64,000 nucleotides of DNA from assembly GCA_041651155.1 (NCBI GenBank), contig JBAZJU010000001.1, forward strand, positions 27,932 to 91,931, in the 5' to 3' direction. Within the stretch, counting starts at the first letter, position 1. The number at the start of each line of letters is the position of its first letter. Under the pieces are notes generated by a model. That model did not search any database. It was not told where the DNA came from and saw only the letters and a program-made list of their open reading frames with translations. Shown here in pieces: positions 1 to 64,000 of the stretch. Made by a program: the position numbers and the translations under genes. Source of the DNA: Patescibacteria group bacterium. Its GTDB lineage: Bacteria > Patescibacteriota > Patescibacteriia > CAIXNZ01.

Positions 1-6567: not shown

Positions 6568-9348
6568 ATGAAAGAAATCCCCAAGGCCTACGATCCCAAA
6601 GAAGTTGAGGATAAAATTTATAAGTTATGGGAAGAATCAGGTTATTTTAATCCTGACAATTTGCCAGGTAATCGGCCTGATTATTTTTCCATTGCTATGC
6701 CGCCGCCAAATAGAACCGGTACCTTGCATACCGGCCATGCTTCCATGCTTGCTTATCAGGATTTAATGACGCGTTATAACCGGCTGGCAGGTAAAAAAAC
6801 TTTATGGCTGCCAGGCACTGATCATGCGGCGATCGCCACCCAAACTAAAGTTGAAAAAATTTTATATAAGGAGGAAAAGAAAACGCGCTATGATTTGGGA
6901 AAAGAAAAATTTTTAAAAAAAGTTGCTGAATTTGCAGAGGAATCTAAAAAAACAATTAATAATCAGGTGCGCAAAATGGGCTCATCCTGCGACTGGTCGC
7001 GTGAACGTTATACTTTGGATGATGGCTTAAACCAAGTAGTTAAATATGCTTTTGTGAAAATGCATGACGCTGGCTTGATCTATCGCGGTTATCGCATTGT
7101 TAATTGGTGCCCGCGTTGCGCTTCAACTCTGGCTGATGATGAAGTTGAATATGTGGCAACCAAAACAAAATTTTATACTTTCAAATATGCAAAAGATTTT
7201 CCGATTTCAATTTCCACTACCCGGCCTGAAACAAAATTGGGTGATACTGCAGTAGCTGTTAATCCCAAAGACCAGCGTTATAAAAAATTTATAGGTAAAA
7301 CATTTACAATAGATTTAGGCCATGGCAAACAGAAAATTAAAATTGTGGCTGATGAGTCAGTTGACCCCAAATTTGGCACAGGCGCTCTTGGCGTTACGCC
7401 TGCCCATTCTTTTGTGGATTTTGAAATTGCCCAAAAAAATAAATTGCCATTGATAAAAGTAATAGGCGAGGATGGCAAAATGACCAAAGAGGCAGGCAAG
7501 GATTATGAGGGATTAACGGTTTTAAAAGCCAGAGAAAAATTCGTGGCCTGGTTGGAAAAAAATAAATTAATGGACAAGGTGGAAGAAGTTGAACAAAATT
7601 TGAGCGTGTGTTATCGTTGCAATTCACTGATTGAACCTCTGCCCTCATTACAGTGGTTTGTGGACGTCAATAAAAAAATAACTTTAAAAGGCAATAAATA
7701 TTTCCAGAAAAAATCTCTCAAAGAAGTTGCCTTGCAGGTTGTGAAGGATAATGAAATAAAAATAATTCCCCAAAGATTTGAAGCAAATTATTTTCACTGG
7801 CTGGAAAATTTGCGCGATTGGTGCATTTCCCGCCAGATTTGGTTTGGGCATCAGATTCCCGTGTGGTACAGATCCTCCTCCGCTAAAGCTTCGGAGGACG
7901 GGGGTAAGGAAATTTATGTTGGGCTAGAAGCGCCAAAAGAAAAAGGATTTAAACAGGATGAAGATACTTTGGATACTTGGTTTTCATCTGGGCTGTGGAC
8001 TTTTTCAACATTATTAGATAAAGATTTTAAAAAATATAAATCTTGGGAGGATTGGATTAATGGTTCTAAGGATTTAGAATTTCATCCGACTTCAGTCATG
8101 GAAACTGGTTATGATATTTTATTTTTTTGGGTGGCACGCATGATTATCCAGACCACTTTCATGCTCGGTCAGATTCCATTTAAAAATGTTTATTTACATG
8201 GTTTGGTGCGCGATGAAAAAGGCAAAAAAATGTCCAAATCCTTGGGTAATGTGGTTGATCCTTTGGATATGATTAAAAAATTCGGCACTGATGCTCTGCG
8301 TTTGGCCATGATTTCAGGCACTTCAGCTGGTGCTGATTCGCGCTTGTATGATGAAAAAGTTGAGGGCAGCCGCAACTTTGTGAATAAGCTTTGGAATATA
8401 TCCCGTTATATTTTAACTTCAGTGCGCGAAGTCAGGCGAGTTGAGGAAATTCCTCATGGTGAAACTCTGGCTGACCAGTGGATTTTGGCAAAATTGGATT
8501 TGGTGATTAATGAAGTGACAGCAGATATTAATAAATTTAATTTTCCCGGGGCGGTTGAGGCTTTGCGCGAATTTACCTGGTCTGATCTGGCTGACTGGTA
8601 TTTGGAAATATCAAAATTGCAGATCAAAGAAAGTCCTGATAAACCTTATGAAGAATTAGGCGTGCATACTGAGACAATTTTACTTTATGTTTTGGAAAAA
8701 CTTTTAATTTTATGGCATCCGTTTATTCCTTTTGTGACAGAAGATATTTGGTCAAATTTTGAAGACGAGGATTTATTGATGATTCAGCCTTGGCCTTTAG
8801 TGACTGATAAAGAATTATTTACTGACATTAAAGATAGAGAATATCATGAGGAAACAGATAAGCTTTTGGATTACGATGAAATTTTGTATCCTTTTTATAA
8901 ATTTGAAGAAATTGTCATGACCATCAGAAATTTGCGCTCTGATTTTAAAATTGAACCAGCGAAAAAGGTTGAGGTCACAATTGTTGGGAAAGATTTAGAT
9001 AAAATAAAATTAAATGAACAAATTGATAATATAATTTATCTGGCTCGTTTGAATAATTTAGAAATCGGGAAAATTAAACCAGATAATTCTGTGTCTCATG
9101 TTTTGGAAGGAGTGGGTGAGATTTGTTTACATTTGCAGGGTCTCGTTGATTTGCCAAAAGAAAAAGCTCGTTTGGAAAATGAAATTGCCAGCGTTAAAAA
9201 ATATGCGCAATCTTTGGCACAAAAATTAAAGAATAAAGAGTTTACAAAAAAAGCGCCTAAGGATGTGGTGGAGAAAGAGCAAGAGAAATTAAAGCAACAG
9301 CAAGAGAAATTGGTGAAATTGGAAGAACAATTGAATAGCTTGAAATAG
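6568..9348 (+). CDS. valS: valine--tRNA ligase
   Basis: HIGH-region PPPNRTGTLHTGHA, KMSKSLGN motif, and a C-terminal coiled coil. Start placed at ATG 6568 (MKEIPKAYDPKEV). Confidence 0.9.
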   Translation: MKEIPKAYDPKEVEDKIYKLWEESGYFNPDNLPGNRPDYFSIAMPPPNRTGTLHTGHASMLAYQDLMTRYNRLAGKKTLWLPGTDHAAIATQTKVEKILYKEEKKTRYDLGKEKFLKKVAEFAEESKKTINNQVRKMGSSCDWSRERYTLDDGLNQVVKYAFVKMHDAGLIYRGYRIVNWCPRCASTLADDEVEYVATKTKFYTFKYAKDFPISISTTRPETKLGDTAVAVNPKDQRYKKFIGKTFTIDLGHGKQKIKIVADESVDPKFGTGALGVTPAHSFVDFEIAQKNKLPLIKVIGEDGKMTKEAGKDYEGLTVLKAREKFVAWLEKNKLMDKVEEVEQNLSVCYRCNSLIEPLPSLQWFVDVNKKITLKGNKYFQKKSLKEVALQVVKDNEIKIIPQRFEANYFHWLENLRDWCISRQIWFGHQIPVWYRSSSAKASEDGGKEIYVGLEAPKEKGFKQDEDTLDTWFSSGLWTFSTLLDKDFKKYKSWEDWINGSKDLEFHPTSVMETGYDILFFWVARMIIQTTFMLGQIPFKNVYLHGLVRDEKGKKMSKSLGNVVDPLDMIKKFGTDALRLAMISGTSAGADSRLYDEKVEGSRNFVNKLWNISRYILTSVREVRRVEEIPHGETLADQWILAKLDLVINEVTADINKFNFPGAVEALREFTWSDLADWYLEISKLQIKESPDKPYEELGVHTETILLYVLEKLLILWHPFIPFVTEDIWSNFEDEDLLMIQPWPLVTDKELFTDIKDREYHEETDKLLDYDEILYPFYKFEEIVMTIRNLRSDFKIEPAKKVEVTIVGKDLDKIKLNEQIDNIIYLARLNNLEIGKIKPDNSVSHVLEGVGEICLHLQGLVDLPKEKARLENEIASVKKYAQSLAQKLKNKEFTKKAPKDVVEKEQEKLKQQQEKLVKLEEQLNSLK
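7876..7898. repeat. mini-hairpin element (TCCTCCG-CTAAAGCTT-CGGAGGA) inserted in-frame in valS
   Basis: The 15-nt core CGCTAAAGCTTCGGA is identical to the element at 11949-11976 and is related to copies at 4247-4272 and 37330-37352. It encodes SSAKASED in a variable region before the DTWFSS motif. Confidence 0.5.
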
Positions 9349-9431
9349 TATTAAGTAGTAAGTATTAAGAATTAAGTATTAAGAATAAAGAATATTGATT
9401 AAGCGGGTTGTGAAAACGAGCTGCTTTTTTA

Positions 9432-9459
9432 TTGACAAAATTTTTTAAAATCGTAGAAT
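9432..9459 (+). promoter_or_regulatory. sigma70-like promoter, TTGACA-16 nt-TAGAAT
   Basis: Consensus hexamers 20 nt upstream of the RBS of the 9479 small ORF. Confidence 0.4.
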
Positions 9460-9478
9460 AGAGAACAAGGAGGAAATA

Positions 9479-9622
9479 ATGGACAAGAAAAGGAAAATAT
9501 TAAGTGATTGTCCTTTGGAGGATAAAACATGTGATGATTGCGACCAACAAATAGCTTGTCGGGAATTAGCAGCCAAAAGGAAAATATCATTGTTTGGCCG
9601 GATTAAAAAGTTGTTCACTTAA
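9479..9622 (+). CDS. small Cys-rich protein (47 aa), hypothetical
   Basis: ATG preceded by AAGGAGGAAATA. Sequence is MDKKRKILSDCPLEDKTCDDCDQQIACRELAAKRKISLFGRIKKLFT. Below the ORF-track size cutoff. Confidence 0.4.
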   Translation: MDKKRKILSDCPLEDKTCDDCDQQIACRELAAKRKISLFGRIKKLFT

Positions 9623-9636
9623 ACAAAGGAGGGAAA

Positions 9637-9816
9637 ATGGCAACGAATAATTTGCTGGTAATTATTGGTGAAAATGGAGAGATTGCTGAGACAGACGGCA
9701 GTGTAGAAAAAGAAACTCGTCAGGAGCGCAAGAATTTTAAAGCGTTTAAAAAAGAATTAGACGCTCTTTTGCGCCAAGTGCGAAATCCCGTGTCTTTTAA
9801 TGGGACAATGAAGTAA
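9637..9816 (+). CDS. small protein (59 aa), hypothetical
   Basis: ATG preceded by AAGGAGGGAAA. Sequence is MATNNLLVIIGENGEIAETDGSVEKETRQERKNFKAFKKELDALLRQVRNPVSFNGTMK. Followed by a terminator. Confidence 0.4.
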   Translation: MATNNLLVIIGENGEIAETDGSVEKETRQERKNFKAFKKELDALLRQVRNPVSFNGTMK

Positions 9817-9841
9817 AATAGTTTACAGGATAATAATAAAT

Positions 9842-9868
9842 AGGCGGCTCGCAAATGAGCCGCTTTTT
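9842..9868 (+). terminator. rho-independent terminator
   Basis: GGCGGCTC gcaaat GAGCCGC followed by TTTTTG. Confidence 0.5.
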
Positions 9869-9938
9869 GTTCTCTTGAGTTTGACACGGAGTTGTTTGTT
9901 TGGTAATTTGAAAAAAACAAGAAAGGAGGTGAAGTACA

Positions 9939-10490
9939 TTGCAAATTAAAAAAGGGACATGGCGCGTTGCGATTCTGATTCCTAAACTGAACATTGCGAT
10001 TAAACTGCCACGGATATATTTGCGTCCTGCCTGGAAAATAATAAAAAAGATGTCTACCAGCAAAACATGGTTACACTGGCAATTATTTAAGAGTACCGTT
10101 TACAGTGAAATTTCTCTCAGACAATGGATCTTTAGGGGCATAGTGGAAAATTGGCAAGAATTTTGGTTTTACCAGAAAACCAGGAATCTGTTTTGTGTTC
10201 CAACATATTTTTCCTTTTTGGGGCTCTTTAACATTCAAAAGCTGGGTTCAGAACCCAAAATCAATATCAATGATTTGCATTACCAATTTGTCATATTCAC
10301 TAACAATGAAGCCCGCGGTCACCATTATGACAATAATGGTAATTTTTCCTATCAAAATAGAAAATTGCAAATTCTTGATTATGGTTCTCCTAAGGTTCAG
10401 AAAGTGATTATTGAATTTGGCGCATTGCTGCAGGAGAAATTTGATATTAATGCCAAATGTCCGCACGATGGAATTATAAGCGGCTTGTGA
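9939..10490 (+). CDS. hypothetical protein (TTG start after AAAGGAGGTGAAG RBS)
   Basis: 183-aa ORF. No recognisable domain. Confidence 0.4.
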   Translation: MQIKKGTWRVAILIPKLNIAIKLPRIYLRPAWKIIKKMSTSKTWLHWQLFKSTVYSEISLRQWIFRGIVENWQEFWFYQKTRNLFCVPTYFSFLGLFNIQKLGSEPKININDLHYQFVIFTNNEARGHHYDNNGNFSYQNRKLQILDYGSPKVQKVIIEFGALLQEKFDINAKCPHDGIISGL

Positions 10491-10653
10491 AAACAGGTCG
10501 CTTTTTTATTAGGATACTAATCTACGAATATTATACGAATCTACTAATATTTCCAGAAGGAATTTGTTGTAAATTTAGGGAATTTATGATAAATTTAAGT
10601 TATAAATATTAAAATTTTTTATGCCCTGCTTTAGCAGGCAATTGATTTTTTTG

Positions 10654-10696
10654 CCCACTTCCGCCGTCGCTGTGCTATGGCGGACAAGAAAGTGGG
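10654..10696 (+). promoter_or_regulatory. nested hairpin in the tyrS 5' leader
   Basis: CCCACTT-CCGCC...GGCGG-acaagaA-AAGTGGG gives an outer 7-bp stem and an inner 5-bp stem, 18 nt upstream of the tyrS ATG. A second hairpin GCCCTGCTTTAGCAGGC lies at 10623-10639. Confidence 0.3.
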
Positions 10697-10713
10697 GTAT
10701 AAATTTAAAAAAT

Positions 10714-11919
10714 ATGGCAAAAGTTATTATAGACGAAAAATTAATTGAGGAAATTTTGAGGCGGGGGGTGGAACATGTTTATCCAGAACCAGGCGCTTTG
10801 AAAAAAGTTTTAATGTCAGGTAAAAGAATAAGGATTTATTGCGGGTTTGACCCAACAGGGCCTGATTTACATATTGGCCATGGCAATCAGTTGCGCAAAA
10901 TGGCTCAATTTCAGAAATTAGGACATGAAGTGATTTTTTTAATTGGCGATTTTACAGCCAGGATTGGCGATCCGACTGACAAGCTAGCTGCCAGAAAACA
11001 GCTTACCAAAAAAGAAGTAGAAAAAAATTTTCAGGGCTGGAAAAAGCAAGCCAGCAGTATTTTAGATTTTGGCAATAAAAATCCTATTAAGATAATGTAC
11101 AATTCAAAATGGCATGAGAAATTAAAGCTATCTGATGCTTTAGAGCTTGGTTCAAAAGTGACTGTCCAGAGAATGCTGGAACGCGACATGTTTGAAAAAA
11201 GAATGCAGGAAGGCAAACCAATTTATTTACATGAATTTTTGTACCCATTGATGCAAGGTTATGATAGCGTGGTTATGGACGTTGACCTAGAAATTGGGGG
11301 AAATGATCAAACATTTAACATGTTAATTGGCCGTGATTTAATGAAAACTTTAAAAAACAAAGAAAAGTTTGTCTTAACTATTAAACTTTTAGTTGATCCT
11401 AATGGCAAAAAAATGGGCAAGACAGAAGGTAATATGGTGGAATTATCAGATAGTCCTGAAAATATGTTTGGTAAAATCATGTCCTGGCCTGATGAAATGA
11501 TTATTGAGGTTTTTGAAATTTGCACAGATGTTCCCTTGGTTGAAATTAAGAAAATGAAAGAGCAAATGCAAACCGGCACTAACCCTCGCAATTTTAAATT
11601 ACTATTGGCATTTGAGATTGTAAAAATTTACAAAGGCGAGAAAGCAGCCAATGAGGCTCAGCTTAATTTTATAAAAGTTTTTTCCAATAAAGAAATACCG
11701 GAAGAAGTAAAAAGTTATAAAGTAGAAAGTAGAAAGCTTTTGGAAATTTTGGAAGAAACCGGTTTAGTAACTTCCAGGTCAGAAGCGCGGCGGGTAATTG
11801 AGCAGGGCGGAGTGAAAATTGATAATGAAGTTATTAAAGATGTGAATTTTAATTTATCATCTGGCGAACATTTGATTCAGAAGGGGAAGAGATTTTTCGT
11901 GAAAGTGATTATTGAATAA
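10714..11919 (+). CDS. tyrS: tyrosine--tRNA ligase
   Basis: HIGH motif GFDPTGPDLHIGHG, KMGKTEGN (KMSKS), and a C-terminal S4 domain. Start placed at ATG 10714 (MAKVIIDEK). Confidence 0.9.
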   Translation: MAKVIIDEKLIEEILRRGVEHVYPEPGALKKVLMSGKRIRIYCGFDPTGPDLHIGHGNQLRKMAQFQKLGHEVIFLIGDFTARIGDPTDKLAARKQLTKKEVEKNFQGWKKQASSILDFGNKNPIKIMYNSKWHEKLKLSDALELGSKVTVQRMLERDMFEKRMQEGKPIYLHEFLYPLMQGYDSVVMDVDLEIGGNDQTFNMLIGRDLMKTLKNKEKFVLTIKLLVDPNGKKMGKTEGNMVELSDSPENMFGKIMSWPDEMIIEVFEICTDVPLVEIKKMKEQMQTGTNPRNFKLLLAFEIVKIYKGEKAANEAQLNFIKVFSNKEIPEEVKSYKVESRKLLEILEETGLVTSRSEARRVIEQGGVKIDNEVIKDVNFNLSSGEHLIQKGKRFFVKVIIE

Positions 11920-11948
11920 AGGGAAGAGGAGTAAGAAGGGTAAAAGGG

Positions 11949-11976
11949 GTCATCCTACGCTAAAGCTTCGGATGAC
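11949..11976. repeat. mini-hairpin element GTCATCC-TACGCTAAAGCTTC-GGATGAC
   Basis: Perfect 7-bp stem. The loop carries the conserved core CGCTAAAGCTTCGG. It lies 30 nt after the tyrS stop. Confidence 0.5.
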
Positions 11977-12036
11977 ATGTAAGAAGGGATAAAATAATTT
12001 TTGTAGATTTGTAATATAATTTGTAATTTTGTAGGG

Positions 12037-13746
12037 ATGACTATTAACGACAAAATTAAACAGGAAATCGTTAACCTTTTAAAAAAACAAAAGGTCATGA
12101 TTAAAATTGAGGATTTGGAAATGCCGCCGAGTGCGGAAATGGGTGACTGGGCTTTGCCTTGTTTTAATTTGGCCAAAGAATTTAAACGAGCGCCGCAGGA
12201 GGTGGCTAAAGATTTTGCTCAGAATTTGAAACCCAGCGGATTAATTATAAATTTTAAAAGCATTGGGCCTTATTTAAATTTTGTGATTGACGCAAGCAAG
12301 GTGGCAGAAATAGTTTTAAAAGAAATTAGTAATAGTAAGCGCAAATATGGCCAAAGTAAAATCGGGAAAAAAGAAAAAGTAATGATTGAATATTCCCAGC
12401 CTAATACGCACAAGGAATTTCATGTCGGGCATTTGCGCAATGTCTGCATTGGCTCTGCTTTGGTCAATATTTATAAAAATTGTAATTATAAAGTTATTTC
12501 CGCCAATTATCCGGCAGATTCCGGAGCGCATGTGGCAAAAACTTTATGGTACATGCAAGAATATTTAAATCAAAGCGATATACCATCTGATCCGGCTGAC
12601 CGCGGTGAATTTTTAGGTCAAACTTATGCGCGCTCTGTGGCTGAACTTAAAGATCATCCAGAATTTAAACCTCAAGTTCAGGATGTGATGTTAAAATTAG
12701 AGGCCGGTGATAAACAATTAACAAAATTGTGGCAGGAAACAAGGCAATGGAGCTTGGATCAGTTTAATAAAATTTATAAAGAACTTGGCGTTGATTTTGA
12801 TGTTTGGTTTTATGAAAGCGTGGAAGAAAAAGAAGGCAAGAAAATGCTGCCTCAGCTTTTAAAGCATAGTTTTATCAAAAAGAGCGAGGGTGCGATCATC
12901 GCGGATTTAATCGAATATAATTTGGGAATTTTAGTTTTAATTCGTCAGGATGGCACTGCTTTGTATGGCATTAAGGACTTGGCTTTGGCCATGAAAAAAT
13001 TTAAAAAATATAGGATAAATAAATCCTTGTATTTAGTAGACATTCGCCAGTCGCAATATTTTCAGCAAATATTTAAGATTTTAGAATTGCTGGGCTTTAA
13101 AAAGGAAATGGTTTATGTGCCCTATGAATTTGTGCAATTAAAATCTGGGATTATTTCTTCGCGCACTGGCAATATTGTGACCTATGAAGAAGTGAAAGAA
13201 GCGGCTTTAAATAAAGTTTTGGCTGAAACTAAAGTCCGTCATCCCGATTGGTCTGAAAAGAAAGTTAATGAGGTGAGTTTGAAAATCGTGTTGGCTGCTT
13301 TGAAATTTGGCATGCTCAAAAGCGGTAATGACAAGGTGATTACTTTTGATATAAATGAATCTTTGGATTTAAACGGCTTTACCGGGCCATATTTGCAATA
13401 TACTTTGGCGCGTTTAAATTCTATTTTTAGAAAATTGGGCAAAGTAAAGACTAAAATAAGAATTGATTATAAAAATTTAGCCGCACCAATTGAAACTCAA
13501 TTGATTAAAGATTTAGCTGCTTATCCTGATAAAATTTTAGAAAGTTTAAAGATAAACGACCCCTCGATTATTGCCCAATATTCATTTAAATTATCCCAGG
13601 ATTTTAATGCCTTTTATCACGAACTCCCGGTTTTAAAAGCTAAGCTTGATGTTCAGGCAGCGCGTTTGGAACTTTTAAAGTCCATCTTGCAGGTCTTAAA
13701 AAATGGTTTAGAGATATTAGGGTTAGAAACACTAATTGAAATGTAA
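12037..13746 (+). CDS. argS: arginine--tRNA ligase
   Basis: 569 aa. Contains HVGHLRNVCIGSAL (HIGH-like) and a C-terminal DALR anticodon-binding region (YLQYTLARLNSIFRK). Confidence 0.9.
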   Translation: MTINDKIKQEIVNLLKKQKVMIKIEDLEMPPSAEMGDWALPCFNLAKEFKRAPQEVAKDFAQNLKPSGLIINFKSIGPYLNFVIDASKVAEIVLKEISNSKRKYGQSKIGKKEKVMIEYSQPNTHKEFHVGHLRNVCIGSALVNIYKNCNYKVISANYPADSGAHVAKTLWYMQEYLNQSDIPSDPADRGEFLGQTYARSVAELKDHPEFKPQVQDVMLKLEAGDKQLTKLWQETRQWSLDQFNKIYKELGVDFDVWFYESVEEKEGKKMLPQLLKHSFIKKSEGAIIADLIEYNLGILVLIRQDGTALYGIKDLALAMKKFKKYRINKSLYLVDIRQSQYFQQIFKILELLGFKKEMVYVPYEFVQLKSGIISSRTGNIVTYEEVKEAALNKVLAETKVRHPDWSEKKVNEVSLKIVLAALKFGMLKSGNDKVITFDINESLDLNGFTGPYLQYTLARLNSIFRKLGKVKTKIRIDYKNLAAPIETQLIKDLAAYPDKILESLKINDPSIIAQYSFKLSQDFNAFYHELPVLKAKLDVQAARLELLKSILQVLKNGLEILGLETLIEM

Positions 13747-13761
13747 AAATTTTAAATAAAG

Positions 13762-13795
13762 AAACCCCGCACACTTTGAATGCGGGGTTTTTAAG
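13762..13795 (+). terminator. rho-independent terminator after argS
   Basis: AACCCCGCA cactttgaa TGCGGGGTT followed by TTTAAGTTTT. Confidence 0.6.
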
Positions 13796-14773
13796 TTTTC
13801 TAGACTTACAGTCCATAGCTTTTCCCTCGGGAGCGGGGATCCTCCATCTGGCATTTGCATCAGTATCATTGGCGGAAGAAAGAAAGACCGCCTCGCTGGG
13901 CAAGTTCCCAGATTTCCCCTTTTGGGAGACTAAGCTCTAGAATTACTTCTAGTCGGAGACATATTGTTTGCAAGATTGTATTTAGCCGGCATTCCGGTAA
14001 AATGATTTTGGCTTAGAATTTTTCTTGCGCACTTTATGTTTGGGCTATGAGGCTGGAGATAGCTGAAATGAGAAAGAACTCTCCCGATATTGCCTTTGCT
14101 AGTCTAAAAAACTCAACTGATTTTAGTTTAACTTATTACTTAATTATTGGCAATCTTTTAGGGATTTTTCCACAGAAATTAGATGGAGTTGTTAAAAGTT
14201 ATTAACAAAAAGCCGCTTGCTTTATTATCCTGAAAAAAATGAGAGGACAAGGATTCTTCGCTTTGCTTTGAATGACAGAAGAGGTTTTTTGTTTAACTGT
14301 GCATAAATCATCTAATTATTTTTAACAAAAATTGAGATTAAAAACCTCTTGTCAGAAAAAACAGGCATGATATTTTTAAGGCATAAATGCTTGAGCCAAA
14401 ATTAGCTTGGGCAATATAAAGTAAAACTATGAAAGGGGGAAACAAAAATCAAAAAAAGAGAGCACTCCTTCGCACAAGGCTACGGAGTGCAGGGAGGTAA
14501 ACACTTTTAATTGTGAAGGTGTTTTTTTATTGTTAGTTCTTTGAAAACAAAAAACAAAAGAAAGGAGTACGTGATTTAAAGTAGAAAAAGTTTAAAAGCA
14601 ACAGGAGCGCGTCATTTGGCAAGAAAAAAGCTTAACCTCAAAAATTGGACGAGTTGAAAAGCATTTTAACGCGACCTTTGGCACGTTAAAATGTCTGGCC
14701 CTGCACTAGCCTAGTTATGTACTGGGCAGTGCAGGGTAAAGTTTAACCCAAAACAAATTCAAGGAGTTCTGAA

Positions 14774-17443
14774 ATGAAAAAGTTAGTGACAATCGCGGTT
14801 ATGGTTCTGGTGGCTATGCTTTCACAAGAGGCTTTGGCTCACCAGATGTATATCAAGCAAAACCCGACAAACCAGATGGGTATTGAATTTGGCGTGGACA
14901 ACGCGACCGGCTTTGTACGTTGGCGCGCTTATGTCAAAGGCTGGACCAATAACAGCCAAGGCTTAAATTCCGGCTGGCAATCAGCCAATGGCTGGTGGTA
15001 TTATGACATCTCTTCGTTAACCCAAAGAGTCATGTGGCGTTTGGATGGTTTGACCAACCAAAAGTTTACAATTACTTACTGGGTATTTAAAAGCGATGGC
15101 ACTTGGGAATATGGTCCGCAAGTGGAAGTGATCTCAGACCAGATCCTGCCAACTGCCTTATTTGCCAGTCCTACCAATGGCCAGACTTTCACAACCAACC
15201 AGTTCAATATCTCAGTTAGCTCAAATGACAGCTTAAGTGGCGTGGCAGCGATCAGGATTTACGCTGTGGTACCCAGCGGCTTTAGTTTGAGCGGCTGGAC
15301 GCCTTCAGGTTTAGCTAACCAGTTTTACAAAGAATTTGGCCCATCTTCAATTAACTACAATTTTGTAGCTCCAAGTCCGGGCGCATATACCTTTACTCTC
15401 TGGGTCAAGGATAATGCCGGCAATATTGCCTATGAACCTGGTGGTCCAATTACAGTAAATGTAAATCAAGAAAATCCTCCGCCTCAGCCTACTCCGCCGA
15501 TCGCACCCAGCAATTTACAGCTCACAGCCAATGGCCAGGCAATTACTTTAACTTGGCAGGACAATTCCAGCGATGAAGAAGGTTTTGGCTTGTACAAAAA
15601 TAGCCAGTTTGTAAAAAATTTTACAGCCAATACCACTACTTATGCAGACTCTGGACTGCAATATGGCCAAAGCTACTGCTACAATGTTTATGCTTTCAAG
15701 GCTGGCTTAAATAGTTCTGGCATTGAAAGCTGCTTAACGCTGACAGCGCCGCCAAGCACAGACTATCACTATGCTGACAGCTTTACTTATCCATTAGCCT
15801 GCGACAAAATTTACAGAATTGAAAAAGATACGGAAATCCCAACTGGCGCCTGCTTTGATTATCAGCCTTATGGTTCACTTTTTGCCTACCTGGATAAAAT
15901 TCATCAGGGAGATGATCTGAACCTTAAAGGCATTAATGATTTAGGCAAACCAGTTTATGCGATTGCTAATGCTCTTGTTTGGGACTATGGCTGGACAAGC
16001 GGCTGGGGCAATTATCTGATTTTGCGCATTCAGGCCAACCCAGGACAATTTTTTTTCCTGACAGATAGCACAAAAGTTACAGAGATTTATGTGCTTTACG
16101 GCCATTTGGATGAAATTCAGATCATCAAAGATACAGGCGCTGTGATTGAAAAAGCCAGCATTGTGAAACAAGGGACTTATGTGGCCAAAGGCTGGCAGAT
16201 CGGCACAGTCGGCGACGGCAATGGCAATTTTAGCCCGCATTTGCATTTTGAAATCAGGATTAATGGCTACAGCCAGCTTGGCAATGGTTATTGGCCAGTT
16301 TCTGATCTAACCTATTTAAGCTATTTCGTGGATCCACTGGAATTCATTGAAAATAATGAGTCATTGGCCAAACCAGCTTTGCGTGTTTCTGTGCATGGCT
16401 ATGATATGCAGACATCCCGCAAAGTTAATGTGGCGCTAAACCAAAATTATTGGCACAGGCAGGGACGTGAAAGCGATGGTTTGCCCTTGGCTGCTGTTGG
16501 CTGGGCAAATCATATCTGGCTGACCAGCTCAACAAATGACACAACAGCTTCCTGGAATTTCTACGTGCCGCAAAACGGCGCTTACTCAGTTTACGTTATT
16601 GTGCCGCGTTATTATGGCCAGGCCAGCGGAGTAAGTTACAAAGTCTGGCATAGCAGCCAAAATACAGCCAATCCTTATGTGGCAAAGATAAACCAGGCAA
16701 ACAGCGATGTAAATAATAAGGTTTATCTTGGCACATTTGATTATTATCAGAATAATCAATATTCGGTAGATCTGCTGAGTAAGACTGCTGATAATCCAGC
16801 GAAAAATGTAGCTCTGGATTCAATCGTGCTTACCTATGAAGGTGATCTTGGCACTGGCGGAGGAACTGTTCCGCCGACTGATCCGCCAAGCAGTACAGAG
16901 CCGTTAACGATTAATTCTTCCGGCACACTGACCTTGCGATACTCTGGCACCTACTCAGCGCCGGTATTATACTGCTATGGCTCGGGAATGCCAGGCAGTA
17001 CGCCCATATTTTCCGGAGGAATTAAAGAAAAAACAATTAATGTCAGCCAATCCGGCAGGGTCTATTGCAACATTGAATTTGAAGACGGCCAGTGGCTGGG
17101 CAATTATCAGGGCATTATGCCAAATCAACATCTGTACGTTGAAGACCAGGAAATTACCTATTTTGAAGATAATGGCCAGGGCGGTAGCAATCTGATTTTT
17201 GACCTGGTTGTTAATGGCGATCCTGGAGATTCTCCGCCTGATGTTGATGATCCATCGGGAACCATAAATTTCAGCGGCACGATTAATGTCCCCGGGCTCG
17301 ATCAGTCCGCTATTAAAGGGGCAATCGGCTGTCAAATCAACAGGGGTGGGCAAGTCTTTAACTTCACAACCCTAATTAATCTGCTCGTTCTTTTCTCTCC
17401 GCTCCTTTTCCTTGTGATGCGCCGGCAAAAAAAATCTGCTTAG
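14774..17443 (+). CDS. secreted multidomain protein: signal peptide, fibronectin type III domain, M23 (LytM-type) metallopeptidase domain, C-terminal hydrophobic anchor
   Basis: Signal peptide MKKLVTIAVMVLVAMLSQEALA. FN3-like segment LQLTANGQAITLTWQDNSSDEEGFGLYKN...YCYNVYAF. M23 motifs YGHLDEI and PHLHFEI. C-terminus ends ...LLVLFSPLLFLVMRRQKKSA. Confidence 0.75.
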   Translation: MKKLVTIAVMVLVAMLSQEALAHQMYIKQNPTNQMGIEFGVDNATGFVRWRAYVKGWTNNSQGLNSGWQSANGWWYYDISSLTQRVMWRLDGLTNQKFTITYWVFKSDGTWEYGPQVEVISDQILPTALFASPTNGQTFTTNQFNISVSSNDSLSGVAAIRIYAVVPSGFSLSGWTPSGLANQFYKEFGPSSINYNFVAPSPGAYTFTLWVKDNAGNIAYEPGGPITVNVNQENPPPQPTPPIAPSNLQLTANGQAITLTWQDNSSDEEGFGLYKNSQFVKNFTANTTTYADSGLQYGQSYCYNVYAFKAGLNSSGIESCLTLTAPPSTDYHYADSFTYPLACDKIYRIEKDTEIPTGACFDYQPYGSLFAYLDKIHQGDDLNLKGINDLGKPVYAIANALVWDYGWTSGWGNYLILRIQANPGQFFFLTDSTKVTEIYVLYGHLDEIQIIKDTGAVIEKASIVKQGTYVAKGWQIGTVGDGNGNFSPHLHFEIRINGYSQLGNGYWPVSDLTYLSYFVDPLEFIENNESLAKPALRVSVHGYDMQTSRKVNVALNQNYWHRQGRESDGLPLAAVGWANHIWLTSSTNDTTASWNFYVPQNGAYSVYVIVPRYYGQASGVSYKVWHSSQNTANPYVAKINQANSDVNNKVYLGTFDYYQNNQYSVDLLSKTADNPAKNVALDSIVLTYEGDLGTGGGTVPPTDPPSSTEPLTINSSGTLTLRYSGTYSAPVLYCYGSGMPGSTPIFSGGIKEKTINVSQSGRVYCNIEFEDGQWLGNYQGIMPNQHLYVEDQEITYFEDNGQGGSNLIFDLVVNGDPGDSPPDVDDPSGTINFSGTINVPGLDQSAIKGAIGCQINRGGQVFNFTTLINLLVLFSPLLFLVMRRQKKSA

Positions 17444-17451
17444 GCGCAATT

Positions 17452-17492
17452 GCCCCGGATCAAAAAATGGTCCGGGGCTTCTTTCTTTTCCA
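17452..17492 (+). terminator. rho-independent terminator
   Basis: GCCCCGGA tcaaaaaatgg TCCGGGGC followed by TTCTTTCTTTT. Confidence 0.6.
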
Positions 17493-17669
17493 CAATAAGA
17501 TTGATCAGTATTTACAAATTAATAACAGTTTATTTTGTATAAGATTAGTCATTTTTTTAACTTAGTGTTAGCAAATTATAACACTTTTTAAAAGCAGGAG
17601 AGCTTGTTTTAATATATATTATAATTTACTATTAAGATAATAAACTAAAAAATTAATTTTAGAAAAATT

Positions 17670-18398
17670 ATGAAAAAATTACTCCTTATTATTCCGGTTT
17701 TGGCCTTATTGATTTTCCTTTCAGCCTGCAATCTAAAAGTCAATCTCAATTCCAATCTTAACCAAAGCACTGTTAAAATTGAGCCGAATGCAAACCAGAA
17801 TGCCAATGAAAATGTAAATCAAAATATTAATGTAGCGCCGATAGTCAACACAGAATATGTGGTGACAGCTAATCCTGAAAAAATGGTTACAGAAATAAAA
17901 AGCGGGGAAGTGACTTTAAAAGATTTTAAAGCATTGTGCGGCAATGAAGTCATGGTTTATGCTGAACCTAAAAATGGCTTTATAATTTTTCAGGCTTTTA
18001 ATCCTGGTTCTGATAAGCCAATTTCCAGTTTGTATTTGTTAGATTTGAGTTCCAAGGGCTGTAAAAAATTAGACGTGTCTAAAGAATTGTCTGATTTCGG
18101 CGCTTTGATTTTATCACCTGACCAGACAAAGCTGGCAGTGGCTTTAGAAACCAATGAAGCTAAAGAATTAAAAGTTTTGGATTTAATAAATGATACGGCA
18201 AAAGCTTTAGTCACCTTGCCTGAAGGCGAGACTTTAAACGGTGGTTATGGCGCCTTATCAAATCATTTTGATATAAAGTGGCTTGATGACAAAACGATTC
18301 AATATACTGTTTATGAAGATACAGTGAAAAATTATGCCAAGGAAGCGTCAGAAAAGATAGAAAAAGTTTTGCAGGTCAGGGTAGTGAAAGTTGAATAA
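17670..18398 (+). CDS. putative lipoprotein, Asn-rich N-terminal region
   Basis: Signal peptide with lipobox LIFLSAC. No catalytic motifs. Confidence 0.5.
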   Translation: MKKLLLIIPVLALLIFLSACNLKVNLNSNLNQSTVKIEPNANQNANENVNQNINVAPIVNTEYVVTANPEKMVTEIKSGEVTLKDFKALCGNEVMVYAEPKNGFIIFQAFNPGSDKPISSLYLLDLSSKGCKKLDVSKELSDFGALILSPDQTKLAVALETNEAKELKVLDLINDTAKALVTLPEGETLNGGYGALSNHFDIKWLDDKTIQYTVYEDTVKNYAKEASEKIEKVLQVRVVKVE

Positions 18399-18449
18399 AA
18401 AAATTAAATAAAAAAACGGTCCAATTTTCTTCGGGCCGTTTTTTATATA

Positions 18450-19754
18450 TTAATCAATTTTTTTAATATCAGCGCCCAAGGAAGAATTTAATCTGTCAGC
18501 AATATTTTCATAACCGCGGTCAATCGGATAAGAATTTCGTAAAATAGATTCGCCTTTAGCTGCCAACATGCAAATGAGCAAGTTAATTGATGGCCTCAGG
18601 GCTGGCGGGCAAATAACTTCAGCTGGTAAAAGTTCTGTTGGGCCAGTAACTAAAATGCGATGAGGATCAAGCAGAGTAATATTGGCGCCCATGCGCTTTA
18701 ATTCAATCGCATAAATCAAACGGTCTTCATAAACCCAGTCATGGACCAGGGTTTGTCCCTCGGCTTGGGTTAGAATGGGAATAAATATTGGCAGATTATC
18801 AATATTTAAACCAGGATAAGGTTGCGGATGGATTTTATCTGGTAAGGCAGTCAGTTTGGACGGAAAGATTTCAATATCAACTAAATCAAAAAATCCATTT
18901 TTAGATTTATAAATCTGGCTTAATTCAAATTTTTGGCCCATCACTCGTAATTTTTCTAATTCCAGACTCAGAAAATCAATGGGGCAATTGGTTATTTTAA
19001 AATTTGACTTAGTGGTAATGGCAATGGCCATAAAAGCCATGGCTTCAATCGGATCAGGCATGATTGGATAATCTGTCACTGGATTTAATTTCTCTACGCC
19101 CGTGATGGTTAGTTTTTTTGTGCCAATGCCGGAAATATTGGCGCCAGCCTGGTTTAGAAAATGACATAAGTCCTGGACCATGTAATTGGCAGAAGCAAAA
19201 TTAATTTCTGTTGTGCCAGGAATTAAGCAGGCTGCCATAATTGTATTTTCAGTGGCTGTATCGCCTGATTCATACATGGTAAATGAAGCAGCCTGGCGAT
19301 GTTTAGAATTAATTTGATATTCGCCATCTGATTCTTTTACTTCAATTTTTAAATGGTCAAAAGCAATTAAATATGGATTAACTGTTCTTTTGCCAAGTTT
19401 GCAGCCGCCTGCTTTGGGCATGGAAAATTTTTCCAGTTGGCTAGATAAAGCACCCATTAATAGCAGGGCAGAACGTGTTTTACAAAATGATTCTTTGTTG
19501 ATTTTTTCTGGCAGTAGATTGCCATTATTGGTTATTTCTAAACTATGTTCATTCAGCCATTTTATTTCTAAGCCAAGTGAAGTCAGGATTTCAATAATTC
19601 TTTTAACCTCTTCAATGGCCGGCACATCAATTAAAGTTGTTTTGCCTGGGATCATGGCTGTGGCGCACAAAATCGCTACGGCTGAATTTTTCGCCGAGTT
19701 GGTCTTGATTTCACCTTGTAATTTTTTTCCGCCGTTGACTAAGAATGTAGACAT
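18450..19754 (-). CDS. murA: UDP-N-acetylglucosamine 1-carboxyvinyltransferase
   Basis: 434 aa. N-terminus LVNGGKKLQGEIKTNSAKNSAVAILCATAMIPGKTTLIDVPAIEEV is the MurA/EPT-family signature. Confidence 0.85.
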   Translation of the reverse strand: MSTFLVNGGKKLQGEIKTNSAKNSAVAILCATAMIPGKTTLIDVPAIEEVKRIIEILTSLGLEIKWLNEHSLEITNNGNLLPEKINKESFCKTRSALLLMGALSSQLEKFSMPKAGGCKLGKRTVNPYLIAFDHLKIEVKESDGEYQINSKHRQAASFTMYESGDTATENTIMAACLIPGTTEINFASANYMVQDLCHFLNQAGANISGIGTKKLTITGVEKLNPVTDYPIMPDPIEAMAFMAIAITTKSNFKITNCPIDFLSLELEKLRVMGQKFELSQIYKSKNGFFDLVDIEIFPSKLTALPDKIHPQPYPGLNIDNLPIFIPILTQAEGQTLVHDWVYEDRLIYAIELKRMGANITLLDPHRILVTGPTELLPAEVICPPALRPSINLLICMLAAKGESILRNSYPIDRGYENIADRLNSSLGADIKKID

Positions 19755-19824
19755 AATAAAAGTTTAAGATAAAATTATTGTAGCTTATTTTGGGAGTTTT
19801 GGCAATCGTGATAATTGGTTGAGG

Positions 19825-19854
19825 CCGCCGCCCCGACGTACGTCGGGGCGGCGG
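19825..19854. repeat. 30-bp perfect GC-rich palindrome CCGCCGCCCCGACGT|ACGTCGGGGCGGCGG
   Basis: Exact reverse-complement symmetry. Lies in the divergent region between murA and the 19934 gene, in an AT-rich context. Confidence 0.6.
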
Positions 19855-19933
19855 TCACTTTAAATTTGTAATTTTTTTTATGACATGATAAGTTAAATAA
19901 AATCAGAACTTTATATTTCAAAAGGAGGAAGGG

Positions 19934-20404
19934 ATGAAAAAAAATAATTTTTGGCTTGTTTTGGTTCTGTTAGCTGCAGTAGCAATCGGTCTGGGGTTGA
20001 GTGTTCTTAGGGAGCATTACGTACAATATAAGTACCACCAGCAATATTGCGAAGAGTTGTTGGATAGCTCAGCCCCTAACACTGGTTATCCAAAAAACTA
20101 TAGTGCCATGCGCCAGTATTATCACTGCGTACTGTCGCTTAATGAAGATGTGAATTGCTATCAAAAATACCGTCAGGAAATAATCGATTGTCAGCAATCG
20201 AGCAAAGAAAAGATGTCAGAGGAAGAAATAAAACGCCATTTAGCTGGCGGAGCCATTGAAGAAATTTGTCAGGACACTGCAAAATTATGCACCGAGAGCC
20301 AAAAGGAATTTACCGGTGATGAAGATTTAAAAAAAGCAATGCTAATACTTTGCATAGAAAAGACCAGGAAAGCCTGCACTGACCTAGGCATTGAATGGAA
20401 ATAA
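19934..20404 (+). CDS. small secreted/membrane-anchored Cys-rich protein, family copy A
   Basis: 156 aa. N-terminal TM or signal segment with 8 Cys. The C-terminal half is near-identical to 26056..26520. Confidence 0.5.
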   Translation: MKKNNFWLVLVLLAAVAIGLGLSVLREHYVQYKYHQQYCEELLDSSAPNTGYPKNYSAMRQYYHCVLSLNEDVNCYQKYRQEIIDCQQSSKEKMSEEEIKRHLAGGAIEEICQDTAKLCTESQKEFTGDEDLKKAMLILCIEKTRKACTDLGIEWK

Positions 20405-20444
20405 AAATAGCCCCGTTATAACAAACGGGGCTTAATTTTTTTGA

Positions 20445-21179
20445 TTAGTTGAATTTAATCTTGTCGCGATATTTTGGATCTATGCTTTCCCGGAAAACCT
20501 TGGGAAAATATGGTTTTAGCTTCTGGTAAAAAGAAACGTCCGTTTTCATTAAATCCTCAAATGTTGCCAGGGAGGTTGCTGTTTTAAGGTCAACGTGGAA
20601 AAGCTCCATTAATTGGCAAACATTAGGATTAGTCTGCTTTAAAAAATTATTTTTTTGAGCAAAAGATGTTTCTGCCAACTTAGCGCCATCTTCGTCAAGG
20701 TAAACAATCTTCGTGCCTTCTTCTAATGAGATTGTTTTCTCTTTTTCAGGACTGATTTTAATGTCATGGTAAATATGATAGTGCTCATGGACTAGTACGC
20801 ACCAGAGTTCTTCCTGTCTAGCCGTTTGAAAAGATCTGAGGCTGATTTCCAGAGTTTTATTTTTAGGATCATATTTTGCTGGTACTTTCATTACTCCGGT
20901 AATAATGCCCAAAGTTAATTGGTTGTTATTGAGCAGATCATAATAGTCAGCTTTGACTTTTGCATCAGGCAAAGTATCCAGAGCATGGTAAAAAGGCTCG
21001 CTGGCCGCTTCCATCTGACTTTGATTATGGGAGAGATAGATTATGCCCCCAAAAATAATAACAATAATGGGAATAGACACATAGAAAATTTTGTTGCTTT
21101 TTGTCTGGCAACTGCAATTTTTGATTTTTTGCCTGCATTTGGGACACTTGTTGTTTGGTGATTTTTTCACTTTAATCAC
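20445..21179 (-). CDS. membrane-anchored putative zinc metallopeptidase (N-terminal zinc ribbon, TM, HExxH motif)
   Basis: 244 aa. Contains CPKCRQKIKNCSC, a TM segment, and VLVHEHYHIYHD (HExxH). Confidence 0.5.
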   Translation of the reverse strand: MIKVKKSPNNKCPKCRQKIKNCSCQTKSNKIFYVSIPIIVIIFGGIIYLSHNQSQMEAASEPFYHALDTLPDAKVKADYYDLLNNNQLTLGIITGVMKVPAKYDPKNKTLEISLRSFQTARQEELWCVLVHEHYHIYHDIKISPEKEKTISLEEGTKIVYLDEDGAKLAETSFAQKNNFLKQTNPNVCQLMELFHVDLKTATSLATFEDLMKTDVSFYQKLKPYFPKVFRESIDPKYRDKIKFN

Positions 21180-21284
21180 TCCTTTCTAAATAGATTTTGT
21201 CAAAGGACTTAATAGTCCTAAATGTTTAATATTAGCAATAAAATGAGAAAAAGTCAAGGGTAATGTAATGATATGTAATAATAA

Positions 21285-21317
21285 ATAAATCCCAATCATT
21301 TTTGACTGGGATTTTTT
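21285..21317 (+). promoter_or_regulatory. conserved leader hairpin + U-run (copy 1 of 3) upstream of Cys-rich secreted protein genes
   Basis: aATCCCAatcatttttgacTGGGATttttttt. Near-identical copies at 25933-25963 and 26923-26952. Each lies 90-110 nt upstream of a paralogous gene start. Confidence 0.4.
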
Positions 21318-21396
21318 TATCACACTTGTAAAAATTTTTCATTGATGATATTTTGAAATAAATTAGTTTGAAGGTATTCTTTTAACAAAGGAGGAA

Positions 21397-21831
21397 ATGA
21401 TGGAAAAATTTGCGTCTAAGACAATCTTGGTTCTAATTATTTTAAGCTTGGGAGGATTTATTTTAATTTTTTCTGTAAAAGATTCCCCCCAATTTGACAG
21501 CCAGAAACAAATTAACCAGAAAGTAAATATTCTTTCTGAACAAGAAAAATGTGAGACATCGTTGTCGTCCTTAACCCAAAAAAGACCCTTTTGCCAAGAT
21601 TTGAATTTTTGTCCTGAACCATGCTGGCCAGAACTCAGAGCAGAAATTACTCATTGTTTACAATTAAAAGGGGAATCTGTTAACCCTGAAAAGATCGAAG
21701 GATATTTAAAAAATAATTTTCCACCTGCATGGTTCGCAGAATCAAGAGCAGCTTGTAAAAGTTGGGCTAAAACAGATCAGGAGCTCAAAGACTGTTTGCG
21801 TGGCTATGAGCAAACTTGTTCAAAAAAATAG
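21397..21831 (+). CDS. small secreted Cys-rich protein
   Basis: 144 aa. N-terminal TM or signal segment, 9 Cys. RBS AAAGGAGGAAATG. Confidence 0.5.
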   Translation: MMEKFASKTILVLIILSLGGFILIFSVKDSPQFDSQKQINQKVNILSEQEKCETSLSSLTQKRPFCQDLNFCPEPCWPELRAEITHCLQLKGESVNPEKIEGYLKNNFPPAWFAESRAACKSWAKTDQELKDCLRGYEQTCSKK

Positions 21832-21893
21832 TGCTTCTTATTATAAAGAGCCAATACCCCATAAAAATTTGGGGTATTTTTTTATTACAATCA

Positions 21894-21922
21894 TTGACTT
21901 ATTGAAAATTTTGCGCTAAGAT
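21894..21922 (+). promoter_or_regulatory. sigma70-like promoter TTGACT-17 nt-TAAGAT inside a duplicated ~85-nt promoter/RBS module (copy 1)
   Basis: Module 21893-21985 is near-identical to 27503-27595. Confidence 0.45.
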
Positions 21923-21990
21923 TGGATATTAAAATCAAAAAAAATTGACGTACCTTGAAAGGAGGTTAAAAAAGTGAAAAGAAAGGCATA

Positions 21991-22269
21991 GTGCTCGATG
22001 GTTGCAATTGTGCTATCTCGCACATGACCCTGCTTCCAAATGGAACTGTTTATGCGTGCCGACGATTCGATAGTCTGGTTGGCAACATATTTGAACAAAG
22101 CTTTAAGGAAATATTCTTGTCTCCAGAAATGGATAAATATCGCCAGGTGGAGAAACTATCTGGTTGCGCAAAGTGCGACCTCCTGTATTATTGTAGAGGG
22201 TGCCATGCAGTTGCAGCCGGTACAACTGGTGATTTTTTTGACAAAGATCCCCAATGTTGGCGAAGTTAG
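21991..22269 (+). pseudogene. radical-SAM enzyme remnant: SPASM/twitch-domain-only ORF lacking the radical SAM core
   Basis: 92 aa. GCNCAISHM...YACRRFDSLVGNIFEQSF...SGCAKCDLLYYCRGCHAVA matches the C-terminal SPASM Cys pattern. There is no upstream CxxxCxxC core. The upstream GTG at 21975 is followed by a stop. Confidence 0.5.
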
Positions 22270-22332
22270 TATTTAAGCGGTAGCAAAATATAGTGCTATC
22301 GCTTTTTTAACATTTTAGATATAATAAAAAAT

Positions 22333-22935
22333 ATGAAATACAATAATATTTATAAACAAAATCAAAAGGTTTGGGGTCAGGAACCCAATAAGCTCCTGCA
22401 AATGATTTGGCAAAAAGTAAAGCCCAAATCATATTTCTTAGATTTGGGTTGCGGACAGGGGCGGGATTCAGTTTTTATGGCCAAACAAAGATTTAAAGTT
22501 GTGGCTATTGATGAATCTAAAGAGGCAATTGAGCAGTTAAGGGCAAGGGCTGTCAAAGAAAATTTAAAAATTGAAACAATTTGCCAGAGCATTGCGGATT
22601 ATAAAATTGTCAAAGATAAATTTTCAATCATAAATGCCTATAATATTTTTCAATTTTTGGATAAAGGCAAGACAGGGGAGATTATTGATAGCATTAAAAA
22701 AAATTTAAAGCCTGCTGGTTATGCAATAATTTCTGGCTTTACTGTTAGTGATTCCTTATATTTAAAGCAGGAAAATAAATCTAAGGGATATTTTAGCACC
22801 GATGAATTAAGGGAATTATTTAATAATTTTGAAATTATATTTTACTTTGAGGGAGAAATTGTAGATAAAGGACATGCGGGTGCGAATTTAACGCATAAAC
22901 ACAATGTTGTGCGGATAATTGTCAGAAAATTTTAA
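22333..22935 (+). CDS. class I SAM-dependent methyltransferase (TehB/TPMT-like)
   Basis: Motif I FLDLGCGQGRDSVFMA and an acidic motif II VVAIDES. Confidence 0.7.
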   Translation: MKYNNIYKQNQKVWGQEPNKLLQMIWQKVKPKSYFLDLGCGQGRDSVFMAKQRFKVVAIDESKEAIEQLRARAVKENLKIETICQSIADYKIVKDKFSIINAYNIFQFLDKGKTGEIIDSIKKNLKPAGYAIISGFTVSDSLYLKQENKSKGYFSTDELRELFNNFEIIFYFEGEIVDKGHAGANLTHKHNVVRIIVRKF

Positions 22936-22941
22936 TACTAT

Positions 22942-23415
22942 ATGCTAGAAGATATTAGAATAAAATTAGTTACCAAGCTTAATGATTCACAAATAAGACA
23001 ACTTGTTCGTATTTTAAATTATGACAAAAAATTAAATCAGAGTTTAGGTAATAAAAAAAATAAAATTACAGTTAAACAGTTTAAATCTAAAAATAAAGCT
23101 TGGGCAAAAGATAATCAGGCAAAAATGTTTGCCATTATGTATAAAAACCGGGCTATTGGCATGATTTCATTAAGCCATATTAATTTAAAGGATAAAAAGG
23201 CAAATATCGGATATTGGTTAACCAGTAAGCATTGGGGAAAGAGTATTACTACTGAAGCGTTTAAACAAGTATTAGCAATCGCCAAAAGAAATAAAATAAA
23301 ATATGTTTCTTGTACAATAGCTAAAAACAATAAATCCTCTTTGGGTATCTGGCAAACATATCGGGCTAGTATTAAAAGAAATAGAGACAATATAATACCG
23401 CTTATTAAGTTGTGA
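22942..23415 (+). CDS. GNAT-family N-acetyltransferase (RimJ/RimL-like)
   Basis: 157 aa. IGMISLSHINLKDKKANIGYWLTSKHWGKSITTEA has the GNAT fold pattern. Confidence 0.7.
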   Translation: MLEDIRIKLVTKLNDSQIRQLVRILNYDKKLNQSLGNKKNKITVKQFKSKNKAWAKDNQAKMFAIMYKNRAIGMISLSHINLKDKKANIGYWLTSKHWGKSITTEAFKQVLAIAKRNKIKYVSCTIAKNNKSSLGIWQTYRASIKRNRDNIIPLIKL

Positions 23416-23473
23416 ATGTTATTTAATTTTCCATTTTTGGTATCAGGATATATAATATTTACAGTAACGGCTT

Positions 23474-24295
23474 ATGAAAGATAAATTTAATAAAATTTTT
23501 AATAAAAATAAAAACATAGTTATCGGAGCAATTCATTTTCCTCCGCTTTTAGGATATCCTGATTTTCCCGGGTTGGAAATTGCAATAAGTAATGCTTTAA
23601 ATGATTTGAAGACCTTTGAGCAAGGCGGTGTTGACACTGTAATTTTTGAAAATAATTATGATTTGCCGCATAAAGAATTTGTTGAACCAGAAACAGTGGC
23701 AGCTATGACATTTTTAGGCACCAAATTAAAAGCAGCAACTGCATTACCCTTAGGAATTAATGTTTTATGGAATGATTACAAAACTTCCTTGGCCATTGCT
23801 AAAATTTTAGGTTTGAAATTTATACGTGTGCCTGTCTTTGTGGATGAAGTAAAAACCGATTACGGCGTGATTAAAGGCGACCCGCAGACAATTCGCAATT
23901 TTCAGAAATCAATAGGTGCTGATGAAGTAGCTTTATTTACTGACATTCATGTTAAACATGCCGAATTATTATCTAAATTATCCCTCGTTGAATCGGCGAA
24001 ATTAGCGATTGCTAATGGCAGTGATGCCGTTATTGTTACGGGCAAGTGGACTGGCGATGCACCCGATTATGGGGAACTAGAATTATTAAGAAATAATATC
24101 GGCGATTTTCCTTTAATCGCTGGAAGTGGTTGTAATAAAGATAACATTAAGGAAGTTTTTAATTATTGCAATGCTGCAATTGTGAGCACGGCATTAAAAG
24201 AGGGAGAAGTTACAAAAAAGGAGATTAATTTAAAAAATTGGATGCAGAGAATAAGCGAAAATAAAGTAAAAGAGTTTATGAAAGCAATAGTTTAA
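23474..24295 (+). CDS. BtpA/SgcQ-family TIM-barrel protein
   Basis: IVIGAIHFPPLLGYPDFPGL...GGVDTVIFENNYDLPH matches the BtpA family N-terminal signature. Confidence 0.65.
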   Translation: MKDKFNKIFNKNKNIVIGAIHFPPLLGYPDFPGLEIAISNALNDLKTFEQGGVDTVIFENNYDLPHKEFVEPETVAAMTFLGTKLKAATALPLGINVLWNDYKTSLAIAKILGLKFIRVPVFVDEVKTDYGVIKGDPQTIRNFQKSIGADEVALFTDIHVKHAELLSKLSLVESAKLAIANGSDAVIVTGKWTGDAPDYGELELLRNNIGDFPLIAGSGCNKDNIKEVFNYCNAAIVSTALKEGEVTKKEINLKNWMQRISENKVKEFMKAIV

Positions 24296-24338
24296 GAGTA
24301 AGAGAAGATTTATATTAAAAATAAATAATATACACATA

Positions 24339-25280
24339 ATGACTAAAACAACAGAATTTAATAATGTATTTGAAATACTAATTTATTATGAGTTGAGTGA
24401 AAATGGTCCTGTTCATATTATGCGTGAATCTGGTGATAACAAAGTATATCTTATCGGAGAGAAAGATAAAAAGATATTACGTGTAAGTAAACGGTTACCA
24501 ATAGAGGATGTTCAGTTTGAATATGAAGTTTTAAAGCATCTCGCTAATAATAATTTCCCAGTTCCAGTGTGGGTCAAAACAAAAGAGGGTGCTTTATACG
24601 CATCTATAGCAGGTGTTGCCGTAGCTGTTATGTTTGAATTTTTGGAAGGTTATCACGCTCCTGTTAATAAAGATATTTTACCAGCAATAGAACAAGCACA
24701 CAGTGCTGGACGAGCTTTAGGATCTATGGCTGAAATTGGTAAAACCTTTAAATCGTCGTCTTTTCGTCGAAGAAATATATTCAGTGAATTAGAGAGAGTT
24801 CTACAAAACGAGGAAATTTTCAAGAATGATTTTGAAGGAGGGGATACTTTTGTTGAGCAAGTAAAACAAGTTATTAAATTTGGTCAGGAAGCTCAAACTT
24901 CAATTGGACTTATCCACAATGATTATCGATCTGGAAATGTCTTTTTCAAAAATGACAATGAGATTAGCGGGGTCATAGACTTCGATTGGAGTTGCATAGG
25001 CCCCCACATAAAAGATCTTGGACTGGCAGTGTTAGAATGGTCCTTTTCTGATGGTCAAACTGAGCCTGACTTTACAGTATTTGATGCGTTTTTAGATGGG
25101 TATAATTCAATATCGACGCAAAAATATACAAAAGGTAAAGAATTATATTTATGGATAATGTTTGCTGCATTGTCAGACGCCTCAACTTATTTTTGTGACA
25201 GATTAAATCAGCCTAATTTGGTAAAAGATATTTCTTCTTCACATATGTACCAGAAATATCTTTTCTTTTCAAAATTATAA
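24339..25280 (+). CDS. phosphotransferase-family kinase (APH / homoserine-kinase-II-like)
   Basis: Catalytic loop LIHNDYRSGNV and IDFDWS motif (protein-kinase-like fold). Confidence 0.55.
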   Translation: MTKTTEFNNVFEILIYYELSENGPVHIMRESGDNKVYLIGEKDKKILRVSKRLPIEDVQFEYEVLKHLANNNFPVPVWVKTKEGALYASIAGVAVAVMFEFLEGYHAPVNKDILPAIEQAHSAGRALGSMAEIGKTFKSSSFRRRNIFSELERVLQNEEIFKNDFEGGDTFVEQVKQVIKFGQEAQTSIGLIHNDYRSGNVFFKNDNEISGVIDFDWSCIGPHIKDLGLAVLEWSFSDGQTEPDFTVFDAFLDGYNSISTQKYTKGKELYLWIMFAALSDASTYFCDRLNQPNLVKDISSSHMYQKYLFFSKL

Positions 25281-25334
25281 AAAAGAAATCAATGTCATTA
25301 AAAAACAAAGTAAATTACTAAAAACAATAAATTT

Positions 25335-25883
25335 ATGAACAATAAAAAGGAAATAGAGTTCAGAGGCATCTTGGGGAAAAAACAATATTTTGATCTACTA
25401 AAGAAATTGATTTCACGCGGCTATGCCCATGAAAAAGATGATAAAATTTCATATTTTTTTGTGCGCAAAAAAGGGATATTTAAAATAAATGATGAAATTT
25501 CTAAAAACCAAGCTAAAATATCCTTAAAACTTGGTGATGAAGAGAATGGCAAATTGTATGAAAGCGAAGTCTCTCTTGATCGACGTCACTTCAACGATTT
25601 GCTATTTATTTTTCAAAAACTTGGATTTACAAAATATCATAAAGTTGAACAAAAAAGAGACAACTTCTTGTTAAAAGATTTTGACGTTGAACTTTCGCTT
25701 AAATATACGCTTGATTTTCAATATCATTTTGAAATTGAATATTTGGGTAACAAAATAAAATCTGAAAATAAAATTAAAAAATACTTAAAAGAAGTATGTG
25801 ATAAATTTAATATAGTACCTTTAGAAGAAAAGGAATTATTACAGAGAATTCAAGATATTAAGAAGAAACATCGGTTGCACTAA
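25335..25883 (+). CDS. CYTH-domain protein (CyaB / thiamine-triphosphatase-like), putative
   Basis: N-terminal EIEFRG plus alternating acidic and basic beta-strand pattern. Weak call. Confidence 0.4.
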   Translation: MNNKKEIEFRGILGKKQYFDLLKKLISRGYAHEKDDKISYFFVRKKGIFKINDEISKNQAKISLKLGDEENGKLYESEVSLDRRHFNDLLFIFQKLGFTKYHKVEQKRDNFLLKDFDVELSLKYTLDFQYHFEIEYLGNKIKSENKIKKYLKEVCDKFNIVPLEEKELLQRIQDIKKKHRLH

Positions 25884-26055
25884 GAGCTTATAGATATCAT
25901 TTTAGAAGTTTAGTTTATTATAAAAGACTAATTTTTAATAAAATTCCAATCATTTTTGACCGGGATTTTTTAAACCCACTTGCAATAATTTCAGATAGAT
26001 GGTAATTTGAAATAAATTCAGTTCTAAAATCTAATAACTTAACAAGGAGGAAAAA

Positions 26056-26520
26056 GTGAAGAAAAAGATTGCTCTGGTGATAGTAATCGTCCTAATAATT
26101 AGCACCTTGCTTTTACTCAAACAAAAATATCAAGAGTACAAATATAGAAAGCATTACTGTGAATTATTATTAAACGGTTCCGATCCTTACCGAGGCTTCC
26201 CTAAGGGTTATGCCATCCGTCAGTACTATCATTGCATCATGTCTGATCAAGCTTATAGAGAAAATACCAATTGTTACCAGCAATATCGCCAGGAAATAAT
26301 TGATTGTCAGCAATCAAGTGAAAAAAAGATGTCAGAAGAAGAGATAAGGCGGCATTTGACTGGCGGAGCAATGGACGAAATTTGCCAGGATACTGCAAAA
26401 TTATGCACCGAGAGCCAAAAGGAATTTACCGGTGATGAAGATTTAAAAAAAGCAATGCTAATCCTTTGCATAGAAAAGACCAGGAAAGCCTGCACTGACC
26501 TAGGCATTGAATGGAAATAA
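26056..26520 (+). CDS. small secreted/membrane-anchored Cys-rich protein, family copy B (GTG start)
   Basis: 154 aa. The C-terminal roughly 40 aa and 3' flank are about 97% identical at the DNA level to 20278-20590. Confidence 0.55.
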   Translation: MKKKIALVIVIVLIISTLLLLKQKYQEYKYRKHYCELLLNGSDPYRGFPKGYAIRQYYHCIMSDQAYRENTNCYQQYRQEIIDCQQSSEKKMSEEEIRRHLTGGAMDEICQDTAKLCTESQKEFTGDEDLKKAMLILCIEKTRKACTDLGIEWK

Positions 26521-26560
26521 AAATAGCCCCGTTATAACAAACGGGGCTTAATTTTTTTGA

Positions 26561-26703
26561 TTAGTTGAATTTAATCTTGTCGCGATATTTTGGATCTATG
26601 CTTTCCCGGAAAACCTTGGGAAAATATGGTTTTAGCTTTTGGTAAAAAGATATGTCTGTTTTCATTAAATCCTCAAATGTTGCCAGGGAGGTTGCTGTTT
26701 TAA
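26561..26703 (-). pseudogene. 3' fragment of a HExxH metallopeptidase gene (truncated copy of 20445..21179)
   Basis: Encodes ...KTATSLATFEDLMKTDISFYQKLKPYFPKVFRESIDPKYRDKIKFN. Homology ends abruptly at about 26700 at a TTAA microhomology junction. Confidence 0.6.
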
Positions 26704-26900
26704 CCAGTAAACACTGGGGAAAGGGTATTACTACTGAAGCATTTAAAAAAATATTAGTCATTGCCAAAAGAAATAAAATAAAATATGTTTCTTGTACTAT
26801 ATCCAAAAATAATAAATCCTCTTTGGGCATCTGGCAAACATATTGTGCTAGAATTAAAAGAAATAAAGATAATATAATACCGTTTATAAAGTTGCGATGA
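26704..26900 (+). pseudogene. 3' fragment of a GNAT acetyltransferase gene (truncated copy of 22942..23415)
   Basis: Encodes LTSKHWGKGITTEAFKKILVIAKRNKIKYVSCTISKNNKSSLGIWQTY...IPFIKL, homologous to residues ~92-157 of the intact GNAT. Confidence 0.55.
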
Positions 26901-27013
26901 TAATTTATTTTTTAAAGAAAAAATTCCAATCATTTTTGCTGGGGTTTTTATATTTGCTTTTTTCCTAATAAAATAGTAAATTAAAACAAAACTTGTTCTT
27001 CAAAGGAGGAGAA

Positions 27014-27460
27014 ATGAGAAAAAATATATTTCTGTGTATTCTTTGCTTTTCTTTGGTATTTCTGGCCGGAGGGAAAAAAACCGAGACAGACGAGCTTGAA
27101 GAGCTGATTTTATCATATAAATCACAAGGCGTGTCTATCTCAAAGGAAGAATTTTGCCAAGATTATCTTGATTATGTGTCCCAAAGAGAATATCTGCACT
27201 GCGGCCTAGCACCTAATCAGGTTGATTGCCAGTCCTATGTGATTAAGATGACTAAGCTATGTTTAAAAACGAAAGGACTGGAGCCAAACAATGATAATGT
27301 AGATAAAGTCATGGCAAAATTTTTAAGCGAAGATATCTTTTGCGAATTTTTGCAAAAGAAAATTAACGAGGTGAGCACTGAATCTGAGAAAGACGTCCTT
27401 AATATGTTAAAGGTGCAGTTTGAAACCGCAGCGAAAAAAAAGGTTAATTGCGCCAAATAA
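27014..27460 (+). CDS. small secreted Cys-rich protein
   Basis: Start at ATG 27014 after CAAAGGAGGAGAA. Signal peptide MRKNIFLCILCFSLVFLAGG. 9 Cys. Confidence 0.5.
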   Translation: MRKNIFLCILCFSLVFLAGGKKTETDELEELILSYKSQGVSISKEEFCQDYLDYVSQREYLHCGLAPNQVDCQSYVIKMTKLCLKTKGLEPNNDNVDKVMAKFLSEDIFCEFLQKKINEVSTESEKDVLNMLKVQFETAAKKKVNCAK

Positions 27461-27505
27461 ATCAATTTACCCTGATAATCTCAGGGTATTTTTTTGCACA
27501 AACCA

Positions 27506-27534
27506 TTGACTTATTGAAAATTTTGTGCTAAGAT
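27506..27534 (+). promoter_or_regulatory. sigma70-like promoter TTGACT-17 nt-TAAGAT, duplicated module copy 2
   Basis: Near-identical to 21894-21922, with the same downstream RBS AAAGGAGGTGAAAAAAGTG. Confidence 0.45.
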
Positions 27535-27585
27535 TGGATATTAAAATCAAAACGAATTGACGTACCTTGAAAGGAGGTGAAAAAA

Positions 27586-28371
27586 GTGAAAAAGAAGCAA
27601 AGGATGAAGAGGCAATTAGATAAGCGCTCAAAATTCAAGAATTCTGCCATCCCTGTAAGTAAAACACAAAATCCAAGTAAAAGAAAAAGCATATATTTAT
27701 TGGTAGTTATATTCTGCGTCTTAGCGCTTGGCTTGATCTTGACAATAGTAAAAAGCGCAAATGCACCAGTAAATAAAGACACCACAGAGATCGGGTCGCA
27801 ATTGGAAGGCAAGGCAGCGATTGATAGATTTATGCAATTGCTTGCCAGTTTGCCAGACGATGATGCCCGCAACAACCTTTATGAGCAGATAAGCCGGAGA
27901 GGCTTAAGGTTAGAGCCTTATTCAGGCGAATATGTTATGGAATTCAAACCAAAGATTTCTGTTCTACGGTTTAATCCAGGCATACTTTCTTATCAAGAAG
28001 GTTACATCTGGTCGTATATGGTTCATGAAAATAGGCATATTGAAGATTGGCAAAATAAGCATGAGTCAGGCAAACTGTACTTGCCCTGCGAGATGGAAAG
28101 ATATATTTCCCATCAATGTAAAATAGAATGGTGGGAGGCTGAATTCAGGGCAGTTCAACAGCAAACGATTTTTCTGAAAAAAAATAATTTGGCGCAAGCC
28201 ATGCCTACTGGCCCCAGGGTAAATAATCGGGCAATATTTGAAAATAATAATGTTCGCCTGGCTGCGCTGATATTCTTACGGAATAATTATTATGAAAGTA
28301 AATCGCGATCACCTGATCTGCTGGAAGTTTTTCCGGAATTTTACGCAAAAAAATTAGCTGAAATCAGCTAG
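27586..28371 (+). CDS. membrane-anchored putative zinc metallopeptidase (HExxH), paralog of 20445..21179
   Basis: N-terminal basic region plus a TM segment. Contains MVHENRHIEDW (HExxH) and CxxxxC/HQC motifs. Start GTG 27586 (track ORF starts at 27577). Confidence 0.5.
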   Translation: MKKKQRMKRQLDKRSKFKNSAIPVSKTQNPSKRKSIYLLVVIFCVLALGLILTIVKSANAPVNKDTTEIGSQLEGKAAIDRFMQLLASLPDDDARNNLYEQISRRGLRLEPYSGEYVMEFKPKISVLRFNPGILSYQEGYIWSYMVHENRHIEDWQNKHESGKLYLPCEMERYISHQCKIEWWEAEFRAVQQQTIFLKKNNLAQAMPTGPRVNNRAIFENNNVRLAALIFLRNNYYESKSRSPDLLEVFPEFYAKKLAEIS

Positions 28372-28493
28372 CAGATAAGCACTAAGTTTGAACTTGGTGC
28401 TTTTTTTATTTACCCTTGACATGTATTTTTATAGTTTTGTTTAATTGAATATAATATGTTATAATTTTTAAATAAATTTAACTAATATACAAA

Positions 28494-29204
28494 ATGAAAA
28501 AAATTTTGTTAATACAAATCAGAGATAATAAAATAATTGCGGATCATGAATTTCAATGTTTTAAAAAAGCAACCCAAGGAGAGAAAATTAACCTTGAGCG
28601 AGTTAATATTTATTTCCAGGATTTTTCGCCTGATAAAATTATTAAGAAATATAATGGATTTTTAACTGGGGGTAGTAATTTTTCAATTAAAGATAAATTT
28701 CCGCGCAAGGCTAAGCTTTTTAAATTAGTTAAAAAAATAATTGAGCGGGAAAAACCATTTTTAGGAATTTGTTTTGGTTTTCAGGTTTTAGTGGAAGCAG
28801 CTGGAGGCAGGGTGATTTTTGATAAGAAAAAAGAGGAATTTGGGAGTAAAATTGTTTATTTAAATAACCAAGGCAGACAAGATAAGCTTTTTGAAAATTT
28901 GAAGCGAAAGTTTTATGTACAGCAGGGACATGAATGGCGCGTAGCTAAATTGCCCACTGATATGCTAAGACTGGCGAGTGGCAATGCAGTTTTAAATCAA
29001 GCAGTAAAGATAATTGATACTCCAGTTTATGGCATCCAATTTCATCCCGAACTTGATAAAAAAGCAATGTTATGGCGGTTAAATTTATATAAAACCAGTC
29101 AGGTATCTTGGTATAGTTTTAAGAAAAATCCATTCCATAAATTATTGCCGACTTCTTCCAGCAAGAAAGTTTTAAGTAATTTCATTAAGCATATAGTTAA
29201 ATAA
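28494..29204 (+). CDS. type 1 glutamine amidotransferase-like protein
   Basis: Nucleophile elbow FLGICFGFQ and catalytic GIQFHPE. Confidence 0.65.
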   Translation: MKKILLIQIRDNKIIADHEFQCFKKATQGEKINLERVNIYFQDFSPDKIIKKYNGFLTGGSNFSIKDKFPRKAKLFKLVKKIIEREKPFLGICFGFQVLVEAAGGRVIFDKKKEEFGSKIVYLNNQGRQDKLFENLKRKFYVQQGHEWRVAKLPTDMLRLASGNAVLNQAVKIIDTPVYGIQFHPELDKKAMLWRLNLYKTSQVSWYSFKKNPFHKLLPTSSSKKVLSNFIKHIVK

Positions 29205-29337
29205 AAATTTATAATTTAATTTTAAAGACTGCTAATGCAGTTTTTTTATTCTATCTTGACTTTTTCCATTTTTCGTGTATAATTAGTAAATTGCGGTTAA
29301 GCAATCAGTACGTTTAAAATTGAAAGGAGGTGAGGGA

Positions 29338-30507
29338 GTGAATCTGAAAAAATTCACTAATTTATTCAACTTTGATACTCAGAAAAAAATGTTTCTGGGT
29401 ATTGAGGAGGAATTCTGGCTAACTGATTCAAAAGGTTTTTTAGTTAATAGAGCAGTTAGCCTCTTGCATGAAGCAGCCAAAGAAAAATTGAATCTTAATT
29501 GGAGCAGAAAAGAATTTCTCAAAGATATCTGGAAAAAGGGGACAAAAGGTGTTTTAAATAATTTGCGTTTAAGTGTAGGTTTGCAGCCGGAATTACCATT
29601 ATCACAGATTGAAATAAACACCAACCCCTGCCCTGATTTTAAATCTTTGGAAATTGATCTGCTGGCACAAAGAGGTTATTTGTTCTTCTTAACCGAAAAA
29701 GAGAAAATAAAGGTGTTGCCAACTGCAACACCATTATATCCTTTTGCGGCGAAAATTTTCCCGCTTCCTTATTATCAAAAAGTCCAGGAAATTTTTGCTG
29801 ATAAAATCAAAAAGGGTTTTATCTCTGGCCAACATATCCATATCGGAGTGGCAGATGAATCAGAGGCGATCAAGGTCTTCAATCTCTTGCGAGAGTATTT
29901 GCCAATTTTTCTGGCTCTTTCTACAAATTCCCCTATATCAGAAGGGACTTCAACTTCGCTGCATTCAGCCCGATATTTCAAATATAGGGTGGTGGCTGGG
30001 CAAGTAATTCCCAATCCCGTCTTATCGTGGAAGGATTATTATGGCACGCTAGAAAAAATGATGTGTCTGGACGATCCGACCAGAAACTGGAAAATACTGC
30101 GCATCCATCCTTATGGCACGGTTGAAATTCGTGTCTCTGATATCCAGCTCACTGCCAAGGAAGCGATTTTTTTGGCAGTCATCGCTAAAGTGTTGGCTTT
30201 TTTAGCCCTTAACTCCAGTTACAATCAACAATTTTCCAGTTTGGAATCAATGGAGAGTAGTTTATTAAGGTCCGCAGTCTACGGGTTGTCCAGTCAAGAG
30301 CTAAGGCAATCAATCATAAAGGCTCTTAGTAAATTAACAGCCATTGCCAAAGAAATGGAGATTGGTGAAATCTGGCAAAGAGTTTTGGAGTGGGTTAAAG
30401 AAGGATCAAACGGATCGCAACGCCAGCTCAAATATCTGGCTTGGGCGAAAAATGATCCTGAAAAACTCTTTCAGCTAATCAATAATGAGTTCATAAATGA
30501 ACTTTAG
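29338..30507 (+). CDS. glutamate--cysteine ligase family 2 / carboxylate-amine ligase (YbdK-like)
   Basis: LGIEEEFWLTD and GQHIHIGV motifs. GTG 29338 after AAAGGAGGTGAGG (track ORF starts at TTG 29320). Confidence 0.6.
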   Translation: MNLKKFTNLFNFDTQKKMFLGIEEEFWLTDSKGFLVNRAVSLLHEAAKEKLNLNWSRKEFLKDIWKKGTKGVLNNLRLSVGLQPELPLSQIEINTNPCPDFKSLEIDLLAQRGYLFFLTEKEKIKVLPTATPLYPFAAKIFPLPYYQKVQEIFADKIKKGFISGQHIHIGVADESEAIKVFNLLREYLPIFLALSTNSPISEGTSTSLHSARYFKYRVVAGQVIPNPVLSWKDYYGTLEKMMCLDDPTRNWKILRIHPYGTVEIRVSDIQLTAKEAIFLAVIAKVLAFLALNSSYNQQFSSLESMESSLLRSAVYGLSSQELRQSIIKALSKLTAIAKEMEIGEIWQRVLEWVKEGSNGSQRQLKYLAWAKNDPEKLFQLINNEFINEL

Positions 30508-30569
30508 TAGCATCTATTCGCAGGTGCTACTTTTTTTATATTTTTATTGAGTTGATTATGATTTTATTC

Positions 30570-30598
30570 TTGACAGACAATGAAATTTGCAGTATTAT
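30570..30598 (+). promoter_or_regulatory. sigma70-like promoter TTGACA-17 nt-TATTAT
   Basis: Consensus hexamers upstream of the 30674 gene. Confidence 0.4.
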
Positions 30599-30673
30599 TT
30601 ATTAAATCGGTAAGCAAATATGTTTAAGAAGTGGCGCACTTTAAATTTTAGAAAAAAGAAAGGAGTTCTTTAA

Positions 30674-30913
30674 ATGGAAAAAGATAATTCCCCAAGAGCC
30701 TATGGCCTAGTAGTGAAAATTCTTCGGTTAAAAGCATTTTTACGAAGAATTTTTAAAACTTGTATTTTGGTGTTGGACAGAGTCATTAGACTGGTTGTAA
30801 TCGCAGTAACACACCCGTTCGCCTTTTTTTGCGGGACATTTATTTTACTGAGTGCACAGCTTTATGGCCTCATACGCCGTAACGTGTTGTATCTAAAAGA
30901 TGAGGACTTCTAG
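30674..30913 (+). CDS. small membrane protein, hypothetical
   Basis: 79 aa. RBS GAAAGGAG. One or two TM segments. Confidence 0.35.
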   Translation: MEKDNSPRAYGLVVKILRLKAFLRRIFKTCILVLDRVIRLVVIAVTHPFAFFCGTFILLSAQLYGLIRRNVLYLKDEDF

Positions 30914-31076
30914 GCGAGTGTTCTCATCACATTTTAAGGAATTAGCCCCAAAGAAATAATTATAAAGATCTGCAAACGCAGGTCTTTTTTTTATTTATAG
31001 TTACATAATTTTTCTAAATTATGGCCCTTGACTTTTGCGAAAAATATGTTCTAGTATGGTATGCCCCCATACCCCC

Positions 31077-31105
31077 TTGACAGCGCATCAAAGTGGTGGT
31101 ATCAT
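31077..31105 (+). promoter_or_regulatory. sigma70-like promoter TTGACA-17 nt-TATCAT (a second TTGACT-18-TAGTAT lies just upstream)
   Basis: Tandem consensus promoters upstream of the 31181 gene. Confidence 0.4.
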
Positions 31106-31180
31106 TCACTAAATTGGGTCGCAAACCCTTTTATGCTTCAGTAGAAGCATTGAACGTTGAAAAAAAGAGAGGAGGCCAAA

Positions 31181-32392
31181 ATGGCTACGAAGTTTAAAAA
31201 AAATGATTCAGAAGAAAATCATTATGTCCACAGTCACGCTGAGCCATTAACAGAAGATAAAATTAAGAAACAAAAACATGACACAGTAGCTATGGACCCT
31301 TCTCTAAAAGTAAATCTTAATAAATTAGCGAAGGATGTTAGTTACAAGGTCGACAATGATTCAGCAATGAACTTTGAACATAAAAATTTTTCCCATCTTC
31401 TTGCAATGCCCATATCCCTTCTCATGACCGTTTGGGCATTCCTAAAGACTGCACTATGCGCTTTTTTGACATACATCCGCCATGAAGAAATTTCTTACCA
31501 ACCGCAGACTGCTAATGAGCAAGATTGTTCCGAAGGAAAGAAGATAGTTAAATGGTTCAATTTCAATGCAGCTTTGCGTGTATGGTGGTGTGTGCCTCAG
31601 GAAAAAAAAGGTGAAACATTGAGGCCAAGATTTACTAGCCTTTTCTTTGATAGATTCAGCGCTCCTCTAAAAAAAATACGTCATGGAGCTGCCTCATGGA
31701 AAGCTCTAGACATTATCTATCATCATGAATTCGGGAGAGACAAAACTTTTGGGAGCAGGCTAGCAGATTTTTGGATTGGCATGAGAAATGCTCAAGCCGT
31801 TCGCAACCGTCACAAGCTTGTGCAGAGAGAACTAATCAAGGTGATTTGTGAGATAGGCAAAATGCAAGTAAATTTACTCTCCGTTGCCTGTGGTTCAGCC
31901 GAAGCAGTAATCCAGGTAGTAAAGACAGTTAAGGAGGAAAAAGGAATAATAGTAAAGGTCACATTACTTGACCTTGATGCTAAGGCGCTAACTTATGCAA
32001 AAGGATTGGCAAAGGAATACGGTATTGAAAATCAGTTCTTAACGATTAACGAAAACATCAAGAATTTGGAGAAAGTAATTACGGACTCCTTTGATGTTAT
32101 TGAGATGCTCGGGTTTCTTGATTACCAAGTATACGGGAAAGCAGTTTCACTGGTATCAAGATTGAGAGCATTACTAAATAAGAACGGGGTATTCCTTACC
32201 TGCAATATAATGAACAATCCTGAAAAATATTTTTTGCGATGGGTCATTTCTTGGCCAATGATTTACCGCAAGCCGTACGAAGTTGCTAAAATAATGTTAG
32301 CAGCTGGGTTCAGGAAAGAAAACATTGCGTTAATTGCTGAGCCTCATGAAATTCACATGATGGCAATATGCAAGTTAAATAGCAATTGTTAA
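31181..32392 (+). CDS. putative SAM-dependent methyltransferase with N-terminal TM segment
   Basis: Start ATG 31181 after GAGAGGAGG. Motif I-like LLSVACGSAEAV and motif II LLDLD. Assignment is tentative. Confidence 0.45.
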   Translation: MATKFKKNDSEENHYVHSHAEPLTEDKIKKQKHDTVAMDPSLKVNLNKLAKDVSYKVDNDSAMNFEHKNFSHLLAMPISLLMTVWAFLKTALCAFLTYIRHEEISYQPQTANEQDCSEGKKIVKWFNFNAALRVWWCVPQEKKGETLRPRFTSLFFDRFSAPLKKIRHGAASWKALDIIYHHEFGRDKTFGSRLADFWIGMRNAQAVRNRHKLVQRELIKVICEIGKMQVNLLSVACGSAEAVIQVVKTVKEEKGIIVKVTLLDLDAKALTYAKGLAKEYGIENQFLTINENIKNLEKVITDSFDVIEMLGFLDYQVYGKAVSLVSRLRALLNKNGVFLTCNIMNNPEKYFLRWVISWPMIYRKPYEVAKIMLAAGFRKENIALIAEPHEIHMMAICKLNSNC

Positions 32393-32459
32393 TAAGCCTC
32401 TGAAAATGATATAATTATTTCAGAGGCTTTTAAATTCCAGAAAATAATACTGGGAAATT

Positions 32460-34661
32460 ATGCTTTATTTTTCACTTAGCGCATTAATTAATGCAATTAC
32501 AAGTTTAATCCTTGGTGTTTTTGTTTTGTGGAAAAATCCGAAGGATAAGATTAATAGATCTTTTTTTTATTTTTGTTTCAGTGTTTTTATATGGTCATTT
32601 GGCTATTATTTCTGGCAAATTTCCAAAGACTCTGATACTGCATTATTTTGGCTAAGATTATTAACTTTCGGTTCTGCACTTATTCCACTTTTTTATTTAT
32701 ATTTTAGTTTAGTCTTTGCAAAGAAGGAAAGGAATAAGGGAGTTGCATATTTTTTTATAATATCAATAATTTTAGCCCTTTTAAGTTTAACAAACTATTT
32801 AGTTGTAGGAGTGGGTAAAAAATTAATTTTTAATTTTTGGCCAATACCTGGAGCATTATATCCTTTTTTGCTTTTAGTTTTTTTTGCTTATACTATATAT
32901 TCCTCTGTTATCCTTTACATTGAATATAAAAATTCGTCAGGCTTAAGGAAAGAACAATTAAAATATATTTTATTCGGGTTTATCGTTGGCTTTATAGGTG
33001 GAAGTACAAATTTTTTATTATGGTATAATATACCATTTCTTCCTATCGGCAACATTCTAGTATCGGTTTACGTCCTAGCAACTACCTATGCAATTATAAG
33101 GTATAGGTTTATGGATATTAGAGTTGTAATTAAACGTTCGGCTATTTTTACAATTTTAGTCTTGCTGATAACCTCAATTTATGCACTTTTTACCTATTTA
33201 GTTAGTATTTTTTTTCAGGGTATTATTGGTACCCAATCTGTCATTGTGAATGGTGTGATAACTGCCGTTCTAGTTGCTTTAGGCTTTGAGCCTTTAAAGA
33301 AATTCTTGTCTCAAATCACAGACACTTTTTTATTTAAAGCTGAATACAATCCTCAGCAGGTTTTGGGTGAATTTTCAGATAAATTATCTTCTACTTTGAA
33401 TCTGGATGAATTAACCCAATTTTTAGTGAAAAAAACTAGCGAGGTATTTAAGTGCACCAAATCCTCGCTTTATTTATTTAATCCAGATCATCAGGAATAC
33501 CAGGAAAAAGCCATGTGGGGCAAGCGCAGCGTAGAACCAATGGCAAAAATTGAGCCCAAATTATTTAATAAAATTTTCAGCTACCTCAAGCAGATTGGCA
33601 AAGCCAAAGATGTCATTGTCAGGGAAGAAATTAAAAAAATTAATGAGCAGTATAAAAATCAGGTTTTAAATTTACTGATTAAACAATTAGATGAACGCGA
33701 AGTGAATTTAATTGTGCCGTTTTATGTGAAGGAAGAATTAATAGGCATTTTATTTTTAGGCGACAAGAAATCCGGAGATGTTTATTCTCAGCAGGATTTA
33801 AATGTTTTGGAAATCATTGCTGGCCAGTCAGCGGTTTCCATCCAGAATGCCGGGCTTTTTGAAGAGCAAAAGCACTTTGCCGAGCATTTGAAACGCGAAG
33901 TTGATAAAGCCACCAAAGAATTACAAATTGCTAATGTGCAGTTAAGGAAATTAGATAAGGCTAAGTCAGAATTTATTTCCATTGCTTCCCATCAATTACG
34001 CACGCCTTTGACAGTTATCCGCGGCTATATTTCCATGATTGAACAAGGTGATTTTGGCATTGTCTCGCATAAAGTTCAAGAACCATTGGACCGCGTTTAT
34101 AAAAGTACCATGAGAATTATTGGCCTGGTTGAGGATTTATTAAATATTTCGCGCATTGAAAGCGGCCGTTTGAAATATGATTTTAAGCCAACTGATTTAC
34201 CTGCTTTGGTGGCTGATGTTTATGAGGAATTAAAACAGCAAGCTAAAAATAAAAGTCTGCAATTTGAATTTATCAAGCCAACCAAAGAAATTCCCCAGCT
34301 GGTGCTTGATCAGGGTAAAATCAGGGAAACGATTATGAATCTGATTGATAATTCCATTAAATACACTGATGCTGGTTTTGTCAGAGTAAAACTAGAACGC
34401 GATGATGACCATGTTACTTTGAGCGTCAGTGATTCCGGCCGCGGACTTGCGCCAGACGAAATACCATTATTATTTCAAAAATTTTCTCGCGCCAAAGGCG
34501 CGCAGCTGATGCACACCGAAGGCACTGGCTTGGGTCTTTATATTGCCAAAAATATTATTGCCAAGCACGGAGGCAAGATCTGGGTGGAAAGCCCTGGGAC
34601 TGGCAAAGGCTCAACTTTTTATATTAGGTTTAGGATAAATAATAAAAGGCTGGAGAAATAA
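32460..34661 (+). CDS. sensor histidine kinase (multi-TM sensor, GAF-like region, HisKA, HATPase_c)
   Basis: H-box SIASHQLRTPLTVIRGY. ATPase N/G boxes IDNSIKYTD and GTGLGLYIAKNII. At least 6 N-terminal TM helices. No adjacent response regulator. Confidence 0.8.
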   Translation: MLYFSLSALINAITSLILGVFVLWKNPKDKINRSFFYFCFSVFIWSFGYYFWQISKDSDTALFWLRLLTFGSALIPLFYLYFSLVFAKKERNKGVAYFFIISIILALLSLTNYLVVGVGKKLIFNFWPIPGALYPFLLLVFFAYTIYSSVILYIEYKNSSGLRKEQLKYILFGFIVGFIGGSTNFLLWYNIPFLPIGNILVSVYVLATTYAIIRYRFMDIRVVIKRSAIFTILVLLITSIYALFTYLVSIFFQGIIGTQSVIVNGVITAVLVALGFEPLKKFLSQITDTFLFKAEYNPQQVLGEFSDKLSSTLNLDELTQFLVKKTSEVFKCTKSSLYLFNPDHQEYQEKAMWGKRSVEPMAKIEPKLFNKIFSYLKQIGKAKDVIVREEIKKINEQYKNQVLNLLIKQLDEREVNLIVPFYVKEELIGILFLGDKKSGDVYSQQDLNVLEIIAGQSAVSIQNAGLFEEQKHFAEHLKREVDKATKELQIANVQLRKLDKAKSEFISIASHQLRTPLTVIRGYISMIEQGDFGIVSHKVQEPLDRVYKSTMRIIGLVEDLLNISRIESGRLKYDFKPTDLPALVADVYEELKQQAKNKSLQFEFIKPTKEIPQLVLDQGKIRETIMNLIDNSIKYTDAGFVRVKLERDDDHVTLSVSDSGRGLAPDEIPLLFQKFSRAKGAQLMHTEGTGLGLYIAKNIIAKHGGKIWVESPGTGKGSTFYIRFRINNKRLEK

Positions 34662-34769
34662 TTAGAAAAAATAAAAAATTGCCTTGTTGGGCAATTTTTT
34701 TGATTGGTTAATTTTTTGATTAATAAAAAAAGCGGCTCAGGTGTAAAGCCTAGCCGCTTGTTAAGACAT

Positions 34770-35363
34770 TTACTGCGGTTTGCAGTGAAGAGCGATTTTG
34801 TTTTCATCGCTCAACGTGATATCAAGAAAATCCTCGGGAAGAACAGGAAACTCGCTGTATCTTGGAAAGGTTATAAATTTATAACTTTCCATTCTAAAAG
34901 AATTACCGTATTTCTGTTTTTCCCATTTGATTAATTCTTTAAGCAGCCCAAGCGGGCAGAAGTGAAGACCAGATTTAATCTCCGCTTTTGGTTTGAGCAC
35001 GAAGTTAAAGATGAGCCCAGTATTGGTGCCGTTCGTAGGTCGTTCGGTTGTCTTGTGGCTTATCCACCAATCCACGCCATTTTCCCACTGCCTGGGATGT
35101 TTATTGCATTCTTGGATTGGCACAAGAACATCAACATCTTTGTGTTCTGCAAAGATGCGGGGGGAGGTGGTGCCTTTCCAAATTTCTTTGGCTAGTCCGC
35201 CGATAAGTATACCGACGGCATTATAATTCTTAAGCACTTGGTCTGCCACTTTAAGCCCTTCAATCCCACAAACGGCATTTAGCGGACTTGGCGCTCTCCA
35301 TTCAAGACGTAGATCCAAACTCATTCTAAGTGCCATCATATTTTTCCCCTCCTTTGACTTCAA
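34770..35363 (-). CDS. putative nucleotidyltransferase-fold protein (minimal NTase-like GG...DxD), uncertain
   Basis: VGILIGGLAKEIWKGTTSPRIFAEHKDVDVLV resembles the hG[GS]...DhDh motif. Overlaps the upstream metallophosphoesterase gene by 11-38 nt depending on the start chosen. Confidence 0.3.
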   Translation of the reverse strand: MKSKEGKNMMALRMSLDLRLEWRAPSPLNAVCGIEGLKVADQVLKNYNAVGILIGGLAKEIWKGTTSPRIFAEHKDVDVLVPIQECNKHPRQWENGVDWWISHKTTERPTNGTNTGLIFNFVLKPKAEIKSGLHFCPLGLLKELIKWEKQKYGNSFRMESYKFITFPRYSEFPVLPEDFLDITLSDENKIALHCKPQ

Positions 35364-36840
35364 TTTCTAGTGTTTCCGTATTAATGAGCACAGTTTGTAA
35401 GCTGTGTATGTGCTCGCCACCAGGATTAATACAGAGCGTATTTCCGAGTAAAGTGACATTGGCGCCATAAAGCCGTGGCGCTTCATGGATGTGGCCGAAA
35501 AGAGCTATTTGTGGTTGCGCTTCCAGAATGAATTGCATTATGCCCTGACTGCCTGCGTGTTTTTGGCCATTCACTTGATCCAACACTTCGTAAGGTGGAT
35601 TATGAATTACCCAAACTGCTTTTTGTTCGCCAAGCTGGTTTTGCAAAACACGAAGCTCCGCCAGGATTTCTTTTGATTTTTTTTCCCAGGCTCGGTACAG
35701 GATTTTTGGTGGCAGGGATTCTACAAAGCTGTAGCCGACGATCGCAAAGTTTTCATCTAATTTGTGGATTTTACCGTGAAGATAGTAGATTATTCCTTCG
35801 CGTTCAGCTTCTTCTAGCAATGATGCGTTCTCAATCAGGTCGTCATTGCCGAGCATTGCATAGACTGGTTTATTGTTGTTGGCTGCTCTCCATTGTTTTG
35901 TCAGAGGCAGAAAAAATTTCTGAAAGAATTTCTGCTGAGCCTGTTTAAGGTGAGCAGGATCTTCTGCTTTATTTTTCAGTTGCGCTATGTTTGAATGTTT
36001 CGCCAAAGAAGCGATATGGGTTTCTTCCAGGATCGTTTTGTAGGCATGAGCCCGAAAGAGTCTTGTATTTGTGTCCTTGAATGATTGGAGAATATGCTTT
36101 GCCAGCGGGCTTTTATGCTCAAGTAAAACTTTTTCAACTCCGTGGGTAATCTTTGTCATTTGCCCTTGATAGAGCTCAAATAGAATGCACTCCAGCAAAT
36201 ATTGCGATGGTGCCCATTCAGAGAAATTTTTTATTTTTGAGCCAAGAGCCAGCGAACACTTGTGCGTAAAGGCATCGCGCATTGCTTCAGTCCAAGTCTC
36301 CTCTTCCTGCTTTAGCCAATCCACAACGCAATCACCTAAAATATCCAGCTCCATTTCAGAAAGCTGGAGTTGAGCCGGTTTCCCGACTGGCTCAGCGCTT
36401 TTGAAAAAAGCATAGAGCTTTTCAAGTATGATTTGTTCCATCATTAAGGTTTCAAACTCATAGAACTTGTTTGTCAGTTCATAGAGTATGTAGCCTTGTC
36501 GCTCTAGATGCCTTGCCAGAATTGCAGAGCCGATTCTCTCATTGAAAGTTTTGATGGCTTGCAAACTCTCTAAATAAGAATTTGATTTTAAGCTCTGTTC
36601 GAGACTGTCAGTCGGAATGACTTCGCCGTCTATAAGCGGCAGATCTTCGTCGTTAATTTCGTAATTTTCTTCTTCAGAGTAGTCAGGGTGCTGTGCAAGT
36701 TTGATAGCTACTGACTTGGGAGTCAGATCGCCACCAAAAACTATTGCATCAGCCTGCTCTTTTTGAGCTAGTCTGAACACAGCTTCAATGGCGTTTTGAT
36801 TCCCGTGTAGATCGGTAGCGTATACAAACCGCATGATCAC
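35326..36840 (-). CDS. calcineurin-like metallophosphoesterase with ~270-aa helical insertion
   Basis: Motifs YATDLHGN, GGDLTP, GNDD, and GHIHE. A long insert separates motifs II and III. Confidence 0.65.
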   Translation of the reverse strand: MIMRFVYATDLHGNQNAIEAVFRLAQKEQADAIVFGGDLTPKSVAIKLAQHPDYSEEENYEINDEDLPLIDGEVIPTDSLEQSLKSNSYLESLQAIKTFNERIGSAILARHLERQGYILYELTNKFYEFETLMMEQIILEKLYAFFKSAEPVGKPAQLQLSEMELDILGDCVVDWLKQEEETWTEAMRDAFTHKCSLALGSKIKNFSEWAPSQYLLECILFELYQGQMTKITHGVEKVLLEHKSPLAKHILQSFKDTNTRLFRAHAYKTILEETHIASLAKHSNIAQLKNKAEDPAHLKQAQQKFFQKFFLPLTKQWRAANNNKPVYAMLGNDDLIENASLLEEAEREGIIYYLHGKIHKLDENFAIVGYSFVESLPPKILYRAWEKKSKEILAELRVLQNQLGEQKAVWVIHNPPYEVLDQVNGQKHAGSQGIMQFILEAQPQIALFGHIHEAPRLYGANVTLLGNTLCINPGGEHIHSLQTVLINTETLEIEVKGGEKYDGT

Positions 36841-37001
36841 CTTACCTCCTTTTTGTTGTCAAAAAACGTTAGTTAAAATCAACTATAATTATATTTCAGA
36901 ATTTTAAAGTATAGCAATAATTAGGCATAAAGTCAATAGTAGCACTGGTAAATATTTTTTGCGACTTAAAAAAATTGCTTTTTTAGAGCAATTTTTTTTG
37001 A

Positions 37002-37075
37002 TGGGCGCTGGAGGGATCGAACCCCCGACCTACTCGGTGTAAACGAGTCGCTCTAACCAGCTGAGCTAAGCGCCC
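37002..37075 (-). tRNA. tRNA-Val (anticodon TAC)
   Basis: Reverse-complement folds as GGGCGCT/AGCGCCC acceptor, anticodon stem ACTCG/CGAGT with loop TTTACAC, and T-arm GGGGG TTCGATC CCTCC. Confidence 0.8.
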
Positions 37076-37211
37076 TGGAATAACTAATAACTTATAACTA
37101 TAACAATAACTCTTGGTATGCGCTTAGCGAAGCTGGTTGCCGTCCGTAAATACTTTAATTCACAACTGCCTGCCTGCCGTAGCTTTAGCGAAGGCAGGAG
37201 CTAAGCGCCCT
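37076..37211 (-). repeat. tRNA-Val-leader repeat unit A (136 nt)
   Basis: Minus-sense begins GGGCGCTTAGCTC, the first 13 nt of tRNA-Val(TAC). It is followed by the hairpin CCTGCC-TTCGCTAAAGCTACG-GCAGG, then GCAGGCAG, then the box AACCAGCTTCGCTAAGC. Confidence 0.5.
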
Positions 37212-37376
37212 AGAATAACTAATAATTTATAACGATAACAATAACTTTTGTAAGGAGCTTAGCGAAGCTGGTTATCACCCATAAATACATACTAACCAAA
37301 CTGCCTGCCTGCCGTAGCTTTTTTATCCGCCGAAGCTTTAGCGTAGGTGGAAGCGAAGGCAGGAGCTAAGTGCCCT
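37212..37376 (-). repeat. tRNA-Val-leader repeat unit B (165 nt), with nested mini-hairpin insertion
   Basis: Begins GGGCACTTAGCTC. Same architecture as unit A, plus an extra CCACCTACGCTAAAGCTTCGGCGG element inserted in the hairpin loop. Confidence 0.5.
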
Positions 37377-37393
37377 TGGATTTTTTTTGCGGG

Positions 37394-37475
37394 TGCGCGG
37401 GAGAGGACTCGAACCTCCACGCCTTGCGGCACAGGCACCTCAAGCCTGCTTGTCTACCGGTTTCAACACCCGCGC
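37394..37475 (-). tRNA. tRNA-Leu (anticodon GAG), long variable arm
   Basis: Reverse-complement folds as GCGCGGG/CCCGCGC acceptor, anticodon stem CAGGC/GCCTG with loop TTGAGGT, a 13-nt variable arm, and a T-arm with TTCGAGT loop. Confidence 0.75.
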
Positions 37476-37482
37476 AAAAGGT

Positions 37483-38190
37483 TTAATTTATATTATCAAG
37501 TATATTAAAAATTTTCAAGCGTTTTCTTCGTAAACATGGTATTTTATCTGAATAATAAATTTTTTTTAGTAAAATTTTCGATTCATTCTTGGCATATTTT
37601 AGTTGATATATTGTAGATTTTTTGGCATGAGTAATGTGCCCATTTAGATTAATAATTTGTTTGATACTTTTCCTTAACCATAAAATATGTTGTTTGCTTG
37701 CAGACACGAAAGTCGTATAAAACATTAAACTTGATTTCCAGCGTTTATCCCAATAAGAATAAAAGGAACCATCTCCATCAAAGTGACCTCTTAAAAAATC
37801 AAAAAAATATTGTTTAGGAATTTTTATGTCATTTAATATTTTCGTTTTGTTTGGCATTAACCCTATGCTTAATAAGAATTTATAAAAATTAACATCCCCA
37901 AATTGAATTACATAATATTTTTTTATTTTATTTCCACCCCGCGATTTTTTACCAATTTTGTTCGTTAATTTTAATATTTTTTTGAATTTTAAAACAAGCT
38001 CTTTGTCCTTAGATGTAAAGTGAATGTGCCTCTTATCAGATGAAAGATTTCCATCGGTTGTAATTAGTCCAATAATATAGGCAAACTCTGGAGCCCATTT
38101 AATTAAAATTTTTGATTGTGGTTTTGACATAATTATCTCAAATTCAAAGCGTCTGCCAATTTTATTATATAATATTTTTACTCTTAACAC
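37483..38190 (-). CDS. LAGLIDADG-family homing endonuclease (two-motif, free-standing)
   Basis: Two LAGLIDADG motifs: FAYIIGLITTDGNL and FLRGHFDGDGSF. Stop codon is 8 nt from the tRNA-Leu 5' end. Confidence 0.75.
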   Translation of the reverse strand: MLRVKILYNKIGRRFEFEIIMSKPQSKILIKWAPEFAYIIGLITTDGNLSSDKRHIHFTSKDKELVLKFKKILKLTNKIGKKSRGGNKIKKYYVIQFGDVNFYKFLLSIGLMPNKTKILNDIKIPKQYFFDFLRGHFDGDGSFYSYWDKRWKSSLMFYTTFVSASKQHILWLRKSIKQIINLNGHITHAKKSTIYQLKYAKNESKILLKKIYYSDKIPCLRRKRLKIFNILDNIN

Positions 38191-38289
38191 AAGTTTATTG
38201 ACATTGTTTTCCTATTCTGTAAATATTAAGGCAAGTAAAACGGGGGCCAATTATGGTCCTTTTAAAATTTCAAGAAGGAGGTAGGTGAA

Positions 38290-39627
38290 ATGGCAGAGTT
38301 CAAGGTTTTGCTGATTGGTTCGGGAGGCAGGGAGTATGCTTATTTAAGAAAGCTACTTCAAGCCTCGGAGGTGTTTGTTCATGTTGCTCCGGGCTTAAGC
38401 GGCATGCTGTATTTTCTTAATGAGGAAGAGCGCAGCCGGGTTAAGCTTTATCCGGAAGTAAAAGCAACTGACGTTAAGGCGATTTTGCAACTGGCGCAAA
38501 CAATCATGCCCGATCTGGTTGTGGTCGGGCCTGAAACGCCGCTAATCTTCGGCCAGGCTGATGAATTGCTCGCCAAGGGCTTGAAGGTTGTCGGCTTTAC
38601 GGCCAAGGGCGCGGAACTGGAAAACAATAAGGCCATGGCTAAAGCAGTTTATCAGCAGCTTGGTGAGCCGACTGCTCCGGGCAAGCTGGTGCTAAGCCTG
38701 CCAGAAGCCATTCCTTTTATTGAGCAATGCCGCCGTGATGGCATTCCTTTAGCTTGCAAAACCAACCACGAAGCAGCGGGCAAGGGCGTTATTGTTCCGT
38801 CGCCCGAAGGCCAGGATGGCAAAGATCACTGGACCTTGGTGGAAGAAACCCTGGTTCAAATGTTTGATCCTAAAAAGCCTCTTGGCTTTTTGTCCAAAGC
38901 CGTCTTGCTGGAGCATTGCTACCGCTCGTTGAGAGAGTGGTCAGCCATGTACTTGCTGGGCAAGAATGGCTTTTGTTTGCCCTGGATGCCAACTAAGGAC
39001 CACAAACTGCTGCACGGCAATAACACTGGCGGCATGGGCATTGTTACCCCGGCGCCGGGATTTTCCATGGCTGACATGAACAAGCGATTGGGAATAATTG
39101 CCAAAGTGCGTCAATATCTGGCAGACAGATTTGGCATTGAGCTCTGCGGAATCCTTTACGAAGGATTGAATCGCATTGGCCTGATCGATTATCTGCTGGA
39201 AACAAATATCCGCGGCGGTGATCCAGAAACCCAAGCCCAGCTGGAATATATTCTGGGAGTGGCTTTCCACGAACTGCTTTTGGCAGCATGCGAAGGCAAT
39301 ACCGGCATTTTAAGCCAAGTAAAAGTGCCAGAAGACATGGTATCAGTTGGCGTGGTCATGGCTTCCACGGGTTATCCAGGTGATTATTCTGCCCAAAAAG
39401 GCAAGGAAATCATCATTCCCCGAGATCTACCGGAAAACGTAATTATCCATCCTGCTGGCCTGGTCTTGGAAGACAACAAACTGAAGATTGCTGGCGGCCG
39501 AGTATTAATGGTTTCTGCCAAAAGAAAAACAATACCCGAAGCCAGGGACATTGTGTACAAAGTGGTCAAGGAAATACAACATGACGGTGCTTTAGACTGG
39601 CGCGAGGATATTGGCATCGCTGCCTAA
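38290..39627 (+). CDS. purD: phosphoribosylamine--glycine ligase
   Basis: N-terminus MAEFKVLLIGSGGREYAYLRKL and ATP-grasp architecture. 445 aa. Confidence 0.85.
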   Translation: MAEFKVLLIGSGGREYAYLRKLLQASEVFVHVAPGLSGMLYFLNEEERSRVKLYPEVKATDVKAILQLAQTIMPDLVVVGPETPLIFGQADELLAKGLKVVGFTAKGAELENNKAMAKAVYQQLGEPTAPGKLVLSLPEAIPFIEQCRRDGIPLACKTNHEAAGKGVIVPSPEGQDGKDHWTLVEETLVQMFDPKKPLGFLSKAVLLEHCYRSLREWSAMYLLGKNGFCLPWMPTKDHKLLHGNNTGGMGIVTPAPGFSMADMNKRLGIIAKVRQYLADRFGIELCGILYEGLNRIGLIDYLLETNIRGGDPETQAQLEYILGVAFHELLLAACEGNTGILSQVKVPEDMVSVGVVMASTGYPGDYSAQKGKEIIIPRDLPENVIIHPAGLVLEDNKLKIAGGRVLMVSAKRKTIPEARDIVYKVVKEIQHDGALDWREDIGIAA

Positions 39628-39683
39628 ACTTACATAAACACAAAAGGTCGGATTAAAACCCGGCCTTTTCTTTTTGAAAATTT

Positions 39684-39872
39684 TTATTCTTCAATACTAA
39701 TACACTGCACTGGACAGGCATCAACTGCCTGGTCAATTTTGTCTTTAAACGGCGCGTAATCTGGCATTTCTTTGACCTGGCTTTTGCCGTCATCTAAATG
39801 AAAGACTTCAGGGCAAAGGCCTTCGCAGGTGCCGCAGCCAATGCAGAGCTCTTGGTTGACGATTGGTTTCAT
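39684..39872 (-). CDS. 4Fe-4S ferredoxin
   Basis: 62 aa. CIGCGTCEGLCPEV ... CPVQCI. Confidence 0.7.
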   Translation of the reverse strand: MKPIVNQELCIGCGTCEGLCPEVFHLDDGKSQVKEMPDYAPFKDKIDQAVDACPVQCISIEE

Positions 39873-40032
39873 ATTAAATAAATGATTTCCGCCAAAGGCG
39901 GATCAGCCTCTGGCTGAAAATTGTTAGGTTGTTAGTACTCTTTATAGTATGGTAGCAATTTTTATAGGTTTAGACAAGATGGTTGTTTTTTGTTATTATT
40001 ATAAGAGAATTAAATTTTAAGCCAAAACCAGC

Positions 40033-40287
40033 ATGTTATTTGTTAGAATATTTGGAGTAGTTTTATTTATCTTGGGTCCAGTCTTAGTTTTTAAATCTGA
40101 ATGGTTTTTGGAAAACTTTGGACGCATTGAATGGGCGGAAAAACACTTGAGCACAGAAGGCGGGACTCGTGTTTTCTATAAAATTTTAGGCTTGATTTTC
40201 ATGTTTTTCGGCTTAACCATGATTTTTAATCTGTTTGGCGGCATTGTTTTGTGGATTTTTTCACCTTTGCTGCCTAAAGGACAATAA
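40033..40287 (+). CDS. small membrane protein, hypothetical
   Basis: 84 aa. Two predicted TM helices. Confidence 0.35.
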   Translation: MLFVRIFGVVLFILGPVLVFKSEWFLENFGRIEWAEKHLSTEGGTRVFYKILGLIFMFFGLTMIFNLFGGIVLWIFSPLLPKGQ

Positions 40288-40318
40288 TTTTTAATCTTAA
40301 TTTTTTTATTTTAAAAAT

Positions 40319-40870
40319 ATGCCAGTTTCAGGCGGCGCTCAATTTCTTAATCCAAAAGAAATTTTGGGAAAACTTCAAATTACTGAGGGCATGACGATTG
40401 CAGATTTGGGTTGCGGAAATTTGGGTTATTTTATAATCCCGGCAGCCAAACTAATAGGCAAAGAAGGCAAGGCTTATGCCGTAGATATCCAAAAATCTGT
40501 TTTGGACGCGGTTGTTAGCCGGGCGAAACTTGATTCTTTGACCAATATTGAGACTATTTGGTCTAATCTGGAAGATGCTGGTTCAACTAAAATTCCAAGT
40601 GGCACCGTAGATATTGCAATTTTAGTCAATATTTTATTCCAAAATAAAAAGAAAAAGGAGATCATCTATGAGGCTGCGCGTATTTTGAGAAATGGCGGCA
40701 AGGTGATTATTATTGACTGGAAAAAAATTGGCATCCCATTTGGTCCGCCCGTAGAATTACGAGTTGAGCCAAATGTTATAAAAAGCTGGGCGACTGAATT
40801 GAGGTTGCGGTTAATAGAAGAAACTGAATTTGGTGATTATTTCTGGGGCTTAATATTTGAAAAAATTTAA
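40319..40870 (+). CDS. class I SAM-dependent methyltransferase
   Basis: Motif I IADLGCGNLGYF and acidic motif AYAVDIQ. Confidence 0.6.
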   Translation: MPVSGGAQFLNPKEILGKLQITEGMTIADLGCGNLGYFIIPAAKLIGKEGKAYAVDIQKSVLDAVVSRAKLDSLTNIETIWSNLEDAGSTKIPSGTVDIAILVNILFQNKKKKEIIYEAARILRNGGKVIIIDWKKIGIPFGPPVELRVEPNVIKSWATELRLRLIEETEFGDYFWGLIFEKI

Positions 40871-40893
40871 CTTACTAATAATTTTAGCAATTT

Positions 40894-41319
40894 ATGATTT
40901 TCTTAGGAATTGATTGGGGGAAGATTTTTTCCGTACCTTTTTGGTTAGATGTTAATCCAGGCGAATTGTCAGCACGTTTTGAGCAGATGTTTCTGGTTGT
41001 TTTAGCTGTGAGCTATTTAATTTACGGTCTGAGCAAACTGATGGCCAAGAGATTAAAAATAAAACGCGAGTTTGTGCGCGCTAAGTTTTGGGTAAAGGTG
41101 GGTAATTTTTGTCTGACCATGGCCATTTCCTTTACTTTTATTTTCTTTTTTCGTTATGAAGCAATTCCGGTTTTGGGCGGCAGGTTTTGGATTTTTATCT
41201 GGCTGCTGATGGGTGTGATCTGGCTGGTTTATTTAATCAGGTATTATTTTGTCGTCATGAAAAAACAGCTAAGAGAGCTGAATGAAAAGCAGAAATTAAA
41301 TAAATACTTAAAAAAATAA
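40894..41319 (+). CDS. membrane protein, hypothetical
   Basis: 141 aa. 3-4 TM helices. Confidence 0.35.
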   Translation: MIFLGIDWGKIFSVPFWLDVNPGELSARFEQMFLVVLAVSYLIYGLSKLMAKRLKIKREFVRAKFWVKVGNFCLTMAISFTFIFFFRYEAIPVLGGRFWIFIWLLMGVIWLVYLIRYYFVVMKKQLRELNEKQKLNKYLKK

Positions 41320-41358
41320 GATAAGAATAGGCCGGGTTGGCCTATTTTTATATTACAG

Positions 41359-41715
41359 ATGTCTTATAAACAAAATATCGGCAAATATGGGCAAGAAGTG
41401 GCTAGAAAATGGCTGCAAGCCAGGGATTATAATTTTTTAGCTGCAAATTTTTCCACCAGGCATGGCGAGCTTGATTTAATTTTTGAAAAAAATAAGCAGA
41501 TAATTTTTGTGGAGGTTAAAACACGCTTGTCTGATAAATTTGGCCTGCCCGAAGAAGCGGTCACAGAACAAAAGAAAGCCAAAATGTCTGAAGCAGGCTT
41601 AAAATATCTGGCAGCCAATCAAATTGCTAGTGATAATTATCGTTTTGACATTGTGGCAGTGGAAATAGATAAAGCTAATAAAAAAGCGAAAATTAGGCAC
41701 CATAAGGGGATTTAA
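41359..41715 (+). CDS. YraN/UPF0102-family endonuclease
   Basis: RHGELDLIFEKNKQIIFVEVKTR matches the YraN core. Confidence 0.65.
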   Translation: MSYKQNIGKYGQEVARKWLQARDYNFLAANFSTRHGELDLIFEKNKQIIFVEVKTRLSDKFGLPEEAVTEQKKAKMSEAGLKYLAANQIASDNYRFDIVAVEIDKANKKAKIRHHKGI

Positions 41716-42016
41716 GAAATTTTTAATATTAAATTTTTAATTTTTAATCAATTAATAAATGACTAAATTTTTAATTAAATTTCAATTTCTAAATTCTAAA
41801 TACTGTTTCAGAGTTTGAAATTTGCAAACTGAATTATTGTTATTTATTTGGGATTTGGTATTTGTGGATTTAATTGAAAATGACAAATGACAAAACTCAA
41901 AAGACAAAATAAATATAAAGTTCAAATAATAAAATTTTGTTATTTAAATTTTGGGCTTTGAAATTTTTTTGTCTTTTGTCTTTATAATTTTGTCATTCTT
42001 TACAAAATACGTGCTG

Positions 42017-42045
42017 TTGACATAAAAGTTTTTACCAGGTATAAT
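42017..42045 (+). promoter_or_regulatory. consensus sigma70 promoter TTGACA-17 nt-TATAAT upstream of nusA
   Basis: Perfect -35 and -10 hexamers with optimal spacing. Confidence 0.5.
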
Positions 42046-42207
42046 ACAATCAAGCTAGTTTAATGTATTTTAAACTAGTTATTTTAATAAGTGGTAAGAG
42101 GAAATAGGTAATACGTAATAGGTAGCAAGGTATTGGTGAATATTAAAATTTATTTTTTTCCTTTCCGTATTACATATTTCTTATATCTAATATCTAATTT
42201 CAAGCAT

Positions 42208-43572
42208 ATGGATTTACAATCAATACAACAGGCAGTAAAGCAGATTGCCTCTGAAAAAGGCCTGTCAGAGGCAGCAATAATGGAAACTATTAATTCAGCC
42301 TTGGCCGCGGCTTATCGCAAGGATTTTGGCCAGAAAAACCAGAATATTATTTTTGAGTTTGATGTTAAAAGCGGCAAAATGAGGGTTTATGATAAAAAAA
42401 TCGTGGTTGATTTTCCTGCAGAATTTATTAAAAAAATAGATGAAAACGGCCGTGATAAAAAGTATGTGGAGGAGCTTGAGGAAGGCGCTGTTTTACCAGA
42501 AGGCCAGGAACCTCTGAAATTCAATCCCAAAAATGAAGTTTTGCTGGAAGATGCCAAAAAAATTAATAAAAAAATAAAAGTTGGTGAAGAATTAATTGTG
42601 GACCTGGAAATTCCAGCTGATTTTGGCCGCATGGCTGCGCAAACAGCCAAACAGGTGATTATCCAAAAAATCAGGGAATCTGAAAGAGAAACAATTTTTA
42701 ATGAATATAAGCAGAAAGAAGGTCAGTTAATAACAGGCACGATTCAAAGAAGGGAAATGGCCGGACTTTTAATTGATTTGGGCAAGATTACCGCTTTGAT
42801 GCCATTTGAAGAACAAGTCAGAAATGAGCGTTATGTTCCCGGGGAAAGAATGAAATTTTATATTGCCAGGGTGGAAATGACAATAAAAGGCCCTGAAATT
42901 ATAGTTTCCCGTTCAAGCTCAGAATTAATCAAAAAATTATTTGAATCAGAAATACCAGAAATTAATGCAGGCTCAATTGAGGTGATGTCTATTGCCCGCG
43001 AAGCAGGCTTTCGTTCAAAAGTGGCTGTCAAAAGCAATCAGGAAAATATAGATCCGATTGGTTCATGCGTTGGCCAGCGTGGCGCCAGAATTCAGACTAT
43101 TATCAATGAGCTGGGCGGTGAAAAAATTGATATTATTGAATGGAATGAGGAACCTCATAAATTTATCAGCAATGCCTTATCACCGGCTAAAGTCGTAAGC
43201 TTGGATATTTCTGAAAAAGATAAAACAGCTTCAGTCACTGTTCGTGAGGATCAGCTTTCTTTAGCAATCGGCAGGGAGGGCCAAAATGTTAGGCTGGCTG
43301 CCAAATTAACCGGCTGGAAAATAAATATTGTCAAAGAAACCCCAAGCGGTGAAAAAGAAGAAGTCGTGGCTGTTGATGGGGCTGGCACGCCTGTTCTGGA
43401 ACCTGAAAAAACAGAGGAATCAAAAGACGCTAAAAAAGATGAAAAGAAAAAAGCCAAAAAGGCTGCCAAGGAAAAAAAGGTGAAAAAATCAGAAACTAAG
43501 AAAAAATCTCCCAAAGCCGAGCCAGAAGAAACAAAATCTGAAGAAGCAAAAGAGCAACAAAAAGAGGATTAA
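42208..43572 (+). CDS. nusA: transcription termination/antitermination factor NusA with Lys-rich C-terminal tail
   Basis: Start placed at ATG 42208 (MDLQSIQQAVKQIASEKGLSEAAIMETINSALAAAYRKDFG). S1 and KH regions (GSCVGQRGARIQTI) are present. Confidence 0.85.
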   Translation: MDLQSIQQAVKQIASEKGLSEAAIMETINSALAAAYRKDFGQKNQNIIFEFDVKSGKMRVYDKKIVVDFPAEFIKKIDENGRDKKYVEELEEGAVLPEGQEPLKFNPKNEVLLEDAKKINKKIKVGEELIVDLEIPADFGRMAAQTAKQVIIQKIRESERETIFNEYKQKEGQLITGTIQRREMAGLLIDLGKITALMPFEEQVRNERYVPGERMKFYIARVEMTIKGPEIIVSRSSSELIKKLFESEIPEINAGSIEVMSIAREAGFRSKVAVKSNQENIDPIGSCVGQRGARIQTIINELGGEKIDIIEWNEEPHKFISNALSPAKVVSLDISEKDKTASVTVREDQLSLAIGREGQNVRLAAKLTGWKINIVKETPSGEKEEVVAVDGAGTPVLEPEKTEESKDAKKDEKKKAKKAAKEKKVKKSETKKKSPKAEPEETKSEEAKEQQKED

Positions 43573-43619
43573 GAATTTCAGATTTTTGCTTTCAGATTTC
43601 ATAATTCATAATTTATCAA

Positions 43620-44375
43620 ATGTCTTATCTAATCTACGTTTACAACTTAATTTTTTATCAGCCGCTTTTTAATGGCTTGATTTGGCTTTATAATGTTTTG
43701 CCTGGCCATGACATTGGCATAGCGATTTTAGTTTTGACTGTGGCAATCCGCGTAATCCTTTTCCCGCTTTATTACCAGTCAATCAAATCGCAAAAAGCTT
43801 TACAGGATATTCAGCCCAAAGTTGATGCTTTGAAAAAACAGTATGCCAATGATAAGGAAAAAATGGCGCAGGAAATGATGAATTTGTATAAGCAAGATAA
43901 AGTCAATCCTTTTTCATCATGCCTGCCGCTCTTGATTCAATTTCCATTTTTAATTGCTGTTTATCAGGTCTTTAGACAAGGCTTAAGCTCGCAGGGTTTT
44001 GAAATGCTTTATTCTTTTGTGGCTCAGCCAGATAAAATCAACCCCATATTTTTGGGCTTTGTTAATTTAGCTGTTCCTAGTTTGGCGCTGGCAGTCTTGG
44101 CTGGCGCGGCTCAATTCTGGCAAACAAAAATGCTGATGGCCAAAAAGCCGCCTTTAGTAAATCAGAAAGAAATAAAAGGTTCAGGAGATGAAAAAACTTT
44201 GGCTGTGATGAATAAGCAAATGCTGTATTTTATGCCGATTTTTACTGTCATTATTGGCGCCAGTTTGCCGGCTGGATTAACATTGTATTGGTTTACCACG
44301 ACATTGCTCATGGCCTTGCAGCAGCTGTGGATGTTTGGACGACATAAGAAAACTGAAACACCTGCCTCCGTTTAA
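43620..44375 (+). CDS. yidC: membrane protein insertase YidC (short form)
   Basis: 251 aa. YQSIKSQKALQDIQPKVDALKKQY...MMNLYKQDKVNPFSSCLP is the conserved YidC/Oxa1 core. Confidence 0.8.
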   Translation: MSYLIYVYNLIFYQPLFNGLIWLYNVLPGHDIGIAILVLTVAIRVILFPLYYQSIKSQKALQDIQPKVDALKKQYANDKEKMAQEMMNLYKQDKVNPFSSCLPLLIQFPFLIAVYQVFRQGLSSQGFEMLYSFVAQPDKINPIFLGFVNLAVPSLALAVLAGAAQFWQTKMLMAKKPPLVNQKEIKGSGDEKTLAVMNKQMLYFMPIFTVIIGASLPAGLTLYWFTTTLLMALQQLWMFGRHKKTETPASV

Positions 44376-44386
44376 AACTTCGGTCT

Positions 44387-44440
44387 TCACCGACTGAAGT
44401 CGGTTTCGACCGACGAAGGTCGGCAGGCAGGCTAAAATAA
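44387..44440 (+). repeat. cluster of three overlapping hairpins ending in GGCAGGCAGG
   Basis: CTTCGGTC..GACTGAAG, then GTCGG-tttcg-ACCGAC, then CCGAC-gaag-GTCGG. The tail GGCAGGCAG also ends the tRNA-leader hairpins. Confidence 0.4.
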
Positions 44441-44539
44441 TTCACAAAAACACACGAAAACTTGACGATTTTTTGAGTAGGGGAAGTATAGGAAATTAAT
44501 TTTTGTATATTTGTATTTAATTTGTAGTTTTGTAGTGCT

Positions 44540-44860
44540 ATGCTTATTAACCAAAAGCAATTAAAGAAGATCAGAGTAGAAACGCAAAGCGGGCAGTTTT
44601 TGGGTTATGTTTCAGATTTTGAATTGGAAACAGAGACTGGCATAATTGAAAAATATCTGGTCAGAAGCAACAATTTGATGTCAGGACTTTTTGAAGGCAA
44701 ATTAATTATTCATAAAAGGCAGATTATAAATTTTGATGATGAAAAAATGGTTGTAGAAGATGCGGCGCTGAAAGAAAAAATCGGGCACAAAGCTTTTGAA
44801 AAAGTAGAAAATGTAGAAGGAATTGAACCGGTAATTTCTAGCGAAATTAATAACCAATGA
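44540..44860 (+). CDS. PRC-barrel domain protein (YlmC/YmxH-like), putative
   Basis: 106 aa. Pattern QLKKIRVETQSGQFLGYVSDFELETETGIIEKYLV. Confidence 0.4.
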   Translation: MLINQKQLKKIRVETQSGQFLGYVSDFELETETGIIEKYLVRSNNLMSGLFEGKLIIHKRQIINFDDEKMVVEDAALKEKIGHKAFEKVENVEGIEPVISSEINNQ

Positions 44861-44934
44861 ATAAAAGTTCCAAATAACAAATAAATTATAAATTCTAAAT
44901 CCAAATAATTAAAAATTGTTTTAAGATTTGATTA

Positions 44935-45951
44935 TTGGGATTTATTTGGAGCTTGGAATTTGAAGTTTGTGATTTTCCAGATATGTTTAACCTAAACTAC
45001 TTAGAACTCTTTATACTAAACACAATTATCTATTTTGATCTTTTTGATTACCCCTTAACTTTAAATGAAATTTATACTCATCTTTTTACAGGCGGCATGG
45101 TCGGCAGTAATTATTCTTTAACTGAAATTGCCAGTGAATTAAAAACAAATCCTAAGCTTAATAAAATAATAGCCACTGAACGTGGTTTTTATTTTTTGCA
45201 AAATCGGCAGAAAATAATTCAAACGCGTTTAGGGCGTTATGTCTTGGCAGAAAAAAAATGGAAAATTGCGCTATGGGCCGGCCGAATTTTTAAATACCTG
45301 CCCTTTGTAAAATTAATTGCGGTCTGCAACAGCCTGGCCTATAACAATGCCAAAATTTCCAGTGATATTGATTTTTTTATAGTGACAGCAAAAAATAGAA
45401 TCTGGCAGACTCGTTTATTTTTAATTTTTACCATTGCTGTGCTGGGTTTGCGGCCGCCAAAAAATAAACAGCCTGATAAAATTTGCCTGAGCTTTTATTT
45501 GGCTGAAGATGATTTGGATTTAACAAAAATAAAAATCGCGTCCGAAGATATTTATCTGGTATTTTGGCTGGCTACTTTGCTGCCTATATATATGAGAGAT
45601 GAAATGTATGACCAGTTAATTGCGGCTAATCCTTGGCTTAATAAATATCTGCCCAACTGGCAGCCGGTTAAACCAAGCCTCAGGCGCAGAATTGAAGATA
45701 ATAAATTTAGTAAGTTTGTTTATCAGGCCAGAGAATTTATCTTGCAAAGCTGGCTGGGAGATTGGCTGGAAAATCTGGCAAGGCAACTGCAAATCAAGCA
45801 TATGTCGCAAAAGAAAAAGGATTTAGCTGTTTTGGGTGATAAACGGGTAATTATTTCAGATACGATTTTAAAATTTCATGAAAACGACCGGCGGGCGGAA
45901 TATCAGGAAAAATTTGAGAAAAAGAGGGAAGAATTATTAAAAAATATATAA
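44935..45951 (+). CDS. hypothetical protein with nucleotidyltransferase-like GS...DxD motif
   Basis: AVCNSLAYNNAKISSDIDFFIV. Remainder unassigned. Confidence 0.35.
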   Translation: MGFIWSLEFEVCDFPDMFNLNYLELFILNTIIYFDLFDYPLTLNEIYTHLFTGGMVGSNYSLTEIASELKTNPKLNKIIATERGFYFLQNRQKIIQTRLGRYVLAEKKWKIALWAGRIFKYLPFVKLIAVCNSLAYNNAKISSDIDFFIVTAKNRIWQTRLFLIFTIAVLGLRPPKNKQPDKICLSFYLAEDDLDLTKIKIASEDIYLVFWLATLLPIYMRDEMYDQLIAANPWLNKYLPNWQPVKPSLRRRIEDNKFSKFVYQAREFILQSWLGDWLENLARQLQIKHMSQKKKDLAVLGDKRVIISDTILKFHENDRRAEYQEKFEKKREELLKNI

Positions 45952-46021
45952 AATAAAAAAGCCGGCTCATCCATTTGGACAAGCCGGTTTTGAATTTTTA
46001 TTTGTTGTTCAATTATTTCGG

Positions 46022-46621
46022 TCAATAATCCGGCCCTTGGAGTTCAGGGCAAGGATACTTCCATGCTGATTGGTGTTTTATGTGGTCATTGAGGCTTTCG
46101 AGACAATTGTGATTGGGATCAACGCCGCTTGTTTCCTGGCTTATCGCTTGAGCCCCGTTTTCATCGCTTAGGTGCAAGGCAAGGCTACTGACCTTTGCAT
46201 TGCAGACAGGGTCTGGGTTGAGTTGGCCATCTTTGCCAATGTAGAAAGAACCGTAAGGAAATTGGTTGGGCTGAATTCCACCCAGACAAAAGCTGTTGAT
46301 CAACTCTTTCCCGATATGCATTCCTTCAATACTCACCTGACCATCCAGAACATAACCTATGGTATAGGTCTCATTCTTATTGCGCAAGTAGTATCTCACG
46401 AGTTTGCCGTCGGTCGCTTTGACATAACTCATTCTTGACTCGTACGGTGATGCAATCCCCGAGGTAGTCAATGAGCCATAAAGGCCGATGGTATGCTCCC
46501 CGCCGGGAAGTTCAATGGAGAACCTTATGAGCCTGTACTGGGTTATCAGAATCAAGATGATCGCCACTAGTGGAATGCTAATTAATAACCGCCACTTTAA
46601 CGCTGTTATATCTACTAACAT
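46022..46621 (-). CDS. membrane-anchored extracytoplasmic protein, hypothetical
   Basis: 199 aa. N-terminal TM segment. GC content above the local average. Confidence 0.4.
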   Translation of the reverse strand: MLVDITALKWRLLISIPLVAIILILITQYRLIRFSIELPGGEHTIGLYGSLTTSGIASPYESRMSYVKATDGKLVRYYLRNKNETYTIGYVLDGQVSIEGMHIGKELINSFCLGGIQPNQFPYGSFYIGKDGQLNPDPVCNAKVSSLALHLSDENGAQAISQETSGVDPNHNCLESLNDHIKHQSAWKYPCPELQGPDY

Positions 46622-46758
46622 TTCCTTCCTCCTTAAATTTTGAAAGAATTAATCGCTAAATTAGCGATTTTGAGACCATCTAGGTCATTTGATAGTTTAG
46701 CATTTTTAAAGGTGTTTGTCAAGAGTGTGGGATTTTCTTGTTTTGGTATAATTAACTT

Positions 46759-48150
46759 ATGCCCAAATTCGCCAAAACAATTGAATATCTTTTTTACCTT
46801 TTTATTTTTTCTTTACCCTGGCAAACCAGGTGGATTTGGCATTATGGCAGTTTAAATGGGGGGCAAAGCGAATATCTGACTTTTAGTTTGTATGCTACGG
46901 AAATTCTGCTTTGGCTGATTTTGTTTTTGACAATAATTTACAAAATTAAAATTAAGGATGAGGAAGCCGGGATTTTAAATTATAAAATTCTGGATTTTTA
47001 TATTTTATTTGGCTTGTTAGTAATTGTATCGGGCTTATCAATAATTTGGGCTCAAGATAAACAAGTGGCATTTTATTATTTAATAAAAATGCTGGAAGGC
47101 TTGGCGCTGCTGATTTTTATTATTAATTTTAAGCTTAGTTTTAAAAAAGTTGGCTTAGCAATTGTCGCCTCTGGTTTTGTCCAGGGAGTTTTAGCAATCT
47201 CCCAATTTGTATCTCAAAAAGTTTGGGTTAGCAAATGGCTGGGCATGGCTGAACAGCTGACGCAAACACTCGGGACTTCAGTAGTTGAAGCAAATGGAAC
47301 AAGATGGTTGCGCGCGTATGGTTCTTTTGCCCATCCTAATATCTTGGCTGGTTGTTTAGTTGTCAGTTGTTTGTTTTTAGTTGTCTTATTAATCTTGTCC
47401 AAACACAAATGGGAAAAAGTTTTTTTGTGGATTTGCTGGCCAATAATCTTGGCTGGTTTATTTTTTACTTTTTCCAAAAGCGCATTTTTAGCCTTGGGAA
47501 TTGGCTTTCTGTTTTTAAGCATATTTATTTTTTTAAGTTATGAAAATAAAGCTAAAATTATTTTGAGCCAGTTAATTGGCAGCGGATTTTTGGTTTTGGC
47601 TGTTTTGACTTTATTTTACAGCCAGTCGGTTTTTACGCGTATAAATGGGGAGGAGAGGCTGGAACAAAAATCAATGACTGAACGCACTCTTTATTTTGAA
47701 CAAGCCAAAGATTTAATTCAGGCCAATTGGCTTAAAGGCGTTGGCTTGGGCAATTATACTTTAGCTTTATTTAATTATTTGCCAGCCAAACAGCCTGTCT
47801 GGTTTTATCAGCCTGTACATAATGTTTATGTTTTGGCAGCGGTTGAGCTGGGCATTTTAGGTTTTATAATTTTTGTGTTGATCATTATTAATATTTTAAG
47901 AAAAATTTGGGATTTTAAAATTGATTATAATCTGAAATTGCTGGCTATTTTTCGGAATTTTAAATCTAAGGAAATATATCATCACTATAAAAATCATTTT
48001 TTCTGGTTTTTGGGTCTTACAGGAGTTTTGATCGCGATTTTAATTTTAATGGCCTTTGATCATTTTTTTTGGACAATGTGGTTTGGGATTGCGTTGTGGT
48101 GGATGTGTTTGGGGTTGTGGTTGAAGGGGACACAAATTAACACGAATTGA
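46759..48150 (+). CDS. O-antigen ligase / Wzy-family polytopic membrane protein
   Basis: At least 10 TM helices. FTFSKSAFLALGIGFLFL resembles the O-antigen ligase domain. Confidence 0.5.
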   Translation: MPKFAKTIEYLFYLFIFSLPWQTRWIWHYGSLNGGQSEYLTFSLYATEILLWLILFLTIIYKIKIKDEEAGILNYKILDFYILFGLLVIVSGLSIIWAQDKQVAFYYLIKMLEGLALLIFIINFKLSFKKVGLAIVASGFVQGVLAISQFVSQKVWVSKWLGMAEQLTQTLGTSVVEANGTRWLRAYGSFAHPNILAGCLVVSCLFLVVLLILSKHKWEKVFLWICWPIILAGLFFTFSKSAFLALGIGFLFLSIFIFLSYENKAKIILSQLIGSGFLVLAVLTLFYSQSVFTRINGEERLEQKSMTERTLYFEQAKDLIQANWLKGVGLGNYTLALFNYLPAKQPVWFYQPVHNVYVLAAVELGILGFIIFVLIIINILRKIWDFKIDYNLKLLAIFRNFKSKEIYHHYKNHFFWFLGLTGVLIAILILMAFDHFFWTMWFGIALWWMCLGLWLKGTQINTN

Positions 48151-48226
48151 AAACGAATTTAGGAAAATAAAAAACCCGCCGTTGCTTCTTTTGAAGTTCC
48201 GGCGGGTGATTTGTTGAAGCAGTTAA

Positions 48227-48583
48227 TTAACTGCCAGCATACTTGAAGTTGATTCCCCAAGCGTGTTTAGCGACGGTGACGTTGCCGTCAACCATTAATG
48301 TGCTCTGGTTGGTGAAATCCGGCAGCCAATGGTTGGTGTTTGGAAGATGAACTGCAAATTCACAGCCCGGAGTCATGTCTTTTTTGTTGATTTTGATTGT
48401 CCCCTGGCCTACGCCCATCATTTCCCATTCACTGGTTTTGCAGTCGCCATAAAGTACCCATTGATCATGTTTGTCCAGATTTATCTGGATCGTCTCGGTG
48501 GACTTTTTGTGGGCGAAGAAAAACAAGCCAGAAAGAGTCGTTACCGAAATGACAATAGCGAACACTAACACGATTTTTTTCAT
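48227..48583 (-). CDS. cassette ORF 1: small secreted protein, hypothetical
   Basis: 118 aa. N-terminal signal or TM segment. Confidence 0.45.
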   Translation of the reverse strand: MKKIVLVFAIVISVTTLSGLFFFAHKKSTETIQINLDKHDQWVLYGDCKTSEWEMMGVGQGTIKINKKDMTPGCEFAVHLPNTNHWLPDFTNQSTLMVDGNVTVAKHAWGINFKYAGS

Positions 48584-48736
48584 TCTTTTTCCTCCTAGAA
48601 AAATTTTTACTTTTTCAAAAGGGCAAAGCCCTTTACTATCCTCGTCTCAAGATGAAATATTTTAATATTACATCCTGGGATGAGGCGGGCGATCTTTTTA
48701 GACCGCCCGCGGTTTTGTTTGAATTAAGAATACAGA
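48584..48736 (-). repeat. conserved intergenic cassette module, copy 1
   Basis: Shares the hairpins GGGCAAAGCCC and CGTCTCAAGACG, plus the GC-rich hairpin GCGGGCGGTC..GATCGCCCGC, with four other copies. Module ends in the RBS AGGAGGA. Confidence 0.55.
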
Positions 48737-49498
48737 TTACTCGTTATCACCTGTTAACGCCGATCTGTATTCTATCAGAGGACAGACCTTTTCTTTCTTG
48801 GCATGAATAAATTCCGTAACCAAGTCGATTGTTTTGCTGTCTTTCCCCTGAAATAATCCGGTTATAATCACGGCTACGTACTGGATAAAGATCCAGCTAA
48901 TAATCAATAGCACTGTGGCAAAAAAGAAGTCCACTATGCCCTCATAGTAGAACCCAAAGTTTGCTATCTTTTGATTGTAGCTATGAAGGAAAGCCAGGCT
49001 CGTGATTATCACCGCTGGTATTATTGAAAATGCCAGTACTTTATTTTCGGTGCCCGAGTCTAATCCCTCGATAGTCCTTAGGTAGTATTTGTAGGTAAGG
49101 CGGAACCCTAAGAATGTTACAATCGCGAGGGTTACCGATAGAAGAAAGATCCAATTGAAATTTTTGTCCTTTTCTTCTTGTCCCGGCTGATACCACTCCC
49201 GCTCATCAGGCGTTTTTAACCGCCAGTGAGTATTTTCAACCAGATTTCCCTCAGTAGAATGATTGTAGCTTTTTTCTGCCACGAAGTATTTGTCAACGAT
49301 TTTGGGTTGAATTACTTCCTGGTTAAGCAAATAGCCAGCGCCAATCACCATAAAAATTGTTGCGATTAGAGCGGGAATCACTGCCAAGCCAAGCAGAACG
49401 TTTCTGACTAAAGTCCAGACGTATGAACATAGGTCAGTTGGTTTCTCCCTCGTCAACTTTACTATTCTGTAATGCCACGATTTTTCAGAAATTCTCAT
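48737..49498 (-). CDS. cassette ORF 2: polytopic membrane protein, hypothetical
   Basis: 253 aa. 5-6 TM helices. Confidence 0.45.
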   Translation of the reverse strand: MRISEKSWHYRIVKLTREKPTDLCSYVWTLVRNVLLGLAVIPALIATIFMVIGAGYLLNQEVIQPKIVDKYFVAEKSYNHSTEGNLVENTHWRLKTPDEREWYQPGQEEKDKNFNWIFLLSVTLAIVTFLGFRLTYKYYLRTIEGLDSGTENKVLAFSIIPAVIITSLAFLHSYNQKIANFGFYYEGIVDFFFATVLLIISWIFIQYVAVIITGLFQGKDSKTIDLVTEFIHAKKEKVCPLIEYRSALTGDNE

Positions 49499-49648
49499 TC
49501 TTTCCTCCTTGGAAATTTTTGTATTTACTTTTCAAAAAGGGCAAAGCCCTTTACTATCCTCGTCTCAAGACGAAATAATTTACTCGAAACTATTCCGTCC
49601 TGGGATGAGTGGGGCGATCTTTGCAGACCGCCCATAAGCTGGTTTTGT
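49499..49648 (-). repeat. conserved intergenic cassette module, copy 2
   Basis: Near-identical to copy 5 (51621-51772). Confidence 0.55.
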
Positions 49649-50227
49649 TCAGAAGTAGTAGGAGAATTTTCCGTTTTCGTTCGTGAAACCGACGGTTTTC
49701 TTGAGCAGTTTACAGCTTCCTGCGCCGTCGCAGAATTCGAGAGAATAGGGAGTGGCTATCAGGTAGCTGTATATGGGCAACTGGGGTTCGATAAGGTGCT
49801 CATTTAACCAGTAGGCCGTGGGTAAGCCAATTACAATTTCTATCGGTGGGGTATAGATTTTAAAAACCCCACCACTAAGCCTGTATGCTTCGAGATCAAG
49901 CGTCGTCTGGGTATTCCCCTTTGGATCTTTTCGGTAAAAGACGAAGAAAGCTTTGGCGGGTTGGCTGTTTGTTTCCGTGATTTCCAGGTTGCTCAGATCG
50001 TAGATCCTGTCGCTTACCTGCATCAGTTCTTTCACGACCCAATCGTTGCTTTCCTGTCTGGCCTGTTTTGCCTTGTTGAGCTGCCAGTTATAGCCGAGAT
50101 AGAGGCCGAAGGGAATGACAATCAGCGTTAAAATCAAATTGATTATAACGATTAGGCACCCACAGCCTCTTTTTTCTACGACCACGATTCTTTCCTTTTC
50201 TACCTCTTCAATTTCTTTTTCTTCCAT
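49649..50227 (-). CDS. cassette ORF 3: single-TM extracytoplasmic protein, hypothetical
   Basis: Start moved to ATG at 50225-50227 (MEEKEIEEV), which is preceded by AAAAAGGAAAA. Track ORF is 49649..50320. Confidence 0.4.
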   Translation of the reverse strand: MEEKEIEEVEKERIVVVEKRGCGCLIVIINLILTLIVIPFGLYLGYNWQLNKAKQARQESNDWVVKELMQVSDRIYDLSNLEITETNSQPAKAFFVFYRKDPKGNTQTTLDLEAYRLSGGVFKIYTPPIEIVIGLPTAYWLNEHLIEPQLPIYSYLIATPYSLEFCDGAGSCKLLKKTVGFTNENGKFSYYF

Positions 50228-50373
50228 TTGTACATTTTCCTTTTTCGTTTCTGAATTTTTGAAAGAGCAAAGCTCTTTTATTTTCCTCATCTCAAGACAA
50301 AATAATCTACACGAGACCATCCTGTCCTGAGATGAGGGGGGATCGGAAGATCCCCTGTATGAATTTGCCGATG
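50228..50373 (-). repeat. conserved intergenic cassette module, copy 3
   Basis: Variant with AGAGCAAAGCTCT hairpin and GGGGGGATCG..GATCCCCT hairpin. Confidence 0.5.
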
Positions 50374-50826
50374 CTATTCGTTCGGCTCGAGGTTTTGATT
50401 GTACTTTTCAATCAGGTTGATGATCTCTGTGATTGTATCATCATCTTCACCCGATGTAATTGGGTAAGGCCCTGATTTAGAATCTTCTCCCGGGTCATCG
50501 TCTTCATATCTGACCCTTCCCGAAACGAAAACAATTTTGTCGTTTTCATTTTTGATTCTTACGGAGTAAAAACTCCGCATTTCAAAGTTGCCCTGTCTGG
50601 TATGGTTAAGGTGATATTGGGAAAGTTTTTTATCTTCAGAATCTCCCTCCTCAATTTCCCAACCAGTAAAAACTTGGACTTCTCGGTTTCCGATTTTTTC
50701 TACGACGTGTCTTTTCCGATGTTTTAGTACACCATCATGGCCTTCGTTGCATTGGGAAAGAGGGATTTCTCTCCCGCATCTTTTGCATCGGCCAAATGGT
50801 ACGATTTCAGTTTTATAGATTTCCAT
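50374..50826 (-). CDS. cassette ORF 4: acidic cytoplasmic protein with Cys4-type motif, hypothetical
   Basis: 150 aa. Contains PFGRCKRCGREIPLSQC. Paralog of ORF 5. Confidence 0.45.
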   Translation of the reverse strand: MEIYKTEIVPFGRCKRCGREIPLSQCNEGHDGVLKHRKRHVVEKIGNREVQVFTGWEIEEGDSEDKKLSQYHLNHTRQGNFEMRSFYSVRIKNENDKIVFVSGRVRYEDDDPGEDSKSGPYPITSGEDDDTITEIINLIEKYNQNLEPNE

Positions 50827-51029
50827 CTTTCCTCCTTTGAAATTTTTTTAAAGAGCATAGCTCTTTTTCTATCCTCGTCTCAAGACGAAATGATCTACTA
50901 GAGACCATCCCGTCCTGAGATGAGGGGGGATCGTTGGATCCCCTATGTCGCGGGCGATCTTCGTTAAGACCGCCCGCGAGCTTTGTCAGCGATTGCTACA
51001 CATCGCAAAGGGTTTCTTAATTTAAAACC
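50827..51029 (-). repeat. conserved intergenic cassette module, copy 4
   Basis: Carries both the GGGGGGATCG-type hairpin and the GCGGGCGATC..GACCGCCCGC hairpin. Confidence 0.5.
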
Positions 51030-51620
51030 TTAAGAGTTGCGATATTTTTGAATGAACCCAAGAATCTTCGTGATGATTTTTTCACTTTCCTGTGGATGTA
51101 GAGGTAATGGGCCTGGATCAGACCGAAGCTCGATAAATTCTTCTTCCTCGTCATCAGCATCTTCACATTCATATGTGCCTGAAACGAAGATAATATCGTT
51201 ATTAACCTTTTTTACAGTGATGTAGAAGGTTTCAACTCGAAGATTTTTCACATCACAATTATGGATAATACGATATTCGGAAAGGCTTTTATCTTCAGCT
51301 TCAACATGGATATCAGAAGCATCTGATTGCATGACGCCAGCAACTAGCATCTTGAAAAGCGTGGCCAGGGTTTTTTCTTCAGAATTTACTTCCTCAATAT
51401 CCCACGTTAAGGTCGTTTCACGTTCACCTTCGATCGGCCTAACAATACATAGGTTTGATAATGTAACCATCCCCCAGGGAATAGCATGATTATGGTACAT
51501 TTGCATCCGCGGTGACTCACTTTCCAGATCTGGCCACTCTTCGCACACTGAAAGTGGAATTTCACCACACTCCTCACAGCATCCATAGGGCTCTAATATT
51601 TGTTCATGAATCCTCAACAT
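51030..51620 (-). CDS. cassette ORF 5: acidic cytoplasmic protein with Cys4-type motif, paralog of ORF 4
   Basis: 196 aa. PYGCCEECGEIPLSVC; IIFVSGTYECEDADD aligns with IVFVSGRVRYEDDD of ORF 4. Confidence 0.45.
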   Translation of the reverse strand: MLRIHEQILEPYGCCEECGEIPLSVCEEWPDLESESPRMQMYHNHAIPWGMVTLSNLCIVRPIEGERETTLTWDIEEVNSEEKTLATLFKMLVAGVMQSDASDIHVEAEDKSLSEYRIIHNCDVKNLRVETFYITVKKVNNDIIFVSGTYECEDADDEEEEFIELRSDPGPLPLHPQESEKIITKILGFIQKYRNS

Positions 51621-51772
51621 ATTTCCTCCTAGAAAATTTTTCGTATTTAATTTTCAAAAAGGGCAAAGCCCTTTACTATCCTCGTCTCAAGACGAAATAA
51701 TTTACTCGAAACTATTCCGTCCTGGGATGAGTGGGGCGATCTTTGCAGACCGCCCGCGGGGTTGTTTGTGTA
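51621..51772 (-). repeat. conserved intergenic cassette module, copy 5
   Basis: Near-identical to copy 2. Confidence 0.55.
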
Positions 51773-52138
51773 TCACCTGATTTTTGCGACGCGGTGCCAG
51801 GTGGTGATGACCTCTACATCATAAATTGGCAGATCGTCATCTCCTGGTTCGTCATCAAAAGTCGAAAGATAGCTCAGGTCAAAGACCTTTCCATAGTCGG
51901 CCTTTCTCGGTGAATATTTTTCCGGTTCCCTTCTTACAAGGATTGAGTTGGTATCGTCTATCCAGGCCAGATATTTGGCCAGACAGATAGGGCATCGCGC
52001 TTCGGCAACGAGCATTCCTTTGTATTTGTTGTCAAAGTAAACGCCGGCTTCCTTTTCGGTTATGGGTCTTGGTTCTTCTAACAGTTCCACTGGATGTTCG
52101 CAATGAACGCATGCGGTCGCACCTAAGTTTCGGCTCAT
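51773..52138 (-). CDS. cassette ORF 6: zinc-ribbon-like protein, hypothetical
   Basis: 121 aa. CVHCEHP ... CPIC. Confidence 0.4.
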   Translation of the reverse strand: MSRNLGATACVHCEHPVELLEEPRPITEKEAGVYFDNKYKGMLVAEARCPICLAKYLAWIDDTNSILVRREPEKYSPRKADYGKVFDLSYLSTFDDEPGDDDLPIYDVEVITTWHRVAKIR

Positions 52139-52376
52139 TTTTTTCCTCCTTTAGAAATTTTTGGTTTATTCTTAGCCTTTTGGCTGGTTTTCATTTATAT
52201 TTTTAACCCAAAATGAATTGGGTGTTGTAAAATTACTGTTTATATAATAGCATACTTTTATAAAAAAGTCAAGGGTTTTGTGGGCTATTTTGTTAGAAAT
52301 TGGCCCTGAAAGGGCCCCTTTGGGGCTAAAATAAGCTATTTTTTAAAGATTTGCCTGGGAAGATAAAAAATTATTC

Positions 52377-52432
52377 CCCACTTTAGTGGGCTCGCCTTGG
52401 CGAAGCCAGGCCTGCTAAAGCAGGGTATAAAT
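52377..52432 (+). promoter_or_regulatory. three tandem hairpins (CCCAC-ttta-GTGGG; GCCTTGGC-gaa-GCCAGGC; CCTGC-taaa-GCAGG) followed by GTATAAAT
   Basis: Lies 80 nt upstream of the 52514 ORF. The hairpin + GTATAAAWT arrangement recurs upstream of groES. Confidence 0.35.
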
Positions 52433-52513
52433 TATTAATACAAAAGGGTTTTTATTTGACTTTAAATGAATTTTTAGATAAAATATAATCGTTAGATAAA
52501 ATAATTTTTATTT

Positions 52514-52804
52514 ATGCTGACCCATGAAGATATACAAAAAATAATAGAAGCGCAAAGGGGAATTTTTGCTACCAAGGAAGATTCATCTAAGCTTAGTATT
52601 GAAATTGTTAATATTAAAGAAACAATGGCAACCAAGGAAGATTTTAGTAGATTAGAAGGTCAATTTAATCGCCTTGTTGATTCTATTGATAAGTATGCTA
52701 AGAAGGTGGATGACTGCTATCAAGAAATGGTGGCTAGGATAGTAAGCTTAACCGTCATGAAAGATGGTGCCAGCTTATCGCTGAAAAGCTTGATATTAAA
52801 TTAG
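52514..52804 (+). CDS. small hypothetical protein with internal ATKEDxSxL repeat
   Basis: 96 aa. Predicted helical, with a duplicated ATKEDSSKLS / ATKEDFSRLE segment. Confidence 0.35.
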   Translation: MLTHEDIQKIIEAQRGIFATKEDSSKLSIEIVNIKETMATKEDFSRLEGQFNRLVDSIDKYAKKVDDCYQEMVARIVSLTVMKDGASLSLKSLILN

Positions 52805-53130
52805 AATATTAATTTTCCAATTTTTAAAATATAGTTTTTAACGGTTGGCATTGCTGGCCGTTTTTTGTTTGACAAAGTTTGGCTAATTATATAAGCTAAT
52901 TTAATAGTAAAAAGGTAATTTTTAGTACTTTGAACGGGGGACTGCCAATAGGTTTAAAATATCAAAAGACAAAGCACAAATAACAAACCTTCGTTTGCCC
53001 TAGCAAACTACGGCTTGCGAAGGCAAAATAATAATAAAATATAAAATTCAAAATTTTAGTATTTGATATTTGGGTTTTGAATTTATTTTGTCCTTTGGAT
53101 TTTGATGTTTGTCATTTAATCTCATCGTAA

Positions 53131-53153
53131 CCCACTAAAGTGGGGTATAAAAT
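53131..53153 (+). promoter_or_regulatory. inverted repeat CCCAC-taaa-GTGGG + GTATAAAAT immediately upstream of groES (candidate operator / -10)
   Basis: 14-bp perfect IR followed by a TATAAA box. Ends 13 nt before the groES ATG. No CIRCE present. Confidence 0.4.
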
Positions 53154-53166
53154 TAAATTTAAAATT

Positions 53167-53457
53167 ATGTCTATGTACAAACCCTTAAACGATCACGTCT
53201 TAATCAAGCCAATCAATGGCAATGAAGTTTCCAAGGCCGGCATTATTTTGCCTGACACGGTTGACAAAGAAAAGCCAGAAAAAGGCGAAGTTGTGGCCGT
53301 AGGTTCTGGTAAACTTTTGGAAAATGGATCTAGAGCGCCAATGTCTGTTAAAGTCGGGGATAAGGTTATTTTTAAAAAATATTCACCGGACGAACTGCCG
53401 GGGGATGAAGATTTGATGGTGATAAAGGAGGAGGATATTCTTGCGATAATTCAATAA
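53167..53457 (+). CDS. groES: co-chaperonin GroES
   Basis: MSMYKPLNDHVLIKP...GEVVAVGSGK. Confidence 0.9.
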   Translation: MSMYKPLNDHVLIKPINGNEVSKAGIILPDTVDKEKPEKGEVVAVGSGKLLENGSRAPMSVKVGDKVIFKKYSPDELPGDEDLMVIKEEDILAIIQ

Positions 53458-53478
53458 TTTTTAATTTTTAATTTTTAA

Positions 53479-55128
<1,650 letters not shown>

Positions 55129-55170
55129 ACTACAGATTACAGATTTATACAGATATACAAATATAATATA

Positions 55171-55205
55171 AAAAAAGATCGTCTGGAAATGGGCGGTCTT
55201 TTTGT
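55171..55205 (+). terminator. strand-specific terminator hairpin with G.U pairs (family copy 1): AAGATCGTCTGG-aaat-GGGCGGTCTT + T-run
   Basis: 10-bp RNA stem needs three G.U pairs, so it forms only on the plus-strand transcript. Followed by TTTTGTTTTTTT. Confidence 0.5.
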
Positions 55206-55351
55206 TTTTTTCAAATGTTGTCTAAATTGCCGTCAGATCAAAAAATGCTTGACAATTTTTAAAATTATGTTAAGGTGTATTGTTACCCGTAAACGGGTAT
55301 TTTAATATGTAATTTGACAACTAAAACAAAGAAAAAGGAGGAAGTATAGAA

Positions 55352-55744
55352 GTGGAAAAATATGCTAACTTAAAGGAGTTTTTAAGCATCCTGATTGACT
55401 TTCTTAACAAGTTTTTCAGCGTGTTTCTGGTTGAAGGCAGTTCTCTGCAATTTCAGCAGATAGTGAAAATTTCAGCCCTGGTTATTTTGCTGGCCTTTAT
55501 CTGTTTAATTATTTTGTTCATTTACAGAATAATTGATCAGAGTTTAAAGCCATTGATTGCCAGCGTAAGCCAAAAGAGCGAGTATGTCTTATATCTTCTT
55601 TTGGCGACTTTACTTTTGTTTTTCACTTCTGCTGTCAGTTTTAAAACAGCTGCCACTGCTTTGGGCTGCTTTATTGGCATCCATTTTGTTTACAACTACT
55701 ACTTTAAAGGTGGTAATGTAAAAGTAAAACGAGAGGAGGAATAG
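55352..55744 (+). CDS. membrane protein, hypothetical
   Basis: 130 aa. 3 TM helices. RBS AAAGGAGGAAG. Confidence 0.35.
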   Translation: MEKYANLKEFLSILIDFLNKFFSVFLVEGSSLQFQQIVKISALVILLAFICLIILFIYRIIDQSLKPLIASVSQKSEYVLYLLLATLLLFFTSAVSFKTAATALGCFIGIHFVYNYYFKGGNVKVKREEE

Positions 55745-55745
55745 C

Positions 55746-56504
55746 ATGGAGTTAAAAGTTCTGATGTACTGGTACAACCTAATCTATGTTGTCCCGTTTT
55801 GTCTGGGTGTCATACTGCTGATTCTGCAGACCATTGGCCTGGGCGAAACCGGGCTTGACCATGACGTGGATCAAGACATTGATCACGACATTGATCATGA
55901 CATTGAGTGCGATGCTGATAGCGATGCAGATAGTGGCACTGATCATGACGCTGAACACGGGCATGATGTTGAGTCCGATCAGGACAGCTTGTTTTGGAAA
56001 GTTGCCCTGCTCATGGGTATTGGCAAAGTCCCGCTTTCCATTATTATGATGACATTCTGTTTTGTCTGGGGATTTGTCGGCTATATGCTGACAGCATTTG
56101 CTCAGACAATATTAAGAACACCGTTTCTGTTTTTCCCGCCGGTTTTTCTGGCCACGCTGATCATTGCAGTTTTTGCCACTGGTTATGTGGCCAAAGCAGT
56201 TGCCAGGATAATGCCGAAAACTTCAACCTTTACCACCACGGTAAAAGATTTAGTGGGTAAGGTCGGTGAATCATTATATCCAATTGATCAAGATCACGGC
56301 ACAATCAGAGTCACGGATCAATTCGGTAATTTGCAGCAATACGCTGCTTATACATCGGGTGGAGTTTATATCCCAGGTAATACGCAAATACTGCTGGTTA
56401 ATTGGGATGAACAGCGTGACGCTTTTTTTGTCACAGTTTTGCCGCCTGAATTGGCAGATTTGAAAAAAGAAGAAGAAAGGTTAAAAGGAGGAAAAGATGC
56501 ATAG
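55746..56504 (+). CDS. NfeD-like membrane protein with Asp/His-rich repeat region and C-terminal OB-fold
   Basis: N-terminal TM, then a DHDVDQDIDHDIDHDIECDADSDADSGTDHDAEHGHD repeat, more TMs, and a C-terminal soluble domain. Lies immediately upstream of the flotillin-like gene. Confidence 0.5.
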   Translation: MELKVLMYWYNLIYVVPFCLGVILLILQTIGLGETGLDHDVDQDIDHDIDHDIECDADSDADSGTDHDAEHGHDVESDQDSLFWKVALLMGIGKVPLSIIMMTFCFVWGFVGYMLTAFAQTILRTPFLFFPPVFLATLIIAVFATGYVAKAVARIMPKTSTFTTTVKDLVGKVGESLYPIDQDHGTIRVTDQFGNLQQYAAYTSGGVYIPGNTQILLVNWDEQRDAFFVTVLPPELADLKKEEERLKGGKDA

Positions 56505-56556
56505 ACGTGAAGAGTATGAGGAAGAAATGCCAAGAAAAAAAGGAGGAGAAGTAAGC

Positions 56557-58404
56557 ATGGACAGTAAGAGGAGCATAGCGTCGTTTGCCGGAGGACTGAT
56601 TTTCATTTCTCTGGCTCTAATCATCGGTCCGTTTTTTCTCAAGGTGGGCTGGACAATCCAGTTAGTGCTTGGTGTGTTCGGCATTCTGGGTTTGATCATT
56701 GGCGCCATTTTGGTGACCATTGCCAAACTCTATGTCAAAACAGCGGCTGATGTGGCTTTTTACCGCACAGGCCAAGGCAAACCCAAAGTGATTATTGACG
56801 GTGGTGCGATTGTTGTGCCGGTTATCCATGAGATTATTCAAGTATCGTTGCAAACCATGAAGCTGGAGGTTGATCGCAGCGGTCAGTTGGCATTAATTTG
56901 TAAGGATTATTTGCGAGCTGATGTAACAGCTGAATTTTACATCCGCGTGCAAAAGGACAAAGACGGCGTGACAGCTGCAGCCACCACGTTGGGCCGCGAC
57001 GCCATGACCGCTTCCACGATCAAAGATCGGTTGATGGAAAAATTGGTTTCTGCTTTGCGGACAGTGGCAGCGACCATGGATCTGAATGAACTGCATCAGG
57101 AACGCGATAAATTCGCGGCCGCAGTTCAGGAAGCTGTAACCAAAGACATTAAGCCCAACGGCTTGGTCTTGGAAACAGTAACCATTTCCCGGTTGGACAT
57201 GACTGATCCGAAAAACCTGCGGGAAGATAATGTCTTTGATTCCCAGGGCTTGAAAAAAGCCGCATCCATCGTGCAGGAACAGAAAATCCAGAGGAATAAG
57301 ATTGAAAGGGAAGCTGAACTGCAAATCACGCAGAAAGACGTTGAAACCAGGAAGAGCGTCTTGGCTCAACAGCAGGATCAGGCTTTTGCCGAGGCAGACC
57401 AAAAAGCCAAAGTCGCCAATCAGCAGGCCCTAAAGGAAAAAGATATCCAGCAGTTCAAGATTGAACAGGATCAGGCCGTACAAACGCGCCAAGTGGAAAG
57501 CGAAAAGGCAGTCCAGACTGCGCAGTTCCAGAAAGATGCAGAGCTGGTAAAACAAGCTCAAGCAGTTGCTACTGCAGAAGTAACCAAGACTCAGGCAGTT
57601 GATGTCGCCAATAGAGAGAAAGATGTTGCGATCGCTGATGCTGAAGCAAAAAGAGCGGAAGCACAAGCGAATCAGCGCATAGCCGAAGCCAAGGCTCGGG
57701 AAGCTCAGGAAAAAGTGACGACAGCTGCGACTCTGGAAATTGCCCGGCGCAACAAGGATCAAGCAGTTATTGCAGCCGAGCAGGAAGGTCAGCAAAATCT
57801 GATCAAGCAGCAAAAGATTGCTGATGCGGCTGCATACACCAAGACCAGAGAAGCAGAAGCAGATAAAACTGCGGCAGAAAATCAGGCTCAAGCCCAGATT
57901 CGTTTGGCTGATGCTGGCTTGGTTGCCAAGCAAAAAGAGGCCGAAGGAGACAGGGCCGTAAAAATCGTACCGGTTCAGGTCGCCTCTGAGCAGGTTGAAG
58001 TTGACCGCAAGTCCGTTGAGGTCCTGACTGAAAAACTCAAGGCCCAGGATACGTATCAAGAGGCAGCGATTAAGCTGGAGATCTTTAAAGCCAAAATCTC
58101 GGCCGGACAAGTGGTTGGCGTGGAAATGGCCAAGGCCTTTGCTCAATTCATGAGCAAAGGCGACTTCAACATTTTCGGCGATCCCAAAACTCTGGCTGAG
58201 ATGACCGCACTCTTTACCAAAGGGTTGGGCATCAGTCAGTTGCTCGAAGGCATGAATGATGGCAGTCCTGAGCTGGCAAAGCTGGCCGGAACCGGTATTG
58301 CCGCCGCTACCGCCGGACTGGAAGCGATTAAAACTAAGGCCGAGGAAGTCGCAGGCAAAGGAGGGAAAGGCAAGGGTAAAGAAACTCCTCCACCCGAAGC
58401 TTAA
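56557..58404 (+). CDS. flotillin-like SPFH/band-7 protein with long Ala/Gln/Glu-rich coiled coil
   Basis: Start ATG 56557 after AAGGAGGAGAAG. N-terminal membrane hairpin, SPFH core, and a coiled coil of about 300 aa. Confidence 0.75.
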   Translation: MDSKRSIASFAGGLIFISLALIIGPFFLKVGWTIQLVLGVFGILGLIIGAILVTIAKLYVKTAADVAFYRTGQGKPKVIIDGGAIVVPVIHEIIQVSLQTMKLEVDRSGQLALICKDYLRADVTAEFYIRVQKDKDGVTAAATTLGRDAMTASTIKDRLMEKLVSALRTVAATMDLNELHQERDKFAAAVQEAVTKDIKPNGLVLETVTISRLDMTDPKNLREDNVFDSQGLKKAASIVQEQKIQRNKIEREAELQITQKDVETRKSVLAQQQDQAFAEADQKAKVANQQALKEKDIQQFKIEQDQAVQTRQVESEKAVQTAQFQKDAELVKQAQAVATAEVTKTQAVDVANREKDVAIADAEAKRAEAQANQRIAEAKAREAQEKVTTAATLEIARRNKDQAVIAAEQEGQQNLIKQQKIADAAAYTKTREAEADKTAAENQAQAQIRLADAGLVAKQKEAEGDRAVKIVPVQVASEQVEVDRKSVEVLTEKLKAQDTYQEAAIKLEIFKAKISAGQVVGVEMAKAFAQFMSKGDFNIFGDPKTLAEMTALFTKGLGISQLLEGMNDGSPELAKLAGTGIAAATAGLEAIKTKAEEVAGKGGKGKGKETPPPEA

Positions 58405-58518
58405 ATAGCAGAATTATAAAATAATTCCAAGGGACGATTAATTTCGTCCCTTTTTTGCTACGAATTTTAGGATCCTAATTTACAAATCTGCTACTAATCT
58501 ACGAATATTTCCAGTAAT

Positions 58519-58549
58519 AAAAAAATCGTCTGGTAATGGGCGGATTTTT
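58519..58549 (+). terminator. strand-specific terminator hairpin, family copy 2
   Basis: AAATCGTCTGG-taat-GGGCGGATTTTT. Confidence 0.45.
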
Positions 58550-58555
58550 CATTTT

Positions 58556-58668
58556 TATGGTATAATATAAAAAGTTATAGGAGCTATAAGAGCTAAAGGC
58601 GGAGATGGGGATTAAAGCATAAGAAAAGTCTTAAAAATAATTAATTTTAATTAAAGAACTTTAAAAAT
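58556..58668 (+). promoter_or_regulatory. duplicated promoter + structured leader, copy 1 (extended -10 TGGTATAAT; possible 5-codon uORF)
   Basis: About 85% identical to 59405-59524. Contains ATGGTATAATAT, the motif GGAGCTATAAGAGCTAAAGG, and a tiny ORF ATGGGGATTAAAGCATAA. Confidence 0.4.
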
Positions 58669-59049
58669 ATGGAAAATAATCTAAAAGAGACAACACCTAC
58701 CCAAGGAGGCGTCACAAATCCAGTTAAAGAAAAAGCAACTGGTTCTCAGATGGCCGAATATTTAGTTTTTTTCTTTTTTGGAGCGTTGGATATACTCTTA
58801 GTTTTCCGGCTTATTCTTAAACTGACAGGAGCAAGTATAACAAGCGCCTTTGTGGGTTTTATCTATGGTTTAAGCGGAATTTTTATTTTGCCTTTTGTAG
58901 GAATATTCCACAGCGGGTATACTCAAGGCATAGAAACAACTGCAGTTTTTGAACCGTCAACGCTAGTCGCAATTATTGTGTACGCTGTTTTGGCTTTGGG
59001 CATTGTTAAGCTAATACGAATATTTTCCCGCGAACAGCGAGCTTCTTAG
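58669..59049 (+). CDS. membrane protein, hypothetical
   Basis: 126 aa. 3 TM helices. Confidence 0.4.
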   Translation: MENNLKETTPTQGGVTNPVKEKATGSQMAEYLVFFFFGALDILLVFRLILKLTGASITSAFVGFIYGLSGIFILPFVGIFHSGYTQGIETTAVFEPSTLVAIIVYAVLALGIVKLIRIFSREQRAS

Positions 59050-59111
59050 CTTATTTGATTTGTTTAGTTTAAAGATATGTTTAGCACTAATATAATTAAT
59101 ATAAAAAAATT

Positions 59112-59261
59112 ATGTTGCTTACAATTGCAGTCATTTTAATCATTCTTTGGCTTCTTGGCTTAATCACTTCTTATACCATGGGAGGATTAATCCACATACT
59201 TCTGGTTATTGCGATCATTATAATCGTGGTCCGATTGATCAGAGGAGAAAAGATATTTTAA
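59112..59261 (+). CDS. small two-TM membrane protein (50 aa)
   Basis: MLLTIAVILIILWLLGLITSYTMGGLIHILLVIAIIIIVVRLIRGEKIF. Below the track cutoff. Resembles a widespread small GxxLIHxLLVIA membrane-protein family. Confidence 0.35.
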   Translation: MLLTIAVILIILWLLGLITSYTMGGLIHILLVIAIIIIVVRLIRGEKIF

Positions 59262-59404
59262 GTGCGTTACATACCAATTGATTTTGTTTGTAAAATGAAA
59301 AAGCTCCTTATACCGGATAAATAAAAAACCTTTTCTAAAAGATAGGGTAAATTTTGTTGTAAAAACTTATCCACAGGGGATTTTTCTGCAGAAATGGCGA
59401 AAAA

Positions 59405-59524
59405 ATGGTATAATATATAAAAATTATAGGAGCAATAAGAGCTAGAGGTGAAGATGCGGGTTAAAGCGTACAAAGGTCTTAAAAATAATTAATTTTTACA
59501 TATTTAATTAAGTATTATTTAATT
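59405..59524 (+). promoter_or_regulatory. duplicated promoter + structured leader, copy 2
   Basis: ATGGTATAATATATAAAAATTATAGGAGCAATAAGAGCTAGAGGTGAAGATGCGGGTTAAAGCG... Possible 12-codon uORF MRVKAYKGLKNN. Confidence 0.4.
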
Positions 59525-61375
59525 ATGAAAAAATTTAAAATGAGTTTAATAGTAACAGTCATTGGTGTCTTGACTGTTTCCTTTGCGCTTGGTCTGAGTG
59601 GGCCAATGACTGCGCAGGCAGCAACCTCTCCCTCTTTAGGAGATGCAGCAACTTATGGTGTTTTAGCCGACACTTTTAATTATAATGTTGGGCTGACAAC
59701 TATTACTGGTGTTGCAGGCACAAGCGTTCTTGGCTATGTTGGGGCATTTCCAGGTGGCGGTGCTTCATTAGTAGTTACTGGTAACACAGAGGTTAATAAT
59801 GCTGCTAGGACCACGGCAGGCACAGCTCAAAACGCTGCTTTAAATAATGTTGTTGATGGTCTTAATATTCAACCTTGTACATCTATTGGTGCAATTGTTG
59901 CTTTAGACGCGATTGATATTGATGGTGCTGGACCTCTTCCTCCTGGAACTTTTACCCCTGGTTGTTATTCCAGTACTGGCACAATGAATATTACTACAGG
60001 CACGACAGTAACACTTAGTGGCTCTGGAACTTATATTTTCAGGCCAGCTGGCGCGCTTAATCCAGCAGCCAATTCAACTATTGCATTAGTTGGCGCATCA
60101 GCCTGTGATGTTTTTTGGGCTCCAATTGCGGCTACAACTATCGGCGCTAACTCAACTTTCGTAGGAACTGTCATTGATGCTGCCGGTATTACCATCGGTA
60201 ATACTGTAAATTGGACAGGAAGAGCTTTGGCTTATGGCGGAACAGTTACGGCTGATACAGATACAATTACAGTACCAACCTGCGTAGTTCCGCCTGTACC
60301 GGGTGGTTCTGTTTCATACACAGGTACAATTAATGTTGTCAAATTAGTCGTTGGCGGAACCAAGATTGTTGCTGATTTTCCATTGTTTATCAATGGCACT
60401 CCAGCTGTTTCTGGTACAACTTATACTTTGCCAGCACAATCTAATATGTATACTATATCTGAAACTATTGATCCTAATTATACTCAAACAATTTCCGGCG
60501 ATTGTGACTCAAGCGGTGTTACATACCTCCAGCCAGCTGAAGTTCTTTTCTGCATTGTCACTAATACCTTCAAAACAGTGCCTGTAGTTGTCCCGCCTCT
60601 AATTGATGTCATTAAAGTCCCTAGTCCTCTAGCTCTGCCAACAGGTTCGGGAGCAGTTACTTATACCTATACTCTTACTAATATTGGCACAGTCCCTGTG
60701 TCCAATGTAACCATGGTAGGTGATACTTGCAGTCCAATAACCTTATCTTCCGGCGATGTTAATTCTGATGCCAAACTTGATTTAACTGAAACATGGATAT
60801 ATAAGTGCTCCACTACTCTTACAGAAACTCATACTAATAACGTGGTTGCAACTGGCTGGGCTAATGGCATAAGCGCAACTGATGTTGCCAGTGCTACGGT
60901 TGTTGTTGGCTCACCTACAGTGCCCCCATTGATCCACGTGACAAAAGTTCCAAATCCGCTCTCATTGCTGGCCAAAGGTGGAATGGTCACTTATACGGAA
61001 AAAATTACTAATCCGGGTACAGTTGCTTTAAGCAATGTTAAGCTCACTGATGATAAGTGCAGTCCGATGGCCTATATTTCTGGCGATACCAATGGTGATT
61101 CAAAGCTTGATACCACTGAAACCTGGACTTATACTTGTAGAACCAACTTGACTAAAACTACTACCAATGTTGCTATTGCATCTGGTGAAGCCAATGGCCT
61201 GACAGTCAGGGATCTTGCGACTGCTACTGTTGTGGTGGCTGCTTTAGTTCCGGCATTGCCAAATACCGGCTATAATCCAGTAGGAGCTTATTTGGCGGTT
61301 TTCATTGTTCTGGCGATTGGAATTCTTGCTGTTTTGAATTATTTTTTCTTTGCGCGAAAAAAACAAACTAGATAA
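59525..61375 (+). CDS. cell-wall-anchored surface protein: signal peptide, DUF3494 ice-binding-like beta-helical domain, two DUF11-like repeats, LPNTG sortase signal
   Basis: N-terminal LGDAATYGVLADTFNYNVGLTTITGVAG... (DUF3494 pattern). Two ~105-aa repeats PPLI.V.KVP.PL.L...G.VTYT..ITN.GTV..SNV...D.CSP. C-terminus ends LPNTG + hydrophobic stretch + RKKQTR. Confidence 0.7.
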   Translation: MKKFKMSLIVTVIGVLTVSFALGLSGPMTAQAATSPSLGDAATYGVLADTFNYNVGLTTITGVAGTSVLGYVGAFPGGGASLVVTGNTEVNNAARTTAGTAQNAALNNVVDGLNIQPCTSIGAIVALDAIDIDGAGPLPPGTFTPGCYSSTGTMNITTGTTVTLSGSGTYIFRPAGALNPAANSTIALVGASACDVFWAPIAATTIGANSTFVGTVIDAAGITIGNTVNWTGRALAYGGTVTADTDTITVPTCVVPPVPGGSVSYTGTINVVKLVVGGTKIVADFPLFINGTPAVSGTTYTLPAQSNMYTISETIDPNYTQTISGDCDSSGVTYLQPAEVLFCIVTNTFKTVPVVVPPLIDVIKVPSPLALPTGSGAVTYTYTLTNIGTVPVSNVTMVGDTCSPITLSSGDVNSDAKLDLTETWIYKCSTTLTETHTNNVVATGWANGISATDVASATVVVGSPTVPPLIHVTKVPNPLSLLAKGGMVTYTEKITNPGTVALSNVKLTDDKCSPMAYISGDTNGDSKLDTTETWTYTCRTNLTKTTTNVAIASGEANGLTVRDLATATVVVAALVPALPNTGYNPVGAYLAVFIVLAIGILAVLNYFFFARKKQTR

Positions 61376-61443
61376 TTAAAGATAAATTAGTAAATAAGAG
61401 TCAGGCAATAGTTTGTCTGGCTCTTATAGTATGATGAGCAGTT

Positions 61444-62154
61444 ATGGCAAAAATAAAACGAACGAAAAAATCATTAAAAAAATTGAAAAATTTTAAAAGA
61501 GGTGCGAAAGGCAGGTCAAAACAAGTTAAAAGAAAAGCAAAAACATTAGGAGCTTTGTCAACGTACGCCAAATTATTTTTTGTCCTTGCTGTCTTTGCCT
61601 TTTCACTTGCACTTCTTTTTTATTTGATTCCGAATAGATCAATCCAAAGTAGTTCTGCGCAACCAAATGAAAATGCGGTTGCCCCTCCGAAACAAGAAAA
61701 GGCCAGCCCTGGTTTGCCGGTACGTCTTAAAATCCCAAAAATCAAGGTTGATGCTGCTGTTGATTCGGTCGGACTTACGCGTCAGGGAGCAGTTGGAGTG
61801 CCAAAGGGACCTTTAACAGTAGCCTGGTTTAATGTCTGGCCGCGTCCTGGAGAAAATGGCAACGCAGTGATTACTGGGCACTATGGCCCTTGGATAACTG
61901 GGCAAAGGTCAGTGTTTGATAATATAAATAAATTAGCAAAAGGCGATAAGTTGTATGTTAAAGATGACAAAGGAACAACAATTACTTTTGTGGTGCGGGA
62001 AATTAAAACTTACACATTGAAATCAGACGCCTCTGAAGTTTTTATTTCAACTGATGGAAAATCCCATTTAAATCTAATTACTTGCGTTGGCACTTGGAAT
62101 AAAAAAACAAAGTTGTATTCAAATCGGTTGGTGGTATTTACTGATAGAGAATAA
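61444..62154 (+). CDS. sortase-family transpeptidase
   Basis: N-terminal TM anchor. His motif VITGHY, catalytic HLNLITCVGTW (TLxTC), and conserved Arg in LVVFTDRE. Confidence 0.7.
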   Translation: MAKIKRTKKSLKKLKNFKRGAKGRSKQVKRKAKTLGALSTYAKLFFVLAVFAFSLALLFYLIPNRSIQSSSAQPNENAVAPPKQEKASPGLPVRLKIPKIKVDAAVDSVGLTRQGAVGVPKGPLTVAWFNVWPRPGENGNAVITGHYGPWITGQRSVFDNINKLAKGDKLYVKDDKGTTITFVVREIKTYTLKSDASEVFISTDGKSHLNLITCVGTWNKKTKLYSNRLVVFTDRE

Positions 62155-62227
62155 TTTAAAACTGAGTAAGATTATTTTAAATAAAAAATCCCGGGTAAAA
62201 GCCGGGGTTTTAGTTTGTGTTTTGATA

Positions 62228-62740
62228 TTAAGCAGGATTATATAATAGTTTAAGTTTTTCAAGTCCTCGATGCGCTTGCACAGCTATGTTATTTATTGAT
62301 TGTCCTGTGATTTGAGATATTTCTTTTAGTGACAAATTTTGCACATACTTCAGACTCATCACCCTTTGATATCTTTTAGTAAGACGCGCAAATAAAAGGA
62401 GAGCTGACTGTCCATCTAAAAAATTAAAAAGACGTTGGGAATCGTCAGTGCTTGGTTCAAAACCTTTGGCGCGAAGGACATCAAGTGATGTTGTTTTACG
62501 CTTGCGATATTCATCAATAATGAGGTCATTAAGAATATGATAAAGAAAAGCCTTCATTCTGTTAATTGTCCCTCCTTTTATTAAGTAAGACCATGTTTTT
62601 GTAAAAGTGGACTGCACCAATTCTTCGCTGATCGCGCTATTGCGCACCTTGAAAAAGGCATATGCATTAAGCTTTTTTGAGTAGTCGTGGTGGGCTGTTG
62701 CCAAGACTGCTTGTTGATGTTTTTCCTGTTTTGGGGTCAT
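62228..62740 (-). CDS. RNA polymerase ECF-type sigma factor
   Basis: Region 2 (FFKVRNSAISEELVQSTFTKTW) and region 4 HTH (SLKEISQITGQSINNIAVQAHRGLEKLK). Confidence 0.8.
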   Translation of the reverse strand: MTPKQEKHQQAVLATAHHDYSKKLNAYAFFKVRNSAISEELVQSTFTKTWSYLIKGGTINRMKAFLYHILNDLIIDEYRKRKTTSLDVLRAKGFEPSTDDSQRLFNFLDGQSALLLFARLTKRYQRVMSLKYVQNLSLKEISQITGQSINNIAVQAHRGLEKLKLLYNPA

Positions 62741-63089
62741 ATGGTCTCATTTAGCCAAGATTGGCCACGTTTAATAACATTTGCATGGTATTTAAGTCAA
62801 GCTCTCTTAAAACGGTTATTTAGGCCTTAAGCATAGCACTTAAGGTATTTAATAGATATAGCAAATTGTAATAATAAATGCACTCTAACGGCTATATTTA
62901 TATAAGAATGATGACCATGTAATCAATGCGTTTAACATTTATTTAAGTTTTAATAAAAATCATATGTATAAAATAATTAAACTACAAAAAATGACGCATA
63001 AAGGTCTTTTTTTTAGTTGATTAATAGTCGCACTACTATTTGTCTCGTTTTTCGCGATTAAGAATGCCAAAGCAGAGATAAACAGCCAG

Positions 63090-63872
63090 TTGGATTTCGG
63101 TTCCAGCGGATCAGATGTTGTTGAACTTCAGACATATCTTGCTGCGGATACAGACATTTATCCTTCCGGTCTTGTTACGGGATATTTTGATTCTTATACG
63201 GAATCGGCAATACAAAAATTTCAAACCGCGCAAGGAATCGTTTCCTCAGGAACGCCTAAGACAACCGGTTATGGCAGGGTAGGCCCCAAAACATTGGTAA
63301 GGATAAATACTCTCATTTATTTAATTCCCATAACCCCAATTCAGAGCAGCCTAGAACCGCTTGTGGACAATAGTGCAATTCTTACAAATTCTGAACAAGC
63401 AGGTTCTCGGTTGCCTGTCGCTATTGCAGGCAGGCCAGAGCGTCTTATAATCCCAGGAATAAATGTTGATGCAGCTGTTAAGGAAGTGGGGCTTACTTCT
63501 GTTGGAGCAATGGATATGATCAAAAGCTTGAATGATGTAGCATGGTATGAATTGGGGCAGCGCCCGGGGGATAATGGCACTGCTGTTTTTGGCGGACACT
63601 ATGATGGCAGGAAAAATGGGGAAGTAGCAGTATTTGATAATTTATATAAATTACGACAAGGCGATAAAATATTTGTTGAAGATGATCAGGGGGTGACTAC
63701 AACTTTCGTAGTGCGTGAAAGCCGAAGGTATGAGTCGCATGCTGACGCTACAGATGTGTTTGTTTCAAATGACGGGAAAGCGCACCTTAACCTTATTGCT
63801 TGTGACGGAGTATGGAATAAAGTTGCCAAAAGTTATTCCCAGCGGCTGGTGGTGTTTACTGATAGGGAATAG
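63090..63872 (+). CDS. sortase-family transpeptidase with N-terminal putative peptidoglycan-binding domain (in-frame TGA upstream separates a likely signal-anchor)
   Basis: PG_binding_1-like segment LQTYLAADTDIYPSGLVTGYFDSYTESAIQKFQTAQGIV. Sortase motifs FGGHYD, HLNLIACDGVW, LVVFTDRE. TTG start in the track. See the related finding for 62991-63020. Confidence 0.6.
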   Translation: MDFGSSGSDVVELQTYLAADTDIYPSGLVTGYFDSYTESAIQKFQTAQGIVSSGTPKTTGYGRVGPKTLVRINTLIYLIPITPIQSSLEPLVDNSAILTNSEQAGSRLPVAIAGRPERLIIPGINVDAAVKEVGLTSVGAMDMIKSLNDVAWYELGQRPGDNGTAVFGGHYDGRKNGEVAVFDNLYKLRQGDKIFVEDDQGVTTTFVVRESRRYESHADATDVFVSNDGKAHLNLIACDGVWNKVAKSYSQRLVVFTDRE

Positions 63873-63882
63873 AAATTGTTAT

Positions 63883-63914
63883 AAAAAAGATCGCCAGGAA
63901 ATGGGCGGTCTTTT
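63883..63914 (+). terminator. strand-specific terminator hairpin, family copy 3
   Basis: AAGATCGCCAGG-aaat-GGGCGGTCTTTT. Confidence 0.45.
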
Positions 63915-63980
63915 ACGTTTAGGTTGACAAAAAATAAAATAGATGCTAAACTAAAAAATCAATAAACAAAGGAGGAAGTA

Positions 63981-64000
63981 AATGAGAAAAGTAGATATTA
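63981..64000 (+). CDS. start of an ORF running off the window end (MRKVDI...)
   Basis: ATG preceded by AAAGGAGGAAGTAA. Only 6 codons visible. Confidence 0.25.

Follow-up and report, generated by a model that had tools for sequence, protein, structure and literature searches.

A LAGLIDADG homing endonuclease gene from a Patescibacteria group bacterium appears, from its homologues, to belong to a large Patescibacteria (CPR) family whose members lie directly against a particular tRNA gene, at its 5' end, without an intron. A tRNA-abutting LAGLIDADG family of this kind has apparently not been described so far in Patescibacteria. Cellular homing endonuclease genes are thought to persist inside self-splicing introns or inteins. 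We consider it probable that the gene described here encodes the nuclease of a selfish homing cassette, small (about 0.7 kb) and free of introns, which would be addressed to the 5' leader of tRNA-Leu(GAG).

The gene lies in a 64,000-nucleotide stretch of DNA, referred to here as the window. The features of the locus are as follows.

37391..37476, minus strand: intact tRNA-Leu(GAG) gene that hosts the cassette (ARAGORN; Rfam tRNA at 37394-37475, 48 bits)
37483..38130, minus strand: LAGLIDADG homing endonuclease gene in its most likely extent, 215 aa (ORF list, homologue alignment, Pfam, AlphaFold2, Foldseek, dN/dS, and GC content)
37490..37518, minus strand: promoter-like site TTGAAA-17-TAATAT (with TG) in the 3' end of the ORF, just 5' of the tRNA (consensus scan)
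37512..38214, minus strand: extent of the cassette relative to the gene-less syntenic locus L099; 703 nt here correspond to 91 nt in L099 (blastn)
37768..37794, minus strand: LAGLIDADG motif 2, LRGHFDGDG, residues 113 to 121 of the 215-aa protein, with catalytic Asp120 (homologue alignments)
38050..38076, minus strand: LAGLIDADG motif 1, IIGLITTDG, residues 19 to 27 of the 215-aa protein, with catalytic Asp26 (homologue alignments)
38137..38159, minus strand: pseudo tRNA-Leu(GAG) 5'-half fragment, ttggcagacgctttgaatttgag, corresponding to the family motif aTTGGTAtACGCTAttACCTTGAGG
38164..38169, minus strand: TATAAT, a putative -10 box that is also conserved in L089 and L098, the relatives closest to the window (upstream alignment)

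An initial annotation of this DNA had described a free-standing, two-motif LAGLIDADG gene abutting an intact tRNA-Leu(GAG), and the ORF list, Pfam, ARAGORN, and Rfam all bear out this description. The mechanical ORF at this position (37483..38190, minus strand) encodes 235 aa from a GTG at 38190. Homologues are 212 to 225 aa long, and their alignment begins at an ATG inside this frame, at 38130; the true gene therefore most likely spans 37483..38130 on the minus strand, with 215 aa plus the stop codon. NCBIfam has no family name for the protein, and the only domains identified in it by Pfam are LAGLIDADG domains, namely, LAGLIDADG_3 (PF14528) on the first half (E = 3.9e-10) and a weak match to LAGLIDADG_1 on the second half (E = 1.4e-3). 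The catalytic residues Asp26 and Asp120 are both invariant across 40 aligned close homologues; in a broader alignment of the window protein and 99 family representatives, Asp26 is kept in 97 and Asp120 in all 100 of the sequences.

The AlphaFold2 model of the protein (pLDDT 88, pTM 0.86) contains two alpha-beta-beta-alpha-beta-beta-alpha domains with their elements in the expected order, and this predicted fold is that of the monomeric LAGLIDADG nucleases. When solved structures were searched with Foldseek, I-Tsp061I ranked top (E = 1.7e-10), and the matches with a probability of 1.0 include I-Tsp061I, I-LtrWI, I-AniI, I-DmoI, and I-SceI. By sequence and predicted fold, the window gene thus appears to be a real and intact two-motif LAGLIDADG homing endonuclease. 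Some homologues carry the database name "Intein-containing protein," which is not borne out for a stand-alone ORF with its own start.

With a dN/dS of about 0.10 for the window gene compared with four relatives, the endonuclease protein is under strong purifying selection. An internal stop codon was found in one of 80 copies of the gene (L083). The base composition of the gene is distinctive: its GC content is 26 to 29% in the window versus 42 to 53% in the flanks, and its AT content is above that of its flanks in 84 of 85 loci. Across loci, the GC content of the gene correlates with that of the host (r = 0.79).

At 90% identity, the family forms more than 4,000 sequence clusters; it occurs in at least 476 species genomes, and the wider superfamily comprises 6,483 clusters at 50% identity; all named homologues are patescibacterial. 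Directly downstream of the gene, and on the same strand, a tRNA-Leu is found in 80/80 species-representative genomes, whatever the wider context (74 GTDB loci with a called tRNA-Leu and 6 contigs that are cut within a recognizable tRNA-Leu 5' part). Since all 80 independent genomes show it, this adjacency is far beyond chance. The called tRNAs at 74 of the 80 GTDB loci read GAG in 73 cases and AAG in 1, all on the strand of the ORF, and the tRNA starts between -44 and +21 nt relative to the ORF stop in nearly all loci; the outliers are L081, at -114 nt, and L083, for which the measure is distorted by the internal stop. For 21 of 75 ORFs, the stop codon falls within the tRNA. In the window, the initial annotation correctly placed the end of the ORF before the tRNA 5' end; the distance from the stop codon (37483-37485) is 6 to 7 nt by the ARAGORN and Rfam ends, rather than the 8 nt that had been given. 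The wider neighborhood varies from locus to locus (rplS, purD, and others), with the cassette positioned between rplS or purD and the tRNA-Leu gene. The suggestion that the gene might be a relocated, pseudogene-like copy does not hold, as the same gene occupies the same place at tRNA-Leu(GAG) in relatives and the ORF is under purifying selection.

More distant relatives (36 to 51% identity) abut a tRNA 5' end in 9 of the 9 cases that could be assessed, and the partner tRNA goes by clade: Leu-GAG, Leu-CAA, Leu-UAG, Leu-UAA, or Phe-GAA. Distant relatives also occur in genomes of 55 to 66% GC. A scan of viral contigs returned two matches alone, at 29% identity, and on this basis we rejected a phage vector for the cassette.

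The same chromosomal site exists with and without the gene. The window carries it and the syntenic locus L099 does not, and the tRNA-Leu(GAG) genes of the two are 100% identical; likewise, L104 carries the gene and L108, L091, L110, and L100 lack it, again with identical tRNAs. Among loci sampled by way of their tRNA, 6 carry the gene and 14 lack it (present in about 30% of closely related tRNA-Leu(GAG) loci), and relatives without the gene keep an identical tRNA with no substitute in its place. Presence/absence polymorphism of this kind is characteristic of a homing element. Past intron or homing activity had been proposed for this cluster from the window alone; the syntenic alleles with and without the gene support homing-type mobility, and there is no sign of a lost intron. 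Because the tRNAs of gene-bearing and gene-less alleles are identical in both comparisons, a target lying wholly within the tRNA would be cut in the carrier as well.

The gene-less allele L099 looks like a secondary loss and not like a virgin target, because it still contains a recognizable remnant of the ORF's 3' end, ~30 nt long (37483-37511). The stretch with the promoter-like site at 37490..37518 is the portion kept in L099, and this site may be a candidate promoter of tRNA-Leu(GAG) itself. A mechanistic link between the gene and nearby tRNA 5'-fragment repeats, also part of the initial annotation, finds no support, as the tRNA-Val repeats are also present in L099, which is without the gene.

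Upstream of the ORF lies a partial copy of the partner tRNA; the initial annotation had missed this copy, as well as the size of the family and its clade-specific tRNA partners. In the window, this fragment (38137..38159) spans the D-loop and the 3' side of the D-stem as well as the 5' strand of the anticodon stem, and it ends within the anticodon loop. Its family motif is found upstream of the ORF in 64/81 loci with up to 6 mismatches and in 0/14 gene-less alleles; the pseudo-5' half is tied to the endonuclease gene and is carried by most GAG-clade copies. A duplicated host segment therefore flanks the ORF, as an orphan half upstream and a complete tRNA downstream. In L084, L039, and L104/L106, the upstream half also keeps the acceptor stem, and an nhmmer profile built from the 5' halves of real tRNAs matches these acceptor-stem-bearing halves with E values of 1e-8 to 5e-5 and has no matches in 166 control segments. 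The Rfam tRNA model gave no truncated match for the upstream fragments of L084 and L039 because half a tRNA scores too low. In one UAG-clade locus (the single locus available), the anticodon of the pseudo-half is TAG, matching the partner tRNA. The UAA and Phe clades lack the pseudo-half, which is thus inessential to the lifestyle of the element.

Two other accounts of this fragment were considered. The best minus-strand match in a consensus promoter scan, TTGGCA-16-GATAAT at 38159..38132, is the fragment itself, which might then be conserved merely as a promoter. This idea is weakened by the TATAAT at 38164..38169, which probably acts as a promoter element and is conserved in the window's clade; as this box lies upstream of the fragment, the fragment would fall in the 5' untranslated region of the endonuclease mRNA. 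Alternatively, the cassette could have inserted into the anticodon loop of a resident tRNA, with the upstream half as the resident's left-over. As a recent event, this model fails for L104, because the upstream half there differs in its acceptor stem and D arm from L104's own tRNA, and that tRNA is identical to the tRNAs of gene-less relatives. We retain insertion into a resident anticodon loop only as an ancestral or landing-pad scenario.

The ORF sits in neither a group I intron nor an intein, as the initial annotation had stated. An E-value-based Rfam scan of positions 36500-38700 returned two tRNAs alone, with no group I intron and no other ribozyme, and a scan of the whole window at gathering thresholds also returned tRNAs alone, without a group I intron or ribozyme; an intron or ribozyme at this locus was rejected on these results. 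An intein-associated gene was ruled out because Pfam finds no Hint or intein domain in the protein and the ORF is stand-alone with its own start. The introns that the annotation had proposed to look for in the flanks or in alleles of related genomes are not found: the covariance models give none in 36500-38700, and in related genomes the gene is never inside a group I intron.

It is very improbable, and already largely refuted, that the ORF is a stranded relic that once lay inside a group I intron in the tRNA-Leu anticodon loop or inside an intein. Such an origin would account for the position at which the upstream tRNA-Leu 5' half stops, since the anticodon loop is the classical site of tRNA introns, and for the closest solved relative being an intron-encoded enzyme. 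The spacing on both sides of the ORF argues against it: with an ORF-tRNA gap of 6 to 7 nt (-44 to +21 nt elsewhere) and 0 to 110 nt between the pseudo-half and the ATG across loci, there is no space for an intron core. Moreover, the tRNA 3' of the ORF is complete and is not a 3' exon, the Rfam scan of 36500-38700 detects no ribozyme, Pfam finds no Hint domain, and the ORF is intact and selected across hundreds of genomes.

We next compared the divergence of the endonuclease with that of host genes. The Mantel correlation between the endonuclease and ribosomal protein L19 is 0.22 (36 loci) or 0.11 (18 loci), versus 0.58 for a host-host control, and endonuclease identity correlates with that of the neighboring pseudouridine synthase at r = 0.43. 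These values suggest that the endonuclease tracks its host less closely than host genes track each other, and the inheritance signal reads as a mix of vertical and horizontal. The endonuclease is also more conserved than L19 and the pseudouridine synthase of the same genomes, with a mean identity of 62% versus 55% for L19. Together with the correlations of 0.43 with the synthase and 0.79 in GC content, this conservation suggests that the gene has long been resident by vertical descent, a history not usually expected of purely selfish genes. For signs of co-conversion, the halves of the tRNA were compared with the endonuclease and with the host and gave no informative correlation: tRNA identity does not track host identity (r = 0.05) and tracks endonuclease identity only weakly (r = 0.19), and tRNAs are too short for a firm co-conversion test.

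The same observations bear on a domesticated LAGLIDADG protein, one that has ceased to be selfish or never was, inherited vertically and performing a host function at the tRNA-Leu locus, for example, as a WhiA-like DNA-binding regulator of the tRNA operon, an RNA chaperone, or a maturase-like precursor factor. A dN/dS of about 0.1, conservation above that of L19 and the pseudouridine synthase, partial tracking of the host (r = 0.43), GC content that follows the host (r = 0.79), and tight and ancient linkage to one tRNA would all fit such a role, and the WhiA N-terminal domain is among the top Foldseek matches. We consider domestication unlikely, as closely related tRNA-Leu(GAG) loci have the gene in only about 30% of cases, and the relatives without it have the same tRNA and nothing in its stead. 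Catalytic residues are lost in WhiA and in splicing-only maturases, and both catalytic Asp residues are essentially invariant throughout this family. The use of a separate tRNA partner by each clade fits an evolving DNA-target specificity, and Pfam shows two LAGLIDADG domains and no helix-turn-helix (HTH) domain in the window's clade. Membership in the WhiA-like regulator class was rejected: the catalytic Asp residues are retained, an HTH was not found, and the structural match is at the level of the fold, at 18 to 19% identity.

The cassette could also be a passenger that moves by ordinary homologous recombination or transformation among relatives sharing the rplS-tRNA-Leu arrangement, with the nuclease acting elsewhere, for example, in defense or competition against incoming DNA or phage that carry tRNA-Leu genes. 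The widespread rplS-tRNA-Leu synteny could serve as homology arms for such transfer, tRNA identity is independent of host identity, and simple homing leaves self-immunity without an explanation. We nonetheless regard this reading as distinctly unlikely: a nucleotide-strict address with clade-specific partners is the outcome of target-directed insertion, and viral contigs gave no relatives above 29% identity.

The reading that we favor is a homing cassette in the tRNA leader. The gene has the position of an intronless, free-standing homing endonuclease gene, in an intergenic or leader location beside a conserved gene and without a splicing element, and we infer its target from that neighbor. 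The cassette consists of the pseudo tRNA-Leu 5' half with the adjoining putative -10 box and the LAGLIDADG ORF, followed by the complete tRNA-Leu(GAG). On chromosomes without the cassette, the enzyme would recognize the tRNA-Leu(GAG) gene and introduce a double-strand break, and repair from the cassette-bearing copy would write the cassette in. The cassette would be co-transcribed with the tRNA as a precursor segment that RNase P trims off, and the tRNA would be released in functional form without splicing. The pseudo-half most likely has two roles: for the broken tRNA end, it would be an "exon-like" homology arm on the left, or landing pad, and at the promoter of the cassette itself, it would be a half-site. 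Sister clades would have been re-targeted to tRNA-Leu(CAA), tRNA-Leu(UAG), tRNA-Leu(UAA), and tRNA-Phe(GAA).

A more specific version of the homing cassette, which we offer tentatively and consider possible rather than probable, would make these elements "splicing-free introns" of tRNA genes. The nuclease would cut the anticodon loop, and the 3' end of the cassette would bring tRNA nucleotides 1 to 37 and thereby rebuild the tRNA. The upstream half would be both a landing pad and a non-cleavable half-site operator that represses the cassette's own promoter, which would explain self-immunity, and the family would have radiated by switching partners (Leu-GAG, Leu-CAA, Leu-UAG, Leu-UAA, and Phe-GAA).

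Several known systems share parts of this anatomy. SegB of phage T4 is a free-standing homing endonuclease of a tRNA cluster that recognizes a motif in tRNA genes; as here, an intron-free nuclease gene lies among tRNA genes, and it spreads with flanking tRNA DNA by "intronless homing" (PMC2330249). SegB differs in having a GIY-YIG fold and residing in a phage, whereas the present family is LAGLIDADG and resides in a cellular chromosome; it also recognizes a T-psi-C motif common to many tRNAs and has neither nucleotide-precise placement at one tRNA 5' end nor a pseudo-tRNA half. The mobile ORF ("mORF") hybrids of fungal mitochondria (Allomyces atp6; Glomus atp6, atp9, cox2, and nad3) are likewise intron-free LAGLIDADG or GIY-YIG ORFs with a duplicated host segment, which yields a functional copy and an orphan piece flanking the ORF (PMC3630166). 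In those hybrids, a protein gene has its 3' (C-terminal) part duplicated, and in-frame fusion of the ORF is common, whereas the duplicated piece in the Patescibacteria cassette is a tRNA 5' half, orphaned upstream at the cassette promoter.

Within the CPR, insertion sequences and introns in rRNA genes carry LAGLIDADG genes, such as that for I-ShaI, and LAGLIDADG_3 members occur in 16S rRNA insertions, so that host phylum and enzyme superfamily are shared with the present family (PMC11270868). Those genes differ in lying inside rRNA genes, mostly in group I or II introns, and tRNA is not mentioned in that study (PMC11270868). The closest solved structures, I-Tsp061I and I-DmoI, are also monomers of ~200 aa, and each has two LAGLIDADG motifs and a pair of catalytic acidic residues; they are only 14 to 21% identical to the window protein, are encoded in archaeal rRNA introns, and target rDNA. 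The group I intron of cyanobacterial and plastid tRNA-Leu(UAA) sits in the anticodon loop, is a ribozyme that splices itself, and usually lacks an ORF. It shares with the present cassette a mobile-element niche in the tRNA-Leu anticodon loop, the loop in which the pseudo-half ends; the Patescibacteria locus has no ribozyme, and nothing interrupts its functional tRNA.

A large family of homing endonuclease genes thus appears to persist without an intron or intein, in the tRNA 5' leader that RNase P discards, and its recognition corrects database names such as "intein-containing protein." If its members cut as we propose, they would constitute a natural set of related LAGLIDADG nucleases with targets, namely different tRNA genes, that differ in a known way, and such a set would be useful for the study of how meganuclease specificity changes. 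Cutting of this kind would also account in a new way for shuffled tRNA alleles and for assembly breaks at Patescibacteria tRNA-Leu loci, and the family would provide a testable case of a selfish nuclease that has long been under strong purifying selection.

The endonuclease gene of the window is an intact, selected LAGLIDADG nuclease gene with a nucleotide-precise address at the 5' end of one tRNA gene. Among relatives it is polymorphic for presence, and sister clades sit on other tRNAs. The gene and its immediate surroundings comprise the following features.

37483..38190, reverse strand: open reading frame (ORF) as called mechanically, 235 aa, GTG start
37483..38130, reverse strand: endonuclease gene in its most likely extent, 215 aa, from an internal ATG at 38130
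37391-37476: intact tRNA-Leu(GAG) (ARAGORN)
37394-37475: the same tRNA gene as scored by Rfam (48 bits)
37490-37518: promoter-like site within the 3' end of the ORF
38137-38159: orphan copy of a tRNA-Leu 5' half (pseudo-half), ttggcagacgctttgaatttgag

The start was set at the internal ATG because homologues (212-225 aa) align from there. The initial annotation had described an ORF with two LAGLIDADG motifs, and both are found, at residues 19-27 (IIGLITTDG) and 113-121 (LRGHFDGDG) of the 215-aa protein; Pfam reports LAGLIDADG_3 (E = 3.9e-10) and a weak match to LAGLIDADG_1. An AlphaFold2 model built with 40 homologues as input (pLDDT 88, pTM 0.86) predicts two alpha-beta-beta-alpha-beta-beta-alpha domains. 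Comparison with characterized enzymes, which that annotation had proposed, places monomeric LAGLIDADG nucleases at the top, with I-Tsp061I first (Foldseek E = 1.7e-10; phmmer E = 1e-4), followed by I-LtrWI, I-AniI, I-DmoI, and I-SceI and also by a domain of WhiA, which is nuclease-dead. The ORF does abut an intact tRNA-Leu(GAG), as had been stated, although the gap is not 8 nt but 6-7 nt, as given by the stop codon at 37483-37485 and the two tRNA ends. The impression that no intron or intein surrounds the ORF also stood: a scan of 36500-38700 with Rfam, relaxed to E values of up to 10, detected neither a group I intron nor any other ribozyme, and Pfam found no Hint/intein domain in the endonuclease.

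This gene is no one-off. A search of 90%-identity clusters returned 4,289 relatives at E <= 1e-3; among the best 120 of these, identity is 59-89% and all named members are Patescibacteria/CPR. One genome per GTDB species was scanned with a sequence pattern, and at least 476 of these genomes encode a relative. We ran ARAGORN on 80 loci retrieved there (L-numbers denote these and other retrieved loci), and 74 have a tRNA-Leu on the same strand as the ORF (73 GAG, 1 AAG), starting -44 to +21 nt from the ORF stop in nearly all cases; L081 is an outlier at -114 nt, and the distance in L083 is unreliable owing to an internal stop. In the remaining six, the contig ends within a recognizable tRNA-Leu 5' part, five of them retaining the CTTGAGG anticodon loop, so that all 80 loci are linked. 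The surroundings of the cassette, a unit of ~0.7 kb, vary among genomes: at least 37 of 87 loci have rplS (ribosomal protein L19) as the immediate upstream neighbor, the commonest context (e.g., in Jorgensenbacteria), while a divergent purD is the neighbor in the window and the relatives closest to it. MAG contigs often end ~40-900 nt downstream of the endonuclease gene, frequently inside tRNA-Leu (L009, L012, L016, L018, L030, L040-L045, L050, L064, L069, L074, and others), which points to a locus where assemblies frequently break, owing perhaps to a conserved tRNA that co-occurring species have in common or to heterogeneity in the presence of the gene.

No stop codon separates the ORF from the tRNA in 21 of 75 non-redundant loci, and the reading frame continues into the tRNA, which explains the odd C-terminal tails (...ARVL, ...AGGVTVA) of database proteins. 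These read-through ORFs, which include L008, L010, L016, L057, L072, L073, and L077 as well as L006 (5657-5678), commonly terminate 15 or 35 nt into the tRNA. RNase P cleavage at tRNA position +1 would yield a non-stop mRNA in such loci, so either the unprocessed precursor is translated or tmRNA tagging is tolerated. Members named "Intein-containing protein" in public records (P0012 and P0310 among them) are stand-alone ORFs of ~217 aa that lack a Hint domain, and this name looks like a misannotation.

The association extends beyond the GAG clade. A wider search of 1.84 billion 50%-identity representatives gave 6,483 clusters at E <= 1e-3, 1,036 at 1e-10, and 111 at 1e-30; we clustered 99 full-length representatives and fetched DNA for members of different clades. 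Each assessable distant member adjoins a same-strand tRNA, and the partner is constant inside a protein clade and different among clades. L116 and L120 were left out of the partner count, as their contigs stop right after the ORF.

Partner tRNAs of distant members (identity to the window protein; tRNA start relative to the ORF stop).
P0144 (40%), locus L113: Leu(GAG), +24
P0189 (36%), L114: Leu(GAG), -36
P0206 (37%), L115: Leu(CAA), within the annotated ORF end
P0128 (48%), L118: Leu(UAG), -13
P0158 (47%), L119: Leu(UAA), +5
Second copy in L035 (UAA clade): Leu(UAA), ORF reads into the tRNA with no stop ahead of it
P0183 (37%), L117: Phe(GAA), +7
P0127 (47%), L121: Phe(GAA), -10

As far as its members were assessable, the whole superfamily thus resides at the 5' ends of tRNAs. 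L035 is a genome with two paralogous genes less than 3 kb apart (5283-5954, reverse strand, and 3001-3645, forward strand), one on tRNA-Leu(GAG) and the UAA-clade copy on tRNA-Leu(UAA); in L121, a tRNA-Leu(GAG) without a gene adjoins the tRNA-Phe that has one. Some members (P0206, P0223, P0244, P0270, and others; also L116, 1501-2634) are extended at the N terminus by 60-170 aa, with faint matches to Pfam families of the HTH type (MarR, HTH_11, HTH_24, Sigma70_r4), and the extension may be an added DNA-binding module.

Searching metagenomes with a 32-mer from the anticodon and variable arm of the window tRNA gave a sample keyed on the tRNA rather than the gene. Of its 24 loci, 6 have the gene, 4 are cut, and 14, each with at least 500 nt of sequence upstream, lack it; in most gene-less alleles, tRNA-Leu(GAG) lies 8-25 nt past the rplS stop. 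The gene order of L099 matches that of the window (purD, identical tRNA-Leu, tRNA-Val repeat, tRNA-Val), but L099 lacks the gene, and in it window positions 37512-38214 (703 nt) are replaced by 91 nt with a promoter-like site. The final ~30 nt of the ORF are still recognizable, indicating that L099 is a secondary loss. Similarly, L104, which has the gene in the rplS context, has syntenic gene-less relatives (L108, L091, L110, and L100) whose tRNAs are identical to its own over the full length. No "immunity" substitutions were found inside the tRNA in either comparison; the cassette therefore comes and goes with the tRNA unaltered.

The gene is under purifying selection. Against four relatives, the window gene has a dN/dS of 0.09-0.12 (dS 0.5 to 1.5), and Asp26 and Asp120 are kept in 97 and 100, respectively, of 100 aligned sequences (the window protein and 99 representatives). 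An internal stop occurs in 1 of 80 copies. This copy, L083, is otherwise well conserved, with a lone in-frame stop (3223-3225) in place of the conserved Gln of the QFGD motif, and is the sole candidate pseudogene among the 80 genome loci, or a sequencing error. In 84 of 85 loci, the gene has a higher AT content than its flanks, the mean difference being 9 points (in the window, 26-29% G+C versus 42-53%), and its GC follows host GC (r = 0.79). Across 36 genomes, mean pairwise identity is 62% for the endonuclease versus 53.5% for L19, and the two correlate weakly (Mantel r = 0.22). Among 18 of these genomes, r is 0.58 for the host-host control, pseudouridine synthase versus L19, and the endonuclease gives r = 0.43 with pseudouridine synthase and 0.11 with L19. 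Together, these figures indicate a mixed history of long residence and some exchange. The family is essentially missing from viral contigs.

Most GAG-clade loci carry aTTGGTAtACGCTAttACCTTGAGG 0-110 nt upstream of the ATG, followed by TATAAT or TGnTATAAT. This block corresponds to the D-loop, the 3' side of the D-stem, the 5' strand of the anticodon stem, and the anticodon loop of tRNA-Leu(GAG), with one extra nucleotide, and ends after position 36-38. The Rfam tRNA model gives no score for half a tRNA; a profile of real tRNA 5' halves detects the copies in L084, L039, and L104/L106, where the acceptor stem is still joined, at E = 1e-8 to 5e-5, and none of 166 control segments. The motif occurs in none of the 14 gene-less alleles. 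The block is far more conserved across genomes than the functional downstream tRNAs, and in L104, L039, and L084 it does not match the local tRNA exactly; the pseudo-half is therefore carried by the cassette and is either under selection or continually recopied. The acceptor-stem part, where kept, varies by locus (GCGCGGG, GTGCGGG, GCGGACG) and resembles real tRNA types, that of L104 resembling the L081-type tRNA. The sole UAG-clade locus, L118, has the same D-loop block followed by CTTAG and TATACT, and in this one locus the pseudo-anticodon, TAG, matches the partner tRNA; the UAA and Phe loci examined have no such block. A TTGGTA "-35" and the -10 box flank the block in most loci. For the window's clade, a conserved TATAAT (38164-38169) is located upstream of the block and would put it in the 5' UTR, so that promoter function alone is insufficient to account for its conservation.

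A second set of tRNA-derived sequences follows tRNA-Leu.

37063-37390, reverse strand: two ~135-nt direct repeats upstream of tRNA-Val(TAC), between tRNA-Leu and tRNA-Val

Within each repeat, tRNA-Val nt 1-13 are copied in direct orientation (GGGCGCTTAGCTC) and nt 3-21 in inverted orientation (19-21 nt, 86-89% complementary); the unit also has a GC-rich hairpin and an AT-rich tail that resembles a promoter. The initial annotation had suggested that these repeats may be linked to the endonuclease, a connection that does not hold as stated: one unit is present in L099, which has no endonuclease gene, and one in L006 (5770-5925), so the repeats are independent of it. Their makeup suggests an element of MITE-like or leader-duplication type that targets the 5' end of tRNA-Val. 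tRNA-Leu(GAG) followed by tRNA-Val(TAC) is itself a recurrent pair (window 37002-37476; L113 2179-2398; L121 1312-1486; L035 3632-4043), seen in AT-rich and 64%-GC genomes with or without the endonuclease gene.

We infer that the enzyme recognizes its partner tRNA gene, tRNA genes being a classic sort of conserved target. T4 SegB likewise recognizes a tRNA gene (PMC2330249). The Patescibacteria enzyme would break cassette-less alleles, in the anticodon loop or at the junction of leader and tRNA, and repair would copy the cassette in. With the cassette in the 5' leader, which RNase P removes, the tRNA would be freed with no need for splicing; such release by RNase P is established tRNA biology. 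The ORF and tRNA are probably cotranscribed; no terminator was found between them in the window, and the promoter-like site at 37490-37518 may additionally serve the tRNA. For the pseudo-half, we favor a dual role. As a homology arm for the broken 5' side of the tRNA, it would account for a conserved break-proximal part and a distal part that is recipient-like or lost; as a non-cleavable half-site at the promoter, it would act by analogy with I-TevI, a case of autorepression.

Architecturally, the cassette recalls the "hybrid genes" of fungal mitochondrial mORFs, in which an endonuclease ORF likewise travels with a duplicated piece of the host gene (PMC3630166). There is no mention of tRNA in a paper that deals with rRNA insertions in CPR bacteria and the LAGLIDADG enzymes they carry (PMC11270868), and we found no description of a LAGLIDADG-at-tRNA arrangement in CPR/Patescibacteria in open-access full texts. 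A free-standing homing endonuclease gene is of a known kind; the tRNA 5'-leader niche, the pseudo-tRNA half, and the family-wide, clade-specific partnership with tRNAs appear to be new.

Follow-up and report, generated by a model that had tools for sequence, protein, structure and literature searches.

Among the closest described systems are the promoter-early stem-loop (PeSL) cassettes of T4-type phages, which combine a terminator stem-loop with a sigma-70-type promoter, so that each gene is its own transcription unit, and in which exchange has been ascribed to homologous recombination between copies (PMC2839356, PMC4122927). The locus described here resembles them in that a short conserved regulatory motif is repeated between the ORFans of a hyperplastic region, and in that this motif is where gene insertions, deletions, and replacements between related genomes have their endpoints. 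In contrast to PeSL cassettes, however, the modules here are promoterless, their first hairpin (P1) lacks a U-tract, their conserved part is an RNA hairpin of 24 bp that recurs within a single operon, and the host is a bacterial (CPR) chromosome rather than a phage. The plastid intercistronic expression element (IEE), which converts polycistronic transcripts into stable, translatable monocistronic units (PMC2230500), is likewise a short intercistronic RNA element and has the function that we propose for the module. It belongs to an unrelated organelle system with a PPR-type protein and is similar in neither sequence nor structure, and the comparison is thus functional only.

RNase III sites are known between the early genes of phage T7 and in the leaders of E. 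coli rnc and pnp; once cut, they give the upstream mRNA a 3′-terminal hairpin and fix the 5′ end of the downstream mRNA. These sites, too, form long hairpins, roughly two turns of helix, located between cistrons or in 5′ leaders, with several related sites per transcript. The lower stem of our central hairpin (P2) is, however, conserved far beyond the needs of RNase III, P2 is shortened or branched in some copies, its sequence does not resemble the known sites, and cleavage is here a proposal. With integron attC sites and CALINs, the locus shares unrelated, promoterless, co-oriented ORFs, a structured imperfect palindrome at each junction, and a single site whose content varies between genomes, but it has no R''/R' cores, extrahelical bases or integrase, its pairing fits sense RNA, and its module also stands before first or single genes right behind a promoter. 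REP/REPIN and Correia/nemis elements are hairpin repeats that can affect mRNA processing and stability and that lie scattered in numerous copies of either orientation. The module is, like them, a conserved hairpin-forming intergenic repeat that can be co-transcribed, whereas it is strictly co-oriented and occupies two loci per genome as far as visible.

Six ORFs and five module copies in one operon

Between positions 52138 and 48227 of the window (the whole 64-kb stretch of DNA analyzed), six minus-strand ORFs of this CPR/Patescibacteria bacterium, whose genome is tiny, are separated by five homologous modules of 143–203 nt (Table 1). Alignment and a covariance model of the central hairpin, which scores the five copies at 54–81 bits (E 1e-12 to 1e-21), bear out the first-pass annotation, which had described six same-strand ORFs with five conserved intergenic modules; the covariance-model search found no further P2 copy in the 64-kb window. 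Copies 2 and 5, which had been called near-identical, correspond to M4 and M1 in plus-strand order and are 98% identical over 121 nt, with homology extending from P1 to the start codon, Shine-Dalgarno site included. Copies 3 and 4 (M3 and M2) do have a variant in common, as had been noted, and P2 of M3 is a perfect 24-bp helix. A module G+C content well above the local average, by contrast, was not recovered: the modules range from 0.37 to 0.46 and the ORFs from 0.41 to 0.475, and only the array as a whole (0.43) exceeds the window mean (0.375).

Table 1. Coordinates of the array, its modules, and its flanking genes in the window.
Feature	Position	Strand	Description
Wzy_C gene	46759..48150	+	O-antigen-ligase-like, convergent; Wzy_C E 1e-14; conserved flank of variable site (synteny)
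Terminator	48169..48206	-	Intrinsic terminator of operon; CCCGCCGG...CGGCGGG then U6
ORF1	48227..48583	-	118 aa; hydrophobic or signal segment at N-terminus
M5	48584..48736	-	P1 48685-48710, P2 48638-48686 (upper stem shortened), P3 48618-48634; 54 bits
ORF2	48737..49498	-	253 aa; polytopic membrane protein; phrog_944 match, E 9e-18
M4	49499..49648	-	P1 49612-49633, P2 49556-49611, P3 49536-49552
ORF3	49649..50230	-	193 aa; single N-terminal transmembrane segment
M3	50231..50373	-	P1 50338-50355, P2 50283-50338, P3 50262-50278, SD 50238-50243; 80.9 bits
ORF4	50374..50826	-	150 aa; ORF5 paralog
M2	50827..51029	-	P1a 50950-50977, P1b 50926-50943 (two upstream hairpins), P2 50871-50926, P3 50850-50866; 80.5 bits
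ORF5	51030..51620	-	196 aa; acidic; N-terminus Cys-rich; ORF4 paralog
M1	51621..51772	-	P1 51734-51755, P2 51678-51733, P3 51658-51674, SD 51625-51630; 78.4 bits
ORF6	51773..52138	-	121 aa; two CxxC pairs, zinc-ribbon-like; ORFan
ORF6 5′ leader	52139..52243	-	Two small hairpins; no P2 module (no model hit)
Promoter	52244..52272	-	Sigma-70 promoter of operon; TTGACT, 17-nt spacer, TATTAT, TG before second hexamer
groES-groEL	53140..55128	+	Conserved flank, other side of site (synteny)

With one promoter and one canonical terminator for the transcription unit, the six ORFs are promoterless, as they had been taken to be, and no conserved promoter was found within the five modules. The operon promoter is strong, scoring 10/12 with an extended -10, and its sequence also heads homologous arrays (L013, L014, L017, L021, L025, L027, L031, and L035); in L027 and L035, a homolog of the ORF6 leader stands before first genes that are unrelated, the similarity stopping at the start codon. 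ORF4 and ORF5 (29% identity, E 2e-17) are, also by clustering, the only paralogous pair among the six, in agreement with the first reading, whose protein descriptions hold roughly: hydrophobic segments occur in ORF1 (one, N-terminal), ORF2 (four), and ORF3 (one), and CxxC motifs in ORF4, ORF5, and ORF6. The true start of ORF3 is at 50230; the longer version listed (to 50320) begins at an AUG within the P2 hairpin. ORF3 is the gene most often common to arrays, with homologs in L006, L021, L031, L035, L037, and L038, and an ORF2 homolog in L028 also lies downstream of a module. Many array ORFans are membrane or secreted proteins, and among the array-linked proteins scanned with Pfam, nothing scored above cut-off except a Big_7 protein in L045.

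Fold, strand, and leader position of the module

Each module comprises P1, P2, and an optional P3, followed by a Shine-Dalgarno site. P1, a hairpin rich in G+C, varies in sequence. Adjoining it is P2, a hairpin of ~24 bp whose lower stem of 12–13 bp (CUCAUCYCAGG/CYUGAGAYGAG) is almost invariant and whose upper stem is long, short or branched, depending on the copy. P3, a small hairpin, is usually present; an A-rich spacer then leads to a strong Shine-Dalgarno site. The three fold independently, with no competing alternative fold. The two or three hairpins per module initially reported are therefore real, but CGTCTCAAGACG is the 3′ arm of P2 and not a hairpin of its own.

Over 37 distinct sequences the P2 helix is 93% paired, with changes on both sides at eight pairs; its pairing score was reached by none of 500 shuffles, and sliding the 3′ partners by 1–3 columns as a control lowered pairing to 41–53%. 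Among the 55 distinct copies, pairing reaches 96% or more at 12 of the 14 positions in the lower stem. Exchanges at position 12·44 (G·U in 44 copies, A-U in 6, G-C in 5) follow RNA rules, and position 14·42 is A-U in 53 copies and G-C in 2. Since G·U pairs are conserved and G·U exchanges with A-U, the pairing fits the transcribed sense strand as RNA; model scores are about twofold higher on this strand (~80 bits) than on the antisense strand (~40 bits). Two positions, 6·50 (about half of the copies) and 9·47 (about two-thirds), favor the other strand, as their A·C or C·A mismatches are G·U there. Folding as single-stranded DNA is weak on both strands (-7 to -14 kcal/mol). Variants with a short or branched upper stem retain the lower stem; copies L021b and L031b have a damaged 5′ arm and a retained 3′ arm sequence, and in L013b and L049b a ~40-nt hairpin inserted in the P2 3′ arm breaks the continuous duplex.

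A P1-type hairpin abuts P2 in 40 of 42 copies, with many sequences (about 15 by reading of the listing) and a mean energy of -13.7 kcal/mol, compared to -4.7 kcal/mol in shuffles. In M1, M4, and M5 it is the same hairpin as the array-end terminators of L013, L014, L021, and L031, minus the U-tract, and lacking this tract P1 would not terminate. Of the readings offered by the first-pass annotation, the evidence favors the alternative one, with conserved 5′-UTR or regulatory RNAs serving an accessory gene set. Promoter-proximal copies, which have no mRNA upstream in need of protection, carry P1-type hairpins as well. The P3 arms are found only in matched combinations (GAGC/GCUC, 11; GGGC/GCCC, 7; GAGCC/GGCUC, 3), and P2 lies 34–90 nt from the start codon, overlapping neither the Shine-Dalgarno site nor P3.

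In all, the 55 distinct P2 copies are spread over about 40 loci in Parcubacteria-group genomes and metagenomes. Part of the P2 sequence conservation is ascertainment, as the pattern searches demanded the lower-stem sequence; in copies reached via neighboring proteins, with no DNA pattern used, the lower stem is unchanged. P2 is 87–93% identical between genomes in which the flanking Wzy_C DNA is 66–69% identical. All copies found are co-oriented with a downstream gene bearing a Shine-Dalgarno site, and those in L008, L013, L014, L016, L017, L021, L025, L031, and L046 lie 10–35 nt after strong promoters, before first or only genes. As far as visible, copies are restricted to two genomic contexts, the second being a conserved ~290-aa ORFan behind rpoC that is unrelated to the array genes (at least eight loci). 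Co-orientation, RNA-rule covariation, and copies directly behind promoters identify the module as a 5′-leader/intercistronic RNA and not a 3′ cassette site. It had been placed after each ORF but is better described as preceding one, with homology running through the Shine-Dalgarno site to the start codon. Rfam held no match to the module and the P2 repeat was not found in phage, plasmid, and IMG/VR collections; the module is not a described RNA or mobile element.

Gene turnover between Wzy_C and groES/EL

Syntenic arrays between Wzy_C and groES/EL contain from 0 to at least 9 different ORFan genes: none in L047, L050, and L051, one to three in L006, L014, L021, L031, L044, and L046, six in the window, and at least nine, with seven modules, in L048. 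Related genomes thus carry, at the same chromosomal site, the same modules with different ORFs between them, and the organization is cassette-like in this evolutionary sense but not in the integron sense. Replacements end in a module, at a start codon or at a terminator hairpin. L021 and L031, for example, are 97% identical up to a point just inside the gene after the second module, a few codons from its start, and 96% identical from the terminator hairpin onward, the rest of that ORF being unrelated. The window has the segment M3-ORF3-M4 in common with L021 and L031 (about 80% identity), flanked on either side by genes that differ, and one endpoint of the homology between the window and L021 falls at the P1/P2 junction. 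P1 types after ORF3 homologs differ between genomes; P1 therefore does not travel with its ORF. Gene turnover at this site is real and ORF-precise. Exchange would be by homologous rather than site-specific recombination, though concerted evolution between copies (M1 = M4) blurs the endpoints and with them the distinction between the two. An IS200-family (IS200-like Y1) transposase gene with its own, unrelated end hairpins adjoins the array in L046 and L049.

Possible roles of the module

Our preferred reading, which we put forward tentatively, is that the module is a processing/stability leader bound by a trans-acting factor, and that its repeats also enable ORF swapping; cleavage and the identity of the factor are the steps we infer. 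The modules would be cis-acting leader copies within one polycistronic mRNA from the promoter at 52272-52244, with the P2 lower stem as the recognition site of the factor, most plausibly a double-strand-specific endoribonuclease (RNase III or a more sequence-specific enzyme). Cleavage within P2 would divide the operon RNA into one mRNA per gene, the upstream piece ending in a protective P1 hairpin and the downstream piece starting with P3 and a standard ribosome-binding site, and the outcome would be uniform, context-independent expression of any ORF set between two modules. Because each ORF is bordered by one and the same ~120-nt leader and by hairpins of one kind, recombination between homologous modules could replace, add or delete whole ORFs and so generate the hypervariable ORFan array between Wzy_C and groES/EL. 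The module would thus resemble a standard expression/processing unit whose repeats let genes be exchanged. Generic RNase III needs no near-invariant lower-stem sequence; the conservation beyond its needs, together with the broken duplex of L013b and L049b, argues against generic RNase III cleavage, as the P1-type hairpin of promoter-proximal copies argues against P1 as a protector of upstream mRNA.

A lower stem that is near-invariant in 55 copies, beside an upper stem that is long, short or branched, would also suit a non-cleaving, sequence-specific RNA-binding regulator with P2 as its operator. Such a protein might control translation, stability or local read-through, P1 and P3 merely framing or presenting P2, and the leader-bearing genes would form one post-transcriptional regulon. 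The same element before the unrelated ORFan behind rpoC and the 3′ arm sequence kept by L021b and L031b are consistent with this; however, P2 is 34–90 nt away from the start codon, neither a simple occlusion nor a switch by alternative pairing can be made out, and no candidate regulator gene accompanies the arrays at the available loci, where the array proteins scanned are Pfam-blank apart from Big_7 in L045. We consider a regulator of this kind possible but rather doubtful. It is quite unlikely that the module is a passive insulating leader acting without a trans-acting factor, its hairpins keeping the ribosome-binding site unpaired, stopping 3′ exonucleases, and shielding C-rich RNA from Rho, and its conservation reflecting concerted evolution among copies. 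Three independent hairpins without a competing fold, the homogenization of M1 and M4 in one array, and the presence of the element at every intercistronic junction of arrays with exchanged ORFs would agree with it, but within-genome concerted evolution cannot give P2 identities of 87–93% between genomes against 66–69% in the flanks, and a conserved lower stem next to freely varying P1, P3, and upper stem would go unexplained.

The array, in which a structured site marks every junction between unrelated, promoterless ORFs of one orientation, had originally been compared to integron cassettes and CALINs. Its content also varies among related genomes, down to empty sites. Integron-like or other site-specific gene capture could be pictured with P2-ORF-P1 as the cassette, exchange at the P1/P2 junction, where one window/L021 endpoint lies, and a recombinase encoded elsewhere, as in CALINs; P1 looks like the terminal terminator hairpin minus its U-tract, as if insertion had occurred between the two. 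We nevertheless judge this very improbable. As first reported, attC R''/R' cores are absent (from either strand of the modules), P2 has no extrahelical bases or central unpaired spacer, and the window holds no integrase among the 64 ORF translations read, with Pfam applied to the 10 unassignable and the six array ORFs; the called genes of the ten loci with gene tables include no tyrosine or serine recombinase or integrase. Furthermore, G·U covariation favors sense RNA, the fold as single-stranded DNA is weak, the element stands before single genes and behind promoters, P1 is not linked to its ORF, and the L021/L031 endpoints lie a few codons inside an ORF and at a terminator hairpin instead of at P1/P2. 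The Y1 transposase beside two arrays has unrelated end hairpins. In the tests applied, integrons and CALINs thus fail as the mechanism; the first-pass annotation is confirmed as an observation and partly supported as an interpretation. We give least credence to the view of P2 as a selfish REPIN, MITE or Correia-like miniature repeat that spread into intergenic spaces and is merely co-transcribed. P2 is an inverted repeat, long and almost perfect, whose conserved sequence recurs in many copies, sometimes near an IS200-family transposase gene (L046, L049), yet every copy has one orientation relative to the downstream gene, only two genomic contexts are occupied, with the remaining 60 kb of the window free of copies, target-site duplications were not noticed, and the repeat is absent from the phage, plasmid, and IMG/VR collections. 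Its RNA pairing, G·U included, is maintained by covariation.

A six-gene operon and its intergenic modules

The six minus-strand ORFs, from ORF6 (first transcribed) to ORF1 (last), are separated by five mutually homologous intergenic modules, M1 to M5, and the module-separated, same-strand array described in the first-pass annotation is borne out, with corrections. Apart from ORF4 and ORF5, which share 29% identity (E 2e-17), we found no relatedness among the six. A near-consensus sigma-70 promoter with an extended -10 element, the sole 10-of-12 match on the minus strand of the array and its upstream spacer, precedes ORF6, and a canonical terminator follows ORF1. Because there is a single promoter upstream and a single canonical terminator downstream, the six genes look like one operon. 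Its first leader, that of ORF6, differs from the modules and has no central hairpin, and it is portable: leaders of this type head unrelated first genes in two other loci (L027 and L035), where homology stops at the ATG.

Features of the window with their coordinates
Feature	Position	Strand	Description
Promoter	52272-52244	minus	sigma-70, upstream of ORF6
ORF6	51773-52138	minus	121 aa, two CxxC pairs
M1	51621-51772	minus	intergenic module
ORF5	51030-51620	minus	196 aa, acidic, Cys-rich N-terminus
M2	50827-51029	minus	intergenic module, both P1 sequence types
ORF4	50374-50826	minus	150 aa, paralog of ORF5
M3	50231-50373	minus	intergenic module
ORF3	49649-50230	minus	193 aa, one N-terminal membrane segment
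M4	49499-49648	minus	intergenic module
ORF2	48737-49498	minus	253 aa, four hydrophobic segments
M5	48584-48736	minus	intergenic module
ORF1	48227-48583	minus	118 aa, N-terminal hydrophobic segment
Terminator	48206-48169		canonical, after ORF1
Terminators AAAAAAGATCGYCNGGAAATGGGCGGTCTTTT	55171-55202, 58518-58549, 63883-63914	plus	near-identical, after groEL and two other genes
tRNA gene	37002-37075
Direct repeats	37063-37186, 37198-37321		124 nt each, 83% identical
LAGLIDADG gene	37483-38190	minus	Pfam LAGLIDADG_3, E 3.9e-10
Segmental duplication	19934-21831 / 26056-28371		small Cys-rich ORFs with signal peptides
Duplicate stretches	20144-20443 / 26260-26559		91%
Duplicate stretches	23218-23430 / 26700-26912		87%
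Duplicate stretches	21872-21985 / 27484-27597		89%

The start of ORF3 adopted in the table agrees with both Shine-Dalgarno spacing and homologs. The longest-frame start (AUG at 50320) falls within the central hairpin of M3, as does the start at about 50290, 20 codons upstream of ours, that is implied by the public annotation of 213 aa. Searches of the six proteins with Pfam, PHROGs and PADLOC, following the suggestion that they might have remote relatives in defence, gave no defence match and a family for ORF2 only (phrog_944, a phage 'membrane protein' family; PHROGs, E 9e-18). AlphaFold2 models of ORF3 (5-sequence alignment, pLDDT 43) and ORF5 (2 sequences, pLDDT 40) were unusable.

M1 and M4 are 98% identical over 121 nt. 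Folding resolves the gene-strand RNA of each module into independent hairpins, termed P1, P2 and P3 in order. P1 is G+C-rich and of two sequence types in the window; P2 follows directly with about 24 pairs (CCUCAUCYCAGGACGGRAUAGUCUC-loop-GAGAUUAUUUYGUCUUGAGAYGAGG); P3 (AAAGRGCUWUGCYCUUU) lies 5–8 nt further on and is succeeded by an A-rich spacer and AGGAGG. Two details of the earlier description change: CGTCTCAAGACG, listed there as a hairpin of its own, is the 3' arm of P2, and the G+C content of the modules is not raised (0.37–0.46 vs 0.41–0.475 in the ORFs).

P1 was found in 40 of 42 copies, 0–3 nt from P2, in about 15 sequence types by our reading of the hairpin listing, and it is the structure, not the sequence, that is kept. 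The hairpin GCGGGCGGUCU-GCAA-AGAUCGCCC of M1, M4 and M5, when followed by a U-tract, is the array terminator in four other loci (L013, L014, L021 and L031), and P1 is therefore a terminator hairpin without its U-tract. Internal copies run into CCUCAUC, while array ends carry the same hairpin with U6–7, and a terminator scan called no module hairpin as a minus-strand terminator. The stem arms of the plus-strand terminators AAAAAAGATCGYCNGGAAATGGGCGGTCTTTT, GGGCGGTC/GATCGCC, are the same words as those of P1 in M1, M4 and M5, with the order swapped. P3 takes its consensus form in about half of the copies; it has merely four G-C pairs and a triloop, and its arms pair only in matched combinations. 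A boxA-like antitermination signal in its 3' arm (UGCUCUUUA) was rejected: the arm covaries with its partner (GCUC/GAGC vs GCCC/GGGC), and P3 is absent from half of the copies.

The upper stem of P2 is shortened in M5 and in copies from three other loci (L025b, L044a/b and L048), and its 3' arm is interrupted by an extra hairpin of about 40 nt in L013b and L049b; the lower stem, CUCAUCYCAGG/CYUGAGAYGAG, is retained despite these changes. The extra hairpin, CCCAGCACC...GGUGCUGGG, sits at the boundary of upper and lower stem, where it would give a three-way junction, and this variant is conserved in both loci (L013, 1567–1662; L049, about 8400–8500, minus).

P2 as a gene-strand RNA in leader position

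Across 37 distinct full-length copies, the 24 pairs of P2 are 93% paired, and slid control pairings reach 41–53%. Eight pairs show changes on both sides, and the observed covariation was reached by no shuffle. The exchanges obey RNA rules: among 55 distinct copies, pair 12·44 is G·U in 44, A-U in 6 and G-C in 5, pair 14·42 is A-U in 53 and G-C in 2, and pair 4·52 is U-A in 54 and G-C in one; among the 37 full-length copies, pair 18·38 in model numbering (18·40 in the alignment listing) is A-U in 18 and G·U in 17. Five or six conserved G·U pairs become A·C mismatches if the opposite strand is read, a covariance model of P2 (R1) scores about 80 bits in sense vs about 40 bits in antisense, and single-stranded DNA of either strand folds weakly (-7 to -14 kcal/mol). 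Each copy runs in the same direction as the gene downstream of it. Two positions are contrary, 6·50 (A·C in 26 copies, A-U in 26) and 9·47 (C·A in 36, U-A in 16), with pairing at both supported by rare G-C and C-G versions. We conclude that P2 acts as an RNA of the gene strand, with these two positions pointing the other way.

One locus (L018, 4383–4524, minus) has two full P1–P2 units in tandem, 30 nt apart in a single leader, and the second bears compensatory changes from U-A to G-C at 4·52 and from C·A to C-G at 9·47 (L018b). Such changes support the long P2 pairing instead of the short hairpin CGUC-UUGA-GACG of the first-pass annotation, which we discarded. Two promoter readings were likewise set aside: TTGAGA in the 3' arm of P2 is a possible -35 element of a sigma-70 promoter, but there is no conserved -10, and the positions of an ECF-type promoter (GGAAT-N19-CGTC) within P2 vary as RNA pairs, with A or G at 18 and U in most copies at 40.

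In nine loci (L008, L013, L014, L016, L017, L021, L025, L031 and L046) the module starts 10–35 nt past a near-consensus promoter, ahead of the first gene or of the only one. Homology between modules extends through the Shine-Dalgarno sequence to the start codon, the other edge lying a few bases past the preceding stop codon, and P2 ends 34–90 nt before the start codon. The module is a leader, not a 3' site, and we regard it with high confidence as a cis-acting RNA leader or intercistronic element. The conserved regulatory RNA that the first-pass annotation had offered as its alternative is thereby the reading supported. P2 is 87–93% identical between genomes whose Wzy_C genes share 66–69% DNA identity, and the element is more conserved than neighbouring housekeeping genes. 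For a simple helix, sequence conservation of this degree points to a trans-acting factor that recognises it, and the sequence-specific lower stem would imply an RNA-binding protein or nuclease in these organisms.

Gene turnover and the integron reading

Related genomes hold differing genes at the same chromosomal site, which upholds the cassette-like turnover proposed for the array. In this first context, the order is groES/EL (or a PDT-tyrA-aminotransferase block), promoter, array, terminator and a convergent Wzy_C gene, with conserved flanks on the Wzy_C side (methyltransferase, UPF0102, NusA and YidC). The site is empty and without an R1 match in L047, L050 and L051; it holds one gene in L014, two or three in L006, L021, L031, L044 and L046, six in the window, and at least nine small genes with seven modules in L048. 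Homologs of ORF3 recur beside different partner genes. Hydrophobic segments occur in 19 of 35 array proteins, and Pfam searches of 17 array proteins from other loci returned nothing but one with Big_7.

Comparison of L021 with L031 delimits one such exchange. The two are 97% identical from the promoter through module, ORF3 and module and over the first few codons of the next gene, which is otherwise unrelated (248 aa vs 189 aa); from the terminator hairpin on, identity returns to 96%. Both share M3-ORF3-M4 with the window at about 80% identity, and the window's genes on both sides differ. The turnover probably occurs by recombination between modules, whose concerted evolution hides the exact endpoints. 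The repeated leaders of about 120 nt, together with shared hairpins, would supply the homology for ORF-precise replacement, as described for the promoter-early stem-loop (PeSL) cassettes of T4-type phages (PMC2839356, PMC4122927). Like PeSLs, the modules are a conserved motif repeated between ORFans of a variable region, with indel endpoints within the motif. They differ in having no strong sigma-70-type promoter: our search of the five modules gave a single 9-of-12 match, in M2 and not conserved, whereas the true promoters of array loci are near-consensus. Moreover, the PeSL stem-loop is an efficient terminator, whereas P1 has no U-tract.

A second context, present in at least eight loci, has the order rpoC, two tandem promoters, a leader of about 450 nt with a small ORF, module, an ORFan of about 290 aa and a terminator. 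Among these loci are L004 (4950–5560), L018, L022, L024, L026, L030 and L033; the promoters are near-consensus, the leader ORF has about 40 codons, and the ORFan combines an acidic region with a basic tail. No Rfam family matches this leader, which may represent an RNA not yet recognised or add a second layer of regulation. At L049 8050–8179 (minus), a module gives way within about 75 nt to a terminator-like hairpin, the two having no ORF between them; it looks like an 'empty' leader beside an IS200-like element.

The organisation had been likened to integron cassettes or a CALIN, a reading that the tests did not sustain. A regular-expression search for R'' (RYYYAAC) and R' (GTTRRRY) pairs on both strands of 48150–52300 gave none (shuffle mean 0.9), and the P2 helix is bulge-free, with neither the extrahelical bases nor the unpaired central spacer of attC. 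The 3'-end placement of attC in a cassette is absent too, the module lying behind promoters and before first or only genes in at least nine loci, and the pairing suits the RNA strand. No recombinase was recognised among the translations of the window's 64 ORFs, in a Pfam search of its 10 unassigned ORFs (methyltransferase, LAGLIDADG endonuclease and Wzy_C, no integrase), or among the called genes of the ten loci with gene tables; a CALIN does not need an integrase. The P1 type behind ORF3 homologs varies between genomes, which is unexpected if P1 travelled with the ORF as part of a cassette. REP/REPIN or MITE elements are not indicated either, as all copies are co-oriented with genes, none occurs elsewhere in the window, and the end hairpins of the one Y1 transposase compared with them, in L046, are unrelated.

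Site-specific capture at the modules would nevertheless account for one feature, as a hairpin lacking its U-tract and followed by P2 is what a unit entering between a hairpin and its U-tract would be expected to leave. Each such unit, an ORF with P2 at one end and a terminator-type hairpin at the other, would go in precisely at that point of a resident hairpin, and the P1/P2 junction would be the crossover point of a novel CPR gene-capture system that is integron-like in function. Its enzyme, for example of Xer type or of HUH/Y1 type acting on hairpin DNA, would be encoded elsewhere, and the same sequence would double as the RNA leader expressing each captured gene. We consider both a site-specific mechanism at the modules and this fuller scheme very improbable. 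Among nearby genes, the sole one from a mobile element codes for an IS200-like Y1 transposase; it lies in two different genomes, each time between Wzy_C and the array end (L046, 8430–9063; L049, 7436–7984). The L046 copy (Pfam Y1_Tnp, E 1.8e-6) has its own end hairpins, with direct copies of TTTTACGGAYGGACACACTTCAGTGTGTTAYGGCTC on either side, and these bear no relation to the hairpins of the modules.

Function, distribution and neighbouring features

We class the element as a structured mRNA leader that doubles as a shuffling regulatory cassette. Endonucleolytic processing is our tentative proposal for its molecular function. A factor specific for double strands or for hairpins would bind P2 and, most plausibly, cut it. 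After a cut, the upstream cistron would carry P1 as its 3' hairpin and so share the 3' structure of a terminated transcript, and the downstream cistron would keep P3 together with a standard ribosome-binding site; the outcome would be uniform, context-independent expression of any ORF placed between two modules. RNase III sites of phage T7 are a functional analogy for the processing step. Such sites have a double-stranded stem of at least about 20 bp, and P2 with its 24 pairs is a putative one, but its short variants have 17–20 pairs and the two branched variants fall short. The plastid intercistronic expression element offers a further functional analogy (PMC2230500). The conserved lower stem could instead be the site of a regulator that does not cleave, which we hold to be unlikely, and a passive insulator seems improbable. 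A riboswitch or attenuator was rejected, as we saw neither alternative pairing between P2 and P3 nor a junction resembling a ligand pocket, and so was a self-cleaving ribozyme, as the conserved nucleotides form a simple base-paired helix and no Rfam ribozyme matched.

An exact-pattern scan using both P2 arms found the element in four species-representative assemblies (two Parcubacteria, one Falkowbacteria and one labelled 'Gammaproteobacteria') and in 24 of the 30 metagenome stretches returned. Seven pattern matches, one of them on a genome contig and six on metagenome stretches, arose by chance and have no hairpin; L005, L007, L009, L023, L034 and L036 are chance matches of this kind. R1 added more diverged copies in those loci. 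Since pattern scans presuppose the lower-stem sequence, we also fetched loci through neighbouring proteins only, the homologs of ORF3 and of the flanking Wzy_C, and these contributed a further 15 copies, including the two branched and degenerate ones from L049, for a total of 55 distinct P2 sequences. For the window, the closest named relative is Candidatus Buchananbacteria RBG_13_39_9. The contig labelled 'uncultured Gammaproteobacteria bacterium' (L006, CAYNWH010000018.1) is syntenic with the window, with the same promoter and modules and a Wzy_C about 62% identical at the protein level; its bin label is therefore probably wrong.

Three pattern scans of IMG/VR gave no true match (five loose ones were chance, without a model score), and neither the INPHARED phages nor the PLSDB plasmids had a blastn match to M3. 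At the Rfam 15 gathering score there was no match in the window or 10 loci, and relaxing to E up to 10 on the array region gave chance-level matches only. The RNA motif is new in lying outside the Rfam 15 families, and our full-text literature search found no description of it.

CPR bacteria (Patescibacteria) have tiny genomes, little known regulation and accessory genes that are mostly ORFans. The element tags genes at a hypervariable locus, and many of these genes code for envelope-associated proteins. With the covariance model, metagenomes can be searched for variable genes of this kind and for their regulon. On a bacterial chromosome, the element would be the counterpart of phage PeSL shuffling. 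If it is a processing leader, it would form a natural 'plug-and-play' unit with which a streamlined symbiont tries new genes at one safe chromosomal site.

Elsewhere in the window, a LAGLIDADG homing-endonuclease gene lies just upstream of a tRNA gene, with two direct repeats between them. This stretch (37002–38190) has no Rfam intron match and may be a homing or intron-type element beside the tRNA gene; group I introns occur in tRNA genes of Patescibacteria (PMC13011429). A segmental duplication contains small Cys-rich ORFs bearing signal peptides and conserved intergenic stretches, with the coordinates listed in the table.
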